From: Alphaproteobacteria bacterium
GTDB lineage: Bacteria > Pseudomonadota > Alphaproteobacteria > UBA828
Length of the DNA: 64,000 nucleotides
Assembly (NCBI GenBank): GCA_965220745.1
Contig: CBDCQT010000013.1
Span: 608,001 to 672,000, forward strand
Direction: 5' to 3'
The translations under genes were made by a program, and so were the position numbers. This document shows positions 1-64,000 of the stretch, in pieces; position 1 is the first letter of the stretch; the number at the start of each line of letters is the position of its first letter. The notes beneath the pieces are model-generated. The model saw nothing but the letters and a program-made list of their open reading frames with translations. It was not told the DNA's origin and did not search any database.

Positions 1-751
1 TCTCTTTCGCGGCAGCTACAACATCCCGCTTGTGCACGAGGACGCGCAGTCCGTGTTCCTGGAGCGGCTCGCGGGCGTTACCGAGCCCGAGGAGAAGCGC
101 AAGATCATTGGCGCCACCTTCATCGACGTGTTCGAGGAGGCCGCGCGCAGCGCCGGCGATGCCGACTTCCTGGCCCAGGGAACGCTCTACCCGGACGTGA
201 TCGAGTCGGTCTCCGTCAGCGGGCCGAGCGTCGTCATCAAGTCCCACCACAATGTCGGCGGGCTGCCTGAGCGGATGAAGCTCAGCCTGGTCGAGCCGCT
301 GCGCTCGCTCTTCAAGGACGAGGTGCGTGCCCTCGGCCGCGCCCTCGGGATGCCGGAGGCGCTGACCGGGCGCCACCCCTTCCCCGGCCCCGGCCTCGCC
401 ATCCGCATCCCCGGCGAGGTGACGGCCGAGAAGGTCGCGATCCTGCAGCAGGCGGACGCCATCTTCATCGAGGAAATCCGGAGCGCGGGTCTCTACGACG
501 CGATCTGGCAGACCTTCGCGGTGCTGCTTCCGGTCCAGACGGTGGGCGTGATGGGCGACGCGCGCACCTACGAGCACGTTTGCGCGCTTCGCGCCGTCAC
601 GTCGGCGGACGGTATGACCGCCGACTTCTACCACTTCGACATGGGCTTCCTCGGCGGTGTCGCGAACCGCATCGTCAACGAGGTGAAGGGTATCAACCGC
701 GTGGTCTACGACGTGACCTCGAAACCGCCGGGAACGATCGAATGGGAGTGA
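1..751 (+). CDS. guaA: GMP synthase (glutamine-hydrolysing), C-terminal part; 5' end lies outside the window
   Basis: Motifs [36 protein letters not shown] and the terminal [16 protein letters not shown]. Confidence 0.97.
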
Positions 752-759
752 ACAGGCGA

Positions 760-1452
760 ATGCGCCGGCGCACACGCTGGGTGCTTGCGGCGATCGTCGC
801 CGCGGCGCTCGCGCTTGGCACCGGACCCGCCGACGCCGATTGGGACACGGGCCAAGCCGCCTTCGAGCGGGGCGATATAGCCGCTGCGCTCGAGGCGTGG
901 CAGCCGCTCGCCGAAGCGGGCGACGCGCGGGCGCAGGCGGCGATCGGCAGCCTCTACATCCACGGCCAGGGGGTCGCGGTCGACTATGCCAAGGCGTTGC
1001 GCTGGACCCGGCGCGCCGCCGAACAGGGCGACGTCACCGGGCAGTTCAACATGGGCACCATCTATGCCGGCGGCCTCGGTGTCGAGCGTGACTACGAGGT
1101 AGCGGCGGAGTGGTTCAGGCGCGCGGCCGAGCAGGACGATGCGGCCAGCCGCTTCAATCTCGGCGTGCTCTATGCGCGCGGCCTCGGCGTGCCGAAGGAC
1201 GACGAGGAAGCGATCTTCTTGCTCAGCACCGCGACGATCATCGCCGGCGACCCCGAGGCCAATCTGCAGGAGATTGGCGCTGCTGCCGAGAACTACGCCT
1301 ACGTCGTGATGATGACGATGGAAGAGCCAGAGCTGACTCGGGCGCTCAAGCGCACCCGCGCCTGGGAGAAGGAGTTCCTGCGCCGCTACCTGTCGCGCCG
1401 CATCAGTCCCGCCGAGCCCAGGAGCGGCCTCGATCCACTCCCCTACGAGTAA
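760..1452 (+). CDS. Secreted Sel1-like repeat protein
   Basis: Signal-peptide-like N-terminus; WQPLAEAGDARAQ followed by three Sel1 units (G.GV..DY..A..W.RRAAEQG). Confidence 0.85.
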   Translation: MRRRTRWVLAAIVAAALALGTGPADADWDTGQAAFERGDIAAALEAWQPLAEAGDARAQAAIGSLYIHGQGVAVDYAKALRWTRRAAEQGDVTGQFNMGTIYAGGLGVERDYEVAAEWFRRAAEQDDAASRFNLGVLYARGLGVPKDDEEAIFLLSTATIIAGDPEANLQEIGAAAENYAYVVMMTMEEPELTRALKRTRAWEKEFLRRYLSRRISPAEPRSGLDPLPYE

Positions 1453-1470
1453 TCGGGCCCCGCACCGGCG

Positions 1471-2271
1471 TCAGACCAAGACGTACTCCAGGCGCTGCGA
1501 CTCCGGCAGCGTGAGCAGCCTGCGGATGTGGCCGGCGAGGCGCTCCGCCCAGGCCTCGACCGCCTCCGACGTGCGGATTTCGTCGTTGCGGATTTCGATG
1601 AGCAGCGACGGCAGCCCGCGCTTCTCGGCGTGAACGGGCAGCGTGTGGTCGGTGAGCACGCCGAAGTCGTAAGGCTCGTTGGCGCCGACGACGAGCCCCT
1701 CCGCCCTCAGCCACTCGATCAAGGGTGTCGACATGCGCTGGTCCTTGTCCCAGCAGATGCCGATCTCCCAGGGCCGCGGATCGCCGCCGACAAGCTGTGG
1801 GGTGAAGCTGTGGACCGCTACCAGAAGCGGCACCTGGCCAGCAGCGGCCATGCGGTCCAGCGCAGCGGTGATCGCGTCGTGATAGGGCTCGAAGATCTCG
1901 GCAATCCGCGCATCCACTGCCGCCTGATCGAGGTCCACGTTGCCGGGCACCGGCACCGTGTCGCTCACCGGCGGGATCCTGTCCGGCGCGCCCACGGGCC
2001 GGTTGCAGTCGATCACCAGGCGGGAGTAGCCGGCGAGGATCGCCTGCGCGTCGAGCAGCGCCGAAAGCCGCCGGGCCACGGCCCCTGCCCCGATATCCCA
2101 TCCGATGTGCTCGGTGCGCTCGGTCTCGCTCAGGCCGAGGTCGTCGAGCGCGGCGGGCACCCGACAGCTCGCGTGGTCGCAGACCAGCAACACGCGCGAC
2201 GTGCTCCCCTCGTTGAGGGTCTCGAAGGGCGGTGGGTCGTCGGGCCCGAGCAGTGTCGCAGACACAGGCAC
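1471..2271 (-). CDS. N-formylglutamate amidohydrolase family protein
   Basis: LLVCDHAS, HIGWDIGA, YSRLVIDCNRP, VHSFTP, IEIRNDEI. Confidence 0.9.
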   Translation of the reverse strand: MPVSATLLGPDDPPPFETLNEGSTSRVLLVCDHASCRVPAALDDLGLSETERTEHIGWDIGAGAVARRLSALLDAQAILAGYSRLVIDCNRPVGAPDRIPPVSDTVPVPGNVDLDQAAVDARIAEIFEPYHDAITAALDRMAAAGQVPLLVAVHSFTPQLVGGDPRPWEIGICWDKDQRMSTPLIEWLRAEGLVVGANEPYDFGVLTDHTLPVHAEKRGLPSLLIEIRNDEIRTSEAVEAWAERLAGHIRRLLTLPESQRLEYVLV

Positions 2272-2273
2272 GC

Positions 2274-3416
2274 CTAAATCTTATAGATGCGCTGGGCGTT
2301 CTCGACGCCGATCAACGACGCAATGCGTTCGGCCTCCGCAGCCGAGCACTCGTCGTCCTCCACCCAGCGCCCGAGCGCGCGGGCGAGCGCGGTGCGGAAG
2401 CGCAGTGCCCCCAAGTAGTAAAGCTCTGCGAGCCCGAACGCGTCGGTGCTGAAGAGCTGCTTGGTGAAGGGCACCAGCTCAAGCGCCTCGTCCATGATCC
2501 GCTGATAGCTCGGCCCCACCCAGTTCAGCGCGAAACCCACGTCGAAGTAGACGCACGGGAAGTTCTCGGACATCAGGCCCGCTTCGCGGTGGAACGGGTA
2601 GCAGTGCAGCAGCGTGATGGGGAAGCCCCAGGGCTCCACCGCCTTGATCCAGGGCGTGAGATGGCTTGGGTCCACGCGGTGCAGCTCGATGTCGGGATCG
2701 CCAATGCCGATGTGGAACTGGATCGGGAAGCCCCGCTCCCGCGCGATGTCAGCGCCGGTCCAGATCAGGTGCCGCTCCAGCACCGGGTCGGTGAGGCGCA
2801 CCGAGCCGGTCTCCTCGATCTCGGCGAGCCAGCGTCCCGCCGCCGCCTCGACCTCGGCGGGCGTCGGCTTCTCGTAGTCGATGCGCAGCGTCGCGCGGTA
2901 GGCGAGGATGGACTTTAGCCCGACTACCCCCTCGCCGAGGCAGCGCCGCAAGGCCGCCTCGAAGGCCTCCGCGAAGCCTGCGGCCGACACGCGGCCCTCC
3001 GCGACTCGCTCGGCGACCGATTCCATGCGCACGATCTCCCGCGCCGGCTGACCGGCGATCGCGCCCACCTCGGCGACACTGCAGAGCTCCTCCGGCCGGT
3101 TGCCGCTATCCACGATGTAGGTCCCGATCCCCGACGCGGCGAGGAAGCGTCGGTTCACCTCCGCCGCGCCGATCGCGCGCCGGCGCGCGGCATACGCCGC
3201 CGGCGTGCAGAACGGCTCCAGATCCAGCATCGGAGCGCACCAGCGCCGGACGCTGAGCGCCACCGGCTTGTCCCAGTGGTTCGTGCCGGGAGGCGCCGGC
3301 GCAAACGCCTCGCTCAGCGAATCCGCGAGCCGCTCGTCATCCAGGTCCACAGGGAACAGGCCGTGGCAGTGATGGTCGACCAGCGGCAGCGTGGCGGCGA
3401 TGTCGTCAATAGGCAT
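2274..3416 (-). CDS. Amidohydrolase (FluG/nodulin N-terminal-like)
   Basis: LVDHHCH metal motif, GLKSILAYR, IQFHIGIGD, LLHCYPFHREAG, LFSTDAFG. Confidence 0.88.
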   Translation of the reverse strand: MPIDDIAATLPLVDHHCHGLFPVDLDDERLADSLSEAFAPAPPGTNHWDKPVALSVRRWCAPMLDLEPFCTPAAYAARRRAIGAAEVNRRFLAASGIGTYIVDSGNRPEELCSVAEVGAIAGQPAREIVRMESVAERVAEGRVSAAGFAEAFEAALRRCLGEGVVGLKSILAYRATLRIDYEKPTPAEVEAAAGRWLAEIEETGSVRLTDPVLERHLIWTGADIARERGFPIQFHIGIGDPDIELHRVDPSHLTPWIKAVEPWGFPITLLHCYPFHREAGLMSENFPCVYFDVGFALNWVGPSYQRIMDEALELVPFTKQLFSTDAFGLAELYYLGALRFRTALARALGRWVEDDECSAAEAERIASLIGVENAQRIYKI

Positions 3417-4719
3417 CGAGATAACTCCGAATCACTGTGTCGGGAGAGCGCTCGGTCACCGCCGCGAGCTCATGACGCTTGAGCGAAACATAGGCCTGCC
3501 AGAGGGGATCTGAAAACCAGCCGCGCACCGCCTCCTCTGCCTCCGCCGCCGCAAGCGCCTCCTCGAGCGAACGCGGCAGCCAGCGCACGTCGAGCGCCTC
3601 GCGCTCCTCATCGCTGAGATCGGACGGATCGCGCTTGACCAGCGGCGGTGTCGGCAGGCCCTCGCGCAGGCCTTCGAGCCCTGCCTGGACCAGCACGGCC
3701 AAAGTCACATGGGGCGACGCGGAGGCATCAGCGGGGCGAAACTCGAAGTTGTACTGGTCAGGGTCAACCCCGCCGGGCCCATGCCGGCCGGCGCAGATGC
3801 GGAGCGCCGCCTCCCGGTTGTCGGCGCCGAAGGCTGCGGCGGCGCCCGCCCAATGGCCCGGCGCAAGCCGGAGGTAGGAGACCGGCGAAGGCGCCGTAAA
3901 CGCGGTGAGCGCCGGCAGACGGCGCATGATCCCCGCGACGAAGCTGCCGGCCTGCGGCGCAACCCCTGCCGGCTGCGCGGGATCGTGCGAGACCGGCACA
4001 CCGTCAAGGTCCTGCAGGCTGAAGTGCACGTGAACGCCGTTGCCGAAGCCCTGCTCGGCGATCATGGGCGTGAAGGTCGCGCGGTAGCCCTCGCGCGTCG
4101 CCACTGCACGCACCAGCTCGCGCACCATGAGCGCCCGGTCGGCGGCGGCGAGGCCGAGCACAGGGCGACAGTTCACTTCGTACTGGCCGGGGCCGCCTTC
4201 CGGCTCGAAGGTCTCGGGCTCCAGGCCCGCCGCGCGCAACGCCGCCACCAGCACGGCGCCGAAACCCAATGCCTGCTCGTGGGCGATGATGCTGTAGTTG
4301 GGGCCAGGCCGCTCCAGCCCCTCCACCAGGTAGAACTCCTGCTCGAAGGCGGCCATGAGCCGGAGTCCGAACTCGCGTTCGAGGTCGTCCAGCGCCCGCC
4401 GCAGGAACTCCCTCAGGCATGCCTCCCACGGCCTGCCGTCGGGCGCGATGCCGTCGCAGATGTAGACGTGGAACGGCGGCTGCTCCGGCCAGAGATCGAC
4501 CCTGGCGTGGGCGTCGCGGTCGGCCACCAGCCAGACATCGCCGAGCGCGCCCCAGGGGCTCGGCGCAAGCGTGGAGAGCGGGCCGATCGCCTGCGCCACC
4601 GGTACCCAGCCGATGCCGGTCTCCAGACGCTTGTCGAGATCGGCCGCCGGGAAGCCCCGCCCGCGCATGAGGCCGGCCAGGTCGGGCCATCCGAAAAAGA
4701 CCAGCTCCTCGCCCCTCAT
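3406..4719 (-). CDS. Glutamine synthetase-like gamma-glutamyl ligase
   Basis: AFEQEFY, EGGPGQYE, GNGVHVHFSL, NREAALR, NFEFRPADASASP. Confidence 0.9.
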   Translation of the reverse strand: MRGEELVFFGWPDLAGLMRGRGFPAADLDKRLETGIGWVPVAQAIGPLSTLAPSPWGALGDVWLVADRDAHARVDLWPEQPPFHVYICDGIAPDGRPWEACLREFLRRALDDLEREFGLRLMAAFEQEFYLVEGLERPGPNYSIIAHEQALGFGAVLVAALRAAGLEPETFEPEGGPGQYEVNCRPVLGLAAADRALMVRELVRAVATREGYRATFTPMIAEQGFGNGVHVHFSLQDLDGVPVSHDPAQPAGVAPQAGSFVAGIMRRLPALTAFTAPSPVSYLRLAPGHWAGAAAAFGADNREAALRICAGRHGPGGVDPDQYNFEFRPADASASPHVTLAVLVQAGLEGLREGLPTPPLVKRDPSDLSDEEREALDVRWLPRSLEEALAAAEAEEAVRGWFSDPLWQAYVSLKRHELAAVTERSPDTVIRSYLDAY

Positions 4720-5176
4720 CCGCGCCCTCGCCTTGCCGCGCCGCCACTCTAGCCCGGATTTCTCCCCTCAGTCGCGGCATGCGACTCGATCAGTGGCTCC
4801 AAGTGGGGTGTAATCTCACATGGAATCACTTATTTCATTGCAAAACAAGGCGTTACGCCAAATTGGGTTCGTTTTGCAAATTTCTATTATGCGGAGATCA
4901 TGACCCTCGCTGGACATCCGTGTGAGAAGCAAGCACCCGCTTTTCCTGCGTTCATGCACCGAACCCCCTTCGATCTTGCGTTCCATGACACGATGCTGGC
5001 GCGAGCTGCGATCGCCGTGCATCGCACCATGGTCCGGGTGGTTGAGCAGCCAGACAGAACGGCCTCGTCTCCCTTGCGACTGTATGACAGCGCATCGCGC
5101 TCTTGGAGCAAAGGTCGCAAGCGCCCGCCGAGCGCGCTTCGTGTTATCGTCCCGCCGCAACGGGCGGGAGGGGAGT

Positions 5177-5956
5177 ATGGCGATCACGTTACAGGGCAAG
5201 GCCGCGATCGTGACCGGCGCGGGCCGCGGCATCGGCAAGGGCATCGCGAGCGTGTTCGCGAATGAGGGCGCTAGGGTGCTGGTGGTGAACCGCAGCGCCG
5301 AGGCGGGCCAGGCCACCGCCGAGGAGATCGCAGCCGCCGGCGGCGAGGCCTCGTTCCTCCAGGCCGACGTCAGGCAGCGCGCCGACATGGAGCGGATGGC
5401 GGCGACTTGTATCGAGCGCTACGGCGCCATCGACGTCTTCTGCGCCAATGCCGGGGTCTTTCCCACCTCCCACATCGTGGACATGGACGACGAGACCTGG
5501 GACGACGTGATCGATACCAACCTCAAGGGCGTCTTCTACGGCGTCCGGTCCTGCATCCCCCAGATGAAGGCGCAGGGGCAGGGCCGCATCGTCGTCATTT
5601 CGTCGATTACCGGCCCCAACGTCGGCTGGCCGGGGCTCGCCCACTACATGGCGTCGAAGGGCGGCGTAAACGCCTTCGTCATGGGTGCTGCGCTGGAGCT
5701 CGCCAAGCACAACATTACGGTCAACGCGATCTCCCCAGGCTCGATCATGACGCCGGGCCTGGTCGAGTTGGGCGGGGACCAGGTGGAGGAAATCAGGTCT
5801 GTCATTCCGGCCGGGTACATCGGCGAGACCGAGGACATCGCCTACGCCGCCGTCTACCTCGCCAGCGACCAGGCGCGCTACATCACCGGTCAGGCGCTGG
5901 TGCTCGACGGCGGCCAGATTCTGCCGGAGAGCCCGGCGGCCCTCGCCGACGCTTGA
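5177..5956 (+). CDS. SDR oxidoreductase (3-oxoacyl-ACP reductase-like)
   Basis: TGAGRGIG, CANAG, YMASK catalytic motif, ITGQALVLDGG; GGAG RBS before the ATG at 5177. Confidence 0.92.
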   Translation: MAITLQGKAAIVTGAGRGIGKGIASVFANEGARVLVVNRSAEAGQATAEEIAAAGGEASFLQADVRQRADMERMAATCIERYGAIDVFCANAGVFPTSHIVDMDDETWDDVIDTNLKGVFYGVRSCIPQMKAQGQGRIVVISSITGPNVGWPGLAHYMASKGGVNAFVMGAALELAKHNITVNAISPGSIMTPGLVELGGDQVEEIRSVIPAGYIGETEDIAYAAVYLASDQARYITGQALVLDGGQILPESPAALADA

Positions 5957-5999
5957 TGCGACCTCGCCGCACGCCCGACCGCGCTGCAAGCCGCCCCGA

Positions 6000-6028
6000 T
6001 TGACAAACGCCGCTCCGCCGTTATCGAT
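6000..6028 (+). promoter_or_regulatory. Probable sigma70 promoter of the tRNA-Arg gene
   Basis: TTGACA at 6000-6005 and a TATCGAT-like -10 about 17 bp downstream, just before the tRNA. Confidence 0.55.
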
Positions 6029-6037
6029 GGCACCGGA

Positions 6038-6114
6038 GCGCCCGTAGCTCAGCCGGATAGAGCACTTGATTCCTAATCAAGGGGTCGCAGGTTCGAGTCC
6101 TGCCGGGCGCGCCA
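6038..6114 (+). tRNA. tRNA-Arg (anticodon CCT)
   Basis: GCGCCCG acceptor stem, TAGCTCAG D arm, CTTGA-TTCCTAA-TCAAG anticodon arm, GGTTCGAGTCC T arm, 3' CCA. Confidence 0.96.
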
Positions 6115-6234
6115 ACTAAATCAGCGACAGTTTATTCGGCCGGGCGCAATCGGGAGGCGGATTCTGCGAGCTAGGTCCTCGCCCGTCGCGGGTCCGCCTC
6201 ACCCCACTAGCCTGTCGCTCCGACGGGTGCGACA

Positions 6235-6681
6235 CTACCTCAAGAAGATCACGCCCCACTGGTTGTCGACCACATCGCCACCGCCGCTTACCGTGAAATT
6301 GGAGGTGATGATCCCGGTCGCGCCGTCGAAGATCCCGGCGCCGGAATCGACCTGCCAGCAGATCCCGCCGTGCGTCAGGTTCGAATCCGCACTCGGCCCC
6401 ATCGCCCCTGTTCCGCGCGTGCTAAAGGTGAAGCTGTTCCCTCCGCCGAAGTCGATCGTACCCGATTCCGTGAAGCTTCCGTCCTCGTTCGGGAAGACGT
6501 CCGATTCGAAGCTCACGCTGTTACCGGCGATGGCCTCGATGGTGGCGTCGACCGCGCTGTCGTCCACTGCCGTGGAAATTCTCGACGCTGACCCGCTCGT
6601 CGAGGCGCTCAAGACACCTTCCGCGCCCTCCTTGGGCCCCGCAGTTCCGCGAAACTGGATGACGTAACTGATCTGCTTCAT
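6235..6681 (-). CDS. Hypothetical beta-rich protein (possibly AOC/dirigent-like barrel)
   Basis: Clean 148-aa ORF with a GGTG.F.GATG-like motif (SGAGIFDGATG); fold assignment is inference. Confidence 0.6.
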   Translation of the reverse strand: MKQISYVIQFRGTAGPKEGAEGVLSASTSGSASRISTAVDDSAVDATIEAIAGNSVSFESDVFPNEDGSFTESGTIDFGGGNSFTFSTRGTGAMGPSADSNLTHGGICWQVDSGAGIFDGATGIITSNFTVSGGGDVVDNQWGVIFLR

Positions 6682-6886
6682 GGTCTGGCCTTTCGTTCCT
6701 CGTCGGCTGCACGCCGATGCGACCGGCCTGCATGGGATGGTTCGGTCTGGATGTTAGTTGAAGGGTGTCAGCAAAACCATGTCCGCTGTTCAGCGCGGAA
6801 GTCGGACGCCGTTCGGTACTGTAGCCAATCAAGAAGGCTCGACTCTGGGGGGAGGGCAGAGTTCGTTGCTTAACCACAAGTGTAGG

Positions 6887-7669
6887 CTATTCCCGACGGA
6901 CGGGCACGCCTTCCAGCAAGCCGTTTCGATCCATGTCTTGCCAGGCGTCCATGAAGACCTCGTTCCACTGCGCGGTCATGGGATGGTCCATCATGTCGCG
7001 GTAGACCGTCCACATGGTGACGAGCTCGTCGGCGCCGTCGCGGAAGGCGGCATAGGCGGTCTCTACCGTGCGCACCAGGGCGGCCATGATGTAGGGGCGC
7101 TGCTCCCAGCCGCCGAACACCTGGGCGCACTCGCGGATCAGCTTCGTGGGATCACCTCCCGCCTCCTTGACCGGCTCGCAGAAGGGGAGGATGTGATCGA
7201 CGCCGGCCTGGGCCACGGCGACGGCCTGGGGCAAGGAGAAGACTGTGGTGCAGCAGGTCTCCACGCCCTCTTCCCGCAATGCGGCGAAGGCCTTCAGCGC
7301 GTTCACCGAGCACGGGATTTTCAGGACGATCTGGTCGGAGAGATCGGTGAACGTCTTGCCGACCTCCAGAAGCTCGTCGAGAGAATGTCCGTCGATCTCG
7401 ACGACGATGGGCTTGTCCGTGAGGTCAAGGTACTTCTTGATCACGTCGATCGCGCCGCCATGGGTCTTCGCGTACTGATTGTGCACGACCGTGTTCGTGA
7501 CGATCCCGGCGATGCCGAGGGGCATCCACTCCTTGAGGTCGTCAGGGTCGCCGGCGAGCCAGATGGCGGGGCCACGGCCACGGCGACGAGCGGCCGGAAC
7601 CGGGCCGATGTCCGACTCCTCGGCGATTGATGGAGCAAGGGGGACAGCGCTTACAGTCCTCATGATCAC
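6887..7669 (-). CDS. Transaldolase / fructose-6-phosphate aldolase family protein (start uncertain)
   Basis: GIVTNT, IVLKIPC Schiff-base Lys, TCCTTVFSLPQA, IMAALVR, GADELVT. Confidence 0.8.
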   Translation of the reverse strand: MIMRTVSAVPLAPSIAEESDIGPVPAARRRGRGPAIWLAGDPDDLKEWMPLGIAGIVTNTVVHNQYAKTHGGAIDVIKKYLDLTDKPIVVEIDGHSLDELLEVGKTFTDLSDQIVLKIPCSVNALKAFAALREEGVETCCTTVFSLPQAVAVAQAGVDHILPFCEPVKEAGGDPTKLIRECAQVFGGWEQRPYIMAALVRTVETAYAAFRDGADELVTMWTVYRDMMDHPMTAQWNEVFMDAWQDMDRNGLLEGVPVRRE

Positions 7670-9225
7670 TTCCTCCTGGTCAATTGCGATGATGTTAAAG
7701 CGAACCGGCTCGGTCCAGCTGACTGACTCGCGCCGGATTTCGAATCCCGCGCGTTGGGCACCGCTTTGGCAATCTTGTCGATGCCTTCCGCAATAAGTGC
7801 TTTCTCGATCACCGAATAACCCAAACGGATGTGATTTCGATTGTTTCTTTCGTCGGAAAATGTGAACCCGCCTGTCTCGAAGAATACGCCCTCTGCGTCT
7901 ACCATTTTGCGGAGAATGCCGGCATCCGCCCCATCCGGCAGCCTGAGCCAGATGCTTCCCCCTCCGTATTCTGCCTTGGTGGACGCCCCCGGAAAGTGCC
8001 TTTCCAACGCTTCGTGCATCACGGTGCAGCGCTCCTTGTAGATGCCCGTAATCTTGGCAACGAAGCGATCGAAATAGCCTCGTTGCAGGAACAGCGCGAC
8101 GCTTCTCTGATTGTTGACCGGCGGGTGTCGCAGGATATGGTGCCGCATCGCCCGCGCTTCTCTGACGAACTCTCGATCCGCAACCAAGTAGCCGATGCGC
8201 AGCCCGGGCAATAGGGATTTCGAGAGGCTTCCTGTGTAGATGACATTGCCCCAGGTATCGAGGCTCTTGAGAGCACGCGGGGGAGTCTTGTTGAAGCTGA
8301 TGTCGGCTTCGTAATCGTCCTCGATGACGAACTGGCCGTTTCTCTTCGTGAAAGCGAGCAACTCCACCTTACGGTCGAGGGGCATGGTAACAGTTGTCGG
8401 GAACTGGTGACTCGGCGTCACGAACAGGCATTTGCAGCCAGAAATATTGCTGGAGAGAACGAGTCCCTTTTGGTCAATGGGAAGTCGCCTTACCGAGATT
8501 CCCTCAATTTCCGCCATGTTGATGACATCCGGATAACCGGGATCCTCGACGCCGATGATTTCACCGGGCTTCAGGAGAAGCTTGATCGCGATGTAGAGCG
8601 CCTGCTGGCCGCCAACCGTGACGAGGACCTCGTCGGGATGAGCGACGATACCGCGCTTGGCGAGCACGCGTTGGATCAGCTGCTCGATCAACATGTCATC
8701 GTCGATTGCGGAGTAGTCGGTCGCCCAATTGGCGAGCTCGATGACGTTGACGGAATCGCGCACGCATTCGCGCCAACTCGTGATGGGGAAGAGCGACGGG
8801 TCAGTCAGACCGCAGACGAACGGATAGCGATATCTGACCAGAACATCCGAAGGCTTCACGACGCGTTGAAGGTTGAAGCTTCGGTCCCTGAAGAATGCCC
8901 CGTAGTCCAGCGTCGCCAGTGGCGCGGCGAGGTCGGCCGGCACATCGGGCTTGAGGGCATGGCCCGGTTCGGTGAGCACGTCCTGGTTGACGTAATACCC
9001 TGAGCGGTTCCTGGCCTCGACGAACCCGTCCTGCTTCAGCGCCTCGTAGGCCAGGGTCACAGTCGTCACGCTTACGCCGAGGTCTGCGGACAGCTGGCGT
9101 ATGGACGGGAGCGGTCGGTGCAGCGGGTATTGCCGGTTGACGATGCCGATCGCGATCTGACGCCGGATTTGCTTCTGCAGGCTCTCCGGCGCCCCGCGGT
9201 CGATCACGATCATGTTCTCGTACAT
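7666..9225 (-). CDS. MocR/GabR-family GntR regulator with PLP aminotransferase-like domain
   Basis: LPSIRQLSADLGVSVTTV HTH, TPSHQFPT, IEDDYE, SLSKSLLPGLRIGY. Confidence 0.93.
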   Translation of the reverse strand: MYENMIVIDRGAPESLQKQIRRQIAIGIVNRQYPLHRPLPSIRQLSADLGVSVTTVTLAYEALKQDGFVEARNRSGYYVNQDVLTEPGHALKPDVPADLAAPLATLDYGAFFRDRSFNLQRVVKPSDVLVRYRYPFVCGLTDPSLFPITSWRECVRDSVNVIELANWATDYSAIDDDMLIEQLIQRVLAKRGIVAHPDEVLVTVGGQQALYIAIKLLLKPGEIIGVEDPGYPDVINMAEIEGISVRRLPIDQKGLVLSSNISGCKCLFVTPSHQFPTTVTMPLDRKVELLAFTKRNGQFVIEDDYEADISFNKTPPRALKSLDTWGNVIYTGSLSKSLLPGLRIGYLVADREFVREARAMRHHILRHPPVNNQRSVALFLQRGYFDRFVAKITGIYKERCTVMHEALERHFPGASTKAEYGGGSIWLRLPDGADAGILRKMVDAEGVFFETGGFTFSDERNNRNHIRLGYSVIEKALIAEGIDKIAKAVPNARDSKSGASQSAGPSRFALTSSQLTRRK

Positions 9226-9337
9226 CGTCGTCAGCTCCGTGCTCCGTGGAGCGGCAGCCGAACAAGGCAGGGGTAGCGCAGGCACGACGGTGCCATCAAG
9301 CGCGTCTCGGCATCCGCATTCTCTGTACCCACACAAA

Positions 9338-9387
9338 TTCTCAACTGTATGCAGCCACCTGCGCCCAAAACGTTTCTCAACTGTATG
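9338..9387. promoter_or_regulatory. 14-bp direct repeat TTCTCAACTGTATG x2, probable MocR operator
   Basis: Exact copies at 9338-9351 and 9374-9387 in the divergent intergenic region. Confidence 0.6.
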
Positions 9388-9494
9388 TAGGCGCGCTTCG
9401 GGTGGGACGGTAGGTTTTATCGGCAAGAAATTAATCGAGGCGCAGGCCGAGTATTCAATCGCCTCGCAGGCCGCGACACAAAGAGAAAGCACCC

Positions 9495-11150
9495 GTGCGT
9501 AGCGACGAACAATATCTCGGGATCGAGCGCTCACTACAGCGTGCTTGGGCGAAGGGAGCAGGGCTGATCGACGAAGAGTTCGAGCAGCCCATGATCGCGG
9601 TCGTCAACACTTATCAAGAGTTCTCGCCGGAGAACATTCACCTCCGGCAAGTCGGCGAGGCGGTCAAAGCGGGAATTCGCATGGCAGGCGGGACGCCGTG
9701 CGAATTCAATACTTTCCACGTTACCGACAGTGAGACGTTTGCCTCGGTTGGCATGCGCTATGTGCTACCGAGCCGGGACCTTGTGGCCGACATGATCGAG
9801 CTCATGGTCGAAGGCCATCGTTTCGATGCGATGGTGCTGATCGGTTCGGGTGACAAGGTTATGCCGGGAATGGTCATGGCGACTGCACGCATCGACATAC
9901 CTGCCATCGTGCTTTACGGCGGCCCCACGAAAGCCGGCACTTACAAGAACAAAAAAGTATTTCTGGAGACGGTTTATGATGGTGTCGGCGAGCACCTTCT
10001 CGGAAAGATTACCAAAGAAGAATTAAAGGGCCTGGAAGACAATCACTTCCCATTTTCCGGCGCTTGCGACACAGCGACGTCCGGCAATACCGCCGGTATC
10101 TATACGGAAGCGCTAGGTCTCTCACTACCCCATTCAGGCACTTATCCAGCGGGAAGCAACTACCAGCTTCGCGCGGCGAAATACACCGGGATGCGGATCA
10201 TGGACCTGGTGCGCGAAGACCTGCGTCCATCGAAGATTCTGACACGGGACGCGTTCGAAAACGCCATGCGTGTCGGACTGGCGGTCGGCGGCTCCACCAA
10301 CATGGTCCTCCACATGATCGCGATGGCAAAGGAAGCCGGCGTCGAGGTGAACTTCGACACCTGGGATCGCCTCAGTCGCGAGACCCCGACGCTGGTCAAG
10401 CTCGCGCCTTCCGGTCCATGGGGCGTGACGGAGCTCGGCGAGGCGGGCGGAACGCCCGCCGTCATGAAGGCGCTGGGCGATCTCATTAATCCGGAAACGC
10501 TGACCGTGTGCGGCGGGACGACCGGGGAACTCATCGCCCGTGCGGAAATTGAGAACCCGGAGTGCATCCGGGGGAGAGGCAATCCCATCGAGACGGACGG
10601 CTCGATCTACATACTCAAGGGCAGCCTTGCGCCCGGCGGAGCGGTCGTGAAGGCCTCTGGCGTCAGCCGCGACATGTGGCAGGCCGTGCTACCGGCGCGC
10701 GTCTTCGAGGACGAAGAGGGCGCAATCGGCGCCCTGCGCAACGGCACGATTCAGCCCGGCACCTGCGTCGTGATCCGCAACGAGGGCACGCGCGGTGGCC
10801 CCGGCATGCGCGAGATGCTGGGCGCCACCTCCGCGCTGATGGGGGCCGGCCTCGGCAATAGCTGCGCGCTCGTCACCGACGGGCGCTTCTCGGGCGCCAC
10901 TCACGGCCCAGCCATCGGCTACGTCACCCCGGAGGCCGCCCGAGACGGACCCATCGCCTTGGTAGAAGACGGCGATCTGGTCCGTATCGACCTGGTAGCG
11001 CGCACGCTGGACCTTGAGGTGGCTCCAGAGGTGCTCGCGGAGCGCCGCCGAATCCACACACCGATGCCGCCGCGAGTCTCGCGCGGCTATCTCAAGCACT
11101 ACGCCAAACATGTGGCGCCCGCCTCCGAAGGCGCCGTGATGCCGCGCTAG
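9495..11150 (+). CDS. IlvD/Edd-family dihydroxy-acid dehydratase
   Basis: [45 protein letters not shown]. Confidence 0.92.
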
Positions 11151-11153
11151 GTC

Positions 11154-12199
11154 ATGAACGCGCTGACCGAAATCGTCGTCGTCACCAATGCCGCCTCCAC
11201 CGGCATCAGGATCGACCGCGCACAGTTGAAGTCGCTCGCCCGCCGCAGCGACAGGCCCGGCCTCACCTATCTGGCTCTCTGGGCATTGGCGCTGGCGCTG
11301 ACCGGCGCCCCGATCTGGTTCGCCCTGGGCACACCCTATGTCTGGGCGGCGGTGTTCGTCTTCGGCGTCGTCATGTCGGTGCCGTCCTACGCGCTCAGCC
11401 ATGAGACGGCGCACGGAACCGCCTTTCGCACGCGTTGGCTCAACGAGACCGTCTTCTGGTTCACGTCGCTGCTCTACGGCGAGGAGCCACTGCACCGGCG
11501 CTACACCCACACCAATCACCACACGTACACCTGGTACGTGGGTCTCGACAGCCAGATGCCCTTCGACACGCCGCTCACCTTCAGGGCTGGCTCTACGACA
11601 TCAGCGGGCTGTCGATTCACAGGTTCCAGTTCCGGGTGCTCTGGCAGCTGGCGACCAAGCGATACACGCCGCTCATGCGGGAGGTGTCGCCTGAGGCGGA
11701 GCTGCCGAAGATGACCCGCAACGCGCGCCTCTTCTGCCTCATCTACCTCGGCGTCATCGCCCTGATCGCCTCCGGCTACGGCTGGCCGCTGCTCTGGTTC
11801 TACGTGCTGCCGCGGCTCATCGGCGGCCCGATCATGCTGATGTTCAACATCATCCAGCATGCCGAGATGCAGGAGAACTCGCCCTCGATCGTAGACAGCA
11901 CGCGGACGTTCCGGACGAACTGGGTGGGGCGCTTTCTCTATCTCAACATGAACAACCACGTGGAGCACCACCTCTATCCGCAGGTGCCGTTCTACTCGCT
12001 CCCCAAGCTTCACGAGGCCGTCGCCGACAGGACGCCAGAGCCCGATCCGGGTTTTTGGGCCACCAATCTCGATCTTCTCTGGGTCGTCATCCGGCGTTCG
12101 CTCGGGCGCAGCACCAAGGCCGTCTGGATCCGGCAAGCGCCGCACATGGTGAGCGCCGGCGGGGCCTGCACCACGATCTCGAAGGCGACGATGCAGTGA
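11154..12199 (+). pseudogene. Fatty-acid desaturase / MocD-like membrane di-iron oxygenase, split by a 1-nt frameshift near 11584
   Basis: His boxes HETAH and HTNHH in one frame, QHAE and HVEHH in another; the frames switch at TTCAGGGCTGG (real lesion or sequencing error). Confidence 0.82.
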
Positions 12200-13038
12200 C
12201 GCGCAAGCGCATCTACACCTACGGCGGCAGGCCGGCTCAGCGCAACTTCACCGTGGCCGATCTGATCGCGCTCAAGGGCACAGTCAGGCTTTGCCAGACC
12301 TGCCCGGCGACGGAGGAGGAAGCAGCGGCCTGCGAAGCGGTCGGCATCGACGTGCTGAACACGTCGGACGCGGATCTTCCCGCGGTCCGAGCCGGCGCAC
12401 CCGAGACCTTCATCATCGCCGATCTCCCGATGACGGCGCACCAGACGCCCGACGACATCATGCGCGCTGCCGTCAGGGCGGCGGAGATCGGCGCGGACGC
12501 GGTCTACACGCCGCGCAGCCTGCGTATGGTCGAGATGCTGGCCAAGGAGGGGCTTGCCGTTCAGGGCCATCTCGGCCTGGTGCCGAGGCTCTCGACCCGG
12601 CGCGGAGGCTTGCGGATCGTCGGCAAGACGGCCGAGGAAGCCGTCGAGCTGGCAGAGGATTTCCGCCGCCTCGAGGACGCCGGCGCCTACGCCGCCGAGG
12701 TCGAATGCGTGGCGGCCGAGGCACTCGCGGCGATTAATCCGCTGACGAAATTGGTCACGCATTCCATCGGCGCCGGGTCCGCCGGCGACGTTATCTTCAT
12801 GTTCCTGGTCGACATCTGCGGGGAGTCTGACCGTCCCCCGGGTCACGCCAAGGCCTTCGCCGACCTCAATTCGATCCGTGCGCACCTCGCCGTCGAACGG
12901 CGGCGAGCCCTGAGCGAATACCGGCACGCAGTCATAACCGGCGCCTATCCCGACGCCGCGACCTCGGTCTCGATGCTGCCGAACGAGCACCAAAGACTTC
13001 TCGAGGCGCTGGATGCGCGCCCGGTTTTCAACACCTAG
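12196..13038 (+). CDS. Divergent ketopantoate hydroxymethyltransferase (PanB)-like protein
   Basis: IIADLPM, GHLGLVP, GKTAEEA, LEDAGA.A.EVECV, SIGAGS; canonical VGDSLG motif absent. Confidence 0.82.
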   Translation: MTRKRIYTYGGRPAQRNFTVADLIALKGTVRLCQTCPATEEEAAACEAVGIDVLNTSDADLPAVRAGAPETFIIADLPMTAHQTPDDIMRAAVRAAEIGADAVYTPRSLRMVEMLAKEGLAVQGHLGLVPRLSTRRGGLRIVGKTAEEAVELAEDFRRLEDAGAYAAEVECVAAEALAAINPLTKLVTHSIGAGSAGDVIFMFLVDICGESDRPPGHAKAFADLNSIRAHLAVERRRALSEYRHAVITGAYPDAATSVSMLPNEHQRLLEALDARPVFNT

Positions 13039-13048
13039 GAGAGCAACG

Positions 13049-13357
13049 ATGGCCGACTGGGTCCGCGCCTGCGCCTGCGACGACATCGAGGACGAGGACC
13101 TCATCCGCTGGGACCACGAGGGCCGAACCTACGCGATCTACAAGGCCGAGGACGGCTTTTACTGCACCGATGGCATGTGCACGCACGAGGAGGAGCACCT
13201 CGAGGAGGGGCTTCTGATCGGCCATGTCATCGAGTGCCCCCTTCACCAGGGTCGCTTCGACATCAGGACGGGGGAGGTGATTTCCCCTCCGCCCTTCGTC
13301 GATCTCCACGCCTATCCCGTGAAGGCGGAGGACGGCCAAATCTACGTGAAGGTCTAG
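13049..13357 (+). CDS. Rieske [2Fe-2S] ferredoxin (MocE-like)
   Basis: CTHE...IECPLHQGRFDIRTG. Confidence 0.92.
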   Translation: MADWVRACACDDIEDEDLIRWDHEGRTYAIYKAEDGFYCTDGMCTHEEEHLEEGLLIGHVIECPLHQGRFDIRTGEVISPPPFVDLHAYPVKAEDGQIYVKV

Positions 13358-13425
13358 GGGCGATTTGAAGGGAGTGCCCCTGGAATTTGTTTCGACAACC
13401 AGTGCCACGAAGAGGAGATGGAACG

Positions 13426-14454
13426 ATGAATACCCCACTTCGCAAGTTAGTCTTGCCCGGCCTGACCGCGGCGGGAATAGCGCTCGGCGCGATGGCTTTT
13501 CAGGCCGAAACTCAGAAGGCCGACGCGGCGGAGAGCTTCATCTTCGCGCACGCGATGAACGTCGATCACGTGTTCCACGCCATCTCGGAACGCTACATCG
13601 CCGACCTGGCGGACCAGAGCGGGATCGAGATCGAGTATCACCCGGGCGGCGATCTCGGCGACTGGACGTCGCTGTTCGAGCAGGCCATGCAGGGCGTCGT
13701 GCCGATGACGCTGACCTGGGCTTCGTCGGAATTCGACTCTCGGCTGGACCTCATCTACCTGGGCTACATCGTCTCCAACTGGGAGGACGCGGAGGCGCTC
13801 TACGGCCCCGGCGCCGGCATGCTCGGGGTCTACAACGACATGCTGGCCGACCTCGGCCTGTACGCTCTTGGAATCATCCCGACAGATTTCGGCTCCGTGG
13901 TGATCCGCAAGGGCGTCGGCGAGCTTCCGATGAACTTCCCGGATGACCCGGCCGGCATGAAGATCCGCGTTCCGGGACTCGCGATCGCGGTGGACCGCTT
14001 CAACAGCTTCGGCTTCGCCGCGGTGCCCATTCCGCTTTCCGAGGTCCACACGGCCCTGCAGCTCGGGACCGTGGATGCGCGTTCGTTCTCGACCGCGGTC
14101 GAGACCTACACGCTGCGTGACGTGCTCGAGGCCAACATCCTTACCAACGACTACTTCGAGGTCGCCTTCTGGCTCGTGAACAAGGACTGGTGGGACGGCC
14201 TATCCGAGGAAGATCGGACCGCCTTGCAGGCCGCCGCCGACAACACCATCGGCTGGTCCTGGATGGAGGCCAAGAGCAAGAGCGACGAGTTCCTGCAGAA
14301 GGCGCGCGATGCCGGCATCAACGTGGTCGAGCTGAGTGACGAGCAGATGAGCGCGGCAAAGCAGATCGTCTACGACAACGAGTGGCCGATGATGGAAGAC
14401 GTCGTCGGCAAGGACATCATGGACAAGATTCGGCAGGTCGTCGGTATCGAGTAG
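13426..14454 (+). CDS. TRAP transporter substrate-binding protein DctP
   Basis: Signal peptide, GMKIRVPG, PIPLSEVHTALQLGTVD, WWDGLSEEDR. Confidence 0.9.
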   Translation: MNTPLRKLVLPGLTAAGIALGAMAFQAETQKADAAESFIFAHAMNVDHVFHAISERYIADLADQSGIEIEYHPGGDLGDWTSLFEQAMQGVVPMTLTWASSEFDSRLDLIYLGYIVSNWEDAEALYGPGAGMLGVYNDMLADLGLYALGIIPTDFGSVVIRKGVGELPMNFPDDPAGMKIRVPGLAIAVDRFNSFGFAAVPIPLSEVHTALQLGTVDARSFSTAVETYTLRDVLEANILTNDYFEVAFWLVNKDWWDGLSEEDRTALQAAADNTIGWSWMEAKSKSDEFLQKARDAGINVVELSDEQMSAAKQIVYDNEWPMMEDVVGKDIMDKIRQVVGIE

Positions 14455-14481
14455 TGACTCCCGAGTGTTCTCCAGAGACTG

Positions 14482-14507
14482 CGTCCGGGTGCCTCGGCAC
14501 CCGGACG
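14482..14507 (+). terminator. GC-rich stem-loop between dctP and dctQ (attenuator or mRNA stabiliser)
   Basis: CGTCCGGGTGCC-TC-GGCACCCGGACG perfect inverted repeat followed by GCTTCTT. Confidence 0.6.
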
Positions 14508-14532
14508 GCTTCTTGATCGGGAACCCGCCAAC

Positions 14533-15177
14533 GTGAGCCGGAAGTCGGACCATCGCTCCCGACCTTCCGAGGGTGCCTCGTCAAATGACAACGATCCCGA
14601 TCATGACCGGTCCGAACCGCCCGAGCGCCTGAGCCCGCTGCCCACGGGCGCACTGGCGGAGAAGCTGCGCTGGGTGCTCTCCGTCGAGGCCATCGTCCAG
14701 CGCGTCCTTTACGTCTTCATCATCGCCTTCGGCCTCGCCCTCGCCGGGCTGATGTTCACCCAGGTCGTGCTGCGCTACGCCTTCGCCTCGCCGTTCGTGG
14801 GGATCGAGGAGCTGTCGCTGCTCTTCGGCGCCTGGTTCTATTTCCTCGGCATCGCCTACGTCACTCGTGACGGCGAGCACATCCACGGCGGCATCCTGAC
14901 CATGGTCGTGCGCAATCCGACCGCCGTGCAGGCCGTCCGCTTGGTCGTGACAGTGCTCAGCGTCGGCGCCTGCGCGATCTTCGGCTACTTCGCGATCAAG
15001 TATGCGCTCTTCGAGATCGGGACCGGCCGGCTCAGCTCGTACATGCGCTGGCCCAAGGGGTTGTGGTCGGCCTCGCTCATCGTCGGCTTCGTCGCGACCA
15101 CGGTCTACATGCTGCTTCAGGCGGTCCATCAATTCCTGGACCTGCAAGCCCGCCTCCGCGCGTCGAGGCGGAGCTAG
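14533..15177 (+). CDS. TRAP small permease DctQ (start uncertain)
   Basis: QVVLRY, EELSLL..W..FLG, GEHI; four hydrophobic segments. Confidence 0.88.
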   Translation: MSRKSDHRSRPSEGASSNDNDPDHDRSEPPERLSPLPTGALAEKLRWVLSVEAIVQRVLYVFIIAFGLALAGLMFTQVVLRYAFASPFVGIEELSLLFGAWFYFLGIAYVTRDGEHIHGGILTMVVRNPTAVQAVRLVVTVLSVGACAIFGYFAIKYALFEIGTGRLSSYMRWPKGLWSASLIVGFVATTVYMLLQAVHQFLDLQARLRASRRS

Positions 15178-15179
15178 CC

Positions 15180-16484
15180 GTGCTCGTCTTTCTCGGCTCT
15201 ATCGCGCTCGTCGTCATCCTGCTCTTGTCGGAGATGCCGATCGCGTTCGCCTTCGGCATCGGCGCGCTGGTGTTCGGCCTCGCGTCCGGCTCGGACATCT
15301 CCTTCCTCATCCCGTTCGCCTACCAGACGACCTCGAGCTTCGCCCTGCTCGCGCTGCCGCTCTTCGTGATGGCCGGCACCATCATGGCCGAAGGGGGGAT
15401 GTCCGACCGCCTGCTCAACTTCGTGAACGCGCTGGTCGGCAGGCTGAAGGGCGGGCTCGGTGCCGTGACCATCGTCACTTGCGCGCTGTTCGGCGCGATC
15501 TCCGGCTCGTCGTCGGCGGCCATCGCCGCCATCGGGTCGATCATGATTCCGCGCATGGTGCGGGAGGGATATCCGCCCGGCCATGCGACCGCGCTGGTGG
15601 CCTGTTCATCGGTGCTCGCGCTGATGATCCCGCCCTCCATTCCCATGATCGTCTTTGCGGTGACCGGCGGAATCTCGGTGGGTGCAGCCTTTCTCTCAAC
15701 CATCATTCCCGGCGTCTTGCTGACGGTCGTCTATGTCGGCTTGAATTTCCTGTTCCTGCGCAAGGTGAAGACCATCACGGTCGAGGAACGGGTTCCGGCC
15801 CGCGTCGCGGTGCGCCGCGTGGGCATCACGGGCGCCAAGGCCTTCTGGGCGCTGCTGCTGCCGGTCTTCATCCTCGGCAGCATCTACTCCGGTATCGCGA
15901 CACCGACCGAGGCCGCCGCGATCGCCTTCGTCTACACGGTGGTCGTGGGCTTCGTGTTCTACCGGGGCCTCACATTGCAGAACTTCCCCAAGGCCATCGG
16001 ACGCGCGGCGGTCACGACAGGATCGATCATCGCGGTGCTGTTCTTCCTGTTCGTCATGAGCCGCGCGATGATTCTGGAGCAGGTGCCGAAGGACGTGGCG
16101 GACGCGCTGATCGCGCTGACCGAGAACCGCATCTTCGTTCTGTTGATGATCAACCTAATCCTCCTGCTGATCGGCATGATCGTCGACGACGTGTCGGGCA
16201 GCGTGCTCGCGGCGATCGTGCTGCTGCCGGTGGCGAGGGAAATCGGCGTCCACCCCATCCACTTCGCCGCGATCGTCGGCACCAATCTCGGTCTCGGGAA
16301 CGTCTCTCCCCCCTGCGCGCCGATGCTTTACATGGCGGCGGGGATCAGCAAGCTCTCGCTGGACAAGTATGTCGTGCCGACCATGAAGCTGTTGTGTTTG
16401 GGTCATCTGCCCATGGTGCTGATCGTCACATTCATTCCTGACCTCTCGCTGGCACTGCCCAGGCTGGTCATGGGGATTGAGTAA
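15180..16484 (+). CDS. TRAP large permease DctM
   Basis: LLALPLFVMAG, FGAISGSSSA, IPPSIPMI, ATPTEAA, IHFAAIV. Confidence 0.93.
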   Translation: MLVFLGSIALVVILLLSEMPIAFAFGIGALVFGLASGSDISFLIPFAYQTTSSFALLALPLFVMAGTIMAEGGMSDRLLNFVNALVGRLKGGLGAVTIVTCALFGAISGSSSAAIAAIGSIMIPRMVREGYPPGHATALVACSSVLALMIPPSIPMIVFAVTGGISVGAAFLSTIIPGVLLTVVYVGLNFLFLRKVKTITVEERVPARVAVRRVGITGAKAFWALLLPVFILGSIYSGIATPTEAAAIAFVYTVVVGFVFYRGLTLQNFPKAIGRAAVTTGSIIAVLFFLFVMSRAMILEQVPKDVADALIALTENRIFVLLMINLILLLIGMIVDDVSGSVLAAIVLLPVAREIGVHPIHFAAIVGTNLGLGNVSPPCAPMLYMAAGISKLSLDKYVVPTMKLLCLGHLPMVLIVTFIPDLSLALPRLVMGIE

Positions 16485-16618
16485 GCGCTGGCGCTCCTCC
16501 GAGAGCGCGTGCGCGACGATCGCTCTCGAGCAATCGGGCAAGGGCTATATCACTGCCGGTCGCCGATAATCCGGGCGCAGAGATCAGCGCCGGCACCGAC
16601 CTCATCGTGGAGTGAACA

Positions 16619-17698
16619 ATGCGATCGCAACGCCTTGTGCAAATCGTCGGCTGCCATGCGGAAGGCGAGGTGGGTGATGTCATCATCGGCGGCGTCGTCC
16701 CGCCGCCGGGCGACACGCTCTGGGAGCAGTCCCGCTTCATCGCTCGCGACCAGTCTCTGCGTCGCTTCGTGCTGAACGAGCCACGCGGCGGCGTGTTTCG
16801 CCACGTCAACCTGCTGGTGCCGCCTAAGGATCCTCGCGCCGACATGGGCTTCATCATCATGGAGCCTGAGGACACGCCGCCGATGTCGGGATCGAATAGC
16901 CTCTGCGTCGCCACGGTGCTACTGGAAACCGGCATCCTGCCGATGACCGAACCCGAGACGGTGATGGTTCTGGAAGCCCCCGGCGGCCTCATCCGGGTAC
17001 ATGCCGCCTGCAGCGAGGGGCGGGTCGACTCCGTCCGCGTGCACAACGTCGTTTCCTTCGCGGCGCGGCTTGGGGCCGCGCTCGAGGTCGAGGGACTAGG
17101 AACGCTCTCCGCCGATACCGCCTACGGCGGCGACAGCTTCGTGCTGGTGGATTCAGAAGCGCTCGGCTTCGCGCTCAGCCCCGACGAAGCGCGGGACATC
17201 GTCGAGACGGGGATTCGGATCACCCGCGCCGCCAACGAGCAGCTGGGCTTCCTCCATCCCCAGAACCCCGATTGGCGGCATATCTCATTCTGCCAGATCG
17301 CCGCGCCGCTTCAGTGCATCGATGGTGTACCGACGGGCCGCAACGCGGTGGTAATCCGGCCGGGCAAGATCGACCGCAGCCCGACCGGCACCGGCTGCTC
17401 CGCACGAATGGCGGTGCTGCACGCGCGGGGCGAGCTTGGGATCGGCGATCGCTTCCGTGGGGTATCGATCATCGATTCCGTCTTCGACTGCCGCATCGAG
17501 GGGGAAACCACGTTGGACGGACGCCCGGCGATCCTGCCGTCGGTCTCGGGTCGTGCCTGGCTGACCGGTACGACCCAGCTCCACCTCGACCCGCGCGATC
17601 CGTGGCCGGAGGGCTATCGGCTCAGCGACACCTGGCCTCCCAGCGCGGAGGCCTCTGCCCCCGCCACCAACGACGGCGCTCACGCCAACCACAACTAG
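16619..17698 (+). CDS. Proline racemase superfamily protein with Ser/Thr dyad (likely trans-3-hydroxy-L-proline dehydratase-type)
   Basis: HAEGE, EPRG, PMSGSN (Ser in place of Cys), DRSPTGTG (Thr in place of Cys). Confidence 0.85.
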
Positions 17699-17739
17699 CG
17701 AGCAACACCCGTATCGTTCTCGCCCTCAGTCCCGTCGCC

Positions 17740-17990
17740 TATTGGATAGGGTCCGAACATGTCGGGCTTGGGATTGACCTCTTCTACGACGTCGAAGACT
17801 TCACCTGCTTCTTCGAGGCAAACAAGGAAAAGTGCTGGGCAAACTATGAAAAGCCGTTGACCGCGTTCTTCCAGCCTGAACAACTGCCCGAGGTGACGGA
17901 AGGCCTGCTTGAGCGTTGTTACGCTGAGAGCGAGGTGTGCGGCATTCTGGGTGAAACTACTTGCGCGTGGTCCGTGCGGTGTGGGGCTGA
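17740..17990 (+). pseudogene. C-terminal remnant of a membrane dipeptidase (peptidase M19)
   Basis: IGSEHVGLGIDL...QPEQLPEVTEGLLERCY.ESEVCGILGE then, after a frameshift, YLRVVRAVWG*; N-terminal part missing. Confidence 0.65.
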
Positions 17991-18087
17991 AAGAACATCT
18001 GTCTCGCTTATGCTGACGGTGTTGGCGGTAGTTTGTAGCTCGAGGATTAGGCCGGCGCGGCGGCAACCGCACGGGAAGGAGAGGTCG

Positions 18088-19035
18088 ATGACTGTTCCTT
18101 CAACGCTCGATACCGTCGCCGTCGTGGGCAACGGCCTCGTCGGCCACGGCATGGCCCAGATTTTCGCGGCTGCGGGCTACCGGGTCGTCATGATCGGCCG
18201 GCGCGAGGGGAGCCTCGCCGCGGCAATGGACCGGATTGCGAAGAGCCTCGCCGCCTTCGAAGCACACGAGCTCGTCACGTCCGGCGAAAACAGCGCCGCT
18301 CTCCGACGCATCCGGACCTCGACCGATCTCGAGAACGCGGCGGAGGCGCAGCTCGTCCTCGAGGCGGTTCCGGCGGATCGTGCGGTCCAGGACGAGGTGT
18401 ACGGCCGGCTCGACGCGATCTGCGCGCCGCCCGCCGTCTTTGCCTCCGGGAGCGGGCAGCCCGCGAGCGAGCTTGTGTCCAACGTCACGCATCGCGGGCG
18501 CGTGGTCGCCGCCCATTTCTGGTACCCGCCGCAGCTCATTCCGCTGGTCGAGGTCTGCGCCGGGCCGGAGACCGACCCGGACGTGGCGCCGTGGCTTTGC
18601 GACGTGCTGCGGGCGGCCGGGAAGGAGCCGGTGATCGTCGACAAGGAGGTTCCGGGCTTCATCGGCAACCGGCTTCAGTACGCGATCCTGCGCGAGGCCT
18701 GGGCGCTGTGGGCGGAGGGGGCGGCCTCGGCCGAGGCGATCGACACGGTGGTGAAGGCGTCTATCGGGCGGCGTCTCGCGATCACCGGCCCCATCGAGTC
18801 CGCCGACGTAGGCGGCCTCGATACGCTACACGCGTTCGGCGCGTACCTCATCCCGCACCTGAATACGGGCTCCCAGCCCGCCTCTGCGGTGACCGCGCTG
18901 GTTGAGGCGGGGCATCGCGGCCTGCCCTCAGGCCGGGGGGTGTACGACTGGAGCGCGCGCGACGGCGCGGCGTTGCTCAAGGAACGCGAGGAGGAGCTGT
19001 TCCGCCACCTCGCCAGGGACAAAGCCCGGCGCTGA
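18088..19035 (+). CDS. 3-hydroxyacyl-CoA dehydrogenase family protein
   Basis: VVGNGLVGHG, AHFWYPPQLIPLVEV, PGFIGNRLQYA, GPIESAD..GLD. Confidence 0.9.
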   Translation: MTVPSTLDTVAVVGNGLVGHGMAQIFAAAGYRVVMIGRREGSLAAAMDRIAKSLAAFEAHELVTSGENSAALRRIRTSTDLENAAEAQLVLEAVPADRAVQDEVYGRLDAICAPPAVFASGSGQPASELVSNVTHRGRVVAAHFWYPPQLIPLVEVCAGPETDPDVAPWLCDVLRAAGKEPVIVDKEVPGFIGNRLQYAILREAWALWAEGAASAEAIDTVVKASIGRRLAITGPIESADVGGLDTLHAFGAYLIPHLNTGSQPASAVTALVEAGHRGLPSGRGVYDWSARDGAALLKEREEELFRHLARDKARR

Positions 19036-19158
19036 CCACCGCCCGCCATCTCGAATACGCGACATCGGGCGTAGCGATCCCCCTGCCGGTTCAGAGGTAC
19101 GTAGCGCTCCTACCTCTCGAAGAGGCGAACCCGCGCCACTCCGACGCGGCCGAAGGGC

Positions 19159-19953
19159 TCAAGCGACCGTGTCGAAAAAGTCCGCAACCGTGCTGACCAG
19201 CGTGTCACAGCGCGCCTCCGGCAGCATGTGGCCGCCGCCCTCCAGCGCGCAGTGAGCCGCACCGGGGATCAGCGCCGCCAGTTCCGCGCCGAACCAGGGC
19301 GGCATCAACTGGTCATCGGCCGCAGTCACGACCAGGGTGGGGCAGGTCAGGCCCGGTGCCAGCGGGCGGGCGTCGAAAGCCAGGATCGCCTCCAGCCTGC
19401 CCTCGATGCGGTCGGCATCCTGCGGCGCCGCGTTCCTGGCCAGCCTCTCGAATGCCTCTGCGTGCGTGCGACGGTAGTCGGGCGGGAACAGCAGGCTGGC
19501 GTTGAACCAGGCGTAGCGGTACGGGTCGAGCGCCCGCGCGGCGGCCACGCGCAGACGCTGCATCGTCGTCAAATGCGCGTCGCCATGGCTCCACGGATTT
19601 GCCAGCACCAGCCCGGCAACCCGGTCCGGGCAAGCCGCGGCCAGCGACAGGCCGACGCCACAGCCGGTGGAGTGGCAGAACAGGTGCGCTCTGTCGATCT
19701 CCAGCGCGTCGAAAAGCTGCGTAAGCTCTGCCGCGCGGCCCGCCATGGTCATGCGCTGGGGCACGGCCACGGGTGCGCTGCGGCCGGTGCCGCGCTGGTC
19801 GTAGCGGACCACCCGGAAGTGTTCCGCCAGCCTGTCCTGAAACGGACGCACACCCACCGGGCCACCACTCAGCGGCAGCAGCATCGCCAGAACCGCGCCG
19901 CTGCCGCTTTCCTCGTAGTAGATGTCGCCGCCTTCGATCTGCGCCAGGGGCAT
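19159..19953 (-). CDS. Alpha/beta hydrolase (RutD-like)
   Basis: YDQRGTGRS, CHSTGC nucleophile elbow, DDQLMP, GGGHML. Confidence 0.8.
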   Translation of the reverse strand: MPLAQIEGGDIYYEESGSGAVLAMLLPLSGGPVGVRPFQDRLAEHFRVVRYDQRGTGRSAPVAVPQRMTMAGRAAELTQLFDALEIDRAHLFCHSTGCGVGLSLAAACPDRVAGLVLANPWSHGDAHLTTMQRLRVAAARALDPYRYAWFNASLLFPPDYRRTHAEAFERLARNAAPQDADRIEGRLEAILAFDARPLAPGLTCPTLVVTAADDQLMPPWFGAELAALIPGAAHCALEGGGHMLPEARCDTLVSTVADFFDTVA

Positions 19954-20041
19954 GTGCAGGGTGTCCGTCTTCCACGACAAGGGGGCAGTCGGTTCTGAGC
20001 ACCCTCGCCCAAGACTTCCGTCGGCGACGGACCACCTGGCC

Positions 20042-20887
20042 CTAAGCGGGCGCGGGCGCTCCGGGGACGGGGAGCGTCGGGACGCGGTTCACATCCTTGT
20101 ACAGCAGGTAACGGAAGAGCCCGGGGCCGCCGGCGTAGCAGGCCTGCGGACAGAAGGCGCGCAGCCACATGTAGTCACCGGCCTCGACCTCCACCCAGTC
20201 CTGGTTGAGTCGGTACACGGCCTTGCCCTCGAGCACGTAGAGCCCATGTTCCATGACATGGGTCTCGGCGAAGGGAATCGATCCTCCCGGCTGGAAGGTC
20301 ACGATGTTCACGTGCATGTCGTGGCGCATGTCGCCCGAGTCCACGAAACGCGTCGTTGCCCAGGCGCCGTCCGTATCCGGCATCGGCACCGGCTCGACCT
20401 CGTGGTCGGACGTCACGAAGCACTCGGGCGCATCGATACCGTCCAGGGGCTGATACGCCTTTCGGATCCAGTGGAAGCAGGCGGGCTCGCGTCCAGCGTT
20501 GGCGACCGTCCAGCGCGTGCCCGCCGCGACGTAGGCATAGCCGCCGGGTGACAGCGTGTGATCTGCATTATCGAGCGTGAGCCGCAATTCACCGGCCATG
20601 ACGAACAGCACACATTCGACGTGGCCGTCCGGCTCGGGCCGCTCGCTGCCGCCGCCCGGCTCGAGCTCGACGATCGACTGGGAAAACGTCGTCGCGAAAC
20701 CCGCGACCGGACGCGACAGCACCCACGCGCGAGCGCCCTGCCAGTGCGGGAAGTAGCTGGTGACGATGTCGCGCAGCACACCGCGCGGAATGACCGTGTA
20801 CGCCTCGGTAATCACGGCGCGGTCGGTCAGCAGCGTCTGCTGCGGCGGAAGGCCCGCCACCGGCGTGAAGTAGCTGCGTGCGCTCAT
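20042..20887 (-). CDS. allE: (S)-ureidoglycine aminohydrolase (bicupin)
   Basis: TEAYTVIPRGVLRDIVTS, DMRHDMHVNIVTF, ETHVMEHGLYVLEG, WLRAFCPQACYAGG, YLLYKDVNR. Confidence 0.9.
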   Translation of the reverse strand: MSARSYFTPVAGLPPQQTLLTDRAVITEAYTVIPRGVLRDIVTSYFPHWQGARAWVLSRPVAGFATTFSQSIVELEPGGGSERPEPDGHVECVLFVMAGELRLTLDNADHTLSPGGYAYVAAGTRWTVANAGREPACFHWIRKAYQPLDGIDAPECFVTSDHEVEPVPMPDTDGAWATTRFVDSGDMRHDMHVNIVTFQPGGSIPFAETHVMEHGLYVLEGKAVYRLNQDWVEVEAGDYMWLRAFCPQACYAGGPGLFRYLLYKDVNRVPTLPVPGAPAPA

Positions 20888-21016
20888 CGGTCGGCCACTT
20901 CTTGCCGAGTGCTCATCGCGCACGTTCCTCCTGCCAAGTCATCGCACCGTGCATGGCCGTCCGCTCCCCTGCCCAGCCGACATCGCACGGACTCTGGCCT
21001 TGGGTTGGCAGGAAAA

Positions 21017-21093
<77 letters not shown>

Positions 21094-21227
21094 ACCGGCC
21101 CGCACGACGCGGTGTATCGCCGCCGCCGGGCCGCGCGCACTATAGCGCCCGGCTCCGGGCACGGCCAATTCTTCGCATCAGCGCTTGGCGCTGGGGGCAA
21201 GCACTTAGGCCAAGTCCTGGTAGTCGG

Positions 21228-22118
21228 TCACTTTGAAATCGCCCGCTTGCGATAGGTGGCCGGGCGATTCGGCTTGGGCGCCGCCTCGTCCACCAGCCGC
21301 ACGATGTCTTCGATGTCCCACAGCCGATCCGTGACGCCAGCGGCCATCGCGGGGCTGATCCCGTCGAGGCTCTTATGCCGGCGGCAGAAGTTGTAGAACA
21401 TGAAATGCAGCGCGACGCTGTGCACGTGGTTCTCGATCTTCTTTGAGAACGCATTGGTCAGCCGCGTGAAGCGACGCATCGACATCCGCATGGTGAGGTT
21501 GTTCCGCTCGGCGTAGCTGGTCGAGACGTGCGCGGGATCGGGGCTGCCCTCGATCCGCCACTTACGGATGCCGGCGCATTCTGCCGGGCTGTAGCGCTTC
21601 TCTGACGACACGCCGGTTTCTCCATCGTACAGCTTCATCAGCATGGCGTAATCGACATCGCCACCGAATGCGCCCTCTACAGCCTCCAGATGCGCCTTGT
21701 GGCCGTCACTGGTCAGTTGCACTCGGATTGCCAGCCGGCCGCGCAGATCGTCCACGAAGTCGATAGCGGTTGCGCCGGAGCGATCCCCAACCCGCCAAGA
21801 CGGCACCAGCTTGGTCTCAGCGTCGATGGCTGTCCACACCCAAACGTCACCAGCCTCAGTCGGCGCGGCCCTCGCGCGCGCCACGTTTTTGTCCTTCGCA
21901 TAGATGAAGGACCAGGCCTCATCGACTTGGATGCGGCGGCATGGCAGGTCGCGGAGCGCCTGGTCTTGGTACGCCGCGCAAGCCTTGCCGGCATCGACCA
22001 TGAGCTTCATGACCGTGTTCTTGCTCACGCCCGCCGTGCGGGCCGTGGACCGAATGCTCATTCCTTCCACGAGGCAGCAGACGATCAGGGTGCGGGTCTT
22101 GGTGTCGAGCTTGTTCAT
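21228..22118 (-). CDS. IS1-family DDE transposase
   Basis: N-terminal HTH (EGMSIRSTAR), IQVDEAWSF, LTSDG, STSYAERNNLTMRMSMRRFTRLTNAFSKK; stop codon lies inside the IR. Confidence 0.88.
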   Translation of the reverse strand: MNKLDTKTRTLIVCCLVEGMSIRSTARTAGVSKNTVMKLMVDAGKACAAYQDQALRDLPCRRIQVDEAWSFIYAKDKNVARARAAPTEAGDVWVWTAIDAETKLVPSWRVGDRSGATAIDFVDDLRGRLAIRVQLTSDGHKAHLEAVEGAFGGDVDYAMLMKLYDGETGVSSEKRYSPAECAGIRKWRIEGSPDPAHVSTSYAERNNLTMRMSMRRFTRLTNAFSKKIENHVHSVALHFMFYNFCRRHKSLDGISPAMAAGVTDRLWDIEDIVRLVDEAAPKPNRPATYRKRAISK

Positions 22119-22222
22119 GCCGACAATCTAAGGGACCGAGCGAGTCAAGCATTTTTGGTCAGTTTGCATTTTGGCGCAAGTTTGTTGACAGACGATGCTC
22201 GGGAAGGTATGAGAGGCGCACG

Positions 22223-23365
22223 ATGCAGGAACACACAAGACCCGGCGAGTTGATCGAAGAGCTTCTGAATGGCAGAGGTTGGACCAAGCGCAGCTTGGCA
22301 ATCGTTCTCGAAAAGGGCGAGTCGACGGTCAACAAGATCATCTCCGGGAAAAGCACGGTGACCACCGAAGTTGCTTTGGCGCTGGAGGATGTATTCGGCG
22401 TCGATGCGGAGAGATTCCTTGAACTTCAAAGAAAATATGACCTCGCAGTGGCGCGTATTTCCGCAAAACCAGACCGCAGCCGCGCGACGCGCGCGGCGCT
22501 TTTCGGAGACCTGCCAATTTCAGCTATGGTCAAACGCGGATGGCTCGGCACCGCTGACTCAAAGAACCTAACCGAAGTATCGGCAGAACTTGTAAAATTC
22601 TTTGGCGTGTCGTCTTTGGATGAAATTGAAATCCTGCCCCATGCGGCCCGAAAGACCGCTGTTAGCTCGGACCCAACACCTGCCCAACTGGCATGGCTCT
22701 ACCGGGTGAGAGCGATCGCGAGAGAGCAGATTGTCGGAAAGTTCTCGAAACGCGGGCTGGATAAAGCAATCGGCCTCCTTCATACCCTTACCGTAGCCCC
22801 AGAAGAGGCTCGAAAAGTGCCCCGCGTTTTAGCCGAAGCCGGGGTGAGGTTAGTAATTGTTGAGACTCTTCCTGCGGCAAAAATCGACGGTGTTTGCTTC
22901 TGGCTTACGGCCCGCGCTCCCGTAGTTGGGCTTTCGATGCGGCATGATCGCATCGATAATTTTTGGTTTGTGCTGCGACATGAGTTGGAGCACGTTCGCT
23001 TGGGGCACGGGCGCACTGAAATCATGCTGGATACTGAGCTGGAAGGCGAGCGCGCCGGAACTGACTCCGCTATCGCAGAGGAAGAGCGTGCCGCAAATTC
23101 AGCAGCGCAAGATTTCTGTGTCCCTAAACAGGAAATGGACGCCTTCATTGCACGTAAGGCTCCGCTCTTCTCCGAACGAGACCTGCGGGGCTTTGCAAAG
23201 ATCGTCAGAGTGCATCCGGGGATTGTTGCTGGTCAGTTGCAGCATCTGACTGGCCGCTTTGACCGTTTTCGGAATCACCTCGTCAAAGTCCGGTCGCATG
23301 TCGTACCCGGCGCAGCAGTCGATGGGTGGGGTGATGTCTACCCTATCGGCACACAGGAGGACTGA
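22223..23365 (+). CDS. HigA-like XRE HTH fused to an ImmA/IrrE-type zinc metallopeptidase
   Basis: N-terminal HTH (PGELIEELL.GRGWT), KIDGVCFWL, RHDRIDNFWFVLRHELEH (HExxH), EEERAAN. Confidence 0.85.
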   Translation: MQEHTRPGELIEELLNGRGWTKRSLAIVLEKGESTVNKIISGKSTVTTEVALALEDVFGVDAERFLELQRKYDLAVARISAKPDRSRATRAALFGDLPISAMVKRGWLGTADSKNLTEVSAELVKFFGVSSLDEIEILPHAARKTAVSSDPTPAQLAWLYRVRAIAREQIVGKFSKRGLDKAIGLLHTLTVAPEEARKVPRVLAEAGVRLVIVETLPAAKIDGVCFWLTARAPVVGLSMRHDRIDNFWFVLRHELEHVRLGHGRTEIMLDTELEGERAGTDSAIAEEERAANSAAQDFCVPKQEMDAFIARKAPLFSERDLRGFAKIVRVHPGIVAGQLQHLTGRFDRFRNHLVKVRSHVVPGAAVDGWGDVYPIGTQED

Positions 23366-23859
23366 TGTCCCGAATTGCTGAAATGCAGAGGTTTATCCGG
23401 TACTGGAAAGACACCACCGGCGAAACCGAGGTTGACATGGTGGAGGTGGCGAGACTCGCCTTGAAGATGGGCTGGAGTGCTCCGCCGGAAATCTCTCGTG
23501 AAGAACGGCTCGCGAAACAGTTCAAGCGCGCTGCGCGCCAAGATATCCGCCACGACAGAAAGACAGGCCGTGCATACCGAGGTTATCATGCGGTACCTAA
23601 GGCAGACGACGGTGGACGGCAGGCAAGCTTCGCGTTCATCGACATTGACGATCCAAGCACCAGGCCCGACCGTTTCCGCAAAGCGTGCGTTCTTCGTCGC
23701 GAGCAAACCGTTGATGATATGACCCAATTGAGACTTGACCAACTTCACTGGAACGATAACCGTCCCGAAGAGCAGCGTGTGGATGTCCTTCCTGCCGACC
23801 TTGAAATGGACGTTGAAATCCGCTTGGCGTCAATGGACGACGAGGACGTTGCGGCCTAG
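23365..23859 (+). CDS. Hypothetical protein, translationally coupled to the HTH-peptidase
   Basis: TGATG overlap with a GGAGG RBS; 164-aa ORF with no recognised motif. Confidence 0.72.
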   Translation: MSRIAEMQRFIRYWKDTTGETEVDMVEVARLALKMGWSAPPEISREERLAKQFKRAARQDIRHDRKTGRAYRGYHAVPKADDGGRQASFAFIDIDDPSTRPDRFRKACVLRREQTVDDMTQLRLDQLHWNDNRPEEQRVDVLPADLEMDVEIRLASMDDEDVAA

Positions 23860-24080
23860 TCGTCCTTTCTCCAGCGTGCTTGTGCAGCTATCGAAGCAAT
23901 CCGTGATCGCTTCTCTGGCGTTAGGGCTTCGGCGCGTGCCGGGCCGCCTTTTAGGCCACCCTTGCGTTGGCCCTTAGCCTTTTCCGGCCCTTTCCCTTTG
24001 TCCTCAACCTCGCCCGTCGCCACGTCCACAACGCGCTTGGCGAGCTGGTTGGTGTCGCGTGGGCGCTTGGCTCCACCCAT
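23856..24080 (-). CDS. Small basic protein of the type associated with IS1-like elements (often annotated histone H1-like)
   Basis: KRPRDTNQLAK..VD.ATGE...GGLKGG.ARA..LTPE.R..IA..AA.ARW. Confidence 0.72.
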   Translation of the reverse strand: MGGAKRPRDTNQLAKRVVDVATGEVEDKGKGPEKAKGQRKGGLKGGPARAEALTPEKRSRIASIAAQARWRKDD

Positions 24081-24191
24081 GCCATGAATTTGGCACGCGT
24101 TCCGCACGCATGCCAGCATGGCGAGGCTCCGACTTCAGACTGACCCACTACCCAAGTCCTTGACTCGGGGCCCTGTCATGGTTTCTAGTTT

Positions 24192-24256
24192 ACTCACGTG
24201 GCGATTTGAGCGACCGGCTTGCGGCCACGTTAAACAAGCGCGCTAAAAGGTCGAAG
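24192..24256 (+). ncRNA. SAM-II (SAM-alpha) riboswitch
   Basis: CACGTGGCGATTTGAGCGACCGGCTTGCGGCCACGTTAAACAAGCGCGCTAAAA matches the GATTT..TTGC..TAAA..GCTAAA pseudoknot consensus; lies directly upstream of metZ. Confidence 0.88.
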
Positions 24257-24262
24257 GGAGGG

Positions 24263-24289
24263 ACCCCGGCCAGCGCGGCCGGGGTTTTT
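24263..24289 (+). terminator. Intrinsic-terminator-like hairpin after the riboswitch aptamer
   Basis: ACCCCGGCC-AGCGC-GGCCGGGGT followed by TTTT. Confidence 0.7.
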
Positions 24290-24293
24290 GCAT

Positions 24294-25493
24294 ATGGGGC
24301 GTCGGGAACGTGAGCGGGCCTGGGCACAGGCCACACAACTGGTACGGGGCGGGACCGAGCGCTCGCAACACGGCGAAACCAACGAGGCGCTCTACCTGAC
24401 CTCGGGCTTCGTCTACGAGTCCGCCGCACAGGGCAATGCGCGCACGGCGGACGAAGAGGCCGGCTACGTCTACGGCCGATTCGGCAACCCGACCGTCACC
24501 ATGTTCGAGGACCGCCTCGCGCTGATCGAAGGCGCGGATGCCTGCCAGGCGACCGCCACCGGCATGGCGGCAGTCTTCGCGGCTCTGATGAGCCAGCTTC
24601 GTGCGGGCGACCACGTGGTCGCATCCCGCGTCATGTTCGGCGCCTGCTACGTGGTGATCGATCAGCTGTTGCCGCGCTACGGCATCGAGACCGATCTCGT
24701 GGATGGCACCGATCTCGATGCCTGGGAGCGCGTGCTTAGGCCGGAGACCCGCTGCATCTTTCTCGAAAGCCCCGGCAACCCGACCATGCCGGTCGTCGAC
24801 ATCGCTGCGGTCTCGGCACTCGCGCACGGCGTCGGCGCCCGCGTCGTCGTGGACAACGTGCTCGGCATGCCGACCGTGCAGCGCCCCCTCGCCCTCGGCG
24901 CCGACATCGTCGTCTATTCCACGACCAAGCACATCGACGGCCAGGGCCGCTGCCTGGGCGGCGCCATCCTGGGCGACGAAAAGTTCTTCGCAGACGATCT
25001 TGTGCCCTTCATGCGCACCACGGGGCCTGTCATGAGCCCCTTCAACGCCTGGGTCATGCTCAAGGGTCTGGAGACCCTGGAGCTGCGCACGGCCCGCATG
25101 TGCGAGACGGCGGAGCGGCTCGCGGCGTTTCTCGAAGGCCACCCGGCCGTGGCGGCCGTGCACTATCCGGGTCTCGCGAGCCATCCCCAGCACGCGCTCG
25201 CGGCGCGGCAGATGAGCCGGGGCGGTAGCGTAATCGCGTTCGAGCTCGCAGGCGGATGGGACGCCGCCTTCCGCTTTCTCGATACGCTGGAGCTAATCGA
25301 CATCTCCAACAACCTGGGTGACGCCAAGAGCCTCGCCACCCATCCCGCCAGCACCACGCACCAGAAGATCGGCGCGGACGCCCGGGCAACGCTTGGAATT
25401 AGCGACGGCCTCGTGCGCCTCTCGGTCGGGCTGGAGGCGGAGGAAGACCTGCGCGCCGATCTGGAGCAGGCCCTTGCTGCAGCCGGAGGCTAA
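24294..25493 (+). CDS. metZ: O-succinylhomoserine sulfhydrylase
   Basis: RSQHGETNEALYLTSGFVY, YGRFGNPT, YSTTKHIDGQGRCLGG, ISNNLGDAKSL.THPA.TTH. Confidence 0.93.
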   Translation: MGRRERERAWAQATQLVRGGTERSQHGETNEALYLTSGFVYESAAQGNARTADEEAGYVYGRFGNPTVTMFEDRLALIEGADACQATATGMAAVFAALMSQLRAGDHVVASRVMFGACYVVIDQLLPRYGIETDLVDGTDLDAWERVLRPETRCIFLESPGNPTMPVVDIAAVSALAHGVGARVVVDNVLGMPTVQRPLALGADIVVYSTTKHIDGQGRCLGGAILGDEKFFADDLVPFMRTTGPVMSPFNAWVMLKGLETLELRTARMCETAERLAAFLEGHPAVAAVHYPGLASHPQHALAARQMSRGGSVIAFELAGGWDAAFRFLDTLELIDISNNLGDAKSLATHPASTTHQKIGADARATLGISDGLVRLSVGLEAEEDLRADLEQALAAAGG

Positions 25494-25587
25494 GTCGCCC
25501 CCGCACACGATCTCTTATGGCGCAGCGCGCGGTGCGGGTTTAGGCTGCCACATGTCACGATTGCGAGTCTGAACCGCCGCAACGCCC

Positions 25588-26340
25588 ATGAGCTTGCTCG
25601 AAGTTCGCGAACTGTCCCGGCATTTCGGCGGCTTGGCCGCCGTGAACAACCTCACCTTCACCGTGGACGAGGGCGCGATTCACGGGCTGATCGGCCCCAA
25701 CGGTGCCGGCAAGACCACGACCTTCAACGTCATCAGCGGCTACTACAAGCCGACAGCCGGCGACATCGTGTTCGGCGGCCGCAAGATATCCGGGCTGCGC
25801 CCGAGTCGGATCGCGGCACGGGGCGTGGTCCGCACCTTTCAGGCGACTACGCTCTTCCAGGAACTTACAGTTCTGGAGAATGTGCTGATCGGCTGCCACA
25901 TGCAGTCGAAAGTGGGCCCGTTCAGCGCGCTGCTGGGCACTAGTCGTCATGCCGAACGGGAGTCGGAGGCGCGGGCCACAGAGATTCTTGAGTTCATGGG
26001 CCTGGGCGACCGCCGCGACGACGAGACGGTCAACCTGCCGCACGGCAACCAACGGGCCCTCGGCATCGCGGTCGCGCTGGCGGCCGAGCCCAAGCTGATC
26101 CTGCTGGACGAGCCGTTCACCGGCATGAACCCCGAAGAGACGCGGCAGATGATGGTCCTGGTCGAGCGCGTGCGCAGCCAGGGCGTCACCATCCTTCTCG
26201 TGGAGCACGACATGCAGGCGGTCATGGGTCTGTGCGACCAGATCACGGTGCTGAGCTTCGGCGAGCTGCTGGCGGAAGGCACGCCGGATGAAATCCGGTC
26301 TGACCCGGCGGTTATAGAAGCCTATTTGGGAACCGCCTGA
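25588..26340 (+). CDS. Branched-chain amino-acid ABC transporter ATPase (LivG-like)
   Basis: GPNGAGKTT, RTFQ, LLDEPFTGMNPEE, LVEHDM, VIEAYLG. Confidence 0.92.
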   Translation: MSLLEVRELSRHFGGLAAVNNLTFTVDEGAIHGLIGPNGAGKTTTFNVISGYYKPTAGDIVFGGRKISGLRPSRIAARGVVRTFQATTLFQELTVLENVLIGCHMQSKVGPFSALLGTSRHAERESEARATEILEFMGLGDRRDDETVNLPHGNQRALGIAVALAAEPKLILLDEPFTGMNPEETRQMMVLVERVRSQGVTILLVEHDMQAVMGLCDQITVLSFGELLAEGTPDEIRSDPAVIEAYLGTA

Positions 26341-27048
<708 letters not shown>

Positions 27049-27079
27049 CGGTCGGGCCTCGTGAAGGCCGGGTGAGCGG

Positions 27080-30000
27080 TTGGAAACTCGCGAACTCTTC
27101 TGGGAGATAAGCTCCCTCGGCCACACGCTCTTCTTCGTGGTGGCGGGCGCGGCGATGGCGGTCGCCTTCGCCGGTGTCGTCTGGCACGTCTACCGCTACG
27201 CCCGCGCACGGCGCAGCCCGGTCCCCGTCCACCCGTGGCGCGGCTTCTGGTGCATGGTGTTCGATGTCTTCTCTCAGCGGACCGTGCACCGGCGCGACCG
27301 GGCCGCCGGCCATGCCCACACGCCGATCCTCTACGGCTTTCTCCTGCTCCTTGCCGCCACCAGCATCATCACGGTCGAGTACGACATTTCGGAGCCCTTC
27401 TTCGGCTTCACCTTCTGGCACGGCGACTTCTACCTCGCCTTCAGCCTGATCGCTGATCTCGCCGGCCTCGGGCTGATCGTGGGCGTCGTCTACATGATGT
27501 GGCGCCGCTGGCAGGTCCGGCCCCCAAAACTCGCCTACCGGCGGGAGTATCGCGGCGAAACGGAGACACGCCCGCGCGCCCGCGCCTGGGAGTGGGACGA
27601 CACGTTGTTTCTCTGGGCACTGCTCCTGATCGGGGTGACCGGCTTCCTGCAGGAGGCCGTGCGCCTCGCCATGGACCAGCCTCCCTGGGGGCCGTGGTCG
27701 CCGGTCGGCTGGGTGCTCGCCCAGATCTTCCTGGGGCTCGGCATGGACGAAGCCGCGGCCGCCGCCGTGCGCCGGGCCAATTGGTGGATTCACGGCATCG
27801 CAGCCCTGGCCTTCATTGCGGGCATTCCCTGGACCAAGGCCAAGCACATCCTCGCCGTGCTCGGCTCGCTGTCCACCCGCGACTCCCTCGCCCTGCGCCG
27901 CCTGCCCAAGCCCGCGCCCGCCCGCGCAGCCGCCGCAGACGACGCCGAGCCGGAGCCGGAGGTCGGCTTCGGCAGCATCGCCCAGTTCTCGTGGAAGGAC
28001 CTGCTCAACCTCGACGCCTGCACCAAGTGCGGGCGCTGCCACGAGGCCTGCCCGGCCACCGCCAGCGGCGCACCGCTCAGCCCGCGCGATCTGATCCTCG
28101 ACCTGCGCGCCCATGCCGCGCAGAGCGCCTTCAGGCCGGGGGCGAACGGCGCTGCGCTGATCGGCGACGTGATCGAGGCGGAGACCCTCTGGTCCTGCCG
28201 CTCCTGTGGCGCCTGCATGGAGATCTGCCCGGTCGGCATCGAGCACCCGCCGATGATCGTGCAGATGCGGCGTCAGCTGGTCGAGGACGGCGCCATGGAG
28301 CAGCAGCTCCGCGATACCCTCGACATGATCGCCAACCGCGGCAACAGCTTCGGCGAGAGCCCGCGCAGCCGCGGTGGCTGGACCTCCGCCCTGGAGTTCC
28401 CGGTCAAGGACGTCCGGAGCGAGCCCGCCGAAAACCTCTGGTTCGTCGGCGACTACGCTTCTTACGACCCGCGCAACCAGGATGTCTCGCGCACGGTCGC
28501 GCGGCTCTTCCGCGCTGCCGGCCTCGACTTCGGCCTGCTCTACGAGAGCGAGCGGACCGCCGGCAACGACGTGCGCCGGGTCGGCGAGGAAGGGCTCTTC
28601 GAATCCCTCGCGGAGCACAACCTGGAGGCGATGGGCGCGGCCAAGCAGTTCGCCACGATCGTCACCACCGACCCCCACAGCTACAACACCATCCGCAACG
28701 AATACCCCGACTTCGGCGATGTCGCGCCCATCCGCCACTACACGAGCGTCCTCGCGGAGCTGCTGGAGAGCGGGCGCCTCACCGTCGTCAAGTCGCTCGG
28801 CAGGCGGGTGACGCTCCACGACCCCTGCCATCTCGGCCGGTTCAACGGCCACTACGACGAGCCGCGCCGGGTCCTGGAGCTGATCGGCTGCGAGCTGGTC
28901 GACATGCCCCGCTGCCGCGACAACTCCTTCTGCTGCGGCGCCGGCGGCGGGCGCATCTGGATCCCCGATCCGGTCGGCAAGGAGCGGCCCGCCGAGAACC
29001 GGATGCACGAAGCGGCGTCTCTCGGTAATCTCGATACCTTCGTCGTCTGCTGCCCCAAGGACCTGACCATGTTCGAGGACGCCCGCAAGACCAGCGGCCA
29101 CGAAGGCGACTTCGTCGTCCAGGACCTGGCGGAGCTGGTCGCTGAGGCCATCGACCTGAAGAGCATCGACCTCAAGGAGGTGCCGGCCCTGGTCGATCGT
29201 ATCACCGAGGCCGCCGCGACCCGCATCGCCGACACCGTGGCGGACCGGCTGGCCGAGCGCCTCGCCGAAACCGTGACCGAGCGGGTGCTGAGCGAGCTCG
29301 CCCAGCGCGCGCCCACTGTTGCCGCAGCCGCCGCGGCGCCGCAGCCAGCAACGGCGCCCGAGAATGAAGCTGAGCAGCAGGCTGAGGCGGCGCCCGCAGC
29401 CGGGCCGTGGCGCGCGGCCCCGGTCAGCGCGGCGACGCTGCCGCCCTACGAGGTGCCGGCGAAGGACGGCCCCCGCGTGCTCGTCGCGGTCAAGCGGGTC
29501 GGCGAGCTGAATCCCGAGTTCGCAATTGACGAGGCCAACCGCACCATCGATGACGAGCACTTCGAGTACGAGTTGAACGAGTGGGACGAGGCGGCGCTGG
29601 AGGAAGCCCTGCTGCTGACCGAGAAGCTCGACGCAGGCGAGGTGGTCGCCGTCACCATCGGCCCGGACGATGCCGAGGAGACCCTGCGCCGCGCGCTGGC
29701 CAAGGGGGCGCACCGGGGCGTCCGGGTGTGGGATGAGAGCCTGCGCGACGCCGACCCGGTGACCCTCGCCCGTGTGCTCGCGGGAGTCGCCGCGCAGGAG
29801 ACGCCAGACATCGTGCTCACTGGCGCGCAGTCGGCCGATCTCGGCCACGGCGCCACGGGCTCGGCGCTGGCCCGTATCCTGGGCCTGCCGCACGCGGCCG
29901 TGGTTCTCGGCATCGAGTGGGACGGCGTGGACGCGATGACCGTCACCCGCGAGCTCGAAGGCGGCATGCGCCAGCAGCTCTCCCTGCCCGCACCGGCGCT

Positions 30001-30244
30001 GCTCACCGTCCAGACCGGCGGCAGCACGCCGCGCTACGCCACCATGCGCATGATCAAGCAGGCCAGGAAGAAGCCCATTGCCGTGGTGGATGGCACGGGC
30101 GTCGGTCTCGAACAGGCGGGCGCGGTCGTGCGCCGGCTCTACGAGCCGCCCAAGTCCGGGCGCGCGGCGATGATCGAGGGCGACGCGGCCGCCGTCGCCA
30201 AGGCCATCGCGGACATCATTCGGGACAAGCGAGGAGAGGTGTGA
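27080..30244 (+). CDS. Membrane Fe-S oxidoreductase (FadF/HdrF/EMO-type: TM domain + two 4Fe-4S motifs + CCG domains) fused to a C-terminal ETF beta subunit
   Basis: CTKCGRCHEACP, CRSCGACMEICP, HDPCHLGR, CCGAGGG; Ala-rich linker; then VLVAVKRV, LNEWDEAALEEAL, RRALAKGA, RELEGG, PRYATMR (EtfB). Confidence 0.88.
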   Translation: METRELFWEISSLGHTLFFVVAGAAMAVAFAGVVWHVYRYARARRSPVPVHPWRGFWCMVFDVFSQRTVHRRDRAAGHAHTPILYGFLLLLAATSIITVEYDISEPFFGFTFWHGDFYLAFSLIADLAGLGLIVGVVYMMWRRWQVRPPKLAYRREYRGETETRPRARAWEWDDTLFLWALLLIGVTGFLQEAVRLAMDQPPWGPWSPVGWVLAQIFLGLGMDEAAAAAVRRANWWIHGIAALAFIAGIPWTKAKHILAVLGSLSTRDSLALRRLPKPAPARAAAADDAEPEPEVGFGSIAQFSWKDLLNLDACTKCGRCHEACPATASGAPLSPRDLILDLRAHAAQSAFRPGANGAALIGDVIEAETLWSCRSCGACMEICPVGIEHPPMIVQMRRQLVEDGAMEQQLRDTLDMIANRGNSFGESPRSRGGWTSALEFPVKDVRSEPAENLWFVGDYASYDPRNQDVSRTVARLFRAAGLDFGLLYESERTAGNDVRRVGEEGLFESLAEHNLEAMGAAKQFATIVTTDPHSYNTIRNEYPDFGDVAPIRHYTSVLAELLESGRLTVVKSLGRRVTLHDPCHLGRFNGHYDEPRRVLELIGCELVDMPRCRDNSFCCGAGGGRIWIPDPVGKERPAENRMHEAASLGNLDTFVVCCPKDLTMFEDARKTSGHEGDFVVQDLAELVAEAIDLKSIDLKEVPALVDRITEAAATRIADTVADRLAERLAETVTERVLSELAQRAPTVAAAAAAPQPATAPENEAEQQAEAAPAAGPWRAAPVSAATLPPYEVPAKDGPRVLVAVKRVGELNPEFAIDEANRTIDDEHFEYELNEWDEAALEEALLLTEKLDAGEVVAVTIGPDDAEETLRRALAKGAHRGVRVWDESLRDADPVTLARVLAGVAAQETPDIVLTGAQSADLGHGATGSALARILGLPHAAVVLGIEWDGVDAMTVTRELEGGMRQQLSLPAPALLTVQTGGSTPRYATMRMIKQARKKPIAVVDGTGVGLEQAGAVVRRLYEPPKSGRAAMIEGDAAAVAKAIADIIRDKRGEV

Positions 30245-31209
30245 TGGCCGGGATCCTCGTCGTCGCTGAGCACTTCGACGGTCTCCTGCGCGACGTCACG
30301 CTGGAGATGATCGGCGCTGCCGCCGAGATCAAGGACGGCCTCGGCGGCCCGCTCGCCGTCCTCGTCATCGGTCAGGATGCGAACAGCCTCGCCGCCGCCG
30401 CCAACCTGGAGGGAGTCGACGAGATCGTCACCGTCGCGCAGGCGGACGCGCATTTCGATCCCGCGCTCTATGAGGAAGCGGTTTGCGCCGTCGCCGAGGC
30501 GCGGCAGGTCCGGCTCGTCCTGATCGGCCACACCGCCGCCGGCATGGCTTTCGGGCCGGCGGTCGCCGCGCGGCTCGGCTCGGGCTTCGCGTCCGATGTC
30601 TTCGGACTCGCGCTCGACGGCGGCGAGCCCATCGCGACCCGCAGCGGTTACGGCGGCAAGGTCTCGATGGACCTGGCCTTCCCCGAGAAGCCCGTGATCG
30701 TGCTGACGCTTCGCGGCGCGACCTTCAAGGTGCCGGAGGCGGCAGGCGGTGCGAGCATCGTGCCTTTCGCGGTCGAGCTCGACGCCGTGCCCGGCGCCGG
30801 CCGCCACATCGACTATCTGCCGGCCCCGCCCGCCGACGTGGATATCGGCAAGGCGGAGTTCATTCTCTCGGTCGGCCGCGCCCTCGGCGAAGACAAGAAC
30901 CTGTCTCAGTTCGCGGCGCTTGCGGAGCGGCTCGGCGCCACCCTCGGTTGCTCGCGCCCGGTCGCAGACTCGGGCTGGCTGCCCAAGGCCCACCAGGTCG
31001 GCCAGTCGGGCACGATCGCTGGCAATTGCTCGCTCTATCTGGCCTTGGGTATCTCCGGCGCGGTCCAGCACTTGGCCGGCATGAAGCACGTGGACACCAT
31101 CATCGCGGTCAACACCGACCCGGAGGCGCCGATCTTCAACGTGGCCCACCACGGCGCCTGCGTGGATATCTTCGAGCTGGCCGAGGCCCTGGAGCGTGAG
31201 TTCAACTGA
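30244..31209 (+). CDS. etfA: Electron transfer flavoprotein alpha subunit
   Basis: GCSRPVADSGW, QVGQSG, LYLALGISGAVQHLAGMK, AVNTDPEAPIF. Confidence 0.93.
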   Translation: MAGILVVAEHFDGLLRDVTLEMIGAAAEIKDGLGGPLAVLVIGQDANSLAAAANLEGVDEIVTVAQADAHFDPALYEEAVCAVAEARQVRLVLIGHTAAGMAFGPAVAARLGSGFASDVFGLALDGGEPIATRSGYGGKVSMDLAFPEKPVIVLTLRGATFKVPEAAGGASIVPFAVELDAVPGAGRHIDYLPAPPADVDIGKAEFILSVGRALGEDKNLSQFAALAERLGATLGCSRPVADSGWLPKAHQVGQSGTIAGNCSLYLALGISGAVQHLAGMKHVDTIIAVNTDPEAPIFNVAHHGACVDIFELAEALEREFN

Positions 31210-31230
31210 TCCGCTGCCCCGCCTCTGCCC

Positions 31231-32357
31231 TCACTGCAGCGGCATCGAGCGTTCCAGCACGCGAATCCGGCTGAAGAGCTGGTCGCGGTCCACGTAGCAG
31301 CCCTGCAGGTGCCGCCGTCCGGTCGACGGATCGAAGGCGGCGCGCCCGTGCAGCACGCGGCGGTTATCGAAGATCAGGAGCTCGCCCGGGCTGAGCCGGT
31401 AGTGACACTCCAGAGCTGGGTCGCGAATCACCGCCCCGAAGGCGCGCAACGCGCGACAGAGTGCCCCCATCCGATTGGTCGGCGCCCGAACGGCTCCCAT
31501 CACGGCGAAGTTGAACCGCACTTCCGTAACCGCGCCGGCGTCATCCAGAGCAATGGCCGGTGCCCGGAAGCGAATGTCCGACTCGCTGTCCTGGAAGCGG
31601 AAGTCGATTGGCGTCCCACTGAGAAATCGGAAGGCGGCAGGGTCTTGCGAGCGCAGCGTCTCCGCCGCCCGAAAGCCGTCCACGAGGATCGAGTCGCCGC
31701 CCTCGGCGCCGTTCTCCAGGCAGTGCAACAACTGGTAGTCCGGCGGCCGCTCCCAGTTGGGGAGGTCGGTATGGCACAGCAGCCCGAGCGCCGTATAGGC
31801 GTTGCTGTTGGGCTCTTGCTTCGAGAGCACATCGAAATGTTCGCCGAAATTGGTCGCCCGTGCCGGACCAATGAGACCCGCGAGGCTGAGAACGCTGAGC
31901 GGCTCGCGCGGGGTGTTGCGTAGGACAGCCACTCCGTGGTCGCGCAGGAGGCGCAGCCAGTCCAGCAGCGCGTCGTCGCTGCTTGTAACCGCGTTGTAGT
32001 CCGCGCCCGGTATGGCTTGGGAAAGTTCAGCGCCCCACGTGGCAGGCACCGGACCGCATTGCGAGCCTTCGTCGGCGCCGCCGAGATGTCCCCTGAGCCA
32101 GTCCGAATCGTAGTCGCTGACATGGCCTTCGGGCAGCCACTGGACCCGGAGTCCGCCCGCGTCGGTGATCGAGACCGACTCGGCATCGAGATCGGCTGGC
32201 ACGGAAAGCGGATCGAAGATTCGTTCCAGGGTGTCCGGGTGCCGGCATTGCGGACAACGACAGTTGTCCCGCAACCAAAGGTGATGGAATGTCCCGGCGG
32301 CGCCGTCATTCCAGGTGACGCGAATGGAGCGCGCCTGCCGCCTTACGCTGCGGAGCC
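31231..32357 (-). CDS. Gamma-butyrobetaine hydroxylase / TauD-family 2OG-Fe(II) dioxygenase; no own start codon visible
   Basis: WLRDNCRCPQC Zn motif, HTDLP, LHCL, VDGF, FDNRRVLHGR, RHLQGCY. Confidence 0.85.
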
Positions 32358-33419
32358 TACGGCCTCCCGCACCATCTCGTGAAAGTAGAACACGCCGTTC
32401 TCGTGGAGCGGGCTGAGCGGGCCCGCTTCGTACACGCCGGCTTCTAGGTTCTCCTGAATGATCGGCGTGATCCATTGGTCCTCCTTCGAAACCTGGACGC
32501 CGTATTCCAGCGTCGCCTCGAAGTCCTCCATGCTGACCGAATCCGGCCGCCAGTAGTCGTAGACCAGGCGCGTCTGGCGCGGGCCGACCGGCTCCATCCG
32601 CATGAAGGAAAGCCCGTCCGGGTAGGAGTTGAACGCAAAATGAGGAAAACGCCAACCGAAAGCGCCGGGATGGTTCGAGCTCCCCTTTGTCGGAGCCTCG
32701 TGAAGGCTGCCGCCCTCGAAGTTGATGACCCTGTAGCGCTTCCAGTCCAGGTCACGATGCAATCCGGGGTGCAGCGGAGGGATGTGATAGCCCTCCTGGT
32801 AATTGTCGACGTAGGTTTTCCAGTTGCAGTCGACAATGAATTCCAGATGCCGCCCGAACTCGGCCCGCGCCGGCGCGGTCCGTTCCACCGCGTCCTCGAT
32901 CGGGCCGAGCCACTCGATGAGCGGCGGCGCCTCCGGGTCCAGGCATACGAAGACCTGGCCGCGCCAGACATCGACGGAGATGGGGAACAGGGAGAGCTCG
33001 TCCTTCGGGAAGTCCGGCGCCTCGCCGAACAGCGGCACATGATCGAGCGCGCCGTCTGACCGGTAGCGCCAGCCGTGATAGGGGCACTCGATGGTGCGGC
33101 ACTGCCCGCTCGGCTCGGTCAGCAGCTTCGACGCCCGGTGCCGGCATACGTTGTGGAAGCCGCGAAGCACGCCGTCTTCCGAGCGGCGCACGAAGAGCGG
33201 AATCTCAGCGGGAGCGGCCGTGATGTATTGTCCCGGCTCCGCCACGTCGCCCTCGCGCCCGATCCAAAGCCAATGGCGCGAGAAAATGCTCCGTCGCTCG
33301 ATCTGATAGATGTCGGGATCGGCGTACCAGCGCGCCGGCAGCGCCCACACGGTGGCCGCTTCCATCCGCTCGTTGATGCCACCAACGAGGTCGTTGGCCG
33401 ATCGTCCGGCAGACGCCAT
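32343..33419 (-). CDS. Rieske oxygenase alpha subunit (choline monooxygenase / carnitine oxygenase-like)
   Basis: NVCRHR...CPYHGW Rieske motif, NWKTYVDNYQEGYHIPPLHP mononuclear Fe site. Confidence 0.9.
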   Translation of the reverse strand: MASAGRSANDLVGGINERMEAATVWALPARWYADPDIYQIERRSIFSRHWLWIGREGDVAEPGQYITAAPAEIPLFVRRSEDGVLRGFHNVCRHRASKLLTEPSGQCRTIECPYHGWRYRSDGALDHVPLFGEAPDFPKDELSLFPISVDVWRGQVFVCLDPEAPPLIEWLGPIEDAVERTAPARAEFGRHLEFIVDCNWKTYVDNYQEGYHIPPLHPGLHRDLDWKRYRVINFEGGSLHEAPTKGSSNHPGAFGWRFPHFAFNSYPDGLSFMRMEPVGPRQTRLVYDYWRPDSVSMEDFEATLEYGVQVSKEDQWITPIIQENLEAGVYEAGPLSPLHENGVFYFHEMVREAVGSAA

Positions 33420-33454
33420 CGCACGCCCTCACCCTTCAGCCGCAGCGGCCGTCG

Positions 33455-34261
33455 TCACGTGTCGATCCGGTCGACTGCCCTACCTTCAGCGTCGAAGCAG
33501 GCTGCGGTCAAGGTGCCGCCGAATCCCGCGCCGCCATCCACCGTCGCCACGTAGCCGTCGAGGCTGACGCCCCCCTGCGACGGGTCGAAGCCCCGAATGA
33601 TCTTCTTGTATTCGGCGTAGGGCCGTGTGAGCTGCGCGAGCTGATCGGCGCCCCACCAGAAGGCGTCTCTCTGGGCATCGATCGGACGCGATGGATCGAG
33701 GCCCGAATTCACGAAGAGCAGCGCTCCATCGTCGGTGACGGCCGCCTGCCGCACGCTGGCGAGCAATTCCTGATGGCCCGGATACAGCTCCATCCTCGCT
33801 CGCACTTCGCCAAGCCAGCGCGCGATCTCCTGAGAGCCGTTGCCGATCCGCTCCTGCGCCTGGGCGGCCCCCCACCCATAGGCCGCGAGTGTTTGCTGCA
33901 CGCCCTGATTCATCATCCAGGTCAGCACGTCCGACGGCTCGACCGAGAGGTGTAGGCGAAACAGCTTCTGCCACATCTCCTCCTGGCTGCCGCGCAGGTA
34001 GGCCACGTCACAGACATTCATGTGCGGCACCGCGAGCAACGCGCTGCGGAAGGCCACCATCTCGTCGATGGTGGCGGCGACCTCGCGGCCGTGACCGAGG
34101 AAGTTGCCGAGATAGACGATGCGGTCGCCAACCTCGAAGCGCTCTTCGATGCCGGCGTGGAGCGCGGCCAGCCTGGACGCCTCGCCGTGGATGGCGCCGA
34201 CGGCCCAAATTCGCCCGCCGCTGCGGATCGTCACGAACCGTTCGTTGGTGGCGCAGCCCAC
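33455..34261 (-). CDS. Degenerate metallophosphoesterase-fold protein
   Basis: WAVGAIHGE, IVYLGNFLG, LRGSQEEM; metal ligands partly lost. Confidence 0.7.
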   Translation of the reverse strand: MGCATNERFVTIRSGGRIWAVGAIHGEASRLAALHAGIEERFEVGDRIVYLGNFLGHGREVAATIDEMVAFRSALLAVPHMNVCDVAYLRGSQEEMWQKLFRLHLSVEPSDVLTWMMNQGVQQTLAAYGWGAAQAQERIGNGSQEIARWLGEVRARMELYPGHQELLASVRQAAVTDDGALLFVNSGLDPSRPIDAQRDAFWWGADQLAQLTRPYAEYKKIIRGFDPSQGGVSLDGYVATVDGGAGFGGTLTAACFDAEGRAVDRIDT

Positions 34262-34282
34262 TTGTTGAGGGGAGGCCCGCTC

Positions 34283-35182
34283 CTACGCCGCGCGTAGGAC
34301 GTCCTCAAGCTTGTTCGCGGCCTGCTCGGTATCGGTATTGTCGACCGCTGCGAACTCCCGCGCCAGGCGATCCAGCGCCGCCTCGTACATCTGGCGCTCG
34401 CTGTAGCTCTGGTCCGGCTGGCCGACGTTGCGGTGCAGATCCCGCACGACCTCCGCGATCGAGACCGGATCGCCGGAGTTCAGCTTTGCTTCATACTCCT
34501 GCGCGCGCCGGCTCCACATGACGCGACGCTGGCGTGCTCGCCCCCGCAAGGTGGTGATCGCCGCATCCATGGTCTCTTTCGAGCTCAACCGGCGCATGCC
34601 GGCCGACTCTACCTTGTCGGTCGGGACCATGAGGGTCATCTTGTCCTTTTCGAAGGCCACGACGAACATCTGCAGGGTCTGTTCCGCGACCGCCCGTTCG
34701 TCGATGCCGGTGATCCGACCGACGCCGTGGGCCGGATAGACCACGTGATCGCCCACCGCAAATCCGTTGACCTCTGTCGGGGCCTTCTTCTTGCGCCGCG
34801 CTTCGGCGGCCGCACCTGCCTTAGCCGCGGGGACTGCCTTGTTGGCCCGCTTGGCCCTAGTCCCACCCTTGGCCTTGGTCTCTTTGGCGTCCTTGCCGTT
34901 CTTTGTAGTCTTGGCGGCCTTGGCGCTCTTCGCGCGCCCGGCCGCACCTGCCGGCTTCACCGTGTCCCCCTCCTGTGCCTCCGGCTGTTTCGCCTCCGGC
35001 CGGGCCGCGGGGCGCCGCGCGCCAGACGCAGCGCCGGCGGTCTTCTTGGTCGCAGTCCGAGTGCGCGCCGATGCCTTCGATCGCGCTGCTGTGCTCGGGG
35101 AGGAGGAAGACCGTTTGCGGGCCTTGGCGGTGGTCTGTTCTTTAGTGGAAGTCTTCGATCTCGACGGCGCCTTGCTGCTCAC
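34283..35182 (-). CDS. carD: CarD/CdnL-family RNAP-binding regulator with a long Lys/Ala-rich N-terminal extension
   Basis: F.VGDHVVYPAHGVG.I, MWSRRAQEYEAKLNSGD, QSYSERQMYEAALDRL. Confidence 0.9.
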   Translation of the reverse strand: MSSKAPSRSKTSTKEQTTAKARKRSSSSPSTAARSKASARTRTATKKTAGAASGARRPAARPEAKQPEAQEGDTVKPAGAAGRAKSAKAAKTTKNGKDAKETKAKGGTRAKRANKAVPAAKAGAAAEARRKKKAPTEVNGFAVGDHVVYPAHGVGRITGIDERAVAEQTLQMFVVAFEKDKMTLMVPTDKVESAGMRRLSSKETMDAAITTLRGRARQRRVMWSRRAQEYEAKLNSGDPVSIAEVVRDLHRNVGQPDQSYSERQMYEAALDRLAREFAAVDNTDTEQAANKLEDVLRAA

Positions 35183-35351
35183 TGTATCTCGAATTCCCTG
35201 TCCGATTGAGATAGGGCCGCTCTCGAGCGGCCCTACGCCAGCGGCGTTCGGTCAGCGTTCCGCCGCAGTCGGCCGGGCGCCGATCGCCCCGCCGCGTTGC
35301 ATTGCACAATACCAGAGTCGCGGTGCAATTTCCAGGGTTTGGCCCGCGCGC

Positions 35352-35696
35352 TTAATCCCCTTCGCCCGGCTTATCCGAAAAATACTTCTCGAACTTGCCC
35401 GATTCGTCCTTGTAATCGTCCGCGTCCCCCGGCGGCTCGCCTTTGCGCGTGATATTGGGCCAAATCTCGGCAAACTTTGTGTTGATCTCCAACCACTTCC
35501 CCTCATCGTCGTCGCCGGCGGTATCGGGAATAATGGCCTCGACCGGACACTCCGGCTCGCACACGCCGCAGTCGATGCACTCGTCCGGGTGGATCACCAA
35601 CATGTTCTCACCTTCATAGAAGCAATCCACCGGGCACACCTCGATGCAGTCCATGTACTTGCACCGAATGCAGGACTCGGTCACCAGATACGTCAT
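35352..35696 (-). CDS. fdxA: Ferredoxin (7Fe/8Fe FdxA type)
   Basis: [51 protein letters not shown]. Confidence 0.95.
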
Positions 35697-35744
35697 TCGC
35701 TTTGTGCTCCGTGCTTCGCTTGTGCGTGCGCCGCAGCCGGCTGA

Positions 35745-36224
35745 TCACGTGGCGGCCGCTCGTTCCGCTCCCTGTCCGACGCGGGCGAGGACACGTTTGC
35801 GCGCTTCCCCTCGTTCCCGGTCCGTGATGTGAAGCAAGCCGCCGATGCGGCGAATCAGATTGGCTTCGTATGCGTGAAGCCGACCATCAGCATAAACCAC
35901 CTCCCACAGCATCTCCATCACCGCGAGACGATCCGCGTGGTCGTAGCGATCGTTTATGGCCCGCGTGAAGCGGTGGAGATCGGTCGCCTCGTGGTGGGCG
36001 GCTTCGGCCTCCTCGATCAGAGTGCCGGCCTCGGCATCGTTAAGCCCGAAATGCGCGCCCAAGGCTGCACAAATCGCGTCGCGCTCGTCGCCGTCGAAGT
36101 GTCCGTCCATACACGCCGCCTCGACCAGCAGCGCCGCCGCCGCGAGCTTCGGCGCTTCGGCTGCCACCGGCTCGTCGCCGGTGGCGCCCGCACCGCTCAG
36201 GAGGATCTTGATCCTGTCAATCAC
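35745..36224 (-). CDS. TerB-family protein
   Basis: LAAAALLVEAA..DG, LWEVVYADG.L..YE.NLIRRI.GLL. Confidence 0.85.
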   Translation of the reverse strand: MIDRIKILLSGAGATGDEPVAAEAPKLAAAALLVEAACMDGHFDGDERDAICAALGAHFGLNDAEAGTLIEEAEAAHHEATDLHRFTRAINDRYDHADRLAVMEMLWEVVYADGRLHAYEANLIRRIGGLLHITDRERGEARKRVLARVGQGAERAAAT

Positions 36225-36296
36225 GGGCGCTGCGTATCATAACGGCGGCGACCGACTCAAGGGGTGCCCGGACGCCCCCGCCATATCAGATCTGTC

Positions 36297-36581
36297 CTAC
36301 TCCTGCTCGATTTCCTCGTAAAGTTTCCGCGCTTCGGGCGCAGGCCCGCGCCTTTCCGCCACTGCCAAGATGCGCACGATTTTCACCATTCTGCCTTGCG
36401 CGAAGGTCAGCACGTCGCCGGGACCGACAGTTCGGTGCGCCTTGGTAATGCGGCGGCCGTTGACGCGGATGCGCCCGGTTTCGCAGGCCTTCTGCGCAAG
36501 CCCCCGAGTCTTGAAAAAGCGCGCGTGCCAAAGCCACTTGTCCAGCCGGCTCGCGGCGAGGGCGGGAGCGTCGCGCGTCAC
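36297..36581 (-). CDS. hslR: S4-domain RNA-binding heat shock protein Hsp15
   Basis: RLDKWLWHARFFKTR, RRGPAPEARKLYE. Confidence 0.88.
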   Translation of the reverse strand: MTRDAPALAASRLDKWLWHARFFKTRGLAQKACETGRIRVNGRRITKAHRTVGPGDVLTFAQGRMVKIVRILAVAERRGPAPEARKLYEEIEQE

Positions 36582-39115
36582 GACGGGCGCGCGCCTCCGG
36601 TGGCAAGCTCGCTAAGCTTCGCAAAGGGAGAATCGGGGTCCACTCCCCTCCCCCTGCGGCGCGACTTCTCCGCCGGCCGGTGCGGTCGCGTGCTGCTCCG
36701 CCCATAGCGTGGCAGTCCGTCGGTACCGAGTCCCACCATCGTGTAGCCAAGGGCAGCAAGAACGTCGTCGAACTTCGCCCGCTTGCACGCGGCCAACTTG
36801 AGCATTCCAGAGTCGGTGGCGAATGGCTCCTTGCGTGCCGCCTTGCGCAGCCGCGCGGCGAGGCGCTCCACGATATCCGCGCGGAGCGCCTGGGCGCCCA
36901 GGGGAACCAGACCGAGCGCCGCGTAGCACGCGTCTGGCACGGCCGAGTCGCGGTCCATCGAGACCGCCGAGTCCGGTATGGGCGGCGGCGTGCCGGCACC
37001 GCTCCAGGCCCACCACAGCAGGCCGGCGCAGCGCGAGCGCGCCGGCTTCAGCATGGCGGGCACGAACACGCTGAGCGCGCCAAGCCGAACGCCGGCCTCG
37101 GCGAGGGCGCCCCGCCCCGCCTCATCCAGCGCAGCGATCTGGGGGCCAAGCGAGCGCCGGGGCACGCAGCCGAGCGCCTCGCTCAGTGCAAAGGCGATGC
37201 CGCGGGCCGAGCCGTCCAGCGCCGCCTCACGGAGCGATACCAGGGGCCTCGCGTCGCGCGCGATGCGCCGATCGAGCCACGACTGAAGGCGCCTGCGCAC
37301 GCGTTCCCGCTGCGCCGCGCTCAGATGATCCTCGCCGATCAGTGCAATCTGCGGCCGGAGCGGCGTGTCGCCCTGCCCGAGACGCGCAATTGATGCACCT
37401 TGCCAGGCGATCTCGCCCCAGCGGGGCGCGTCTTCCCGCCCCGCCTCAAGCCCGAGTGTGAACGCACCGTCGCTATCCGCTACCGCGGCCGCGACCCGTC
37501 GCGCCACTTCGCGCTCGACCACGCGGTTGGCGGCCGCGAGAATCTCTCGGCTGCGCTCGGCCTCCGTGTCCGGTCGAAAGCGGAAGCCGTCGAAAGCACC
37601 GGCCCGCTCCCCCTCCACCGTCACCGTGCCGCCTTCGCCGACAAGCGCGAACAGCGCCTCGTCTGCGCGCCTGCCGATACGGGCCATTCGCGCCCTCCGG
37701 TTGACGAAGAGCTCGGTCAGACGCGTATGGAGGGCATCGGAGAGCGCGTCCTCGAGCGAGCGGGTGCGCTGCTGCCAGCCGCGCGCGTCGTCCACCCAGT
37801 CGGCGCGGTGGGACACGTACGTCCAGGTCCGCACATGGCTGATCCGGGCGGTCAGCGTGTCGATGTCGCCCTCGGTGGGCGCCAGCCGCTCGATCGAGCG
37901 GCCGACCCAGTCCGGCGGCAGGCGCCCGCTTCCGACCAGGGAGAGGTAAATCCGCCGCACGAGGCCGACGTGATCCTCCGCCATGGTCTTGCGGAAATCG
38001 GGAATCTGGCAGACCTCCCAGAGGAGCGCGACACGATCCGCACCGGTCAGCGCCTCTGCGATCGCCGAATCGCGGGCCAACACGAGCAACGTGCGATGGT
38101 CGTCCGCATCGTGAGTGCGGCGGAGACCAGGCAGCGGCGGCGGCTTAGCCAGCGATTCCGCCAGTTCAGGCAGCGAGTCGAAGCAAAGCGCCGCGTTGCG
38201 CCAATAGGCCCGGCGCACCGGCGGAAACCGGTGATTTTCGACCGCCTGAACGAAGGAGGGCTCGAAGGGTTCGACACCCCCGGTCGTACCGAAGCTGCCG
38301 TCCCTGAGGTGGCGGCCGGCGCGGCCGGCGATCTGCGCGATCTCGGCTGACGTGAGCATCCGCGTCGTGCGGCCGTCGAACTTCTGATAAGCTGAGAACG
38401 CGACGTGATCCAGGTCTAGGTTGAGCCCCATGCCGATGGCATCGGTCGCGACCAGACTGTCCACCTCGCCTGCCTGGTAGAGCCCCACTTGCGCGTTGCG
38501 CGTGCGCGGGCTCAGTGCCCCAAGCACCACGGCACACCCGCCCCTGAGTCCGCGGATGCGCTCGGCAAGCGCGTAGACCGATTCGGTCGAGAAGGCGATG
38601 ACCGCGTTGCGGGGCGCGAGCCGCGCGAGTTTGCAGTGCCCCTCGTGCGCAAGCGTGGAGAGCCGGGGGCGGCTCGTGAACCGCGCTTCGGGGACGAGTG
38701 TGCGGATCAGCGGGCGCATGGTGTCCGCGCCGAGGAACATGGTCTCCGCCGTGCCGCGTGCGCGAAGGAGCCGGTCGGTGAAGACGTGGCCGCGCTCGCG
38801 GTCGCCCGCCAGTTGAATCTCGTCCACGCCGACAAACTCGACCTGCCTGTCAAGGGGCATCGACTCGACAGTGCAGACGAAGTAGCGGGGCTCCTCCGGG
38901 ATTCGCCGTTCTTCGCCCGTCACCAGGGCGACGGCTTGCTCCCCCTTCTCCTCGACCACCCGATCATAGACTTCGCGGGCGAGGAGGCGGAGCGGGAAGC
39001 CCATCATCCCGGTGCGATGGGCCAGCATGCGCTCGACCGCCAGATGGGTCTTGCCCGTGTTGGTCGGGCCGAGCAGCGCGGTGACAGAAGCGTTCTCGGC
39101 GTCGTGCCGAACCAT
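36578..39115 (-). CDS. SUV3-like SF2 helicase (MgpS-like)
   Basis: LGPTNTGKTH, VDEIQL, ATDAIGMGLN, QIAGRAGR. Confidence 0.9.
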   Translation of the reverse strand: MVRHDAENASVTALLGPTNTGKTHLAVERMLAHRTGMMGFPLRLLAREVYDRVVEEKGEQAVALVTGEERRIPEEPRYFVCTVESMPLDRQVEFVGVDEIQLAGDRERGHVFTDRLLRARGTAETMFLGADTMRPLIRTLVPEARFTSRPRLSTLAHEGHCKLARLAPRNAVIAFSTESVYALAERIRGLRGGCAVVLGALSPRTRNAQVGLYQAGEVDSLVATDAIGMGLNLDLDHVAFSAYQKFDGRTTRMLTSAEIAQIAGRAGRHLRDGSFGTTGGVEPFEPSFVQAVENHRFPPVRRAYWRNAALCFDSLPELAESLAKPPPLPGLRRTHDADDHRTLLVLARDSAIAEALTGADRVALLWEVCQIPDFRKTMAEDHVGLVRRIYLSLVGSGRLPPDWVGRSIERLAPTEGDIDTLTARISHVRTWTYVSHRADWVDDARGWQQRTRSLEDALSDALHTRLTELFVNRRARMARIGRRADEALFALVGEGGTVTVEGERAGAFDGFRFRPDTEAERSREILAAANRVVEREVARRVAAAVADSDGAFTLGLEAGREDAPRWGEIAWQGASIARLGQGDTPLRPQIALIGEDHLSAAQRERVRRRLQSWLDRRIARDARPLVSLREAALDGSARGIAFALSEALGCVPRRSLGPQIAALDEAGRGALAEAGVRLGALSVFVPAMLKPARSRCAGLLWWAWSGAGTPPPIPDSAVSMDRDSAVPDACYAALGLVPLGAQALRADIVERLAARLRKAARKEPFATDSGMLKLAACKRAKFDDVLAALGYTMVGLGTDGLPRYGRSSTRPHRPAEKSRRRGRGVDPDSPFAKLSELATGGARPS

Positions 39116-39267
39116 GGCAGAAAGTTTGGCGGTTCAGCCCGATTTGGCAACCCCATGAGCAGGCGCCATGGCGTTCCACACTTCGTAATCGCGGGTATGC
39201 CACGTCCCACAGATGGCTAGAATGATCGTGCGTGGAAAATACGTCTCGCTCATTGGGAGGTTATCGA

Positions 39268-39735
39268 ATGACTCGTCTTTGGAAGATTGGAGCCAGTGGC
39301 TTGGCGGCCGCGACCCTCGGTCTCGCTGTTGCAGCGTGCCAGCCGTATGAGATGGCTGCGACCACTCAAGACGCTGCAGTTCAAGATGCAACCGCTCCGG
39401 CCGGTACGATGACCGTCGCCGAAATCCAGGAGCTTATCGTGGGGAATACCGTCATCAGCGTTGAAGAAAAAAGAAATATCGATGCGGCGGAGTATTTCGC
39501 TTCCGATGGGACAGCGAAATTGAAGGCGAAGACGCCATTCGGGACTTTCAACTATGACGGAACATATTTCTTCGATGACCGTGGCCAATTCTGCACGAAT
39601 TACCCAGGCATTCCACTTGGCCCCAACGAATTTTGTAAGTACGTCACACCGCTCGGCGATGGCCGGTATGAACAGTCCGACGGCATCGTCATGGAACAGG
39701 TTCTCGAAGGCGAACAGCTCGACGATCTGGAATAG
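39268..39735 (+). CDS. Hypothetical lipoprotein
   Basis: GGAGG RBS, lipobox VAAC; lower GC than its neighbours. Confidence 0.7.
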   Translation: MTRLWKIGASGLAAATLGLAVAACQPYEMAATTQDAAVQDATAPAGTMTVAEIQELIVGNTVISVEEKRNIDAAEYFASDGTAKLKAKTPFGTFNYDGTYFFDDRGQFCTNYPGIPLGPNEFCKYVTPLGDGRYEQSDGIVMEQVLEGEQLDDLE

Positions 39736-39851
39736 GCCTTCGCTGCGCCTGCCCTCGTCGCTCGAACGAGCGAGCACGGGCTTGAACCGCCCGCAGGTTC
39801 GTCACATATAGCGCTCCGAATCGACGGCGGACGGGCGCATCGGAGGGGTTG

Positions 39852-41789
39852 ATGGCCAACACCAGCGGGGAACGCCACGCGTTCCAGGCCGAGGTCAGCA
39901 AGCTGCTCGGCCTCATGGCCAACTCGCTCTATCGGGACAAGGAAATCTTCCTGCGGGAGTTGGTCTCGAACGCGTCCGACGCGTGCGACAAGCTGCGCTA
40001 CGCCGCGATCACACAACCCGACCTGCTAGGCGACGATGCCGCGCTCGCGGTGACCATCACGCCGGACAGCAAGAGCAGCGTGCTGGTCGTAACCGACAAC
40101 GGCATCGGCATGAATCGCCAGGAGCTGATCGACAACCTCGGCACCATCGCGCGGTCCGGCACCGAGGCATTCGTCAAGCAGATGGCCGACTCGCAAGATG
40201 GCGACGGGAAGGACGGACAGGACGAGCAGAGCGGGCAGGACGAACAAGACGGTTTGGCAGCCGGTCTCATCGGCCAGTTCGGCGTCGGCTTCTACTCGTC
40301 CTTCATGGTGGCGAAGCGCGTGGAGGTCGTGACCCGCAGGGCAGACGAGGCCGAGGGCTGGCGCTGGCGCTCGGACGGGACCGGATCGTTTTCCATCGCG
40401 CCGGAGGCCGACGCCGCTCGCGGCACCCGAATCGAGCTCCACCTGCGCAAGGACGCGCGAGAATTCCTGGAGCCGCTCCGCATCCGCACCATCGTCAAGG
40501 CCTACTCCGACCACGTCGGCCTGCCGATCTGGCTTGAGAACGAGAGCGGCCAGAAGGAGATGGTCAACGAGGGCTCGGCGCTCTGGAGCCGGCCCAAGAG
40601 CGACATCGACGAGGATCAGTACCGCGAGTTCTACCACCACATCGCCCACATGCCGGGCGACCCTTGGCACACCATCCACCTCCACGCCGAAGGGCGCATC
40701 GAGTACACGGCGCTGCTCTTCGTGCCGGACACCACGCCCTTCGATCTGTTCGACCCGATCCGCCGGCACCGGGTGCGGCTCTACGTCAGGCGGGTCTTCA
40801 TCACCGACGAGTGCGAGGGGCTGATCCCGCCCTACCTCCGCTTCATGCGGGGCGTGGTGGATTCCGCCGATCTCGCGCTCAACGTCAGCCGCGAGACCCT
40901 GCAGAACGACCCCATCCTGGCCAAGATCAGGACCGGTGTGGTCAAGCGCGTCTTCTCGGAGCTCGAGAAGCGTGCCAAGAAAACGCCTGAGGAATACGCG
41001 TCGTTCTGGGAGAATTTCGGCGCGGTCCTGAAGGAAGGGCTCTACGAGGACGCCGAGCAGAAGGACCGGCTGCTTCCCCTCGTCCGCTTCCGCTCCACGG
41101 GCGGCGGCGATCGCTGGCTCTCGCTCGACGACTACGTGGACGCGATGCCTGAGCAGCAGGAGGCCATCTACTACATGAGCGGAGAGGATGCCGACACGCT
41201 ACGCCGTAGCCCCCAGATTGAGGGTTTTCGGGCGCGCGGCATCGACGTGCTTCTCATGGTCGATCCGGTCGATCAATTCTGGCTGCCCGTGGTCGGCACC
41301 TACAAGGAGAAGCCGTTCCGCTCGGTTACCCAGGGCGCGGCGGACCTGGACAGGTTCGCGGTGAGCGACGAGGCCAAGCCGGATGAGGCCGACGCCACGC
41401 CGCCCGGCGAGATGGACAAGCTGATCGCCCTGGTGAAGCTGACGCTGGCCGATGCCGTGAAGGATGTGCGGACCTCCGAGCGCCTGACCGACAGCCCGGT
41501 TTGCCTCGTCGCCGACGAAGGCGACCTCGACATGCACCTGGAGCGGTTGCTGCGCCAGCACAAGCACGAGCTGCCGGAGCAAAAGCGCGTGCTGGAGATC
41601 AACCCGTCACACGATCTGACCCGCGCGCTGGCGCGGATGGTCGGTCAGAAAGGCGCGAGCGAGGCGCTCGAGGATGCCGCGCACCTGTTGATGGATCAAG
41701 CGCTGATCCTCGAGGGCGAGCCGGTGCCTGACCCCTCGGCCTTTACCAAGCGCCTTTCAGGTCTGGTGTCGCGCGCTTTGGCGGAGTAG
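39852..41789 (+). CDS. htpG: Chaperone HtpG (Hsp90)
   Basis: FQAEV, KEIFLRELVSNASDA, NLGTIARSGT, IGQFGVGFYS, LEINP.H. Confidence 0.97.
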   Translation: MANTSGERHAFQAEVSKLLGLMANSLYRDKEIFLRELVSNASDACDKLRYAAITQPDLLGDDAALAVTITPDSKSSVLVVTDNGIGMNRQELIDNLGTIARSGTEAFVKQMADSQDGDGKDGQDEQSGQDEQDGLAAGLIGQFGVGFYSSFMVAKRVEVVTRRADEAEGWRWRSDGTGSFSIAPEADAARGTRIELHLRKDAREFLEPLRIRTIVKAYSDHVGLPIWLENESGQKEMVNEGSALWSRPKSDIDEDQYREFYHHIAHMPGDPWHTIHLHAEGRIEYTALLFVPDTTPFDLFDPIRRHRVRLYVRRVFITDECEGLIPPYLRFMRGVVDSADLALNVSRETLQNDPILAKIRTGVVKRVFSELEKRAKKTPEEYASFWENFGAVLKEGLYEDAEQKDRLLPLVRFRSTGGGDRWLSLDDYVDAMPEQQEAIYYMSGEDADTLRRSPQIEGFRARGIDVLLMVDPVDQFWLPVVGTYKEKPFRSVTQGAADLDRFAVSDEAKPDEADATPPGEMDKLIALVKLTLADAVKDVRTSERLTDSPVCLVADEGDLDMHLERLLRQHKHELPEQKRVLEINPSHDLTRALARMVGQKGASEALEDAAHLLMDQALILEGEPVPDPSAFTKRLSGLVSRALAE

Positions 41790-41816
41790 CGAGCCTTACG
41801 CGACCGGGGCTGACCG

Positions 41817-42572
41817 TCAGCTCTCGTCAAGCCAGACGATGTCCGCACCCATGACGCGGCCCTTGCCGCGATTCTCCTGCACGAGGACAGCACAGCCGTC
41901 GCCCATGCCATCGGCCATGCGCGATAGCTCGTCTGGCCCGAACTTGAGGGTCATGGCGCCGCCGGTCCAGCGCCCGATAGAGCGGAAATCGCGCACCACG
42001 TGATAGTTGGTCAGCGTGCGTCCCCGGTTCTCGCCGGCATCGACCGTGGTCCTGTGCTCTCGATCGACGGACACGAGCCAGACCGTGGCCTCCCCGTAGT
42101 AGCCGTCGGAGTGGCCGATCTCGACGGATAGCTGGCCGGTGCCGCTCGACGTGAGCGCCACGGGGACCCGCCTCGCCTTCACGGCCTTCGACACGGCAAT
42201 AGCGTCGGACACGGCCCGCTTGTTGGACCCCACCGCGTGGCGGGCGCCGTCAATCACGAGCTGAGGCGTATAGACGTAGGCGATGCCGAGCGCACGGGCA
42301 TAGTCCCGCTGCCGATCCGTCGTCTCCTCGGTCGCGAAGCGATCCTCCCAGCCGATGTAGTCCCAGTAGTCGACGTGGAACGAGAGCGCGACCACATCGT
42401 CCCGCGTCGCCGCCAGCTCCCCGAGATAGGCATCAGCGGAGGGGCACGATGAGCAGCCCTGGGACGTGAACAACTCCAGAACCACCTTGGGGTCGTCCGC
42501 GCGCACCGCAGCCGGAACGGCCACGAGTACCGTGACGAGGAGAAGAGCGCCAAGCTTCATTTTCACGATCAT
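41817..42572 (-). CDS. DUF1223 secreted thioredoxin-like protein
   Basis: VVLELFTSQGCSSCP.AD, HVDYWDYIGW.D.F, YTPQ. Confidence 0.9.
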   Translation of the reverse strand: MIVKMKLGALLLVTVLVAVPAAVRADDPKVVLELFTSQGCSSCPSADAYLGELAATRDDVVALSFHVDYWDYIGWEDRFATEETTDRQRDYARALGIAYVYTPQLVIDGARHAVGSNKRAVSDAIAVSKAVKARRVPVALTSSGTGQLSVEIGHSDGYYGEATVWLVSVDREHRTTVDAGENRGRTLTNYHVVRDFRSIGRWTGGAMTLKFGPDELSRMADGMGDGCAVLVQENRGKGRVMGADIVWLDES

Positions 42573-42648
42573 GGCGCGATGGTAGCACGCGGGCGCCTGA
42601 CGAAATCGCAAGGCCAATCACGTTTGGGTGAAGGATGCGCCGCGTCTC

Positions 42649-43710
42649 TCAGCCCGCACGCCCCTCGGTCTCCGGCTCCGGCGGATAGAGCCACGCCTTG
42701 GGGCGCCCCTCGGACTCGCCGGCCGCCTCTACCTCAAGCCCCGGCGCGCGCTGCTTGGTCAGCTTCATCGTGATGTGATCGCCCGAGGTCGTGCGCCCGT
42801 AGCGCGCCGGATTGTCGGCGCTCACGCAGCTCGGCAGGCACTCGATCTCTGCGTCGTAGTTGGGCTGATGGAAGAAGATTAGCGACAGCCGGTCGAGGTG
42901 CGCCTTGTCGCGGGGCGGATTCGCGATGCGGTGCATGGTCGAGCGCCAGCGGTCGTTGGTCCACTCGGCCATCAGGTCGCCGAGATTGACCGAGAAGCTG
43001 TCCGGGAACCAGGGCACGTCCTCCCAAACCCCTGACTCGGTCTGAATCTGCAGCCCACCCACGGCGGTGTCGCAATGCACCAGAGTGAGGCTGCCGTAAT
43101 CGGTATGGGCGCCGCCGCGAAGCTGCTCCGGCAGCGGCGTATCCGGCTGCGACGGATAGTAGATGGCGCTGAAGTTGGTGATGTGCTCGTCGATCTTGGC
43201 CTGAAAGAAGCCCTCGGGCATGTCGAGCGCCACGGCGAAGATTCGCATGATGTCGGCGGAGAGACGCGTCATCTCGCGGTAATAAGCCTCCCACACCCGC
43301 GCCATGTCCGCAGGCCGGTCCGGCCAGATGTTGGGCGCGAAATAGCGCGCGCCGGCGGGGCCGTAGTGATACTCGTCGTAGGCCGCGTCCACCGGACCCA
43401 TGCTATAGGCCTCCTTGAGGTCCGGTGGGCGCTCCTCGTCGAGGCTGTAGGCCAGGCTTTCCGTCCCCGGCGGCGTGTAGCCGCGATAACGGTCGGCCGG
43501 CATCTTGTGCTTCATCTTTTCCCAGTGGGGCCGCGCGAAGAAGCCGCGCGAGACACCGTGCATCTCGTCGATGAGCGATTTCGGAACCCCGTGGCCCGCC
43601 ACTACCAGCCATCCGAACGCACGGCAGGCGTCGTCGAGCGCCCTGGCCGTGTGCGCCTTGTCCCCCTGAGAGCCGTGCAGGAAGGGTTCGATATCGATCA
43701 GCGGGATCAT
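42649..43710 (-). CDS. Isopenicillin N synthase-family 2OG-Fe(II) oxygenase
   Basis: IPLIDI, AHTDYGSLT, NLGDLM..WTNDRWRSTMHR, RLSL.FF.QPN. Confidence 0.9.
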   Translation of the reverse strand: MIPLIDIEPFLHGSQGDKAHTARALDDACRAFGWLVVAGHGVPKSLIDEMHGVSRGFFARPHWEKMKHKMPADRYRGYTPPGTESLAYSLDEERPPDLKEAYSMGPVDAAYDEYHYGPAGARYFAPNIWPDRPADMARVWEAYYREMTRLSADIMRIFAVALDMPEGFFQAKIDEHITNFSAIYYPSQPDTPLPEQLRGGAHTDYGSLTLVHCDTAVGGLQIQTESGVWEDVPWFPDSFSVNLGDLMAEWTNDRWRSTMHRIANPPRDKAHLDRLSLIFFHQPNYDAEIECLPSCVSADNPARYGRTTSGDHITMKLTKQRAPGLEVEAAGESEGRPKAWLYPPEPETEGRAG

Positions 43711-43775
43711 GGTCTGTCGCTCGTCGTCGCGGTTCGGGAGCGGTTTCTACACCGGCGTCGCGCGCTCCAGTCCAA

Positions 43776-44666
43776 TCAGTTGCGCGTGCCGAGGATCTCG
43801 CGGGCCTCCGCGGGCGTCGCGGGCTCCGCCCCCAGCATGCGGACCAGCGCCACCGCCTGCTCCACCAGCGCCGCGTTGGAGGGCGCGAGCGTGCCCCGCC
43901 CCAGATAAAGATTGTCCTCCAACCCCGTGCGGACGTGCCCGCCGCTCAGCACCGAGAGGCCGGCAATGGGAAGTTGGTCGCGGGAGATACCGAAGGCCGC
44001 CCAATGCGCGCCGTCCGGCAGCAGGCTCTTCATGTAGGAGAGCGCCTCCGGAGTCGCCGGCGCGCCCCACTCGATCCCGAGGCAGAGCTGGAAGAACCCC
44101 GGCGCCTCCACATGGCCCTTCTCGATCAGGTTGGCCGCCAGCCGCACGCCGCCCACGTCGAAGACCTCCAACTCCGGCACGACCCCCCACTCACGCATGT
44201 TGTCGGCCATGTAGCGGAGTTGCGGCGGCGAGTTGATCATCACGCTGTCGTCGCGCACGCCGCCCGAGTTCATGGTCGCCACGTCGAGGCTGCAAATCTC
44301 GGGCCTGAGCTCGCCCACGTGGGCGATCCGCCTGGCCGGCGCCGTGAAGGTCGTGCCGGGCCCGTAATCGAAGGGGTCCTCCACGCCGGGGCTGAGGCGC
44401 GCGCCGTAGCCCGTGGTGAGATTCAGCACGACATCGGTCTCGCTCTGGCGGATGCGGCCGGCGGTCTCGCGGTAATGATCGAGCTCCATGCTGGCCTTCC
44501 CGGTCTCAGGGTCGCGCACGTGGACATGCACGATGGCCGCGCCCGCCTTGGCCGCATCGAGCGCGGATTGCGCGATCTCCGTCGGAGTCACGGGCACCGC
44601 CGGGTTCTTGGCCACCGTGTCCGCCGAGCCCGTCACCGCACAGGTGATGATGACCTTGCGCGCCAT
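43776..44666 (-). CDS. Beta-keto acid cleavage enzyme (BKACE / 3-keto-5-aminohexanoate cleavage family)
   Basis: VIITCAVTG, AGAAIVHVHVRDP, PELEVFD, HVRTGLEDNLYL. Confidence 0.92.
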   Translation of the reverse strand: MARKVIITCAVTGSADTVAKNPAVPVTPTEIAQSALDAAKAGAAIVHVHVRDPETGKASMELDHYRETAGRIRQSETDVVLNLTTGYGARLSPGVEDPFDYGPGTTFTAPARRIAHVGELRPEICSLDVATMNSGGVRDDSVMINSPPQLRYMADNMREWGVVPELEVFDVGGVRLAANLIEKGHVEAPGFFQLCLGIEWGAPATPEALSYMKSLLPDGAHWAAFGISRDQLPIAGLSVLSGGHVRTGLEDNLYLGRGTLAPSNAALVEQAVALVRMLGAEPATPAEAREILGTRN

Positions 44667-44954
44667 GTCTCTCCTCTTCCGTATCGCACCGCCGGGCGGC
44701 GACCTCGTCGAGGACCTGATCCAGGATATCGAGAAGGGAGATGCCTTCCCGCTCGGCCCTATCGGGTGCCCATTGTGCCATGAGGAAGCCTCTATGACGA
44801 CAATGCCCACAGGGCGCCGCATCGGAGGCCAGAGATCACGTTTATCGTCCCATAACAATCGGTTAGACGCGAACACTTTAAATCAAAATTAGCTTGTTGA
44901 CGGATCTTGTGGATCACGCTATAGGTTGGGGTTCTGGGCATTCACTGCCCCTAC

Positions 44955-45149
44955 ATGGAGAAGATCGTCATGCAGTATGAGTATTATCAAAGCGCCAGGA
45001 ACAACGAGTGGTATTGGCGCCTGAAAGCCAGCAACGGGAAGATCATCGCCGATGGAGGCCAAGGCTATGACAATAAGTCCGACTGTCTCCACGGAATCTC
45101 GCTGGTCAAGAAGTCCGCCACCGCCAAGGTGACCGAGACCGACAGCTAG
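44955..45149 (+). CDS. YegP/DUF1508 (UPF0339) small protein
   Basis: WYWRLKASNGKIIA.G.QGY..K.DC..GI.LVK. Confidence 0.82.
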   Translation: MEKIVMQYEYYQSARNNEWYWRLKASNGKIIADGGQGYDNKSDCLHGISLVKKSATAKVTETDS

Positions 45150-45152
45150 TCC

Positions 45153-45180
45153 GGGGCAGGGGTTGAAGCCCCTGCCCCTT
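45153..45180 (+). terminator. Stem-loop after the yegP-like gene
   Basis: GGGGCAGGGG-TTGAAG-CCCCTGCCCC-TT. Confidence 0.55.
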
Positions 45181-45199
45181 CCTCCTGAAAGGAATCGAC

Positions 45200-45577
45200 A
45201 TGGCCGACGACAATCAGGACCTACAACAAGCAGTCAACATTCAATCCATAAAGGAAAAGCGCGAAGAGCGAAAGAGCATGGTCCGAGTGCTACTGACGTA
45301 TCTGGCAGCACTCTTCCTTTTCGGAATATCGCTAGTGTTGATCATCTGGTTCATGTGGATCAAAGACTACGATAAGGCGACAGCAGCATTCGGCACTGTC
45401 GTCCCCACCACCACGTTTATCATTGGTTACTGGTTCGCAAAGCGCTCCGGGGAGCGCCAGGAACCCGAGATGCCGGAAGAGATGAAGGCGCTTGTGCCGT
45501 CACCCGACGCCGCTGGACAAGGCGGCCAGGCCGGCGCCCAACAGGATGAAGAACGTCAAGATCAAAACGGCAGATAG
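45200..45577 (+). CDS. Hypothetical two-TM membrane protein
   Basis: AGGA RBS; two hydrophobic helices ending IIGYWF. Confidence 0.7.
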   Translation: MADDNQDLQQAVNIQSIKEKREERKSMVRVLLTYLAALFLFGISLVLIIWFMWIKDYDKATAAFGTVVPTTTFIIGYWFAKRSGERQEPEMPEEMKALVPSPDAAGQGGQAGAQQDEERQDQNGR

Positions 45578-45962
45578 TCTTTCGTCCATCAGATTGTCCT
45601 TCCTGAGTACCGAAAAGGCGTTGGTGTGGCCTACCCCGTTTCATGACTCCTATCTGGGTTGATAATCGCCCCCAATTCGACTCTGGAACGTTCCGGGTAC
45701 GCGTTCAGTCAGGTACATAAAGCACCCAATCTTATGGGTCCGATCTCGATCAACATGGGGCGATTCTGGCAAAGGCAACGTGCGCCGTGCACCGCACCAT
45801 AGTATTGGGGATATATGATACTGACAGACATTGAAGGAGAAATTGTAGGTTTTCAGCTACTTGGTGTATTGTCTTGCAGACTGAAGCACGCTATCGTACG
45901 CACCGTTTGGATTTCTGGTGGTGCCTAGATGGTGCCCGATACGCACCGCAAGGAAAATTCCC

Positions 45963-47117
45963 GTGCCCAAAATCACCAAGAGAACCGTCGATGCCCTCGT
46001 CCCCGAAGAGCGGGAGAGAATCCTCTGGGACGACGCCATCAAAGGCTTCGGGGTCCGTGTCCATCCGACCGGACGCAAGGTCTACATCGTCAAGTACAGA
46101 CACGAGGGGCGATCCGTCAAAGTCACCATTGGACCCCACGGCCCCATCACTCCCGCTGCCGCGCGCGCGAAGGCAGCGGAAATCGTCACCCTCGCGAAGA
46201 CCGGCCGCGATCTCGAAGGGAAGATCCCCCGTGGCAAGAGAGGCGCCACCGTGGCAGACCTCGCCAAGCGCTTCATGGACGAGTACGCGCCTGCCCATCT
46301 GAAGCCCGGCACCGCGCGGCTCTACCGCAAGATCATCGACAACCGCATCCTTCCCCGGCTCGGCAAGCGCCGGGTCGGCGATCTCGGCAAGAACGACGTC
46401 GCCGCTCTTCATCACGAGATGCGCGACGTCCCCGGCCATGCCAACCGGACGCTGAGCGTGCTCTCGCGCATGCTGACCCTCGCCGAGGTCTGGGAGATGC
46501 GGCCCGAGGGCGTCAATCCGTGCCGGCACGTCAAGAAGTATCCGGAGCACAAGCGGGAGCGGTTTCTCTCGGACGACGAGTACCGCCGTCTCGGCGCCGC
46601 GCTGCGTGACGCGGAGGAGGAGGGCTTCGTCTCCCCGGTGGCGATCGCCGCGATACGGTTGTTGATGCTGACCGGGTGCCGGAGCGGGGAGATCATGAGC
46701 CTGCGGTGGGAGCACGTCGATCTTGAGGCAGGCGAGCTCAGGTTGCCGGAGAGCAAGACCGGATCGAAGGTGGTGCACCTGGGCGATCCGGCGATAGCGG
46801 TGCTGCGGGGCATCCCGCGCGCAGACGGCAGTCCGTGGGTGTTGCCAGGCATCAGGGGTGGCAAGCACATCGCGTATCTGCACGACTCGTGGCGCCGCAT
46901 TCTCAAGCGTGCCGCGATCGAGAACCTGCGCATCCACGATCTTCGGCACAGCTTTGCCAGTGGCGGTCTGCTGGTCGGTGAAGGGCTTCCGATGATCGGC
47001 AAGCTTCTCGGCCACAACAGGGTGACGACGACCTCGCGCTATGCGCACCTGGCCAACGACCCCGTGAAGGCGGCCGCCAACCGGATCGCGAGCAGGATCG
47101 CCAAAGTGGCGGGTTGA
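45963..47117 (+). CDS. Tyrosine recombinase/integrase with N-terminal arm-binding domain
   Basis: WDD.IKGFGVRV, TGCRSGE, ESKTG, HDLRHSFAS, LLGH, RYAHL; catalytic R-K-H-R-H-Y set intact. Confidence 0.93.
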   Translation: MPKITKRTVDALVPEERERILWDDAIKGFGVRVHPTGRKVYIVKYRHEGRSVKVTIGPHGPITPAAARAKAAEIVTLAKTGRDLEGKIPRGKRGATVADLAKRFMDEYAPAHLKPGTARLYRKIIDNRILPRLGKRRVGDLGKNDVAALHHEMRDVPGHANRTLSVLSRMLTLAEVWEMRPEGVNPCRHVKKYPEHKRERFLSDDEYRRLGAALRDAEEEGFVSPVAIAAIRLLMLTGCRSGEIMSLRWEHVDLEAGELRLPESKTGSKVVHLGDPAIAVLRGIPRADGSPWVLPGIRGGKHIAYLHDSWRRILKRAAIENLRIHDLRHSFASGGLLVGEGLPMIGKLLGHNRVTTTSRYAHLANDPVKAAANRIASRIAKVAG

Positions 47118-47285
47118 GTTCACAACGGACCTTGCAGGGCCTTCGCCCACATGGGCGGCTGAGCCATCGCCATATTGCCTGACGCGGCTGGGGTCGCGAG
47201 TGCCGGGTGCGTCAGTCAAGCCGCCAATACCAGTCTCATGCGCGCCCCACCGCCCGCCGCCAAGGCATTGCGCAGCCCGCACGCC

Positions 47286-47455
47286 TCACCACCGCGCCAG
47301 GAGCTCGACCCCGGCGGTGTGCTCGGGCTGCGCGGTCTCGCTCTCGCGTCTTGTCACCTTCACGCCGAAGGAAACATCGGTCGCGTTGGCGTTCGTCGCC
47401 GGCGTCAAGCGCCAGCCGACGCTGTAATCCCGAGCGCCAGTCGAGAGGCCGACCT
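47286..47455 (-). pseudogene. C-terminal remnant of an autotransporter-like outer-membrane barrel protein
   Basis: GLSTGARDYSVGWRL...TRRE...PEH..GVEL.ARW* with terminal Trp; upstream part absent. Confidence 0.55.
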
Positions 47456-47480
47456 CGACGGCGAGCAAGTGCCCGACTAG

Positions 47481-49074
47481 CAGTCTGTCGGACTTTGGGG
47501 TGGTGTTCGGTTAGAATTCGGCCATGAGCAGATTCGTGGACTGCGGTCGGGACCAAGCTTTCTTGCTTCCGCCCGATCTTCGGGAGTGGATCCCGGAGGA
47601 CGATCTGGCGCACTTCGTGATCGAGGCGGTCGAGCGCGTCGACCTGGGCGCCTTCAAGGTGAACCGCCGCGGCAGCGGCTCGGCGCAGTATCACCCCCGG
47701 ATGATGCTGGCGCTTCTGATCTACTGCTATGCCAACGGGATCTTCTCGAGCCGTCGGATCGAGCGCGCGACCCGTCGCGACATCGGTGTGCGCTTTGTGG
47801 CCGCCAACAGCCATCCCGACCATGACACGATTGCGACCTTCCGGCGCGAGAACCTTGGGGCGGTGGCTGAAAGCTTTCTTCAGGTTCTGCTGTTGGCCAA
47901 GGAGTTGAAGCTGGTGAAGCTGGGGGTGGTCAGCGTCGGCGGCAGCAAGTTCGATGCCAATGCGAGCAAGCATCGCTCGGTCACCTATGACCGGGCGGGG
48001 GCGCTGATCGACCAGTTGCGGCTGGAGATCGCCGATTTGATGGAGCGTGCCGAGGCGGCGGACGCCGACGTCGGCGAGGAGGCGCAGGCGCTGCCCAGGG
48101 AGATTGCGCGCCGTGAGGCTTTGTGCGCGCGCCTGGACGCGGCGCGCCAGCGTCTTGAGGCTCAGGCCAAGGCGCGTGCGGAGGCGGAGCGAGCGGCCTA
48201 CGAGGCCAAGGTAGCAGCGCGCGCCGGGCGCAAGGGCCGGGCCAAGGGCAAGCGGCCGAAGCCGCCCGAGGAGACGCCGCGCGGCGACGAGCAGAGCAAC
48301 CTGAGCGACCCGGACAGCCGGCTGATGCGCAAGAGCAAGAGGCACGAGTACCGCCAAGCCTACAATGCGCAAGCCGTGGTGGATGCCGGGGGCTCTCAGC
48401 TGATCGTGGGCGCGCGGGTCAGCCCCTGCGCCAGCGACCGCAACGAGTTGGTGGCGGACATCGCGGCGATCGCGGCCGAACTGGGCCGGCCCGAGACGGT
48501 GCTGGCGGACAACGGCTATGCCACCGGTGCGGAGGTGGCGGCGCTCGAAGCGGACGGCATCGAGGCTCTGGTGGCGACGGCTGCGGAAGGCCGGCGGCGG
48601 CGCCACGACTTCCGCCCGAGCGGGGCCGGGACGGCGGTGAAGGAAGCCAAGGCCGCCAAGGCCGCGTGGCTCCGGGAGATGGCGAGCAAGCTCGACGGCG
48701 AAGAGGGCCGGGCGCTGTACAGGCTGCGTCAGCAAACCGTCGAGCCGGTGTTCGGCGTCATCAAGGCGGTCCTCGGCTTCACCCGCTTCTCGCTGCGCGG
48801 CCTCGACAAGGTGGCCGGCGAGTGGGACCTGGTGGCGCTGGCCTACAACTGCAAGCGCCTGCACAAGCTCACGTTGTCCATGGCGTCATGACGGCCTTCC
48901 TGGCCCGACTTCTCGATGCGAATGCGTCGACACAGCCCTGCAGTACCGGACATCGACGTTTCAGCGATCGCCCCAACCCCATCCCCGCCGTCTCATCCAA
49001 CCTCGATCGTGCCGCCGGCAAACCAAAGCCAAACCACTCATAATCGAAAGCCGACCCCAAAGTCCGACAGACTG
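47481..49074 (+). mobile_element. IS1182-family insertion sequence
   Basis: Perfect 20-bp IRs CAGTCTGTCGGACTTTGGGG (47481-47500) and CCCCAAAGTCCGACAGACTG (49055-49074); CTAG duplicated on both sides. Confidence 0.93.
47524..48891 (+). CDS. IS1182-family transposase (first catalytic Asp replaced by Gly)
   Basis: LLPPDLREWIPEDDLA, YHPRMML, PDHDTIATFR, VSVGGSKF (normally .DG.K), LADNGY, VEPVFG.IK. Confidence 0.9.
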   Translation: MSRFVDCGRDQAFLLPPDLREWIPEDDLAHFVIEAVERVDLGAFKVNRRGSGSAQYHPRMMLALLIYCYANGIFSSRRIERATRRDIGVRFVAANSHPDHDTIATFRRENLGAVAESFLQVLLLAKELKLVKLGVVSVGGSKFDANASKHRSVTYDRAGALIDQLRLEIADLMERAEAADADVGEEAQALPREIARREALCARLDAARQRLEAQAKARAEAERAAYEAKVAARAGRKGRAKGKRPKPPEETPRGDEQSNLSDPDSRLMRKSKRHEYRQAYNAQAVVDAGGSQLIVGARVSPCASDRNELVADIAAIAAELGRPETVLADNGYATGAEVAALEADGIEALVATAAEGRRRRHDFRPSGAGTAVKEAKAAKAAWLREMASKLDGEEGRALYRLRQQTVEPVFGVIKAVLGFTRFSLRGLDKVAGEWDLVALAYNCKRLHKLTLSMAS

Positions 49075-49343
49075 CTAGGTCCTGACACTGATCGACAGGG
49101 GTCTCGGCCCGTCCTCGACCAACTCCACGCTCTTTGCCTTCTGGTGGTTCCTGTACGTCGAATTGACCGCGAAAAACGCGCTGTTCGCTGTCCACGACGA
49201 GGGCGCTCGCTTCTGGGGCCGTGTCGGCTCGCTCATCGAGACGTGCAAGATGAACGGCGACGATGGGGTGGACGCCCCCTCCCGACGGCATCGAATCGTG
49301 CCAAGGTGGTGGTGCGTTGAACCACCTGAGGAAGGAGGCATCC

Positions 49344-50366
49344 ATGGACGAGGTTACCATCATCGGAATCGACTTGGCGAAGAACAGCTTTCAGTTGCAT
49401 GGTGCCCGGGCAGACGGGTCCGTTGCGTTCCGCAAGAAGCTGAGCCGAGGAAAGGTGCTCGACTTCCTCGCCAGGCAATCATGCTGTGTCGTAGCGATGG
49501 AGGCCTGCGCGAGCGCTCACTATTGGGGTCGTGAGGCGCAGGCGCTTGGACACGAGGTCAAGCTGGTCCCGCCGATCTACGTGAAGCCATTCGTGAAGCG
49601 CCAGAAGAACGATACGGCTGACGCGGAGGCGACCACCGAGGCAGCCCAGCGCCCGACCATGAGCTTCGTGGCCGTGAAGACGGAAGAACAGCAGGCCAGG
49701 GGGATGCTGTTCCGCACGCGTGATCTCCTGGTGCGCCAGCGCACGCAGACGATCAATGCTCTGCGAGGTCACTTGGCGGAGTTCGGCGTCATTGCTCCGC
49801 AGGGGCCAGCTCACGTCGGTCGCTTGGAAGCGGCACTCATGGATTCACACTCAGGGCTACCGGAACTGGTTCGCGAACTGGGTGTCCTTCTGCTGGAGCA
49901 GATCGCCGGCCTCGATGAGAAGATCGTCCGATTAGAGAGCGAGCTGCGGGCCAACGCGCGCCGGGACGAAGAAGCGTCGCGACTGATGACGATACCGGGT
50001 GTTGGGCCGATCACCGCGATGGCGGTTCAGGCATTCGCGCCTCCGATGGAGAGCTTCCGGTGCGGGCGCGACTTCTCAGCCTGGATCGGCCTGGTTCCGA
50101 GGCAGCACACAACCGGCGGCAAGCCGCGGCTGGGCAAGATATCCAAGATGGGTCAGCGCGATCTCAGACGGCTCTTGATCGTCGGTGCCATGGCCGAGAT
50201 CTCTTGGGCAGTGCGCCGCGGTACGACGAAGGATCCATGGTTGGCCTGCATGTTGGAACGCAAACCACGCAAGGTAGTCGCCGTTGCGCTGGCCAACCGG
50301 ATGGCCCGCATTATCTGGGCGCTGAACACGAAGAAGGAGATCTACCGGGCTCCCGCCGCCGCCTGA
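49344..50366 (+). CDS. IS110-family DEDD recombinase/transposase
   Basis: IGIDLAKNSFQ, AMEAC, KNDTADAEA, TIPGVGPITA, WIGLVPRQHTTGGK, VALANRMARI.WA. Confidence 0.95.
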   Translation: MDEVTIIGIDLAKNSFQLHGARADGSVAFRKKLSRGKVLDFLARQSCCVVAMEACASAHYWGREAQALGHEVKLVPPIYVKPFVKRQKNDTADAEATTEAAQRPTMSFVAVKTEEQQARGMLFRTRDLLVRQRTQTINALRGHLAEFGVIAPQGPAHVGRLEAALMDSHSGLPELVRELGVLLLEQIAGLDEKIVRLESELRANARRDEEASRLMTIPGVGPITAMAVQAFAPPMESFRCGRDFSAWIGLVPRQHTTGGKPRLGKISKMGQRDLRRLLIVGAMAEISWAVRRGTTKDPWLACMLERKPRKVVAVALANRMARIIWALNTKKEIYRAPAAA

Positions 50367-50369
50367 CAA

Positions 50370-50620
50370 GGGTGAAGGTTGGGAAGCCGTCGGGGATGTG
50401 AGCAGGTCGGAGGATCGGTAAGGGCAAACGGTCAATGAGACGGGGTCGGGAAAACCAGTGTAGGGCTCCGAGCTTTCAAGCTCGTCGCGTCGATTTTGGA
50501 CCCGATCCGCGCATCTCCATACAGGCCAGCGGCGTCTAGCAGGCCGCATCAACAGGCCGGATAGACGACTGCACCTGACCACATGAACCGAGCCGTCCAA
50601 AGAAAGCGCTTGCATCACCG
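50370..50620 (+). ncRNA. Putative seekRNA/bridge RNA of the IS1111 element
   Basis: Contains GTAGGGCTC (reverse complement of the target right flank), GCGTCGA (left-flank-like) and ATAGACGA (element right end). Confidence 0.7.
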
Positions 50621-50778
50621 GGGGCGTCCATAGACGAGCCCTACGCTTGGCTCAAGAGCACGCTGGAGAAAATCGCGGCCGGCCCCATCCTCAATCCCGA
50701 ATTCACGAACTCCTGCCCTGGAACTTCGGTCCGGCGTCAAGCTGAAAACCAAGGTGGTGCGCTTGCACCGGTCTCACG

Positions 50779-51522
50779 TCAGAGTCTGCTGAAGGCCCAG
50801 ATCACCGTGCCCACGATGTGGGCCTCGTCGACGAGGCAGGTATAGGGCTCGTAGGCAGGATTGGCGGAGTGCAGACGGATCGCGGGAGGCTCAGTGTGGA
50901 TCAGCATCTCGACCCGCTTGACCACGAGGCCGCCGCCGTCCCAGAGCACGACCATCTCACCAGTCACCGGCACGCGGCGAGAGGTGTCGACCACGATCCT
51001 GTCGCCCTCGCCGACGAGGGGCTCCATGGAATCGCCGCGGGCGCCGAGGATGCGCAGGTTCTCGGGCGCGGTGCGTCCCTCGTGGCGGATCATGGCGTCG
51101 GGCAGGTACCAGCGCGCCGCCTCAGCAGCGTTGTCCTCATTGAGAGCCCCGGGACCGGCAGAGGCGTCCACAGCCATTTCGCGGACCGCGGATACCGGCG
51201 CGTTCGGAAGCTGCGGTGGCCTGAAGCGCGGGGTTCGCGGCTTCGCTGGCCTGCGCTTCGGCACGTAATCGTGACGCAACTCCTCCGGGTCGCACCCGAG
51301 CCATTCGGCGAGCGCGCTGCGGTCGCGCGACCTGAGCGCCTTGGGGACGCCGCGTTCGAGGAACTGGTGCATGTACGAGGAGCCGCGGCCGATGGCGAGG
51401 GAGGCCTCCCGCATTGTGGCGTCCCGCTCGCGCAGCAGGTGGCGGATTCTCTTTCTGATGGGGTCGTTCTGCAGCAGACGTGCCTTGTCGTCATCTGCCC
51501 GGTTCCGGGGTTGATCGTGCAT
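50779..51522 (-). CDS. Phage cI/LexA-like repressor with S24 peptidase domain
   Basis: N-terminal HTH (ASLAIGR.SSYMHQFL.RG.P), Ala-Gly site ASAGPG, GDSMEP (Ser), VVKRV (Lys). Confidence 0.9.
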   Translation of the reverse strand: MHDQPRNRADDDKARLLQNDPIRKRIRHLLRERDATMREASLAIGRGSSYMHQFLERGVPKALRSRDRSALAEWLGCDPEELRHDYVPKRRPAKPRTPRFRPPQLPNAPVSAVREMAVDASAGPGALNEDNAAEAARWYLPDAMIRHEGRTAPENLRILGARGDSMEPLVGEGDRIVVDTSRRVPVTGEMVVLWDGGGLVVKRVEMLIHTEPPAIRLHSANPAYEPYTCLVDEAHIVGTVIWAFSRL

Positions 51523-51576
51523 GGGCGTCCTCGATAGTGTCTCTTCGTATGTATGTCATAGTACACAGTATCGTGT

Positions 51577-51860
51577 TGTCAAGAATATGTTGCGCAATTG
51601 TTCAGATACGATCCGATCGCTCGACTTCGAACCCGCCGAGCGTGTCGCAGGGTTAGGCTGAGCTCTCCGCAGCGACCGGGGGCTCGCCAAGAGAACAGAT
51701 CCTGGAATACCGAGCGCTTGACTGCTTGCAGACGCCGGTCTCCGTGCGGAATCAGGTCGTCGGGACCCCGCAAAGGCGTGTAGGGAAGGTGCGATTCGTC
51801 AAGATTCTGCGGGCGATTGCGCATGATTGACAAAAGTGTAGGAAACTAGCTACCAAAACA
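51577..51860. promoter_or_regulatory. Divergent promoter region between the repressor and the cro/xis-pil operon
   Basis: TTGACA on the minus strand at 51577-51582 and on the plus strand at 51827-51832; AT-rich; -10 boxes weak. Confidence 0.5.
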
Positions 51861-51899
51861 TATTGAATACCGCGCATGTTCCATCTACGTTCCCTGCCA

Positions 51900-52690
51900 T
51901 GACCGATAGTGCTCAACACCTCCGAAGCGCCGTCATGGCATTCATGGAACGCCGAAAGTTCAGCCCGTCACGAATGGGCAGGCTCCTCTTCGGCAACCCC
52001 TCCTTCGTCCGCGTCCTGATGGACGGCTGCTCCCCCAGGCTCGATACCGCAGACCGTGTGCTCGTGTTCATGGGACTGGAGCCCATCGGTCCGCGCTTCC
52101 GATGCGAGGTCGATGCGTACCTGGCGGTGACCGGCGCCAAGGCCACAGCGGTCGGCGAAGGGGCGATCGGGAACCGCTCTTTCGTGACGCGCCTGCGCAA
52201 TGGCTCCTCGCCCCGCCTCAAGACCGTCGACCGCGTGCGCGCCTGGATGAGGCAGAACGCGAGCGCCGAGGAGTCGCGCATGATCGAAGTGGCTACAAGA
52301 GAGGCGCTGCAGGACGAAGAGGGGGAGGGCGACAAGGCGCAACAGCCCGAACTTGTCGACAGGCCGCAGGCGGCACTGGCGGGTGCTCTCTTTTGGAGCG
52401 TGGTCGAGCTCGCCGAACTCCTGCGCATGAGCCGGCACACCCTGGACCGGTACAGGGTGGTCGGCGGCGGACCGCCGTTTCTCAAGCTGAGAGGACACAT
52501 CATCTATGCCCGGGAGGACGTGAAGAGGTGGTTGAAGACCCGTCGGCGGTCCACGACCTCGGATCTGGGCAAGTTGCTTGCCGACGAGCCGCCCGGCACG
52601 CCGGAAGACGATCTCTCTGGCTCTGCGGAGGGCGCTTCACCCGATTCCGAGGAGGACATCTCCCGTGATACCCGGGAGGACGACCGATGA
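51900..52690 (+). CDS. DNA-binding protein with two tandem Cro-like domains and an Xis/HTH_17-like domain
   Basis: Repeated G...GN.SFV..L..G.SPRL.T.DRV..M unit x2, then ELAELLRMSRHTLDRYR..GGGPPFLKL...IIY...DV..W. Confidence 0.75.
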
Positions 52691-54282
52691 CCGCGCGGCG
52701 CCGCCGGCTGGTGGCTGGACCATGGCCGCTTCTGGTCCTCCCTGTCCTCCTTCTGTGCGGCTGCGGGCTCACGGCCGTGGAGGACGCGCGGGACGAAGCG
52801 CATGCGGTGGCGCGGGATGCCGCAGCGGCGCGTGCGGGCGCATCGGCCGAGCCCGGCTACGTGACGGTGCGCCGGGTGGACCGGCCCTGGGTGGGGCTGG
52901 TGGTAATTGAAGAAGACAGGAGCACGCTGCCCGAGCGCCTGCTCAGCGAAGACGCGGTGACCCTGCCGCTGGCCGGTGCCGATGACGATGCAGTGCTGGC
53001 GGCGCGCATCGAGGCCGTCACCGGCATCCCCGTGCGCTTCGTCGGCGCCGCCCGTGAGGACGCGGGGACGCCCTTCGCCGCCGCGGACCTGCTGGTGCCG
53101 AACGGCACCGTCTGGACCGGCTCCCTGGACCGTCTGCTGGACGCCTGGACCGGGGCCGCCGGCCACGAGTGGCGGTACGCCGATTCGGGCCGCATCGAGA
53201 TCGTGCGCCGGCTGACGGCAGTGTTCCGGGTCAACGCGCTCGCCGGCACCGAGCGCCACGGCGCCTCGTCGTCGACGCAGGACCAGGCCGGCGAGGACGG
53301 ATCGAGCAGCCTCAGCGCCCAGTCCATCGAGAGCGAGATCGTCTACGACCCCTGGCCCGAGATCGAAGAGCAGATCGCGGGCCTCGTGGGCGAGGAGAGC
53401 ACGGTTACCGTCTCGCCTGCGAGCGCATCGGTGACGGTGAGCGGTGCGCCAGCGGACGTGCGCAAGGTGCGCGGCTATCTCGCCTGGCTCAACCGCGAGG
53501 TGCTGCGTCCGGTGACGCTGAGCGTCCACCTCTACGCAGTGCGCTTCGAGCGCGAGAGCGACCACGGCGTGGATGTCTCGCTCAGCGAGACGCTGGGCTC
53601 GTCCGTCGGCCTTTCGGTGGCGGGCGACACCGTCTCGGTGATCAGGCCCGGCGACACCGGAGGCGCCGTGGGCGCCGTGGACACGCTGGCGGCGGCGGTC
53701 CGGGCGCTCAGCCGGGCGGGCACGGTATCCCGGGTGCTGTCCGCCGACATCCCCTCGCTCAACGGCAAGCCGGCACAGTTCCTGGAACTCACCAACGAGG
53801 CCTATCTCAAGGAGCTCAGGACCACGGCCGGCGAGGGTGTGGCGCAGACCGAGCTGGTGCCGGGCACCGTGTCGTCGGGCTTCGCTCTCTCCTACCTCGC
53901 GCGCATCACCGGGCCGGACGAGGTTCTGGTGCGTCTCAACGCCAGTCTCAGGGACCGCCCGCGCTTCACCACCTTCACCACCGACGGTCACACCATCCAG
54001 CTTCCGGCCTACGGCGGGCGCGCGGTGCAGGTGACCCGGAAGATCGCGCATGGCGAGACCCTGATGGTGACGGGGTTCACCGACCGGGGTGCGGTGTCGG
54101 ACCGGCAGGGCAGCATCGACGTGGACATTCCCGCTCCTCTCGGCGGGCGCAGCGCGCACTTGGTGCGCGAGGAGCGGGTGCTTTTGATCGCGGCCGAGGT
54201 CGGCGCGCCGCTCGGCATCACGCAGGTTCACGGGGTCGAGCTCGGCCGGGGTGAGCCCCGGTATCGGGGAGACTATCCGTGA
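52687..54282 (+). CDS. Type IVb pilus lipoprotein secretin (PilN/BfpB-like)
   Basis: Lipobox LCGC, PA.VR.V..YL..LN....RPV.L.V, SLNGKPA, LVPGTVSSGF, TIQLP, GETLMVTGF. Confidence 0.8.
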   Translation: MTARRRRLVAGPWPLLVLPVLLLCGCGLTAVEDARDEAHAVARDAAAARAGASAEPGYVTVRRVDRPWVGLVVIEEDRSTLPERLLSEDAVTLPLAGADDDAVLAARIEAVTGIPVRFVGAAREDAGTPFAAADLLVPNGTVWTGSLDRLLDAWTGAAGHEWRYADSGRIEIVRRLTAVFRVNALAGTERHGASSSTQDQAGEDGSSSLSAQSIESEIVYDPWPEIEEQIAGLVGEESTVTVSPASASVTVSGAPADVRKVRGYLAWLNREVLRPVTLSVHLYAVRFERESDHGVDVSLSETLGSSVGLSVAGDTVSVIRPGDTGGAVGAVDTLAAAVRALSRAGTVSRVLSADIPSLNGKPAQFLELTNEAYLKELRTTAGEGVAQTELVPGTVSSGFALSYLARITGPDEVLVRLNASLRDRPRFTTFTTDGHTIQLPAYGGRAVQVTRKIAHGETLMVTGFTDRGAVSDRQGSIDVDIPAPLGGRSAHLVREERVLLIAAEVGAPLGITQVHGVELGRGEPRYRGDYP

Positions 54283-55808
54283 GCGTGCTGACCGTCGGCG
54301 GGCGGCGCTTTGCGGCCGGGCTCTACTGGCTGGAGCGCAAGGGTGCGGCCTCTGTGGCTCGGAACGCGCGGGCCTTCAAGCGTCCCTGGCACGTTCACTG
54401 GGGCGAGCAGACCGGGTACGCGGCGGACGAGGAGAGCCCGAAGGACTGTCCGAGCCTGGCGGCGTCGCTGCAGGCGCGCATCGCGGCCCCCACCTGGATG
54501 GCGCTGGTGGAGGTGGACGACGGGCGCCTTGCGCTGGTGAAGGCCAGGGACGGCGCCTTCCTTGCCGACGGCGACGAGGTGTTTGCCGACCGGGAGGCCG
54601 CGCTTGCGGCCTTCGAGCGTGCCCGCGGCAAGACGGAAAGTTCCACCGTACCCGTGAGTTCCACGGTACCGGAGAGTTCCTCCGTGGGCTGGGCGCTCCA
54701 TGCGACGCCGGGGCTGGTGAAGGACGCGGGAGCGGAGCGTTCCCCCGTAAGCGAGATCGACCCCGCGTCGCTGGCGGACGATCCCGGCATGCGCCTTGCG
54801 GCGGCGCCGCTCTCGACGCTCGGCCTGCCGAAGGTGGGGCGCTTCCTGGCGCTTGCCGTCATGGTGGCGGGCGGCGCCTTCGTGTGGACGCAGCGCGGCA
54901 CGATCTGGGACTTGATCGCCGGACCCGAGGAGGCGGCGGAGGCGGAGCAGGCGCCCGTGGAGCCGCCGGTGACGGCGATACTGGATGCGGGCGCGCTGCT
55001 CGCGGGCTGCCGGCAGGCGCTCATGGCGTATCCGCCGTACCTGCCGGCATGGCGCACGGAGCGCATCTCCTGCGAGGGCCGCTTCGCAGACATCGCGCTC
55101 ATCGGCGTGCGCCCGGAGCTCGAGGACCGGGCGGTGCTCACGGTGCGCTGGCGGCTCGGTTCGGGTCGTCCGGAGCCCCTGCACCGGCGCATCGCCGAGA
55201 CGCACCTCTCCGGATGGTACGCGGCTTCGGTCACGGGGGACCGGGCCTGGGCGGTTGCGCCGCTCGCCCCGGTGCTGCAGCGTTTCGAGGTCGGAGGGGA
55301 ACACCATGGTGCCCCTCCCTCCCTGCTCGACTTCCGCGAGGCGGTGGACCGGCATTTCGGCGCGCGCGGCACCCGCATCGAATACCCCATGCAGGGCGAC
55401 GGCATCGAGTTGCGCGTCACGACCGGTCGCGTGCCCTTTCGCCTCGCAGACGCCATTGCCGCCGTGCCCGGTCTCGAACTCGTGCGGCTCATCCGGGACA
55501 GCGCCGGCGAGTGGCGGCTCGAAGGGCGGCGGGTGTCGCCGGTCTCCATGCCGCGCGAACGCTTCGAGCAGGCGATTCGGCCACTGACTCAGTCAGTGTC
55601 TCAGTCAGTGACTCAGTCACCGGCGCATTCGGTGGCGCAGCCAGTAGCGCAGCCACCGGCAAAGCTGGAAGGCGCGGCCACTGACCTGACCGGCGATGCA
55701 GTCGGCGAAGTCACCGACCCAATCGATGCCGCGGCCACCGGCACGACTGGCAATGCAGCCGGCAGCGCGATCAACCACACGGCCAACGACGGAGGCTCTG
55801 GATCATGA
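54279..55808 (+). CDS. Type IVb pilus accessory protein PilO-like
   Basis: N-terminal F.AGL.W, SLAA.L motif, single central TM; position right after pilN. Confidence 0.65.
   Translation: MSVLTVGGRRFAAGLYWLERKGAASVARNARAFKRPWHVHWGEQTGYAADEESPKDCPSLAASLQARIAAPTWMALVEVDDGRLALVKARDGAFLADGDEVFADREAALAAFERARGKTESSTVPVSSTVPESSSVGWALHATPGLVKDAGAERSPVSEIDPASLADDPGMRLAAAPLSTLGLPKVGRFLALAVMVAGGAFVWTQRGTIWDLIAGPEEAAEAEQAPVEPPVTAILDAGALLAGCRQALMAYPPYLPAWRTERISCEGRFADIALIGVRPELEDRAVLTVRWRLGSGRPEPLHRRIAETHLSGWYAASVTGDRAWAVAPLAPVLQRFEVGGEHHGAPPSLLDFREAVDRHFGARGTRIEYPMQGDGIELRVTTGRVPFRLADAIAAVPGLELVRLIRDSAGEWRLEGRRVSPVSMPRERFEQAIRPLTQSVSQSVTQSPAHSVAQPVAQPPAKLEGAATDLTGDAVGEVTDPIDAAATGTTGNAAGSAINHTANDGGSGS
55587..55658 (+). 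repeat. 12-bp tandem repeat (TQSV/AQPV) in the pilO-like tail
   Basis: actcagtcagtg tctcagtcagtg actcagtcaccg gcgcattcggtg gcgcagccagta gcgcagccaccg. Confidence 0.75.
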
Positions 55809-57583
55809 GCAAGGGAGCACGCTGCAATCGGCGACATCTGCGTAGACGCATCATGGCGGGTGCGAGCGCGCTCGCGATCAGCGTCGCCATCCACGCAGCG
55901 GCGATAGCGGTGATCACGCCGATGTTGGCGACACCGGCGGCCGCGCAGGAGAGCGAGGAGGTCTACCGCCAGGAGGCGCTGGCCCATGCAAGGGCCATCT
56001 CCGAGGGCTGGCGGCGCCTCGAGGACCACATTCTGCGGCGCTCGACTGCGCCCACGCGCTGGACAGGCTCCGTGCCGCCGGCGTCGACCGGATGGCTGGA
56101 TGCCTGGAACGAGCGGGGAGTAGGGGCGCGCTACTGCGATAACACCCTGCTGGTCTACATGGAGCCCGAGGTCCTCAAGGGCGTGGGTCGCGACCAGCGC
56201 TCGGTGCAGGTGGCGCCCCACCTCTATGCCGCACAGGGGAACACCCTGGTCCAGGGGAACACCCTGGCAGGCGGCCTCGCCGCCCTGCACTGGCTCACGG
56301 GTGCCTCAGGCACATGGGTAGCCGAGGGAACCGCGGGCCGGCCTGATGTGTCCTTGCCGGCATGCCTCTCCGATTCGTCCTTCGGCGGTCCCCTGCCCTT
56401 CGGGCGTGTGGCGCTGGCGGGCGCAGTGCGCGACCCGCACCTCGATCTGCGCGAGCGGATCTCGCACGAGCGCAGCGTGGAGGACTGCCCCGCAGGAACG
56501 CATGGCGAAGGCCGCACCATGACCCGTGAGGTACGGCAGACATACGACGGCAGGGGCGATGCGGTGGGCGATCCCGTCATGGGCTCCTGGCAGGTGTCGA
56601 TCGACGACTGCCGGGCCGACTACAGCGAGTGGGAGCACTACACGCTGGAGTGCAGCTGGCTTGCGGGCCCGCCGCACGACCGGGAGATGACGGGTCAGGA
56701 GATCTGGCGCCGGGAGAAGACGGTAACTGCCGATGGCGTGTCGTGGGGTACGCCGGAGTTCGTCTCGACGAGTTGCTGGGAGGGGCAGGTGCCGGCGCTC
56801 CCGCAGGCCGAGGTGACCGAGACGGTGCGCACCGAGACCACGAGCGGGGCCTGTCCTGCGGGCTACTCGGGCACGGCGGTGCTGACGCGGACGGTGACGA
56901 CGCGGTCCACGACGTGGCCCTGGGACGCCCAGCCCACGGTCCAGGACATCCCCGGCAACTGGATTGCCGACGAGTCGGGGTGCACCCAAGTGGTTCTGCC
57001 TCCCATCCACACGGACGAGTTCACGCCGGGGGGCCCGACGGGTACGGGCACCGGGGGGCCTGGAGACGGCAGTTGCGGGCCAGCACCCGGAGATGGCGGC
57101 GGCTCGGACGGCCCCGGCGACGGCACCTGCTCGGGGCCGGGCGTGGGTCCGGGCGCGGGCAACGGCGGCGGAAACGGCGGCTGCTTCCTCACCGAGGCGG
57201 TGGTGGGCGCGCAGGGCATCGAGGCCGACGACGGCCCGACGCTGACGACGCTGCGCGCCTTCCGCGACCGCTACATGCAAGAGACGCCGGAGCGCCGGGC
57301 GCTGGTGGCCCGCTACTACGAGATCGCACCTCGCATCGTTGCTGCGATCCGGCTGGGGCACGAGGACTGGAACTGGATCGGCACGCAGGTGGACGAGGCG
57401 GTGGCGGCGATCCGCGCCGGTGAGAACGACCATGCCTTCGCCATCTACGTCGCCATGGTGCGCCGCCTGGAGGCGCGCTGGCTCGAGCCGGCGCGGGAGG
57501 CGCCGCAGCAGAGGGTTTCTATGCACCAGGGTGTTCCCCTGCACCAGGGTGTTCCCCTAGACCGGGGTGTTCCCCTGTCATGA
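55805..57583 (+). CDS. Exported Cys-rich protein with a Gly-rich linker and a CFI-box-CTERM-like C-terminal domain
   Basis: Signal/TM N-terminus; CPAG...TR...W repeats; GGCFLTEAV...LTTLRAFRDRYM...LVARYYEIAP.IV. Confidence 0.72.
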   Translation: MSKGARCNRRHLRRRIMAGASALAISVAIHAAAIAVITPMLATPAAAQESEEVYRQEALAHARAISEGWRRLEDHILRRSTAPTRWTGSVPPASTGWLDAWNERGVGARYCDNTLLVYMEPEVLKGVGRDQRSVQVAPHLYAAQGNTLVQGNTLAGGLAALHWLTGASGTWVAEGTAGRPDVSLPACLSDSSFGGPLPFGRVALAGAVRDPHLDLRERISHERSVEDCPAGTHGEGRTMTREVRQTYDGRGDAVGDPVMGSWQVSIDDCRADYSEWEHYTLECSWLAGPPHDREMTGQEIWRREKTVTADGVSWGTPEFVSTSCWEGQVPALPQAEVTETVRTETTSGACPAGYSGTAVLTRTVTTRSTTWPWDAQPTVQDIPGNWIADESGCTQVVLPPIHTDEFTPGGPTGTGTGGPGDGSCGPAPGDGGGSDGPGDGTCSGPGVGPGAGNGGGNGGCFLTEAVVGAQGIEADDGPTLTTLRAFRDRYMQETPERRALVARYYEIAPRIVAAIRLGHEDWNWIGTQVDEAVAAIRAGENDHAFAIYVAMVRRLEARWLEPAREAPQQRVSMHQGVPLHQGVPLDRGVPLS

Positions 57584-58797
57584 GGGCGCGTCGCACCATG
57601 ATGGGCCTGGCTGCGGCCGCGCTCATGGCGGCGTGCGCGGGAGAGGCAAGTGCACAGTCAGGACCTCCCAACTACAGCTCCCATGATGCGGCGTTCTTCT
57701 CGGAGCTGCTGACCGACCGGGTCTGGCTGCTCGAGCGCCCGAACTCGGCGCAGGCGGGCGACCGGGGTCTGGTCTGGGGCATCCACCATGCGGCCGACGG
57801 CACCGCGCGGGCGTGCATCCACCTCGACGGCGTCTGGCAGGCGCGAATCGACCGCTGGCGGGTGGTCTCGTCGCCCCGCTTCCGGGCCCTCTACAACTAC
57901 CACGACGCCGGCACGGAACCCGATCCCGGCCACGTGAAGGGGCACGTGCCGATCTTCTACGACCCCGGGACGGGCCGGCTCCACAGCGAGAGCGTCGGCG
58001 GAGCCGAAGGCTCGCAGGGCAACTGGTTCGTGCTCTCTCTCGGCTGGGTGCAGGAGAGCTGGCCGCAGGCGCTGAAGGACACTTGTCCCGACCTCGATCT
58101 TCCCGCCGGGTTTTCGGTCAATGCGAAACAGACCTCCGTGCTCATGGAGGAGGCCGTCGCGCAGGATCCCGATGCGGCGCTCCGCACTCATCCGGGCTCG
58201 GAGCTGAGGGCGCCGGGCTCGATTGGGCTGGCGATGACAGGCGGCGGGCCAACGGTGACGGCGGCAGACCTCGCGCGTTTCCTTGCGGCCAACGACGGGC
58301 ACGTGCTCAAGAGCCCGGCGGGAACGCGAATGGTGCTGGTGCTTGGGGCAGAGCGCGACGAGCTGTGGCGGCTGGATGAGCACGGGAACGTAACCGACAC
58401 GGCGGTGCTGCTGCCTTCGGCCGAGGGTGCCGGCATCGCGGCGCAGTGGGAGCGCCTTCCACGCCGTCTGGAGTACCGCCTGGGCGACCCCTTCCCGCTG
58501 CAGCCGACCGGCGAGCGTTATGGGGCGATGGCGCTCACGGACCGCCTGGTCGCCGCGGGCCGGCCCGTCGCGCTGCCGTTCGGAGACATGGGCGACATCC
58601 CGCTGCGCTTCTACGACGGCGGCGCGGCGACGGCGGAAGACGTCCACGGCGGCGAGCTAGGCGGCCGCTGGCGCTGGTCGCGGGGCCATCTCCACGTCTC
58701 GCTCGACGGCATGGCGGAGACGCTGGCCTGGCCCTTGCGCGATCTTGCGCGGCACGTCGGCACGATCCCGGCCTCTTCCGACGGCTCGGCGGAGTGA
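57580..58797 (+). CDS. Hypothetical exported protein in the pilus operon
   Basis: ATGA overlap; signal peptide with a possible lipobox MAAC. Confidence 0.65.
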   Translation: MRARRTMMGLAAAALMAACAGEASAQSGPPNYSSHDAAFFSELLTDRVWLLERPNSAQAGDRGLVWGIHHAADGTARACIHLDGVWQARIDRWRVVSSPRFRALYNYHDAGTEPDPGHVKGHVPIFYDPGTGRLHSESVGGAEGSQGNWFVLSLGWVQESWPQALKDTCPDLDLPAGFSVNAKQTSVLMEEAVAQDPDAALRTHPGSELRAPGSIGLAMTGGGPTVTAADLARFLAANDGHVLKSPAGTRMVLVLGAERDELWRLDEHGNVTDTAVLLPSAEGAGIAAQWERLPRRLEYRLGDPFPLQPTGERYGAMALTDRLVAAGRPVALPFGDMGDIPLRFYDGGAATAEDVHGGELGGRWRWSRGHLHVSLDGMAETLAWPLRDLARHVGTIPASSDGSAE

Positions 58798-58804
58798 ACG
58801 GACG

Positions 58805-59911
58805 ATGAGCGTGCGCCCCCTCCGTTTCGTCTTGCCCGCGGCCATGCTCGCGTCCACCACTCTCTGGGCGAGCACCGCCGCTGCGGGAGGATTGCCGCCC
58901 CTGCCGATAGAGATCGGGGAGATCGCAGAATCGGTCGCCGCGGTCTCGGGGGCGGTCGAAACAGACGCACGGACTGCCGGTGACAATGCCCTTCGGCATG
59001 CGACGCAGCCGTCGGCATCCGGGCCGGCAGAGGAGGCCGCCGGGACCGCCGATGTTCCTGAAGCGGCCAATGCCGCACCCGATGCAGTTGCGAAAGCGCC
59101 GCCGGCGAGCCGTCTGCTTCGCTCCCTGGAGGCGTGGTCTGCGCAGCCGACGATGGCCTCGCCATCGCCCGACGGGGCTTCCGCTGATGTCGGCCGGTCG
59201 GCAGCGGAAGCAGCGATCGGCAGATCACCGGGGAGTTCCCCTGGCCCGGCGCGTTCCGCTGTACCAGGGAGTTCCCCTGTGCCGGGGAGTTCCCCCGTTT
59301 TGCACGGTTGTCCGCGCGCGCTGCTGGCAGCGCTTCTGGGGGAGGCAACCGAGACAGCGGATGCGGTCTCTGCGCTCGCGATCGAGCGGGAGACGCTGGC
59401 GCTCTGCCGTGAGCGCCAGGAGATCGTCAACGGCATCGTGGCGCTGGAGGGCGAGCTGCAGGCGCTGCTGGCCGAAGCGCAGAACACGACGGGAGCGCCT
59501 GATGCAGGTGCCGGCGCAATCGGGCCTGCGGACGCGCCTATAGTTAAGGTGTCGGCGCCGGTCCGCGTGATCGAGGTGCCGGCGCCTGCGCCCCTGCGCG
59601 CGGAGACGGCAGAGGGGGCGACGGCCGCCCCGGCGCCCGCGCCGGAACTCCCCTCATACAGCTGGTTCTCGATCGTCGGCACGGCCGGCGACCTGCGCGC
59701 CGGCGTCAGCGACGGCACCGGGCACGGTGGCACGAATGTCTGGTTCGTGCGCGAGGGCGACCGGCTGCCCGGCGGGGTGACGGTGGCGCGCATCGTCGCC
59801 CGACCTCCGGGCGTGCACGTGGAGGGCGCCGTGGAGGCCGCCCTTCCCTACAGGCCCCGTCCTTCTGGCGTTACCGGCCCGCGCCGGGATGGCAAGGGAG
59901 ACGGATCGTGA
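58805..59911 (+). CDS. PilP-like type IVb pilus protein
   Basis: Signal peptide, coiled coil, Pro-rich linker, C-terminal SIVG..G.L.A...VREGD.LPGG.TV..I beta domain. Confidence 0.6.
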   Translation: MSVRPLRFVLPAAMLASTTLWASTAAAGGLPPLPIEIGEIAESVAAVSGAVETDARTAGDNALRHATQPSASGPAEEAAGTADVPEAANAAPDAVAKAPPASRLLRSLEAWSAQPTMASPSPDGASADVGRSAAEAAIGRSPGSSPGPARSAVPGSSPVPGSSPVLHGCPRALLAALLGEATETADAVSALAIERETLALCRERQEIVNGIVALEGELQALLAEAQNTTGAPDAGAGAIGPADAPIVKVSAPVRVIEVPAPAPLRAETAEGATAAPAPAPELPSYSWFSIVGTAGDLRAGVSDGTGHGGTNVWFVREGDRLPGGVTVARIVARPPGVHVEGAVEAALPYRPRPSGVTGPRRDGKGDGS

Positions 59912-61563
59912 AGCGTACCAGGGCGTTCCCCTGTTCCGCCGCAGAGTGGCTGGGCCTGCAGGGGAACGCCCTGATTCCCGCACGGCGTCGGGGTTCCGAG
60001 GGCTCCGGCGGCCTCATCCGCCACCCCGCCATGGACGAGTGGGTCAGGCGCGTCTGCGCCGTGTACGCTGACGGCCGCTGCCTGATCGCCGAAGGCTATG
60101 AGAGCGACCGCAGGCTGCGCGCGGCTCTCATAGAGCTCCGCCGCAACGGCAGTGTCCCCGGCCGACTGATCGAGCGCACCGCCGACCTCGACGAGATCGC
60201 GGCGTGCTGGCGCAGGGCAGCGCATGAGGCGGCGGGCGGCGAGGCGCCTGCAGCGCACAAGGTGCGCACCCTCTTCGAAGAGGCCGCCGCGGCCAAGGCC
60301 AGTGACGTCGTCTTCGAGAACGACGGCGGGCTCTGCCGCGTCCACGGCATCGTCAACGACCGCAAGCTCCAGCTCGCAGCCCCCATGCCAGCAGACGAGG
60401 GCCGCGAGGTCATGGGCTTCCTCTTCCACTGCAAGGACGAGGGATCGGCACAGACCTCGTACCAGAGAAGCGCCTTCCAGGGCTTCTCGGTCCGAGCCGG
60501 CGGCCAGGTGCCGCTGCCCTCGACGGTCTCCGCGCTGCGCTGCCAGCGCGGCCCCCACGAGCCCGACGGCGATCATCTGTTCGCCCGCCTCTTCTACCGT
60601 GACCGTATCGCCAAGGGCACCACTCTGGAGAGCCTCGGCTTCTCTGCAGAGGAGGCGGCGGTGTTCTCGGAGATCCGCATGTCGCTCCGGGGCGGCATCT
60701 TCCTCGGCGGCACGGCGGGGGACGGCAAGTCCACCACGCTGGCTACCAATCTCGCGCTCCAGATGGAGGAGGCGCAGGGCCAGCTCAACGTGGTGACCAT
60801 CGAGGACCCGGTGGAATACCCCATTCCGGGCGCGGTGCAGATCGCGGTGCCCACCACGGGCTCCGGCGAGGAGCGCGGCAGGCACTTCAGGGACGCGCTG
60901 ATGCACTTCTGCAGGGTGCATCCGGCGTCGGGAATGGTGTCCGAGATCAGGGACGCGGACGCGGCCCGGCAGGTGCTGCAGTTCATCGACACCGGCCACC
61001 AGGTGTGGACCACCATCCACGTCCACTCCGCCAACGCGATCCTTTTCCGCCTGCTCGACATGGGGGTGGGCACCGCCGAGGTGTGCAAGCCCGGCAACAT
61101 CGAGCTGCTGATGAAGCAGACCCTGCTTCCCAGGCTCTGCGACGCATGCGCGCTCGAAGAGCCTGCGGGAGGCAAGGCGGTCCCCGACTGGCTGGGGCGG
61201 CATCTCCGCAACTGGCCCGGAGTGCGCTTCCGCAACCCGCAGGGCTGCGAGACCTGCAATCGCGAAGACCGAAGTGTCGTGGCGGGCAAGGCCTGGAACG
61301 GCTACGCGCAGCAGACGGCAATTGCCGAGACCATCCGCCCCGATGCGGCCTACCTCGCCTTCGTGCGCCAGCGCGACCCGGCAGGCGCCTGGGAGCACTG
61401 GGTGACCCATATGGGCGGCAGGCCCATGGGCGAGCGCATCTGGGCGCTGGTGGCGGCCGGCCGTGCGGACCCCTTCGATGCGCTGCGCAAGGGCGCACGG
61501 GTGAACCAGGCGGAGGCCGTGGATGCCTCGCCGCTTCCGGCCTCCGGGGAAGACGCCGCATGA
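59908..61563 (+). CDS. Type IV pilus assembly ATPase (PilQ/BfpD, GspE-like)
   Basis: Walker A GGTAGDGKST, Asp box TIEDPVEY, SEIRD, His box TGHQVWTTIH, tetra-Cys LCDAC...GCETC. Confidence 0.9.
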   Translation: MKRTRAFPCSAAEWLGLQGNALIPARRRGSEGSGGLIRHPAMDEWVRRVCAVYADGRCLIAEGYESDRRLRAALIELRRNGSVPGRLIERTADLDEIAACWRRAAHEAAGGEAPAAHKVRTLFEEAAAAKASDVVFENDGGLCRVHGIVNDRKLQLAAPMPADEGREVMGFLFHCKDEGSAQTSYQRSAFQGFSVRAGGQVPLPSTVSALRCQRGPHEPDGDHLFARLFYRDRIAKGTTLESLGFSAEEAAVFSEIRMSLRGGIFLGGTAGDGKSTTLATNLALQMEEAQGQLNVVTIEDPVEYPIPGAVQIAVPTTGSGEERGRHFRDALMHFCRVHPASGMVSEIRDADAARQVLQFIDTGHQVWTTIHVHSANAILFRLLDMGVGTAEVCKPGNIELLMKQTLLPRLCDACALEEPAGGKAVPDWLGRHLRNWPGVRFRNPQGCETCNREDRSVVAGKAWNGYAQQTAIAETIRPDAAYLAFVRQRDPAGAWEHWVTHMGGRPMGERIWALVAAGRADPFDALRKGARVNQAEAVDASPLPASGEDAA

Positions 61564-62609
61564 GCCAGTTCGCACAGAAACTCGCGGGCACGTTCCTGCT
61601 CGGGCGCAAGGCCCGTGTGGACGTCTTCCGCATGGTGGCCGATCTGCTGGACGCGGGGTTCTCGCTGGAGCGCGCGCTGGAGATCGCCGCACGGGCGGCG
61701 AAGGACCAGGGTCAGCACGGCAGGGCGCAGCTCCTCGGGGCCTGGCGCAAGGCGCTGCTGGAGGACCGCTTCGCGGATGCCGTTGCAGGAAGCCTGCCGG
61801 CTTCCGAGGCGATGATCTTCCACGCCTATGGGCGCGTCGATGCGGCGATGCTGTTCGCCGCCGCCGCACGCGTCGCGGAGATGCGCGAGCGCCAGATCGC
61901 GGCGGTGTGGAAGGCGCTGGCCATGCCCCTGGTGCTGGCTCTGGGCCTGGTGCTGATGCTCTGGGCCGCCGGCGGCCACTTCATCCCCGTCATCGAGAGC
62001 GTGAGCCCGCCCGAGCAGTGGGGCTCCGGCGCGCGTCTCTTCCGCAGCGTCTCTGTCTGGCTCAACGCCAACACCCTGGCGTTCGGCGCCACGCTCCTGG
62101 GTCTCGTCGCGGCCGTCACGGCCGCGATGGTGGCCTGGACCGGGCCCGGCCGCACCGTTCTCGACAGGATCGCACCGTTCTCGCTCTACCGCACGCTCAC
62201 CGGCTCCGCCTTCCTGTTCGTGACCATGGAGTTCCTGGCGGCGGGCATCGACGTCAACGACCGCACCTTCGAGGCGCTGAAGCGCGCCGCCTCCCCCTAC
62301 GCCCGTCACCGCATCGCGGCGATCCAGGGGCACATGGCGCGGGGCGTGGGCCTCGGGCGCAGCATGGTCATGGCGGGACACGGCTTCCCGGACCCCTCCC
62401 TGGTTCCCGTGGTTGCGGCGCTGGACGGGGCGCCGGGATGGGAGAGGAAGCTCGCGCGCTTCGTGGAGCGCTGGGTGGGGCGCTCGGACGAGCTGCTGCG
62501 CGCTCGCGCTGCGCTTCTCAACGGCACGCTTCTCATTGTGGCGGCACTGGTCATGGGCTCGGGCATCGACGCGATGTTCTCGATCCTGGAACAGGCCGCC
62601 CGGTACTGA
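61560..62609 (+). CDS. Inner-membrane platform protein (PilR/BfpE, GspF-like)
   Basis: Three TM segments, LDRIAPFSLYR...GSAFL, AGHGFPD. Confidence 0.82.
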   Translation: MSQFAQKLAGTFLLGRKARVDVFRMVADLLDAGFSLERALEIAARAAKDQGQHGRAQLLGAWRKALLEDRFADAVAGSLPASEAMIFHAYGRVDAAMLFAAAARVAEMRERQIAAVWKALAMPLVLALGLVLMLWAAGGHFIPVIESVSPPEQWGSGARLFRSVSVWLNANTLAFGATLLGLVAAVTAAMVAWTGPGRTVLDRIAPFSLYRTLTGSAFLFVTMEFLAAGIDVNDRTFEALKRAASPYARHRIAAIQGHMARGVGLGRSMVMAGHGFPDPSLVPVVAALDGAPGWERKLARFVERWVGRSDELLRARAALLNGTLLIVAALVMGSGIDAMFSILEQAARY

Positions 62610-62623
62610 CGGAGGAAAAGGAC

Positions 62624-63271
62624 ATGGAAGGCTTCATCGGCGACGGCAACCGGGCCCTCGACAATCCTGGCCTGAGGCAAGGGGGCGGCGCGGCGCCCGC
62701 TGCGGGGCGCCTGCGGCGCCTGCGCCAGAAACGCTGGCGCCGGGGCTTCAGCCTCTTCGGGGTGCTGCTGGGGCTGACCCTCGCTGCGGTGGCCATCGTG
62801 GGGGCCGTCAGCCTCTACAACGCCGCCCGCGAGTCCGCCAACCGCTCCGAGGCGCTGACCCTGCTCAACCGGCTGCGCGCCAACGTGGAGAGCGTCTTCG
62901 CAGGCGCCCCCTCCTACGGCAACAACACGAACCTGATCGCCACCATCGACCGCAGGGGTGGCATCCCCGACAGCGCACGCACGGTGCGGGGCAACAGGGT
63001 CCAGATCCGCCACCCCTTCGGCGGCCTGGTGAGCGTGACCGGCGGCCCCGGCGGGGCCACCAACCAGTTTCTGATCGTCTTCAACGACGTGGACGACGAG
63101 GTTTGCGCGGCGCTGGGCGACGCCTATGCCGGCCGCACCCGCGCCAGGGCGGGAATCGTGTCGATCACGGTGAACGGCACCACCCTGGCCTCGCCGGTGA
63201 CGGTGGCGCAGGTGACGGCCAACTGCGACGACGGCGCCGGCGCCAACGATATCGGGTTCACCTTCGGATGA
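62624..63271 (+). CDS. Type IVb major prepilin (PilS-like)
   Basis: 41-aa basic leader ending RRG|FSL, hydrophobic helix, HPFGG.V.V, C-terminal Cys pair (VCAAL...ANC). Confidence 0.82.
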   Translation: MEGFIGDGNRALDNPGLRQGGGAAPAAGRLRRLRQKRWRRGFSLFGVLLGLTLAAVAIVGAVSLYNAARESANRSEALTLLNRLRANVESVFAGAPSYGNNTNLIATIDRRGGIPDSARTVRGNRVQIRHPFGGLVSVTGGPGGATNQFLIVFNDVDDEVCAALGDAYAGRTRARAGIVSITVNGTTLASPVTVAQVTANCDDGAGANDIGFTFG

Positions 63272-63312
63272 CTAGGCGAAGCCTGGACATGCGAGGCGCG
63301 GATAGGCGCAGC

Positions 63313-64000
63313 ATGACCATGCGTGGCGTGAGCCCGGGCGGCAAGAAGCCGCTTCGCCGGTACCGTGTGGGCGCAGGCGCGCTTGTAGCGGTGCTGCTTC
63401 TGGCGGCGCTGGCGGGCACCGGGCTTGCGGTCCATTACGCGGCGCAGCATGCGGCGCGGCAGGTGGCGTCGTCCTTCGACGCGGGCCGGGTGTTCGGCGA
63501 ATGGGTGCTGGCGGCGCACCGGGCGAGCCAGGAGCACGACTTCTCGCCGCGCCTCGAGACCGAGCCCGCCTTCGTGCTGACGCCGGCCGCGCTTCGGACC
63601 CTGGGTGCGGCGCCGCCGGGGCTGCCCACACATGCAGGCCGTCTCGCCTCCTTCATGGTCGGCATCATGGAGGACGGCCGCGGAGGACCAGGGAGTTTGC
63701 CTGGACCGGGGCGTTCCCCTGTGGCGATGGCTTTCGGTGTGCTGGAGCCGGCGCGTCCGGAGGCGGCCCCGGCCTTGCGGAGCGGCGCCATCGCCGCCGG
63801 TCTCGCCGCGCTTGCGGAGGCCGGCAGCGCAGAGACGTCGATGGCGGCTCACGTACCTGCCATCGAGGCCGCGCTGGGGCGGCCGCTTGCAGCGGACGGA
63901 CTCTACGTCACGGCGGACGCAGGGTTGCACTACAAGGACGCGGTTCTCTACCGGCGCCCGCAGCCCGGGCGGCCGGGGTTGAACCGCATGGAGACGGCCC
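63313..64000 (+). CDS. PilV-like tip adhesin, N-terminal constant region (runs off the window)
   Basis: Open frame from the ATG at 63313 to the window end; hydrophobic N-helix; LYRRPQPGRPGLNRMET resembles the PilV LYR...G.P.LN.M.T motif. Confidence 0.65.
   Translation, partial: MTMRGVSPGGKKPLRRYRVGAGALVAVLLLAALAGTGLAVHYAAQHAARQVASSFDAGRVFGEWVLAAHRASQEHDFSPRLETEPAFVLTPAALRTLGAAPPGLPTHAGRLASFMVGIMEDGRGGPGSLPGPGRSPVAMAFGVLEPARPEAAPALRSGAIAAGLAALAEAGSAETSMAAHVPAIEAALGRPLAADGLYVTADAGLHYKDAVLYRRPQPGRPGLNRMETA

Follow-up and report, generated by a model that had tools for sequence, protein, structure and literature searches.

A putative guide RNA of an IS1111-group insertion sequence matches codons of the IS66 transposase gene that the element interrupts

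In the 64,000-nucleotide stretch of alphaproteobacterial DNA analyzed here (the window), an IS1111-group insertion sequence lies inside the decayed remnant of an IS66 tnpC gene, and the question raised by this locus is whether the element was directed there by guides encoded in its own non-coding region. A preliminary description of this DNA had proposed such guides and, beyond that, a recombinase specialized on IS66 that tolerates one mismatch; upon recomputation, every motif was recovered at the positions it had given. Our preferred reading, to which we assign a probability of about 0.85, is that an intact-looking IS1111-group element carries a two-module bridge/seek RNA in its 3' non-coding region and targets codons of one IS66 subfamily. 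The features on which this reading draws are listed in Table 1.

Table 1. Features of the element and of its IS66 flanks, in window positions
Feature	Position	Strand	Remarks
IS66 tnpC remnant, left piece	49159..49262	+	blastn against intact IS66; ends ...AAC GGC GAC G
IS1111-group insertion sequence	49263..50636	+	1374 bp counting one CG core copy, at the right end
Left terminal extension ATGGGG	49263..49268	+	Outside the inverted repeat
Left subterminal inverted repeat TGGACGCCCCC	49269..49279	+	11 nt, 100% complementary to 50620-50630
Transposase gene, 340 aa	49344..50366	+	DEDD/RuvC-like N-terminal domain and IS110-type C-terminal domain
Target-binding module	50442..50508	+	Predicted by RNAalifold consensus, 19 sequences
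Target guide 1 GTAGGGCTC	50460..50468	+	Exact reverse complement of GAGCCCTAC at 50636-50644
Hairpin CGAGC-TTTCAA-GCTCG	50469..50484	+	Conserved; between the target guides; consensus columns 88-91/98-101
Target guide 2 GCGTCGAT	50487..50494	+	Same sense as left flank plus core; would pair with the bottom strand
Donor guide 1 CTCCAT	50515..50520	+	Complements left end ATGGGG with one G.U pair; family-invariant
Hairpin GCGGC...GCCGC	50529..50547	+	In the donor-binding module; columns 147-151/165-169; invariant in 19/19
Donor guide 2 ATAGACGA	50561..50568	+	Same sense as right end plus core plus next base; equals 50630-50637
TTGCAT, outward-facing	50610..50615	+	17 nt before the GACG-AT boundary of the predicted circle junction
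Right subterminal inverted repeat GGGGGCGTCCA	50620..50630	+	11-bp perfect pair with 49269-79
Right terminal extension TAGA plus right core copy CG (50635-36)	50631..50636	+	Alignment of copies
IS66 tnpC remnant, right piece (A GCC CTA C...)	50637..50770	+	To the IS66 end; frameshift before ELLPWNF

The boundaries of the element were set from 24 aligned full-length copies, 75% to 100% identical and including the window's own, which came from 50 loci (L001-L050) found by searching 60 related genomes and the source genome. In metagenome contigs, exact matching of relatives starts at 49261. The left end reads ATGGRG in 19 of the 24 copies, AGGGAG in 3, and ATGGAA in 2, and the element extends beyond its inverted repeats by 6 nt on the left and by 4 nt plus a 2-nt core on the right. 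The transposase gene is preceded by a non-coding stretch of 81 nt and followed by one of 270 nt, the stop codon ending at 50366 and the element at 50636. Its translation matches PF01548 (E = 4.2e-14) and PF02371 (E = 2.8e-21) in Pfam and scores 311.6 bits with the NCBIfam model NF033542, "IS110 family RNA-guided transposase", for which the cut-off is 140. Among PDB sequences, the matches are the transposases of ISCro4 and IS621, with the similarity to the latter being mainly confined to the C-terminal domain (E = 3.6e-10). Domain content, inverted repeats, non-coding region, and the size and motif of the transposase (GLVPRQHTTG, of the form GL-P----TG) all place the element in the IS1111 group of the IS110 family. 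It resembles ISEc11, ISKpn4/ISPst6, and ISPa11, with their DEDD transposases of 330 to 350 amino acids and a GL-P----S/TG motif, and like IS1111 seekRNA elements in general it has subterminal inverted repeats (11 to 13 bp in that group) and a long non-coding region 3' of tnp (PMC11187229). Junction promoters have been published for such elements (PMC11187229), and the outward-facing TTGCAT, at which GCTTG is invariant in 19 of 19 sequences, may possibly represent the -35 box of one. The source genome holds no second copy of the element; an IS1182-family element upstream is also single-copy.

Both junctions carry GACGA, which leaves 5 nt of ambiguity in the position of the join. The preliminary description was right in placing the insertion in IS66 tnpC, but the junction that it put at GA belongs one base further left, where the core is CG. 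Across relatives, the shared core is a YG dinucleotide directly before the left end ATGGRG, unlike the core of IS621, which is CT; in the window it is the CG found at 49261-62, the last two bases of the left IS66 piece, and again at 50635-36. When the core switches between CG and TG, flank, target guide 2, and donor guide all switch with it. Aligned to intact IS66, the flanks of this one insertion overlap by only CGA, 3 nt. Contigs of a run that is probably from the source cross both junctions with no differences.

Both flanks are colinear with the intact IS66 copies L102 and L117 by blastn, and the protein motif SLIETCKMNG of the left piece is identical to that of intact copies from the genus. 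The PF13817 profile is matched in two colinear parts, at positions 1-10 by the left piece (E = 0.006) and at 13-26 by the right one (E = 0.0094), neither of which passes the cut-off by itself. Besides its frameshift, the remnant has a truncation at about 49159. An orthologous site without the element exists in a related genome (G006:C73), where the loci align over 3084 bp, the pieces are 96.4% and 93.1% identical, and the right flank is 98% identical, with a 2-bp difference between the right IS66 piece and its orthologue. The site reads AACGGCG^CCCTAC; missing from it are exactly the 5 nt (GACGA) that are repeated at the window junctions.

In the consensus fold of the target module, an outer stem (GGGGTCGGG / CCCGATCC) together with CCA / TGG closes an internal loop, in which the two target guides flank a small hairpin. 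Matching of relatives in metagenome contigs ends at 50458 and restarts at 50498. Target guide 1 is complementary to top-strand sequence made up of the core G and the adjoining right flank. Target guide 2 agrees with the actual left flank, GCGACGAT, at 7 of 8 positions and perfectly with the GCGTCGA of intact IS66 (50487-50493); the mismatch concerns the base directly before the core, and the final T of the guide agrees only with the left end of the element. The suggestion that GCGTCGA represents the intact NGVEP codons was confirmed by intact copies of the same IS66 subfamily, which read AACGGCGTCGAGCCCTAC; both guides match the intact 14-mer GCGTCGAGCCCTAC perfectly. On the donor side, the match between donor guide 2 and the right end had been correctly recognized in the preliminary description, which overlooked the second donor segment, CTCCAT. 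The A/G variation of the left end faces a U in this segment, whose invariance leaves no covariation possible there. Taken as a single sequence, the region has an unexceptional fold (z = -1.36), and 12 of 200 shuffles reach an equal or better one. Compensatory changes affect 6 of 43 pairs in the scaffold stems, a small number owing to the closeness of the sequences to one another, and an Rfam search of 48500-51500 at a relaxed E-value returned no matching family.

How far could such matches be due to chance? When the non-coding region was shuffled 5000 times with dinucleotides preserved, the 9-nt match of guide 1 was reached in 16 cases, and both target matches, in the right order and within 45 nt, in 3. 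Taken alone, the second target segment is at chance level (a 6/8 match in 4473 of 5000 shuffles), and its support therefore comes from covariation across the family and not from its own match. In the alignment, the two target segments coincide with two hypervariable blocks in an otherwise conserved scaffold. Over 21 distinct element/flank combinations, the run in block 1 that is complementary to the element's own right flank averages 6.3 nt, compared with 3.35 nt for mismatched pairs, and is at least 7 nt long in 9 of the 21 as opposed to 2 of 382 mismatched pairs. Block 2 and its own left flank agree on average at 5.0 of 6 positions (mismatched pairs, 2.0 of 6), and all six positions agree in 8 of 21 own pairs and in 0 of 382 mismatched ones. 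Donor 7-mer and right end are identical in 23 of the 24 copies, across five covarying sequence types; in one relative (L048, 88%), guide 1 does not match its own right flank. Both target segments thus covary with the flanks in homologous elements, as had been anticipated, and the view of the element as an RNA-guided one with readable target- and donor-binding segments is supported by this covariation. RNA-guided targeting thus has good support. As to whether the homologues themselves sit in IS66 tnpC, the closest relatives (89% and 88%) are found at other targets and carry other guides.

In the mechanism that we propose, each of the two short segments of the target module would pair with a different target strand, one to each side of the CG core, and the two segments of the donor module would pair with the element's own joined ends. 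The RNA-loaded DEDD recombinase would then join the circular element with GCGT-CG-AGCCCTAC, a sequence that in this genus occurs almost exclusively in the ...CKMNGVEPYAWL... codons of a single IS66 subfamily. One landing would have taken place, in the IS66 copy that has since become a remnant. A circle with abutted ends would read ...CCATAGACG followed directly by ATGGGG..., and a precise empty donor site would read GGCGACGAGCCC. What is observed is the anatomy of the element, guides that covary with flanks and ends, flanks that are IS66 tnpC, and the places where the target occurs; by analogy with the published mechanism of the family, the RNA would be made and bound by the protein, a circle would form, and recombination would take place at CG.

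It could be argued that the element arrived by an off-target or half-match insertion, its true target being elsewhere and the guide resemblance being partly a coincidence. A half-match insertion is reported for IS621 in the available part of 10.64898/2026.08.31.748434, and guide 2 is one base off the actual left flank and unremarkable on its own. Nevertheless, both guides match, guide 1 over 9 nt, the intact form of the site matches both perfectly, and the guides sit in the very blocks that covary with the flanks in relatives; we consider this explanation highly improbable. The mismatch itself, a T-to-A change at 49260, has a second possible origin. Since it lies in a frameshifted, truncated pseudogene, it may postdate the insertion instead of having been tolerated by the recombinase, and we give such an origin an even chance. 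V or I occupies this codon in every one of the 24 IS66 motif rows, where the window has D, and comparison of the flanks with the G006 orthologue shows differences at 7 of 102 and at 102 of 2982 positions, indicating that substitutions have accumulated. On the other side, the 89% relative departs from its guide at the same position, with the flank base being A in both cases, and A is the base at that position of the element's own right end. Furthermore, a metagenome contig may join 49260 directly to 50635, which would represent an empty site already carrying the A (only 26 letters lie on the shorter side of this joint); the GAC variant of the target sequence is GCGACGAGCCCTAC. The 5-bp gap in G006, finally, might be the scar of an imprecise loss of the element and not an independent deletion. 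The absence from that site of both the element and exactly the junction-repeated GACGA fits a scar, as does the presence of only 3 other gap openings in the 3084 bp, by which a gap within about 10 bp has a chance of the order of 1%. This coincidence was noticed post hoc and at one locus, however, and published work, in the parts available, favors precise excision or a single-strand excision that spares the donor. A resealed donor went undetected by Siddiquee et al. (PMC11187229), a result that has no bearing on scars. A scar seems unlikely to us.

A further question is whether one IS66 subfamily has a dedicated parasite in this element, with guides that are kept on the tnpC motif, the rationale being that multi-copy IS66 elements would offer many harmless landing sites travelling between genomes. 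In 20 other genomes of the genus, the 14-mer has 43 matches compared with 6 control matches, and 42 of the 43 lie inside PF13817 matches, that is, in the IS66 C-terminal motif (coordinates compared by hand); 37 of these belong to a single genome, G011. Of 24 IS66 motif rows, 5 have no mismatch to the target and 4 have one, and the guides are perfect on the intact subfamily sequence. Intact IS66 targets also occur in metagenome contigs of runs that include parts of the element (a joint of 49257 to 50635 with TGT between, and a loose end at 50635). Other lineages use repeats, one of them a unit of about 110 nt with empty copies, and another uses the right inverted repeat of sister elements. Arguing against such dedication, only one insertion has been recorded, all 43 perfect targets in the genus are empty, and the targeting of other sites by the nearest relatives (89% and 88%) implies that the specificity is young or short-lived. 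In 400 genomes across the class, moreover, the 15-mer has 10 matches, compared with 7 for the control, and 0 of the 10 fall in IS66. On balance, a dedicated parasite is conceivable at somewhat below even odds, and we advance it tentatively. The specialization on IS66 claimed in the preliminary description is only partly supported: the distribution of genus targets agrees with it and is what it rests on, not repeated insertions, while one insertion was seen and relatives go elsewhere. With one copy and one insertion, a target preference is not demonstrable from repeated events.

Searches for other insertions with these guides were negative within their scope. Of the PF13817 matches listed, one alone begins where tnpC is split, and it belongs to the orthologue of the present locus; the source genome has no site within 1 mismatch of the target 18-mer, which fits a single-copy element. 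In representative genome contigs, both guides at scaffold spacing occur in 2 stretches, both of them chance matches without the scaffold. A scan of metagenomes for the left junction, GGCGWCG followed directly by ATGGRGTGGACGCC, returned 21 stretches, of which 0 continue as the element, the GC-rich pattern having picked up coding sequences. The 77-nt guide module matched 20 records in a plasmid collection at a best identity of 80.5%, none with these guides. Public runs were examined as assembled contigs; no circle-junction joint is listed for them, which carries no weight in either direction, as contigs drop rare forms. A deletion at the 15-mer in G012, considered as the same event, turned out to be a chance match in an unrelated gene. 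Titles and abstracts yielded no paper on an IS1111 or IS110 element inside IS66, although the ISfinder target tables may already include one, and IS66 is not mentioned in PMC11187229 or 10.64898/2026.08.14.744561.

Some side observations concern individual libraries. RNA-library contigs over the non-coding region come mostly from a relative with other guides and are not proof of transcription, and the higher summed depth over this region in RNA library X7 is likewise not evidence of it. In X5, the guide region is uncovered by contigs, which is not evidence of absence. In X6, a 180-nt contig from the non-coding region (depth 3.9) departs at one base, C50466T, and a 663-nt contig has a differing left flank; the two may or may not come from one element.

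Among relatives, a sibling lineage (L002/L037) inserts in the right inverted repeat of sister IS1111 elements. Two other candidates for targeting of IS genes were rejected: the three G014 copies have identical flanks that adjoin an AtzD/TrzD gene, not an IS, and the G047/G004 lineage, next to which there is a weak rve match, has as its target the repeat unit of about 110 nt. As in published IS1111 seekRNAs, the segment complementary to the top strand lies 5' of that complementary to the bottom strand, the two overlap in the target, and close relatives differ in target ("natural reprogramming"), with targets in that group often being repeated sequences such as attC sites and REP (PMC11187229). 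Unlike the elements of that study, with extensions of 7 + 3 or 6 + 3, those of the present element total 12 nt (6 + 6, with one core), and its target, as predicted from sequence, is located within the transposase gene of a different IS family. A known IS1111-group element likewise has a fixed target in another mobile element, but there a transposon end is targeted, and here a conserved motif within the coding part of IS66 tnpC.

According to the available part of PMC11208160, 93% of IS1111 elements are predicted to carry a bridge RNA in their right end, and the pairing spans 8 to 14 nt. The organization proposed here is like that of the IS621 or IS110-group bridge RNA as presented there, in that one RNA has target- and donor-binding internal loops and the two segments of each loop pair with opposite strands around a dinucleotide core. 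It differs from IS621, as far as the available descriptions go, in the location of the RNA in the right end, the reversed order of guides, and the long inverted repeats. The bases just past the core that are conserved here (AT, in guide 2) could equal the "handshake guides" of PMC13626964, judging from the part of that work available.

The mechanism was described in 2024, which makes this element a clean new example and not a new principle, and the known mechanism is left unchanged. A broader reading, in which one IS1111 lineage has more than 10 RNA-encoded specificities in one genus, several of them homing to mobile DNA, and in which the G006 gap is the natural scar of an imprecise loss that destroyed the target, strikes us as improbable, more so than the scar taken by itself. 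If true, the scar would provide in vivo evidence as to what becomes of the donor site, a matter unsettled in papers from 2024 to 2026, and the targeting by the sibling lineage would be a case of an IS parasitizing its own kin. The guides of an uncharacterized IS1111 element can be read from its sequence alone and checked by covariation in a few relatives, which is useful for annotating IS1111 elements and for picking natural scaffolds with many specificities. One such scaffold is represented here by about 13 naturally reprogrammed guide pairs, in which the programmable positions are 50459-50468, 50485-50492, and the core. Together, the transposase coding motif and the sibling inverted repeat extend the list of "safe" repeated targets.

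By comparison with its relatives, the insertion sequence at 49263-50636 is well supported as an RNA-guided element, as its guide segments covary with flanks and ends. Relatives were searched in 60 related genomes and its own genome, with matches in 23 of the 61; 50 loci were fetched, yielding 24 end-to-end copies (the window's own included) of 75 to 100% identity. Alignment of 19 distinct noncoding regions revealed a scaffold that is conserved apart from two hypervariable blocks; these coincide with the two segments that a preliminary description had read as target guides (guide 1, 50460-50468, pairing with the right flank; guide 2, 50487-50493, in the same sense as the left flank). Each block was set against the flanks of the element that carries it (21 own pairs) and against those of other elements (382 mismatched pairs, near-identical flanks removed). 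The complementary run between block 1 and the right flank averaged 6.3 nt for own pairs versus 3.35 nt for mismatched pairs, reaching at least 7 nt in 9/21 versus 2/382, and for block 2, agreement with the left flank averaged 5.0 versus 2.0 of 6 positions, with full identity in 8/21 versus 0/382. The covariation with insertion sites that the preliminary description had proposed as a check was thus seen for both blocks.

The donor module contains ATAGACGA, whose 7-mer is identical to the right end of the element in all but one of the 24 copies, spanning five sequence types; the core varies in step. In the RNAalifold consensus, GGGGTCGGG/CCCGATCC and CCA/TGG close an internal loop that contains both target guides, and a second hairpin lies within the donor module; compensatory changes occur in 6 of 43 consensus pairs. 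The single-sequence fold is unremarkable (z = -1.36). For the window element on its own, 16 of 5,000 shuffles equaled the 9-nt guide 1 match, and the guide 2 match by itself is at chance level (4,473 of 5,000). The segment order agrees with that given for IS1111 seekRNAs (top-strand complement first, both complements overlapping in the target; PMC11187229) and bridge RNAs (located in the right end, pairing over 8 to 14 nt; PMC11208160).

Features of the element, its surroundings, and a related lineage
Feature	Position	Remark
Transposase ORF	49344-50366	340 aa; both IS110-family recombinase domains
Subterminal inverted repeat	49269-79 / 50620-30	11 bp, perfect
Hypervariable block 1	50459-68	directly after AAACCAG
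Hypervariable block 2	50485-92	after hairpin GAGC-loop-GCTC; then core and AT
CTCCAT, second module	50515-20	complements left end; invariant; left-end A/G variation faces U
Tyrosine recombinase, IS1182-family transposase, S24 (LexA/CI-like) peptidase gene	45918-47117, 47524-48891, 50779-51522	IS1182 single-copy, abuts truncated IS66 remnant; S24 gene on minus strand
77%-identical sibling in sister IS1111 element	L002:120-2860 (G005:C4), L037:1501-3115 (G005:C2)	two mutually different sister copies

The motifs and layout described earlier were all borne out on rereading the sequence. The transposase matches PF01548 (E = 4.2e-14), PF02371 (E = 2.8e-21) and NCBIfam NF033542, "IS110 family RNA-guided transposase" (311.6 bits, cutoff 140), and the similar solved structures are those of the ISCro4 and IS621 transposases, with similarity mainly in the C-terminal domain. 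The subterminal repeats, the long, 270-nt noncoding region 3' of the transposase gene and the protein motif GLVPRQHTTG are features by which Siddiquee et al. (2024; PMC11187229) tell IS1111 from IS110. No Rfam family matched the element region. TTGCAT at 50610-50615, kept in all 19 relatives, lies 17 nt ahead of GAYG/AT at the inferred circle junction (50631-50636 plus 49263-49264), and because of this spacing a candidate promoter could form only with the element ends joined.

Both junctions carry GACGA, which leaves the exact join of the window copy ambiguous. Since the only bases common to left flank and right end in every one of the 24 copies are the two directly before the left end ATGGRG (CG or TG), comparison places the core at CG, 49261-49262 and 50635-50636, one base to the left of the GA join first proposed. 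In metagenome contigs, exact matching of relatives starts at 49261.

The flanks translate as ...GSLIETCKMNGD and PYAWLKSTLEKIAAG..., and the Pfam IS66 C-terminal element matches at profile positions 1-10 on the left (E = 0.006) and 13-26 on the right (E = 0.0094), two colinear pieces that singly fall short of the cutoff. By blastn, 49159-49264 and 50636-50770 align to adjoining stretches of intact IS66 copies in related genomes, with a 3-nt overlap, CGA. The host is therefore only a 3' remnant of IS66, truncated around 49159 beside an IS1182-family element, with a frameshift ahead of ELLPWNF. The neighborhood resembles the edge of an island or prophage. In the same genome, the one IS66 tnpC that is nearly complete (L065:4182-6266; G000:C10:161181-163265, minus strand) is also split, its DDE domain standing apart from the C-terminal element; the roughly 2.5 kb in between carry the gene of a large serine recombinase of 694 aa with Resolvase, Recombinase and Zn_ribbon_recom domains.

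IS66 C-terminal motifs occur in 19 of 21 genus genomes, and in one subfamily (...SLIETCKMNGVEPYAWLKSTLEKIAAGHPQS...) the protein is identical to that of the window remnant, the DNA reading AACGGCGTCGAGCCCTAC. Thirty loci gave 24 IS66 motif rows, with no mismatch to the 15-mer version of the intact target in 5, one in 4 and two to six in 15. Of the 20 other genus genomes, 6 contain the guide-covered 14-mer, with 43 occurrences in all (37 in G011), versus 6 for the reversed control, and 42 of the 43 sites lie inside PF13817 matches (coordinates compared by hand). The guess that GCGTCGA fits the intact codons was therefore right. The same genome has one copy of the element and, with one mismatch allowed, no further site for the 18-mer. 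The 89% and 88% relatives carry different guides and sit in other sequences. Elements with the same guides were found neither in representative genomes (2 chance matches) nor in a plasmid collection, and metagenome contigs scanned for the junction gave 21 chance matches and no element. Among 400 genomes across the class, the 15-mer was as rare as its control and never inside IS66. Specialization on IS66 is hence not settled: the distribution of targets favors it, but repeated insertions do not, no second one having been found.

The one mismatch, taken earlier as tolerated, is GAC for the GTC of intact IS66 copies, at a codon for V or I in 24/24 motif rows. As the host is a pseudogene in decay, the substitution may plausibly have followed the insertion; against this, the 89% relative mismatches its own guide at the same position, likewise with A, and one metagenome contig, in which one side of the joint has just 26 letters, may be an empty site already carrying A. 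The window element (49260) and this relative (L002) are the two whose left flank mismatches guide 2; in both, the mismatch is the base directly before the core, and the right end of the element itself also has A at the equivalent position.

The orthologous site in G006:C73 (L128, reverse strand, about 2968-2982, corresponding to 49259/50638) has the same remnant and right-hand neighborhood (98% over 463 nt; the loci align over 3,084 bp) and reads AACGGCG^CCCTAC, with no IS1111 element. The site lacks 5 nt of intact IS66 and, when set against the window, the element together with both copies of GACGA. With exactly 5 bp absent at the insertion point and only three other gap openings in the 3,084 aligned bases, the gap is possibly the scar of an imprecise loss of the element. 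However, published abstracts describe precise excision, or excision with the donor left intact, and the observation is post hoc and comes from one locus; the gap may instead be a coincidence.

About 13 guide classes are represented among the relatives. One lineage (L002:120-1500; L037:1735-3115) sits in two different sister IS1111 elements, each time inside the right inverted repeat, between CACCGGGGGCG and TCCATAGACG, a site spelled by both its guides (TCTATGGAC, CGGAGGCG); judged from these sites, it looks like an insertion sequence homing to its own kin. In the G047/G004 lineage the target is a repeat unit some 110 nt long (L157, L158 and L159 in G004:C1; L032:1434-1500), empty copies of which (...CCGTGGTACA joined to TTTTTACGCC...) are present in G004. 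Repeated sequences are typical targets in the IS1111 group (PMC11187229). An 82% relative at three places in G014:C2 (L024, L003, L031) has identical 40-nt flanks on both sides and adjoins an AtzD/TrzD ring-opening amidohydrolase gene, which points to triplication of a catabolic segment and not to three independent insertions. The 88% relative (L048:1501-7192, G011:C1) is interrupted by a 4.3-kb insertion at element position 1013; its guide 2 fits the left flank, and its guide 1 does not fit the present right flank. A 180-nt contig of the noncoding region from metagenome run X6 differs solely by C50466T, which would turn guide 1 toward a synonymous codon of the IS66 motif, GAA instead of GAG, and, at a depth of only 3.9, may be an error.

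In the literature searched we found no report of an IS66-directed IS1111 member, one of which ISfinder or supplementary tables may already list. In conclusion, the element is a new example of an already known type of RNA-guided insertion sequence.

Follow-up and report, generated by a model that had tools for sequence, protein, structure and literature searches.

What kind of sequence is an 18-bp quasi-palindromic motif that recurs within several pilus genes of one stretch of alphaproteobacterial DNA (64 kb, here called the window), read in different frames and in both orientations? An earlier note, made from the sequence of the window, had offered two readings: a protein of the element might bind the motif, or the motif might be a very small selfish repeat that stays in frame. 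Our analysis favours the second: the best reading is a selfish in-frame repeat with birth and death of copies rather than a set of protein-binding sites. We consider it probable, with considerable room for doubt, that the motif belongs to a family of coding hairpin mini-repeats, of which it is the unit; the family would be selfish, or neutral at best, and restricted to the backbone transfer genes in a single family of type IVB integrative conjugative elements (ICEs).

Results

A discrete hairpin unit in five genes of the window

The unit, N-ACC-RGGG-N-GTTC-CCC-TG, is a discrete 18-bp sequence with a 5–6-bp stem and a 5-nt loop. Searched with up to three mismatches, the unit ACCRGGGNGTTCCCCTG gave 16 matches in the window, compared with 1.59 expected and at most 6 in any shuffle, and the core CAGGG-N5-CCCTG was found six times exactly, compared with 0.10 expected from shuffles. 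The roughly 17 copies that had been noticed in the pilus genes are thus real, and they exceed chance expectation. All 16 matches lie within 54668–63721, and the first 54 kb, where the earlier note had seen no copy either, contain none at this tolerance. Tandem Repeats Finder reported 18-bp arrays at 54639–54685, 57522–57577, 59227–59295, and 63685–63721; the unit multiplies in place and thereby forms tandem arrays of 2–9 units.

Sites and host genes are listed in Table 1. The ORF at the pilO position matched no Pfam or NCBIfam family, and the ORF at the pilP position matched no family. The peptides read previously from the motif (HQGVPL, SPGSSP, RTRAFPC, QGNTL, QGNAL, and GEHHG) are all encoded there. 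The decayed units between 54639 and 54747 translate as ESSTVPVSSTVPESSSV...AERSPV, and the three units of the CFI-box protein gene at 57524..57577 constitute the last 18 codons ahead of the final Ser codon and the stop codon. Relatives differ at several of these copies: exactly the 36 bp of 56234..56269 are missing from metagenome alleles (runs X20 and X6, each with a net skip of 36 bp), element G011a lacks the unit at 59916..59933, which stands out against it as a clean insertion of 18 bp, the unit at 59959..59976 matches an 18-bp gap in elements G005a, G005c, G008a, and G011b, and the PilV-like gene site at 63686..63721 is empty, decayed, or occupied by a perfect unit in relatives.

Table 1. 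Units in the window and the open reading frames that host them (window coordinates)
Feature	Position	Strand	Reading or remark
Host ORF at pilO position, 509 aa	54279..55808	+	name from gene order only
Decayed array of ~2.6 units	54639-54685	+	in ORF at pilO position; Tandem Repeats Finder
Copies with 3 mismatches	54668-54684 and 54731-54747	+	in ORF at pilO position; motif scan
Single unit	55294..55311	-	antisense phase 1, GGEHHGA, in ORF at pilO position
Host ORF with CFI-box-CTERM domain	55805..57583	+	43 bits, cut-off 40
Two tandem units	56234..56269	-	antisense phase 0, QGNTLV QGNTLA, in CFI-box protein gene
Three tandem units	57524..57577	+	sense phase 0, HQGVPL HQGVPL DRGVPL, in CFI-box protein gene (C-terminus)
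Host ORF at pilP position	58745..59911	+	open frame, true start uncertain
Four tandem units, second decayed	59226..59297	+	SPGSSP GPARSA VPGSSP VPGSSP, in ORF at pilP position
PilQ-like type IV pilus / T2SSE ATPase gene	59908..61563	+	
Single unit	59916..59933	+	sense phase 2, RTRAFPC, codons 3-9 of PilQ-like ATPase gene
Single inverted unit	59959..59976	-	antisense phase 0, QGNALI, N-terminal tail of PilQ-like ATPase
PilV-like gene, weak Shufflon_N match	63313..64000	+	runs past window, ends C13:672470
Two tandem units, first decaying	63686..63721	+	sense phase 1, GPGSLP GPGRSPV, in PilV-like gene

The units are confined to transfer genes

In the whole genome, 42 of the 48 profile matches of at least 10 bits lie at 663–737 kb of contig C13, and 29 of the 32 matches with at most one mismatch lie at C13:664–737 kb, in a genome of 4.82 Mb, so that the motif is not equally frequent genome-wide. 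The field extends beyond 63721, the last position given in the earlier note, and continues to C13:736806, which is 64.8 kb past the right end of the window. The sole perfect copy outside this field is found within a third TrwC-type relaxase ORF. All 47 mapped copies are inside ORFs of a type IVB (IncI/Dot-Icm-like) ICE, none is intergenic or in a promoter region, and together they span all six reading phases, three sense and three antisense. The use of both orientations and several frames had been recognized correctly by the earlier note; with the copies beyond the window, its five readings become six phases. It was right that the motif is conserved as DNA and that a length of 18 nt leaves the ORFs open, given the six phases and the constancy of T11, which is kept in 228 of 229 copies whatever the reading phase. 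The unit has no stop codon in any of the six frames and its length is a multiple of three, and therefore it survives in tolerant parts of proteins. Such sites are N- and C-terminal tails, linkers, and a surface loop of the relaxase fold; two units correspond to an exact 12-residue gap relative to the solved R388 TrwC, directly past the His-rich motif, and the CFI-box protein and the DotD-like lipoprotein each have a C-terminal tail made of unit copies. At least 15 genes carry units, often in direct tandem, including those of the cytoplasmic enzymes relaxase, coupling protein, and primase. The interval C13:704313–733845 (29.5 kb), which holds cargo genes and others, had no copy of at least 8.5 bits.

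Metagenomes gave the same picture, as homologues of these transfer genes are encoded at 21 of 23 loci with a dimer, and 108 of the 117 units at the 23 loci are in or near such homologues. The remaining two loci have an 1197-aa ORF in common, which adjoins a TrwC relaxase gene in locus L070. Searched with a 14-mer, 16 of the 20 genomes of the genus were positive, and the order's 28 other genomes yielded one single match.

Units come and go, and shared copies decay

Gene order is collinear among the compared elements. Orthologous loci of 14 related elements differ in length in 407 comparisons, and the difference is a multiple of 18 in 326 of them, another multiple of 3 in 64, and not divisible by 3 in 17. 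These counts overstate the number of independent events, as the copies are kin by descent. At orthologous loci it is the DNA unit that is present or absent, and the peptides are not conserved. Of 74 insertion sites in the 14 elements, 47 are occupied in one element only. Many of the length differences are clean private 18-bp insertions, among them those in G008a at 24447 and 26201, both empty in the 13 other elements. New insertions lack a target duplication, apart from G being favoured before the unit and T after it (68 and 52, respectively, of 88 family A singles). Metagenome alleles at the window arrays differ by net −36 and +36 bp. Unit density is about one copy per kb, with 0 to 39 copies per 48 kb among elements of equal gene set.

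Shared copies decay faster than the flanking codons, and there is no site-wise selection: unit identity was 0.79 compared with 0.85 in flanks (70 pairs of shared copies), and 0.75 compared with 0.82 in the more diverged pairs (59 pairs). With individual copies not conserved and subject to this faster decay, it is turnover that maintains the family. The units are also dispensable, as the sister element of genome G016 keeps the backbone without them; its proteins are 47–86% identical to those of the element studied here, it has no copy of families A, B, or C, and the whole G016 genome has no match to the 14-mer.

Stem covariation indicates a strand polarity

Stem pair 4–16 was A-T in 123 copies, G-C in 43, G-T in 48, and A-C in 7, numbers in which descent again inflates the count of independent events; with copies grouped by coordinate, 24 groups showed G-T and 7 showed A-C (binomial p 0.003). 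G.T is thus tolerated and A.C is not on the strand with the GTTC loop, equally in both copy orientations, and orientation by insertion site is unbiased (40 vs 34). As this asymmetry is independent of copy direction, we infer that copying would pass through a single-stranded hairpin with GTTC-loop polarity. The loop is nearly invariant and as constant as the stem core (G9 in 226 and T11 in 228 of 229 copies), which is partly an ascertainment effect, as copies were collected by profile.

Other unit families and candidate enzymes

Related lineages hold different 15- or 18-bp units. Family B has 15 bp, with 40 of 66 length differences being multiples of 15 and junctions with 4–7 nt of homology to the unit end, and family C has 18 bp, with 78 of 112 length differences being multiples of 18. 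One and the same element can carry at least two different families, and near-perfect A units were found within B-type elements, also in genome G003, for which a TraI-like query revealed no A-type element (closest relaxases 49–50% identical). A Y1/RAYT transposase was not found in the genome by a search whose control was positive in 6 of 14 known genomes. The presence of a TrwC relaxase does not track the units, as the comparison of G003 with G016 shows, the latter having five relaxases that are 70–75% identical in the relaxase domain, yet zero units. No inverted repeats resembling the unit were found beside the relaxase operons, and the transfer genes showed no additional recombinase gene. Regulators of the cI-like and HTH_17 types are present, and the elements encode their own Toprim primase and SSBs.

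Discussion

The selfish alternative of the earlier note fits the private 18-bp insertions, the 18n changes, the decay of shared copies, the absence from G016, and the existence of other unit families. In the most likely mechanism, arrays would grow and shrink by hairpin-promoted replication slippage, and whole units would reach new sites by copy-choice (template switching) at one to a few bases of junction homology. Copy-choice may take place while element DNA is single-stranded during conjugative or rolling-circle replication, or alternatively while it is paired with a co-resident related element. Slippage and copy-choice in element DNA would account for the lack of units in the chromosome and in cargo genes of recent acquisition. 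A bulk function that merely needs many hairpins anywhere may also be compatible with turnover.

Some observations do not sit easily with such passive copying. Loop invariance is not obviously needed by slippage and hints at a sequence-specific factor; A units in B-type elements suggest an action in trans, which is awkward for a purely cis copy-choice; and junction homology is a mere 1 nt at several private insertions. Fold predictions give weak hairpins for single units and do not always favour the unit strand as the more stable of the two. Intergenic DNA, which should tolerate insertions best, has zero copies, a deficit that is not significant at about 25 independent loci.

Active single-strand transposition, which we regard as possible but unlikely, would account for several of these points. 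The unit would be a minimal mobile element, and an enzyme specific for both hairpin and loop, encoded by the element or the host, would excise or copy the GTTC-loop hairpin and paste it into single-stranded element DNA by REP/RAYT- or IS200/IS605-like chemistry. The intrinsic, orientation-independent strand asymmetry, the nearly invariant loop, exact 18-bp insertions without target duplication, the favoured G|T junction, and perfect A units within B-type elements all agree with this. However, the genome lacks a Y1/RAYT transposase, the obvious HUH candidate, the TrwC relaxase, fails to track the units and has no unit-like inverted repeat beside its operons, the chromosome is spared, and several unrelated unit families in one element would need several specificities.

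We are more sceptical of single-stranded hairpins with a function during transfer, for example as sites on the incoming single-stranded DNA at which complementary-strand synthesis is primed or proteins for it are loaded, or as structures on which the coupling protein or the element SSBs act. The restriction to conjugation genes of elements with their own primase and SSBs, the tolerance of G.T pairs, and the spacing of about one copy per kb would suit such a role, but only one strand is transferred and the orientations of sites are nevertheless balanced, the sister element has no units, copies decay faster than their flanks, and copy numbers vary down to zero despite an equal gene set.

The other alternative of the earlier note, duplex binding sites in the sense of operators or centromere-like sites for an element-encoded dimeric protein (silencer, partition, roadblock), was weakened to the point of being very improbable. 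The 6-5-6 dyad symmetry, the iteron-like tandem arrays, the different motifs of different element lineages, and the encoded cI-like and HTH_17 regulators could be taken in its favour. However, copies are absent from intergenic and promoter DNA, most sites are private, positions are not conserved and shared sites decay, G016 lacks units despite the common backbone, and at least two families occur together in one element. Furthermore, a symmetric dimer predicts equal numbers of G-T and A-C pairs, and the observed asymmetry is predicted by a single-stranded hairpin, not by a symmetric duplex site, which therefore weakens this reading. Protein-level modules, that is, flexible spacers rich in Gly and Pro that would be selected in pilus and secretion proteins and differ in length, with DNA similarity from recent duplication, are largely refuted and hardly credible: all six readings are Gly/Pro/Ser-rich, copies occupy tails and loops, and family C appears, by an unreliable frame assignment, mostly in one frame (TPSGGG-like), but identical DNA gives unrelated peptides in six phases, a rare GTT codon and the invariant T are retained in every phase, cytoplasmic enzymes carry units, and stem covariation is a nucleic-acid property.

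Known systems share some features with these repeats. Shufflon crossover sites of IncI plasmids lie in pilV alone, where they border invertible segments on which a dedicated recombinase acts. Like the units, they are short in-frame DNA sites in thin-pilus genes of IncI-type systems in both orientations, but the units are spread over many genes, often in direct tandem, in collinear elements in which no extra recombinase was seen. KorB/ParB-type sites and iterons are positionally conserved, mostly intergenic, and have their cognate protein encoded nearby. The units resemble such operator or centromere sets as multi-copy palindromes limited to one replicon and sometimes arrayed, and differ in lacking positional conservation, intergenic placement, and a nearby cognate protein.

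Intragenic REPs (GTAG- or CGTC-tagged; Di Nocera, De Gregorio and Rocco 2013, PMC3733652) are in some cases wholly within ORFs, translated, and often near protein termini, and the authors argued them to be free of functional constraint. REPs are likewise short G+C-rich stem-loops with frequent G.T stem pairs, but REP families are mainly extragenic and genome-wide and form inverted dimers, whereas the units are wholly intragenic in one element family, fixed at 18 bp, without GTAG or CGTC tag, and arranged in head-to-tail arrays of up to 9; also, unlike in REP systems, a RAYT is missing from the genome. PARCELs (2010 report, PMC2996958) are 25-residue protein domains with a conserved amphipathic pattern, found by protein HMM, that make up dedicated repeat proteins. 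They too are intragenic tandem repeats with DNA dyad symmetry, variable copy number, and mobile-element association, but the 18-bp units have no conserved peptide and are guests in enzymes and structural proteins.

The Rickettsia palindromic elements (RPEs), as reviewed in PMC10969869, are about 150 bp long, occur in many metabolic genes on the chromosome of an intracellular bacterium, and each encode a conserved peptide in one frame. Both RPEs and the units are selfish palindromic DNA in frame in many unrelated genes with added peptides that are tolerated, although our unit has only 18 bp, uses six phases, is tandemly amplified, and is restricted to a conjugative element. As a selfish mini-repeat, the unit would be a miniature, mobile-element-restricted cousin of the selfish Rickettsia palindromes.

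Confinement of the unit to transfer genes

The 18-bp unit (family A), a hairpin with the core CAGGG-N5-CCCTG, is strongly enriched in the window. Six matches to the core were found against 0.10 expected, and ACCRGGGNGTTCCCCTG with up to three mismatches gave 16 matches against 1.59 expected, the maximum in any shuffle being six; period-18 arrays were detected by Tandem Repeats Finder. The earlier note had counted about 17 copies in the pilus genes and none in the first 54 kb, and both statements are borne out, as all 16 matches lie within window 54668-63721. The span it had proposed (54633-63721) does contain its copies, but its right limit did not stand: in the host genome (4.82 Mb in 13 contigs, 99.96% complete), 29 of the 32 matches with at most one mismatch fall in C13:664234-736806, on the contig whose positions 608001-672000 make up the window, and the field of units therefore extends about 65 kb beyond the window. 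A genome-wide profile scan, likewise suggested there as a check of confinement, placed 42 of 48 strong matches (at least 10 bits, profile built from the unit copies) in the 74-kb element region and six in the other 4.75 Mb. The sole perfect copy outside the C13 region lies on contig C3, inside another TrwC-type relaxase ORF. This third TrwC-type relaxase gene is close to the contig end, and its unit is read as APGRSPV at a relative position that matches the one in the relaxase of the second element described below.

Pfam and NCBIfam matches identify the region as an integrative conjugative element of the IncI/Dot-Icm (type IVB) kind. It matches T4SS_TraI, DotI, DotH, T2SSE, PilS, Shufflon_N, TrwB, TrwC and Phage_integrase in Pfam, and DotA/TraY in NCBIfam with 210 bits against a cut-off of 100; the NCBIfam matches to DotD, TraO, TraQ and PilN score under their cut-offs. 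The element has a Dot/Tra secretion set (DotD-like, DotC/TraI-like, DotB/TraJ-like, DotI, DotH, TraO/DotG-like, TraQ-like, DotA/TraY), a PilN-to-PilV thin-pilus set (PilN-like secretin, PilQ-like ATPase, PilR-like, PilS-like and two PilV-like proteins), an SSB together with a TrwB-type coupling protein and a TrwC relaxase, an integrase, two IS transposases, an S24 cI-like repressor and an HTH_17 protein, and furthermore a YAcAr protein, a Toprim primase and another SSB. The transposase genes (DDE_Tnp_1 type, IS110 family) lie between the integrase and the cI-like repressor. In a 360-aa SSB, the SSB domain is limited to the first ~100 residues, and the long tail is poorly conserved, with ~32% of the length aligning in most elements.

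A second integrative element lies directly behind the first. It encodes two adjacent integrases, PhdYefM/PIN, SSB, Toprim primase and YAcAr, with PPK2, TetR, a GMC oxidoreductase and an ABC transporter as cargo, and it contains inverted copies of the primase module and of the module formed by a 226-aa protein, the coupling protein and TrwC (71-76% DNA identity), the latter being the only part of this element with units. Just past it lies a methylase-like gene (1359 aa) of the Eco57I restriction-modification type. It was considered whether the unit might be a pseudo-attachment site resembling an integrase core site; no tRNA gene was found close to the putative element ends, and a comparison of the left junction with C13:698-762 kb gave no direct repeat longer than 13 bp.

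Positions of features (window, own numbering of the stretch; C, contigs; L, retrieved loci; G, genomes of the genus)
Feature	Position	Locus coordinates
Two IS transposase genes	window 47563-50363	
Metagenome alleles, net 36-bp difference	window 54639-54674 and 56231-56269	
12-bp tandem repeat	window 55585-55619	
Metagenome allele skipping 36 bp	window 55617-55654	
15-bp insertion in sponge-metagenome contig	window 63261	
PilS-like pilin gene, end	window 63271	
PilV-like ORF, start	window 63313	
Family C copies	C13:676806 and 683438	L001:6806-6862 and L001:13438-13494
360-aa SSB gene		L001:17178-18257
Cargo stretch, 29.5 kb	C13:704313-733845	
Second integrative element	C13:706000-738100	L003, L004
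Methylase-like gene	C13:739366-743445	L004:15366-19442
Third TrwC-type relaxase gene	C3:232719-235841	L006:7719-10841
Perfect unit in this gene	C3:233411	
Family B stretches	G003:C2:1287278-1335277; G011:C1:3442175-3490174	L035-L037, L041-L043
Five TrwC-type relaxases	G016:C1, 1.94-2.25 Mb	
1197-aa ORF		L070:3874-7464; also L059, L063

Reading phases and host proteins

Each of the 47 copies that reach 8.5 bits is situated in an ORF of a transfer, mobilisation or primase gene; none is intergenic, and the cargo stretch contains no copy at this threshold. The phases, which were checked by hand for this genome, comprise all six, and thus go beyond the several frames and both orientations first noticed: the unit is read as (H/D/Y)(Q/R)G(V/D)PL, GPGRSPV and RTRAFPC in sense phases 0, 1 and 2, and as QGN(T/A)L, GEH(H/P)G and GGTPR(S/N) in antisense phases 0, 1 and 2. 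Translation recovered the peptides that had been named: the CFI-box protein closes with two HQGVPL and one DRGVPL, the ORF at the pilP position contains SPGSSP/VPGSSP, the PilQ-like ATPase carries RTRAFPC and QGNALI at its start, and QGNTLV/QGNTLA and GGEHHG lie upstream. A 7-unit array represents the C-terminal tail of the DotD-like lipoprotein, and outside the relaxase, the units make up N- or C-terminal tails. Two units (GGTPRSGGTPRS) of the relaxase align with a gap of exactly 12 residues in the solved R388 TrwC (1OMH), and this insertion directly follows the His-rich HTHAVI.NM motif. The units thereby show the insertion tolerance of type IV secretion, pilus and relaxase proteins.

Gain, loss and decay of units

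Both 90-bp flanks of 134 loci could be placed in another element, which gave 477 locus-by-element pairs. Lengths were equal in 70 pairs and unequal in 407, and 326 of the unequal pairs differed by multiples of 18, the pattern for which an alignment with orthologues had been suggested, 64 by other multiples of 3, and 17 by neither. Array length at one site ranges from 0 to 8-9 units across elements, and metagenome alleles show net 36-bp differences at two window sites. Clean 18-bp insertions private to one element are found in G008a at 24447 and 26201 (each empty in 13 other elements) and in G020b at 22878 (empty in four), and the unit at the window's PilQ start is missing from G011a. As such clean insertions and the TrwC loop indicate, in-frame insertion into unrelated ORFs is tolerated. 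Target duplications were not found at unit insertions, and single units are preceded by G in 68 of 88 cases and followed by T in 52 of 88. Grouping by coordinate and orientation resulted in 74 insertion sites in 14 elements, 47 of them private to one element; the window's PilV-like site is empty in G016, G003a and G011c, and decayed, inverted and decayed, perfect or doubled in other relatives. In equal-length segments (70 pairs), unit identity is 0.79 as compared with 0.85 for the 60-bp flanks, and 0.75 as compared with 0.82 in the 59 pairs with flanks less than 95% identical, the unit figure being a lower bound because in some pairs the partner could carry sequence that is equally long but unrelated. 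Joints between different arrays in metagenome contigs, for example from 57575 to 59259, were rejected as recombination evidence and are read as assembly jumps at repeats.

Distribution among relatives

Of the 20 genomes of the genus, 16 contain clusters of the 14-mer RGGGNGTTCCCCTG, with almost nothing in the backwards control, and the 28 other genomes of the order gave one single match. TraI-like homologues, frequently more than one per genome, were found in 12 of the 20 genus genomes, and 23 other genomes of the family had none. Thirteen of the 23 other TraI-like places were retrieved in the same orientation as 48-kb stretches (32 kb in G004).

Unit copies (at least 10 bits per stretch) and identity of the TraI-like protein to that of G000, the element under study
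Element	TraI-like identity	Copies
G000	100%	39
G020a	80%	32
G005a	78%	36
G008a	78%	20
G011a	75%	19
G005b	74%	21
G005c	72%	26
G011b	67%	8
G003a	61%	6
G016	61%	0
G020b	58%	2
G011c	57%	2
G004	55%	2
G003b	53%	3

The G016 element has the same backbone genes as G000, with proteins 47-86% identical, and the 14-mer has no match in the complete G016 genome (3.6 Mb), which encodes five TrwC-type relaxases that are 70-75% identical to that of G000 in the relaxase domain. In metagenome contigs, the exact dimer occurs in 23 loci, 21 of which encode homologues of element transfer genes, and 108 of the 117 units in the dimer loci are in or near such homologues. The remaining two loci have in common a 1197-aa ORF without Pfam domains. 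This ORF bears a two-unit array, and adjoins a TrwC relaxase gene in one metagenome contig (L070); no other gene outside the backbone was seen with units. Sponge, coral and marine metagenome runs have close relatives among their contigs, and a single-protein scan of genome contigs returned only 4 loci. No dispersed repeat family was found in the T4SS region of a Roseomonas mucosa plasmid, which is of a GC-rich type IVB (DotC 34.5% identical).

Further repeat families in the same elements

The elements contain further short, dyad-symmetric units of 3n length. Family B has a 15-bp unit with the core CACTCGTGCCGG that occurs as singles and arrays in both orientations, with 36 matches in 48 kb of G003a and 17 in G011c. 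Whole 15-bp units account for 40 of its 66 non-zero length differences, and its insertions show 4-7 nt homology between flank and unit end. The B-rich elements have neither the TrwB-type coupling protein of G000 nor its 226-aa protein, and their relaxase is only 28-30% identical; nevertheless, a few near-perfect A units occur within them. Family C has an 18-bp unit of CACCCCTTCGGGTG plus 4 bases, i.e. CACCCCT(T/G/C)CGGGTG + 4 bases, with a 5-bp stem and a 4-nt loop; it is found at the C-terminus of the TraI/DotC-like protein, in G000 outside the window and in 7 related elements, and 78 of its 112 non-zero length differences are multiples of 18. It is seemingly read mostly in one frame as TPSGGG-like peptides, the phase tallies for families B and C being rough, as automatic frame assignment is unreliable in C-terminal tails. 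Site-bound 15-mers and 12-mers are present as well.

The ORF at the pilO position contains a 12-bp palindromic tandem repeat (2.9 copies of TGACTCAGTCAG, read as LTQSVSQSVTQS) with related copies in G020a and G005b, and a metagenome allele skips 36 bp near it. At the 3' end of the PilS-like pilin gene, a sponge-metagenome contig has the 15-bp insertion CTTCGGATGAGTCCG, which forms a small hairpin; short arrays of this 15-mer are found at the corresponding place in G016 and G011b.

Hairpin signature

Fold prediction gives each unit a 5-bp stem and a 5-nt loop. For the 7-unit array, the predicted energy is -37.9 kcal/mol (z -3.7) when the unit strand folds and -32.5 for its complement. In a set of 229 copies, stem pair 4-16 is formed by A-T in 123, G-C in 43, G-T in 48 and A-C in 7, and pair 5-15 includes 8 A-T double changes, these counts not being independent since copies share descent. 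G-T also exceeds A-C when the copies are counted by 58 coordinate groups (in 24 versus 7 groups; binomial p 0.003) or by distinct 18-mers (26 versus 6). The asymmetry is the same on both element strands (30 versus 4 and 18 versus 3), and the insertion sites have no orientation bias (40 versus 34); therefore, pairing matters on the GTTC-loop strand and is tied neither to mRNA nor to one transferred strand. We read the asymmetry as selection at a copying step that would act on a single-stranded intermediate.

Discussion

As far as can be judged from sequences, the data fit a selfish repeat family that evolves by birth and death rather than a set of conserved sites. Among the options raised in the earlier note, a tiny selfish in-frame repeat agrees with the unit-wise gain and loss and with the faster decay of shared copies, whereas binding sites for a protein are disfavored by the private sites, by decay beyond that of the flanks, and by the lack of intergenic copies. 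The 18n polymorphism suggests that arrays may grow and shrink through hairpin-promoted slippage. For new sites, the favoured route is copy-choice, in which short homology at the junction would be used while the DNA of the element is single-stranded or paired. Copy-choice would not require a dedicated enzyme and would fit several unrelated unit families; acting on element DNA, it would spare the chromosome and the cargo.

It is also conceivable, but in our view unlikely, that an enzyme spreads the unit in a manner resembling single-strand transposition. The invariant loop, the strand asymmetry intrinsic to the unit, and the A units inside B-type elements speak for such a process. Set beside IS200/IS605-type (PATE-like) transposition, with its strand-specific hairpin ends, absent target duplication and insertion next to a short target word, the unit shows no target duplication, a preferred G|T junction and an intrinsic strand asymmetry on the one hand, and only one hairpin per unit and no Y1 enzyme on the other. 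Moreover, the Y1 (RAYT) transposase PF01797 was not found in the host genome (the control was positive in 6 of 14 known genomes), so that RAYT was rejected as the mobiliser, and relaxase presence does not track the units. Where family A gives way to family B, the mobilisation module changes as well, and the relaxase was the leading candidate for a mobilising HUH enzyme; it was rejected, as the five A-type relaxases of G016 go with no unit at all and G003 carries units without an A-type relaxase. No inverted repeats resembling the unit in an oriT-like manner were found near two relaxase operons.

A more specific proposal, to which we assign a similarly low probability as a whole, is that of a minimal 15-18-bp coding hairpin transposon, a hitherto undescribed kind of mobile DNA that would be copied via a loop-specific single-stranded intermediate by a factor acting only on DNA in the conjugative single-stranded state. 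If this were true, units would jump between co-resident elements and never into the chromosome, they would continually remodel pilus, secretion and relaxase proteins in their tails and loops as a side effect, and they might have been put to use by the element, for instance in priming.

Functional readings rank below the selfish and the transposition-like ones. Single-strand priming or loading sites are an improbable explanation of hairpins that are absent from G016, show no orientation bias and decay faster than their flanks, and duplex binding sites are a still poorer one, as a plasmid operator or centromere set differs from the unit in the same three respects that disfavor protein binding. 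Protein linker modules are very improbable for DNA that is read in six phases.

The selfish repeat also has to be compared with known systems. REPs and REPINs are mostly extragenic, chromosome-wide, and mobilised by a cognate RAYT. The unit resembles them as a short imperfect palindrome whose stem-loop, with a stem of 5-6 bp and a loop of 5 nt, tolerates G.T pairs, but it is never intergenic, is concentrated in the element region, and has no cognate Y1 gene in its host. REPs are described as bearing a conserved GTAG or CGTC tetranucleotide at one end (PMC3733652), whereas the unit has no such tag: in the position frequencies of 229 copies, the 5' side is ACC and the 3' side CTG. With Rickettsia palindromic elements, the unit shares the in-frame insertion in unrelated ORFs that is tolerated by the proteins. 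Those elements encode a conserved peptide in one frame, in contrast to the six phases of the unit. They are given as ~100-150 bp long (PMC10969869), as compared with 18 bp, and the PARCEL, described as a 25-residue amphipathic repeat conserved at the protein level (PMC2996958), differs from six-residue units with unrelated peptides by phase. The unit thus differs from intragenic REPs, Rickettsia elements and PARCELs in being six codons long, read in six phases, tandem and wholly intragenic, and further in its confinement to the transfer genes of one element family, with sister families in sister lineages. Knowledge of in-frame selfish palindromes comes largely from Rickettsia and from scattered intragenic REPs. 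In the freely searchable article literature, no description of element-confined in-frame hairpin repeats was found.

The six-codon unit represents the smallest form of such in-frame selfish palindrome behaviour, and it is restricted to a mobile element. As the units break short-read assemblies of these elements, with contigs jumping between arrays, they have a practical side, and they could serve as VNTR-like markers by which the elements are followed through metagenomes of sponge and marine origin. Their several families, and the many gains and losses that can be dated over 14 related elements, make them a clean natural system for how very short hairpins reach new sites without a known transposase, one in which it could be tested whether conjugation, in its single-stranded phase, is mutagenic in such a fashion.
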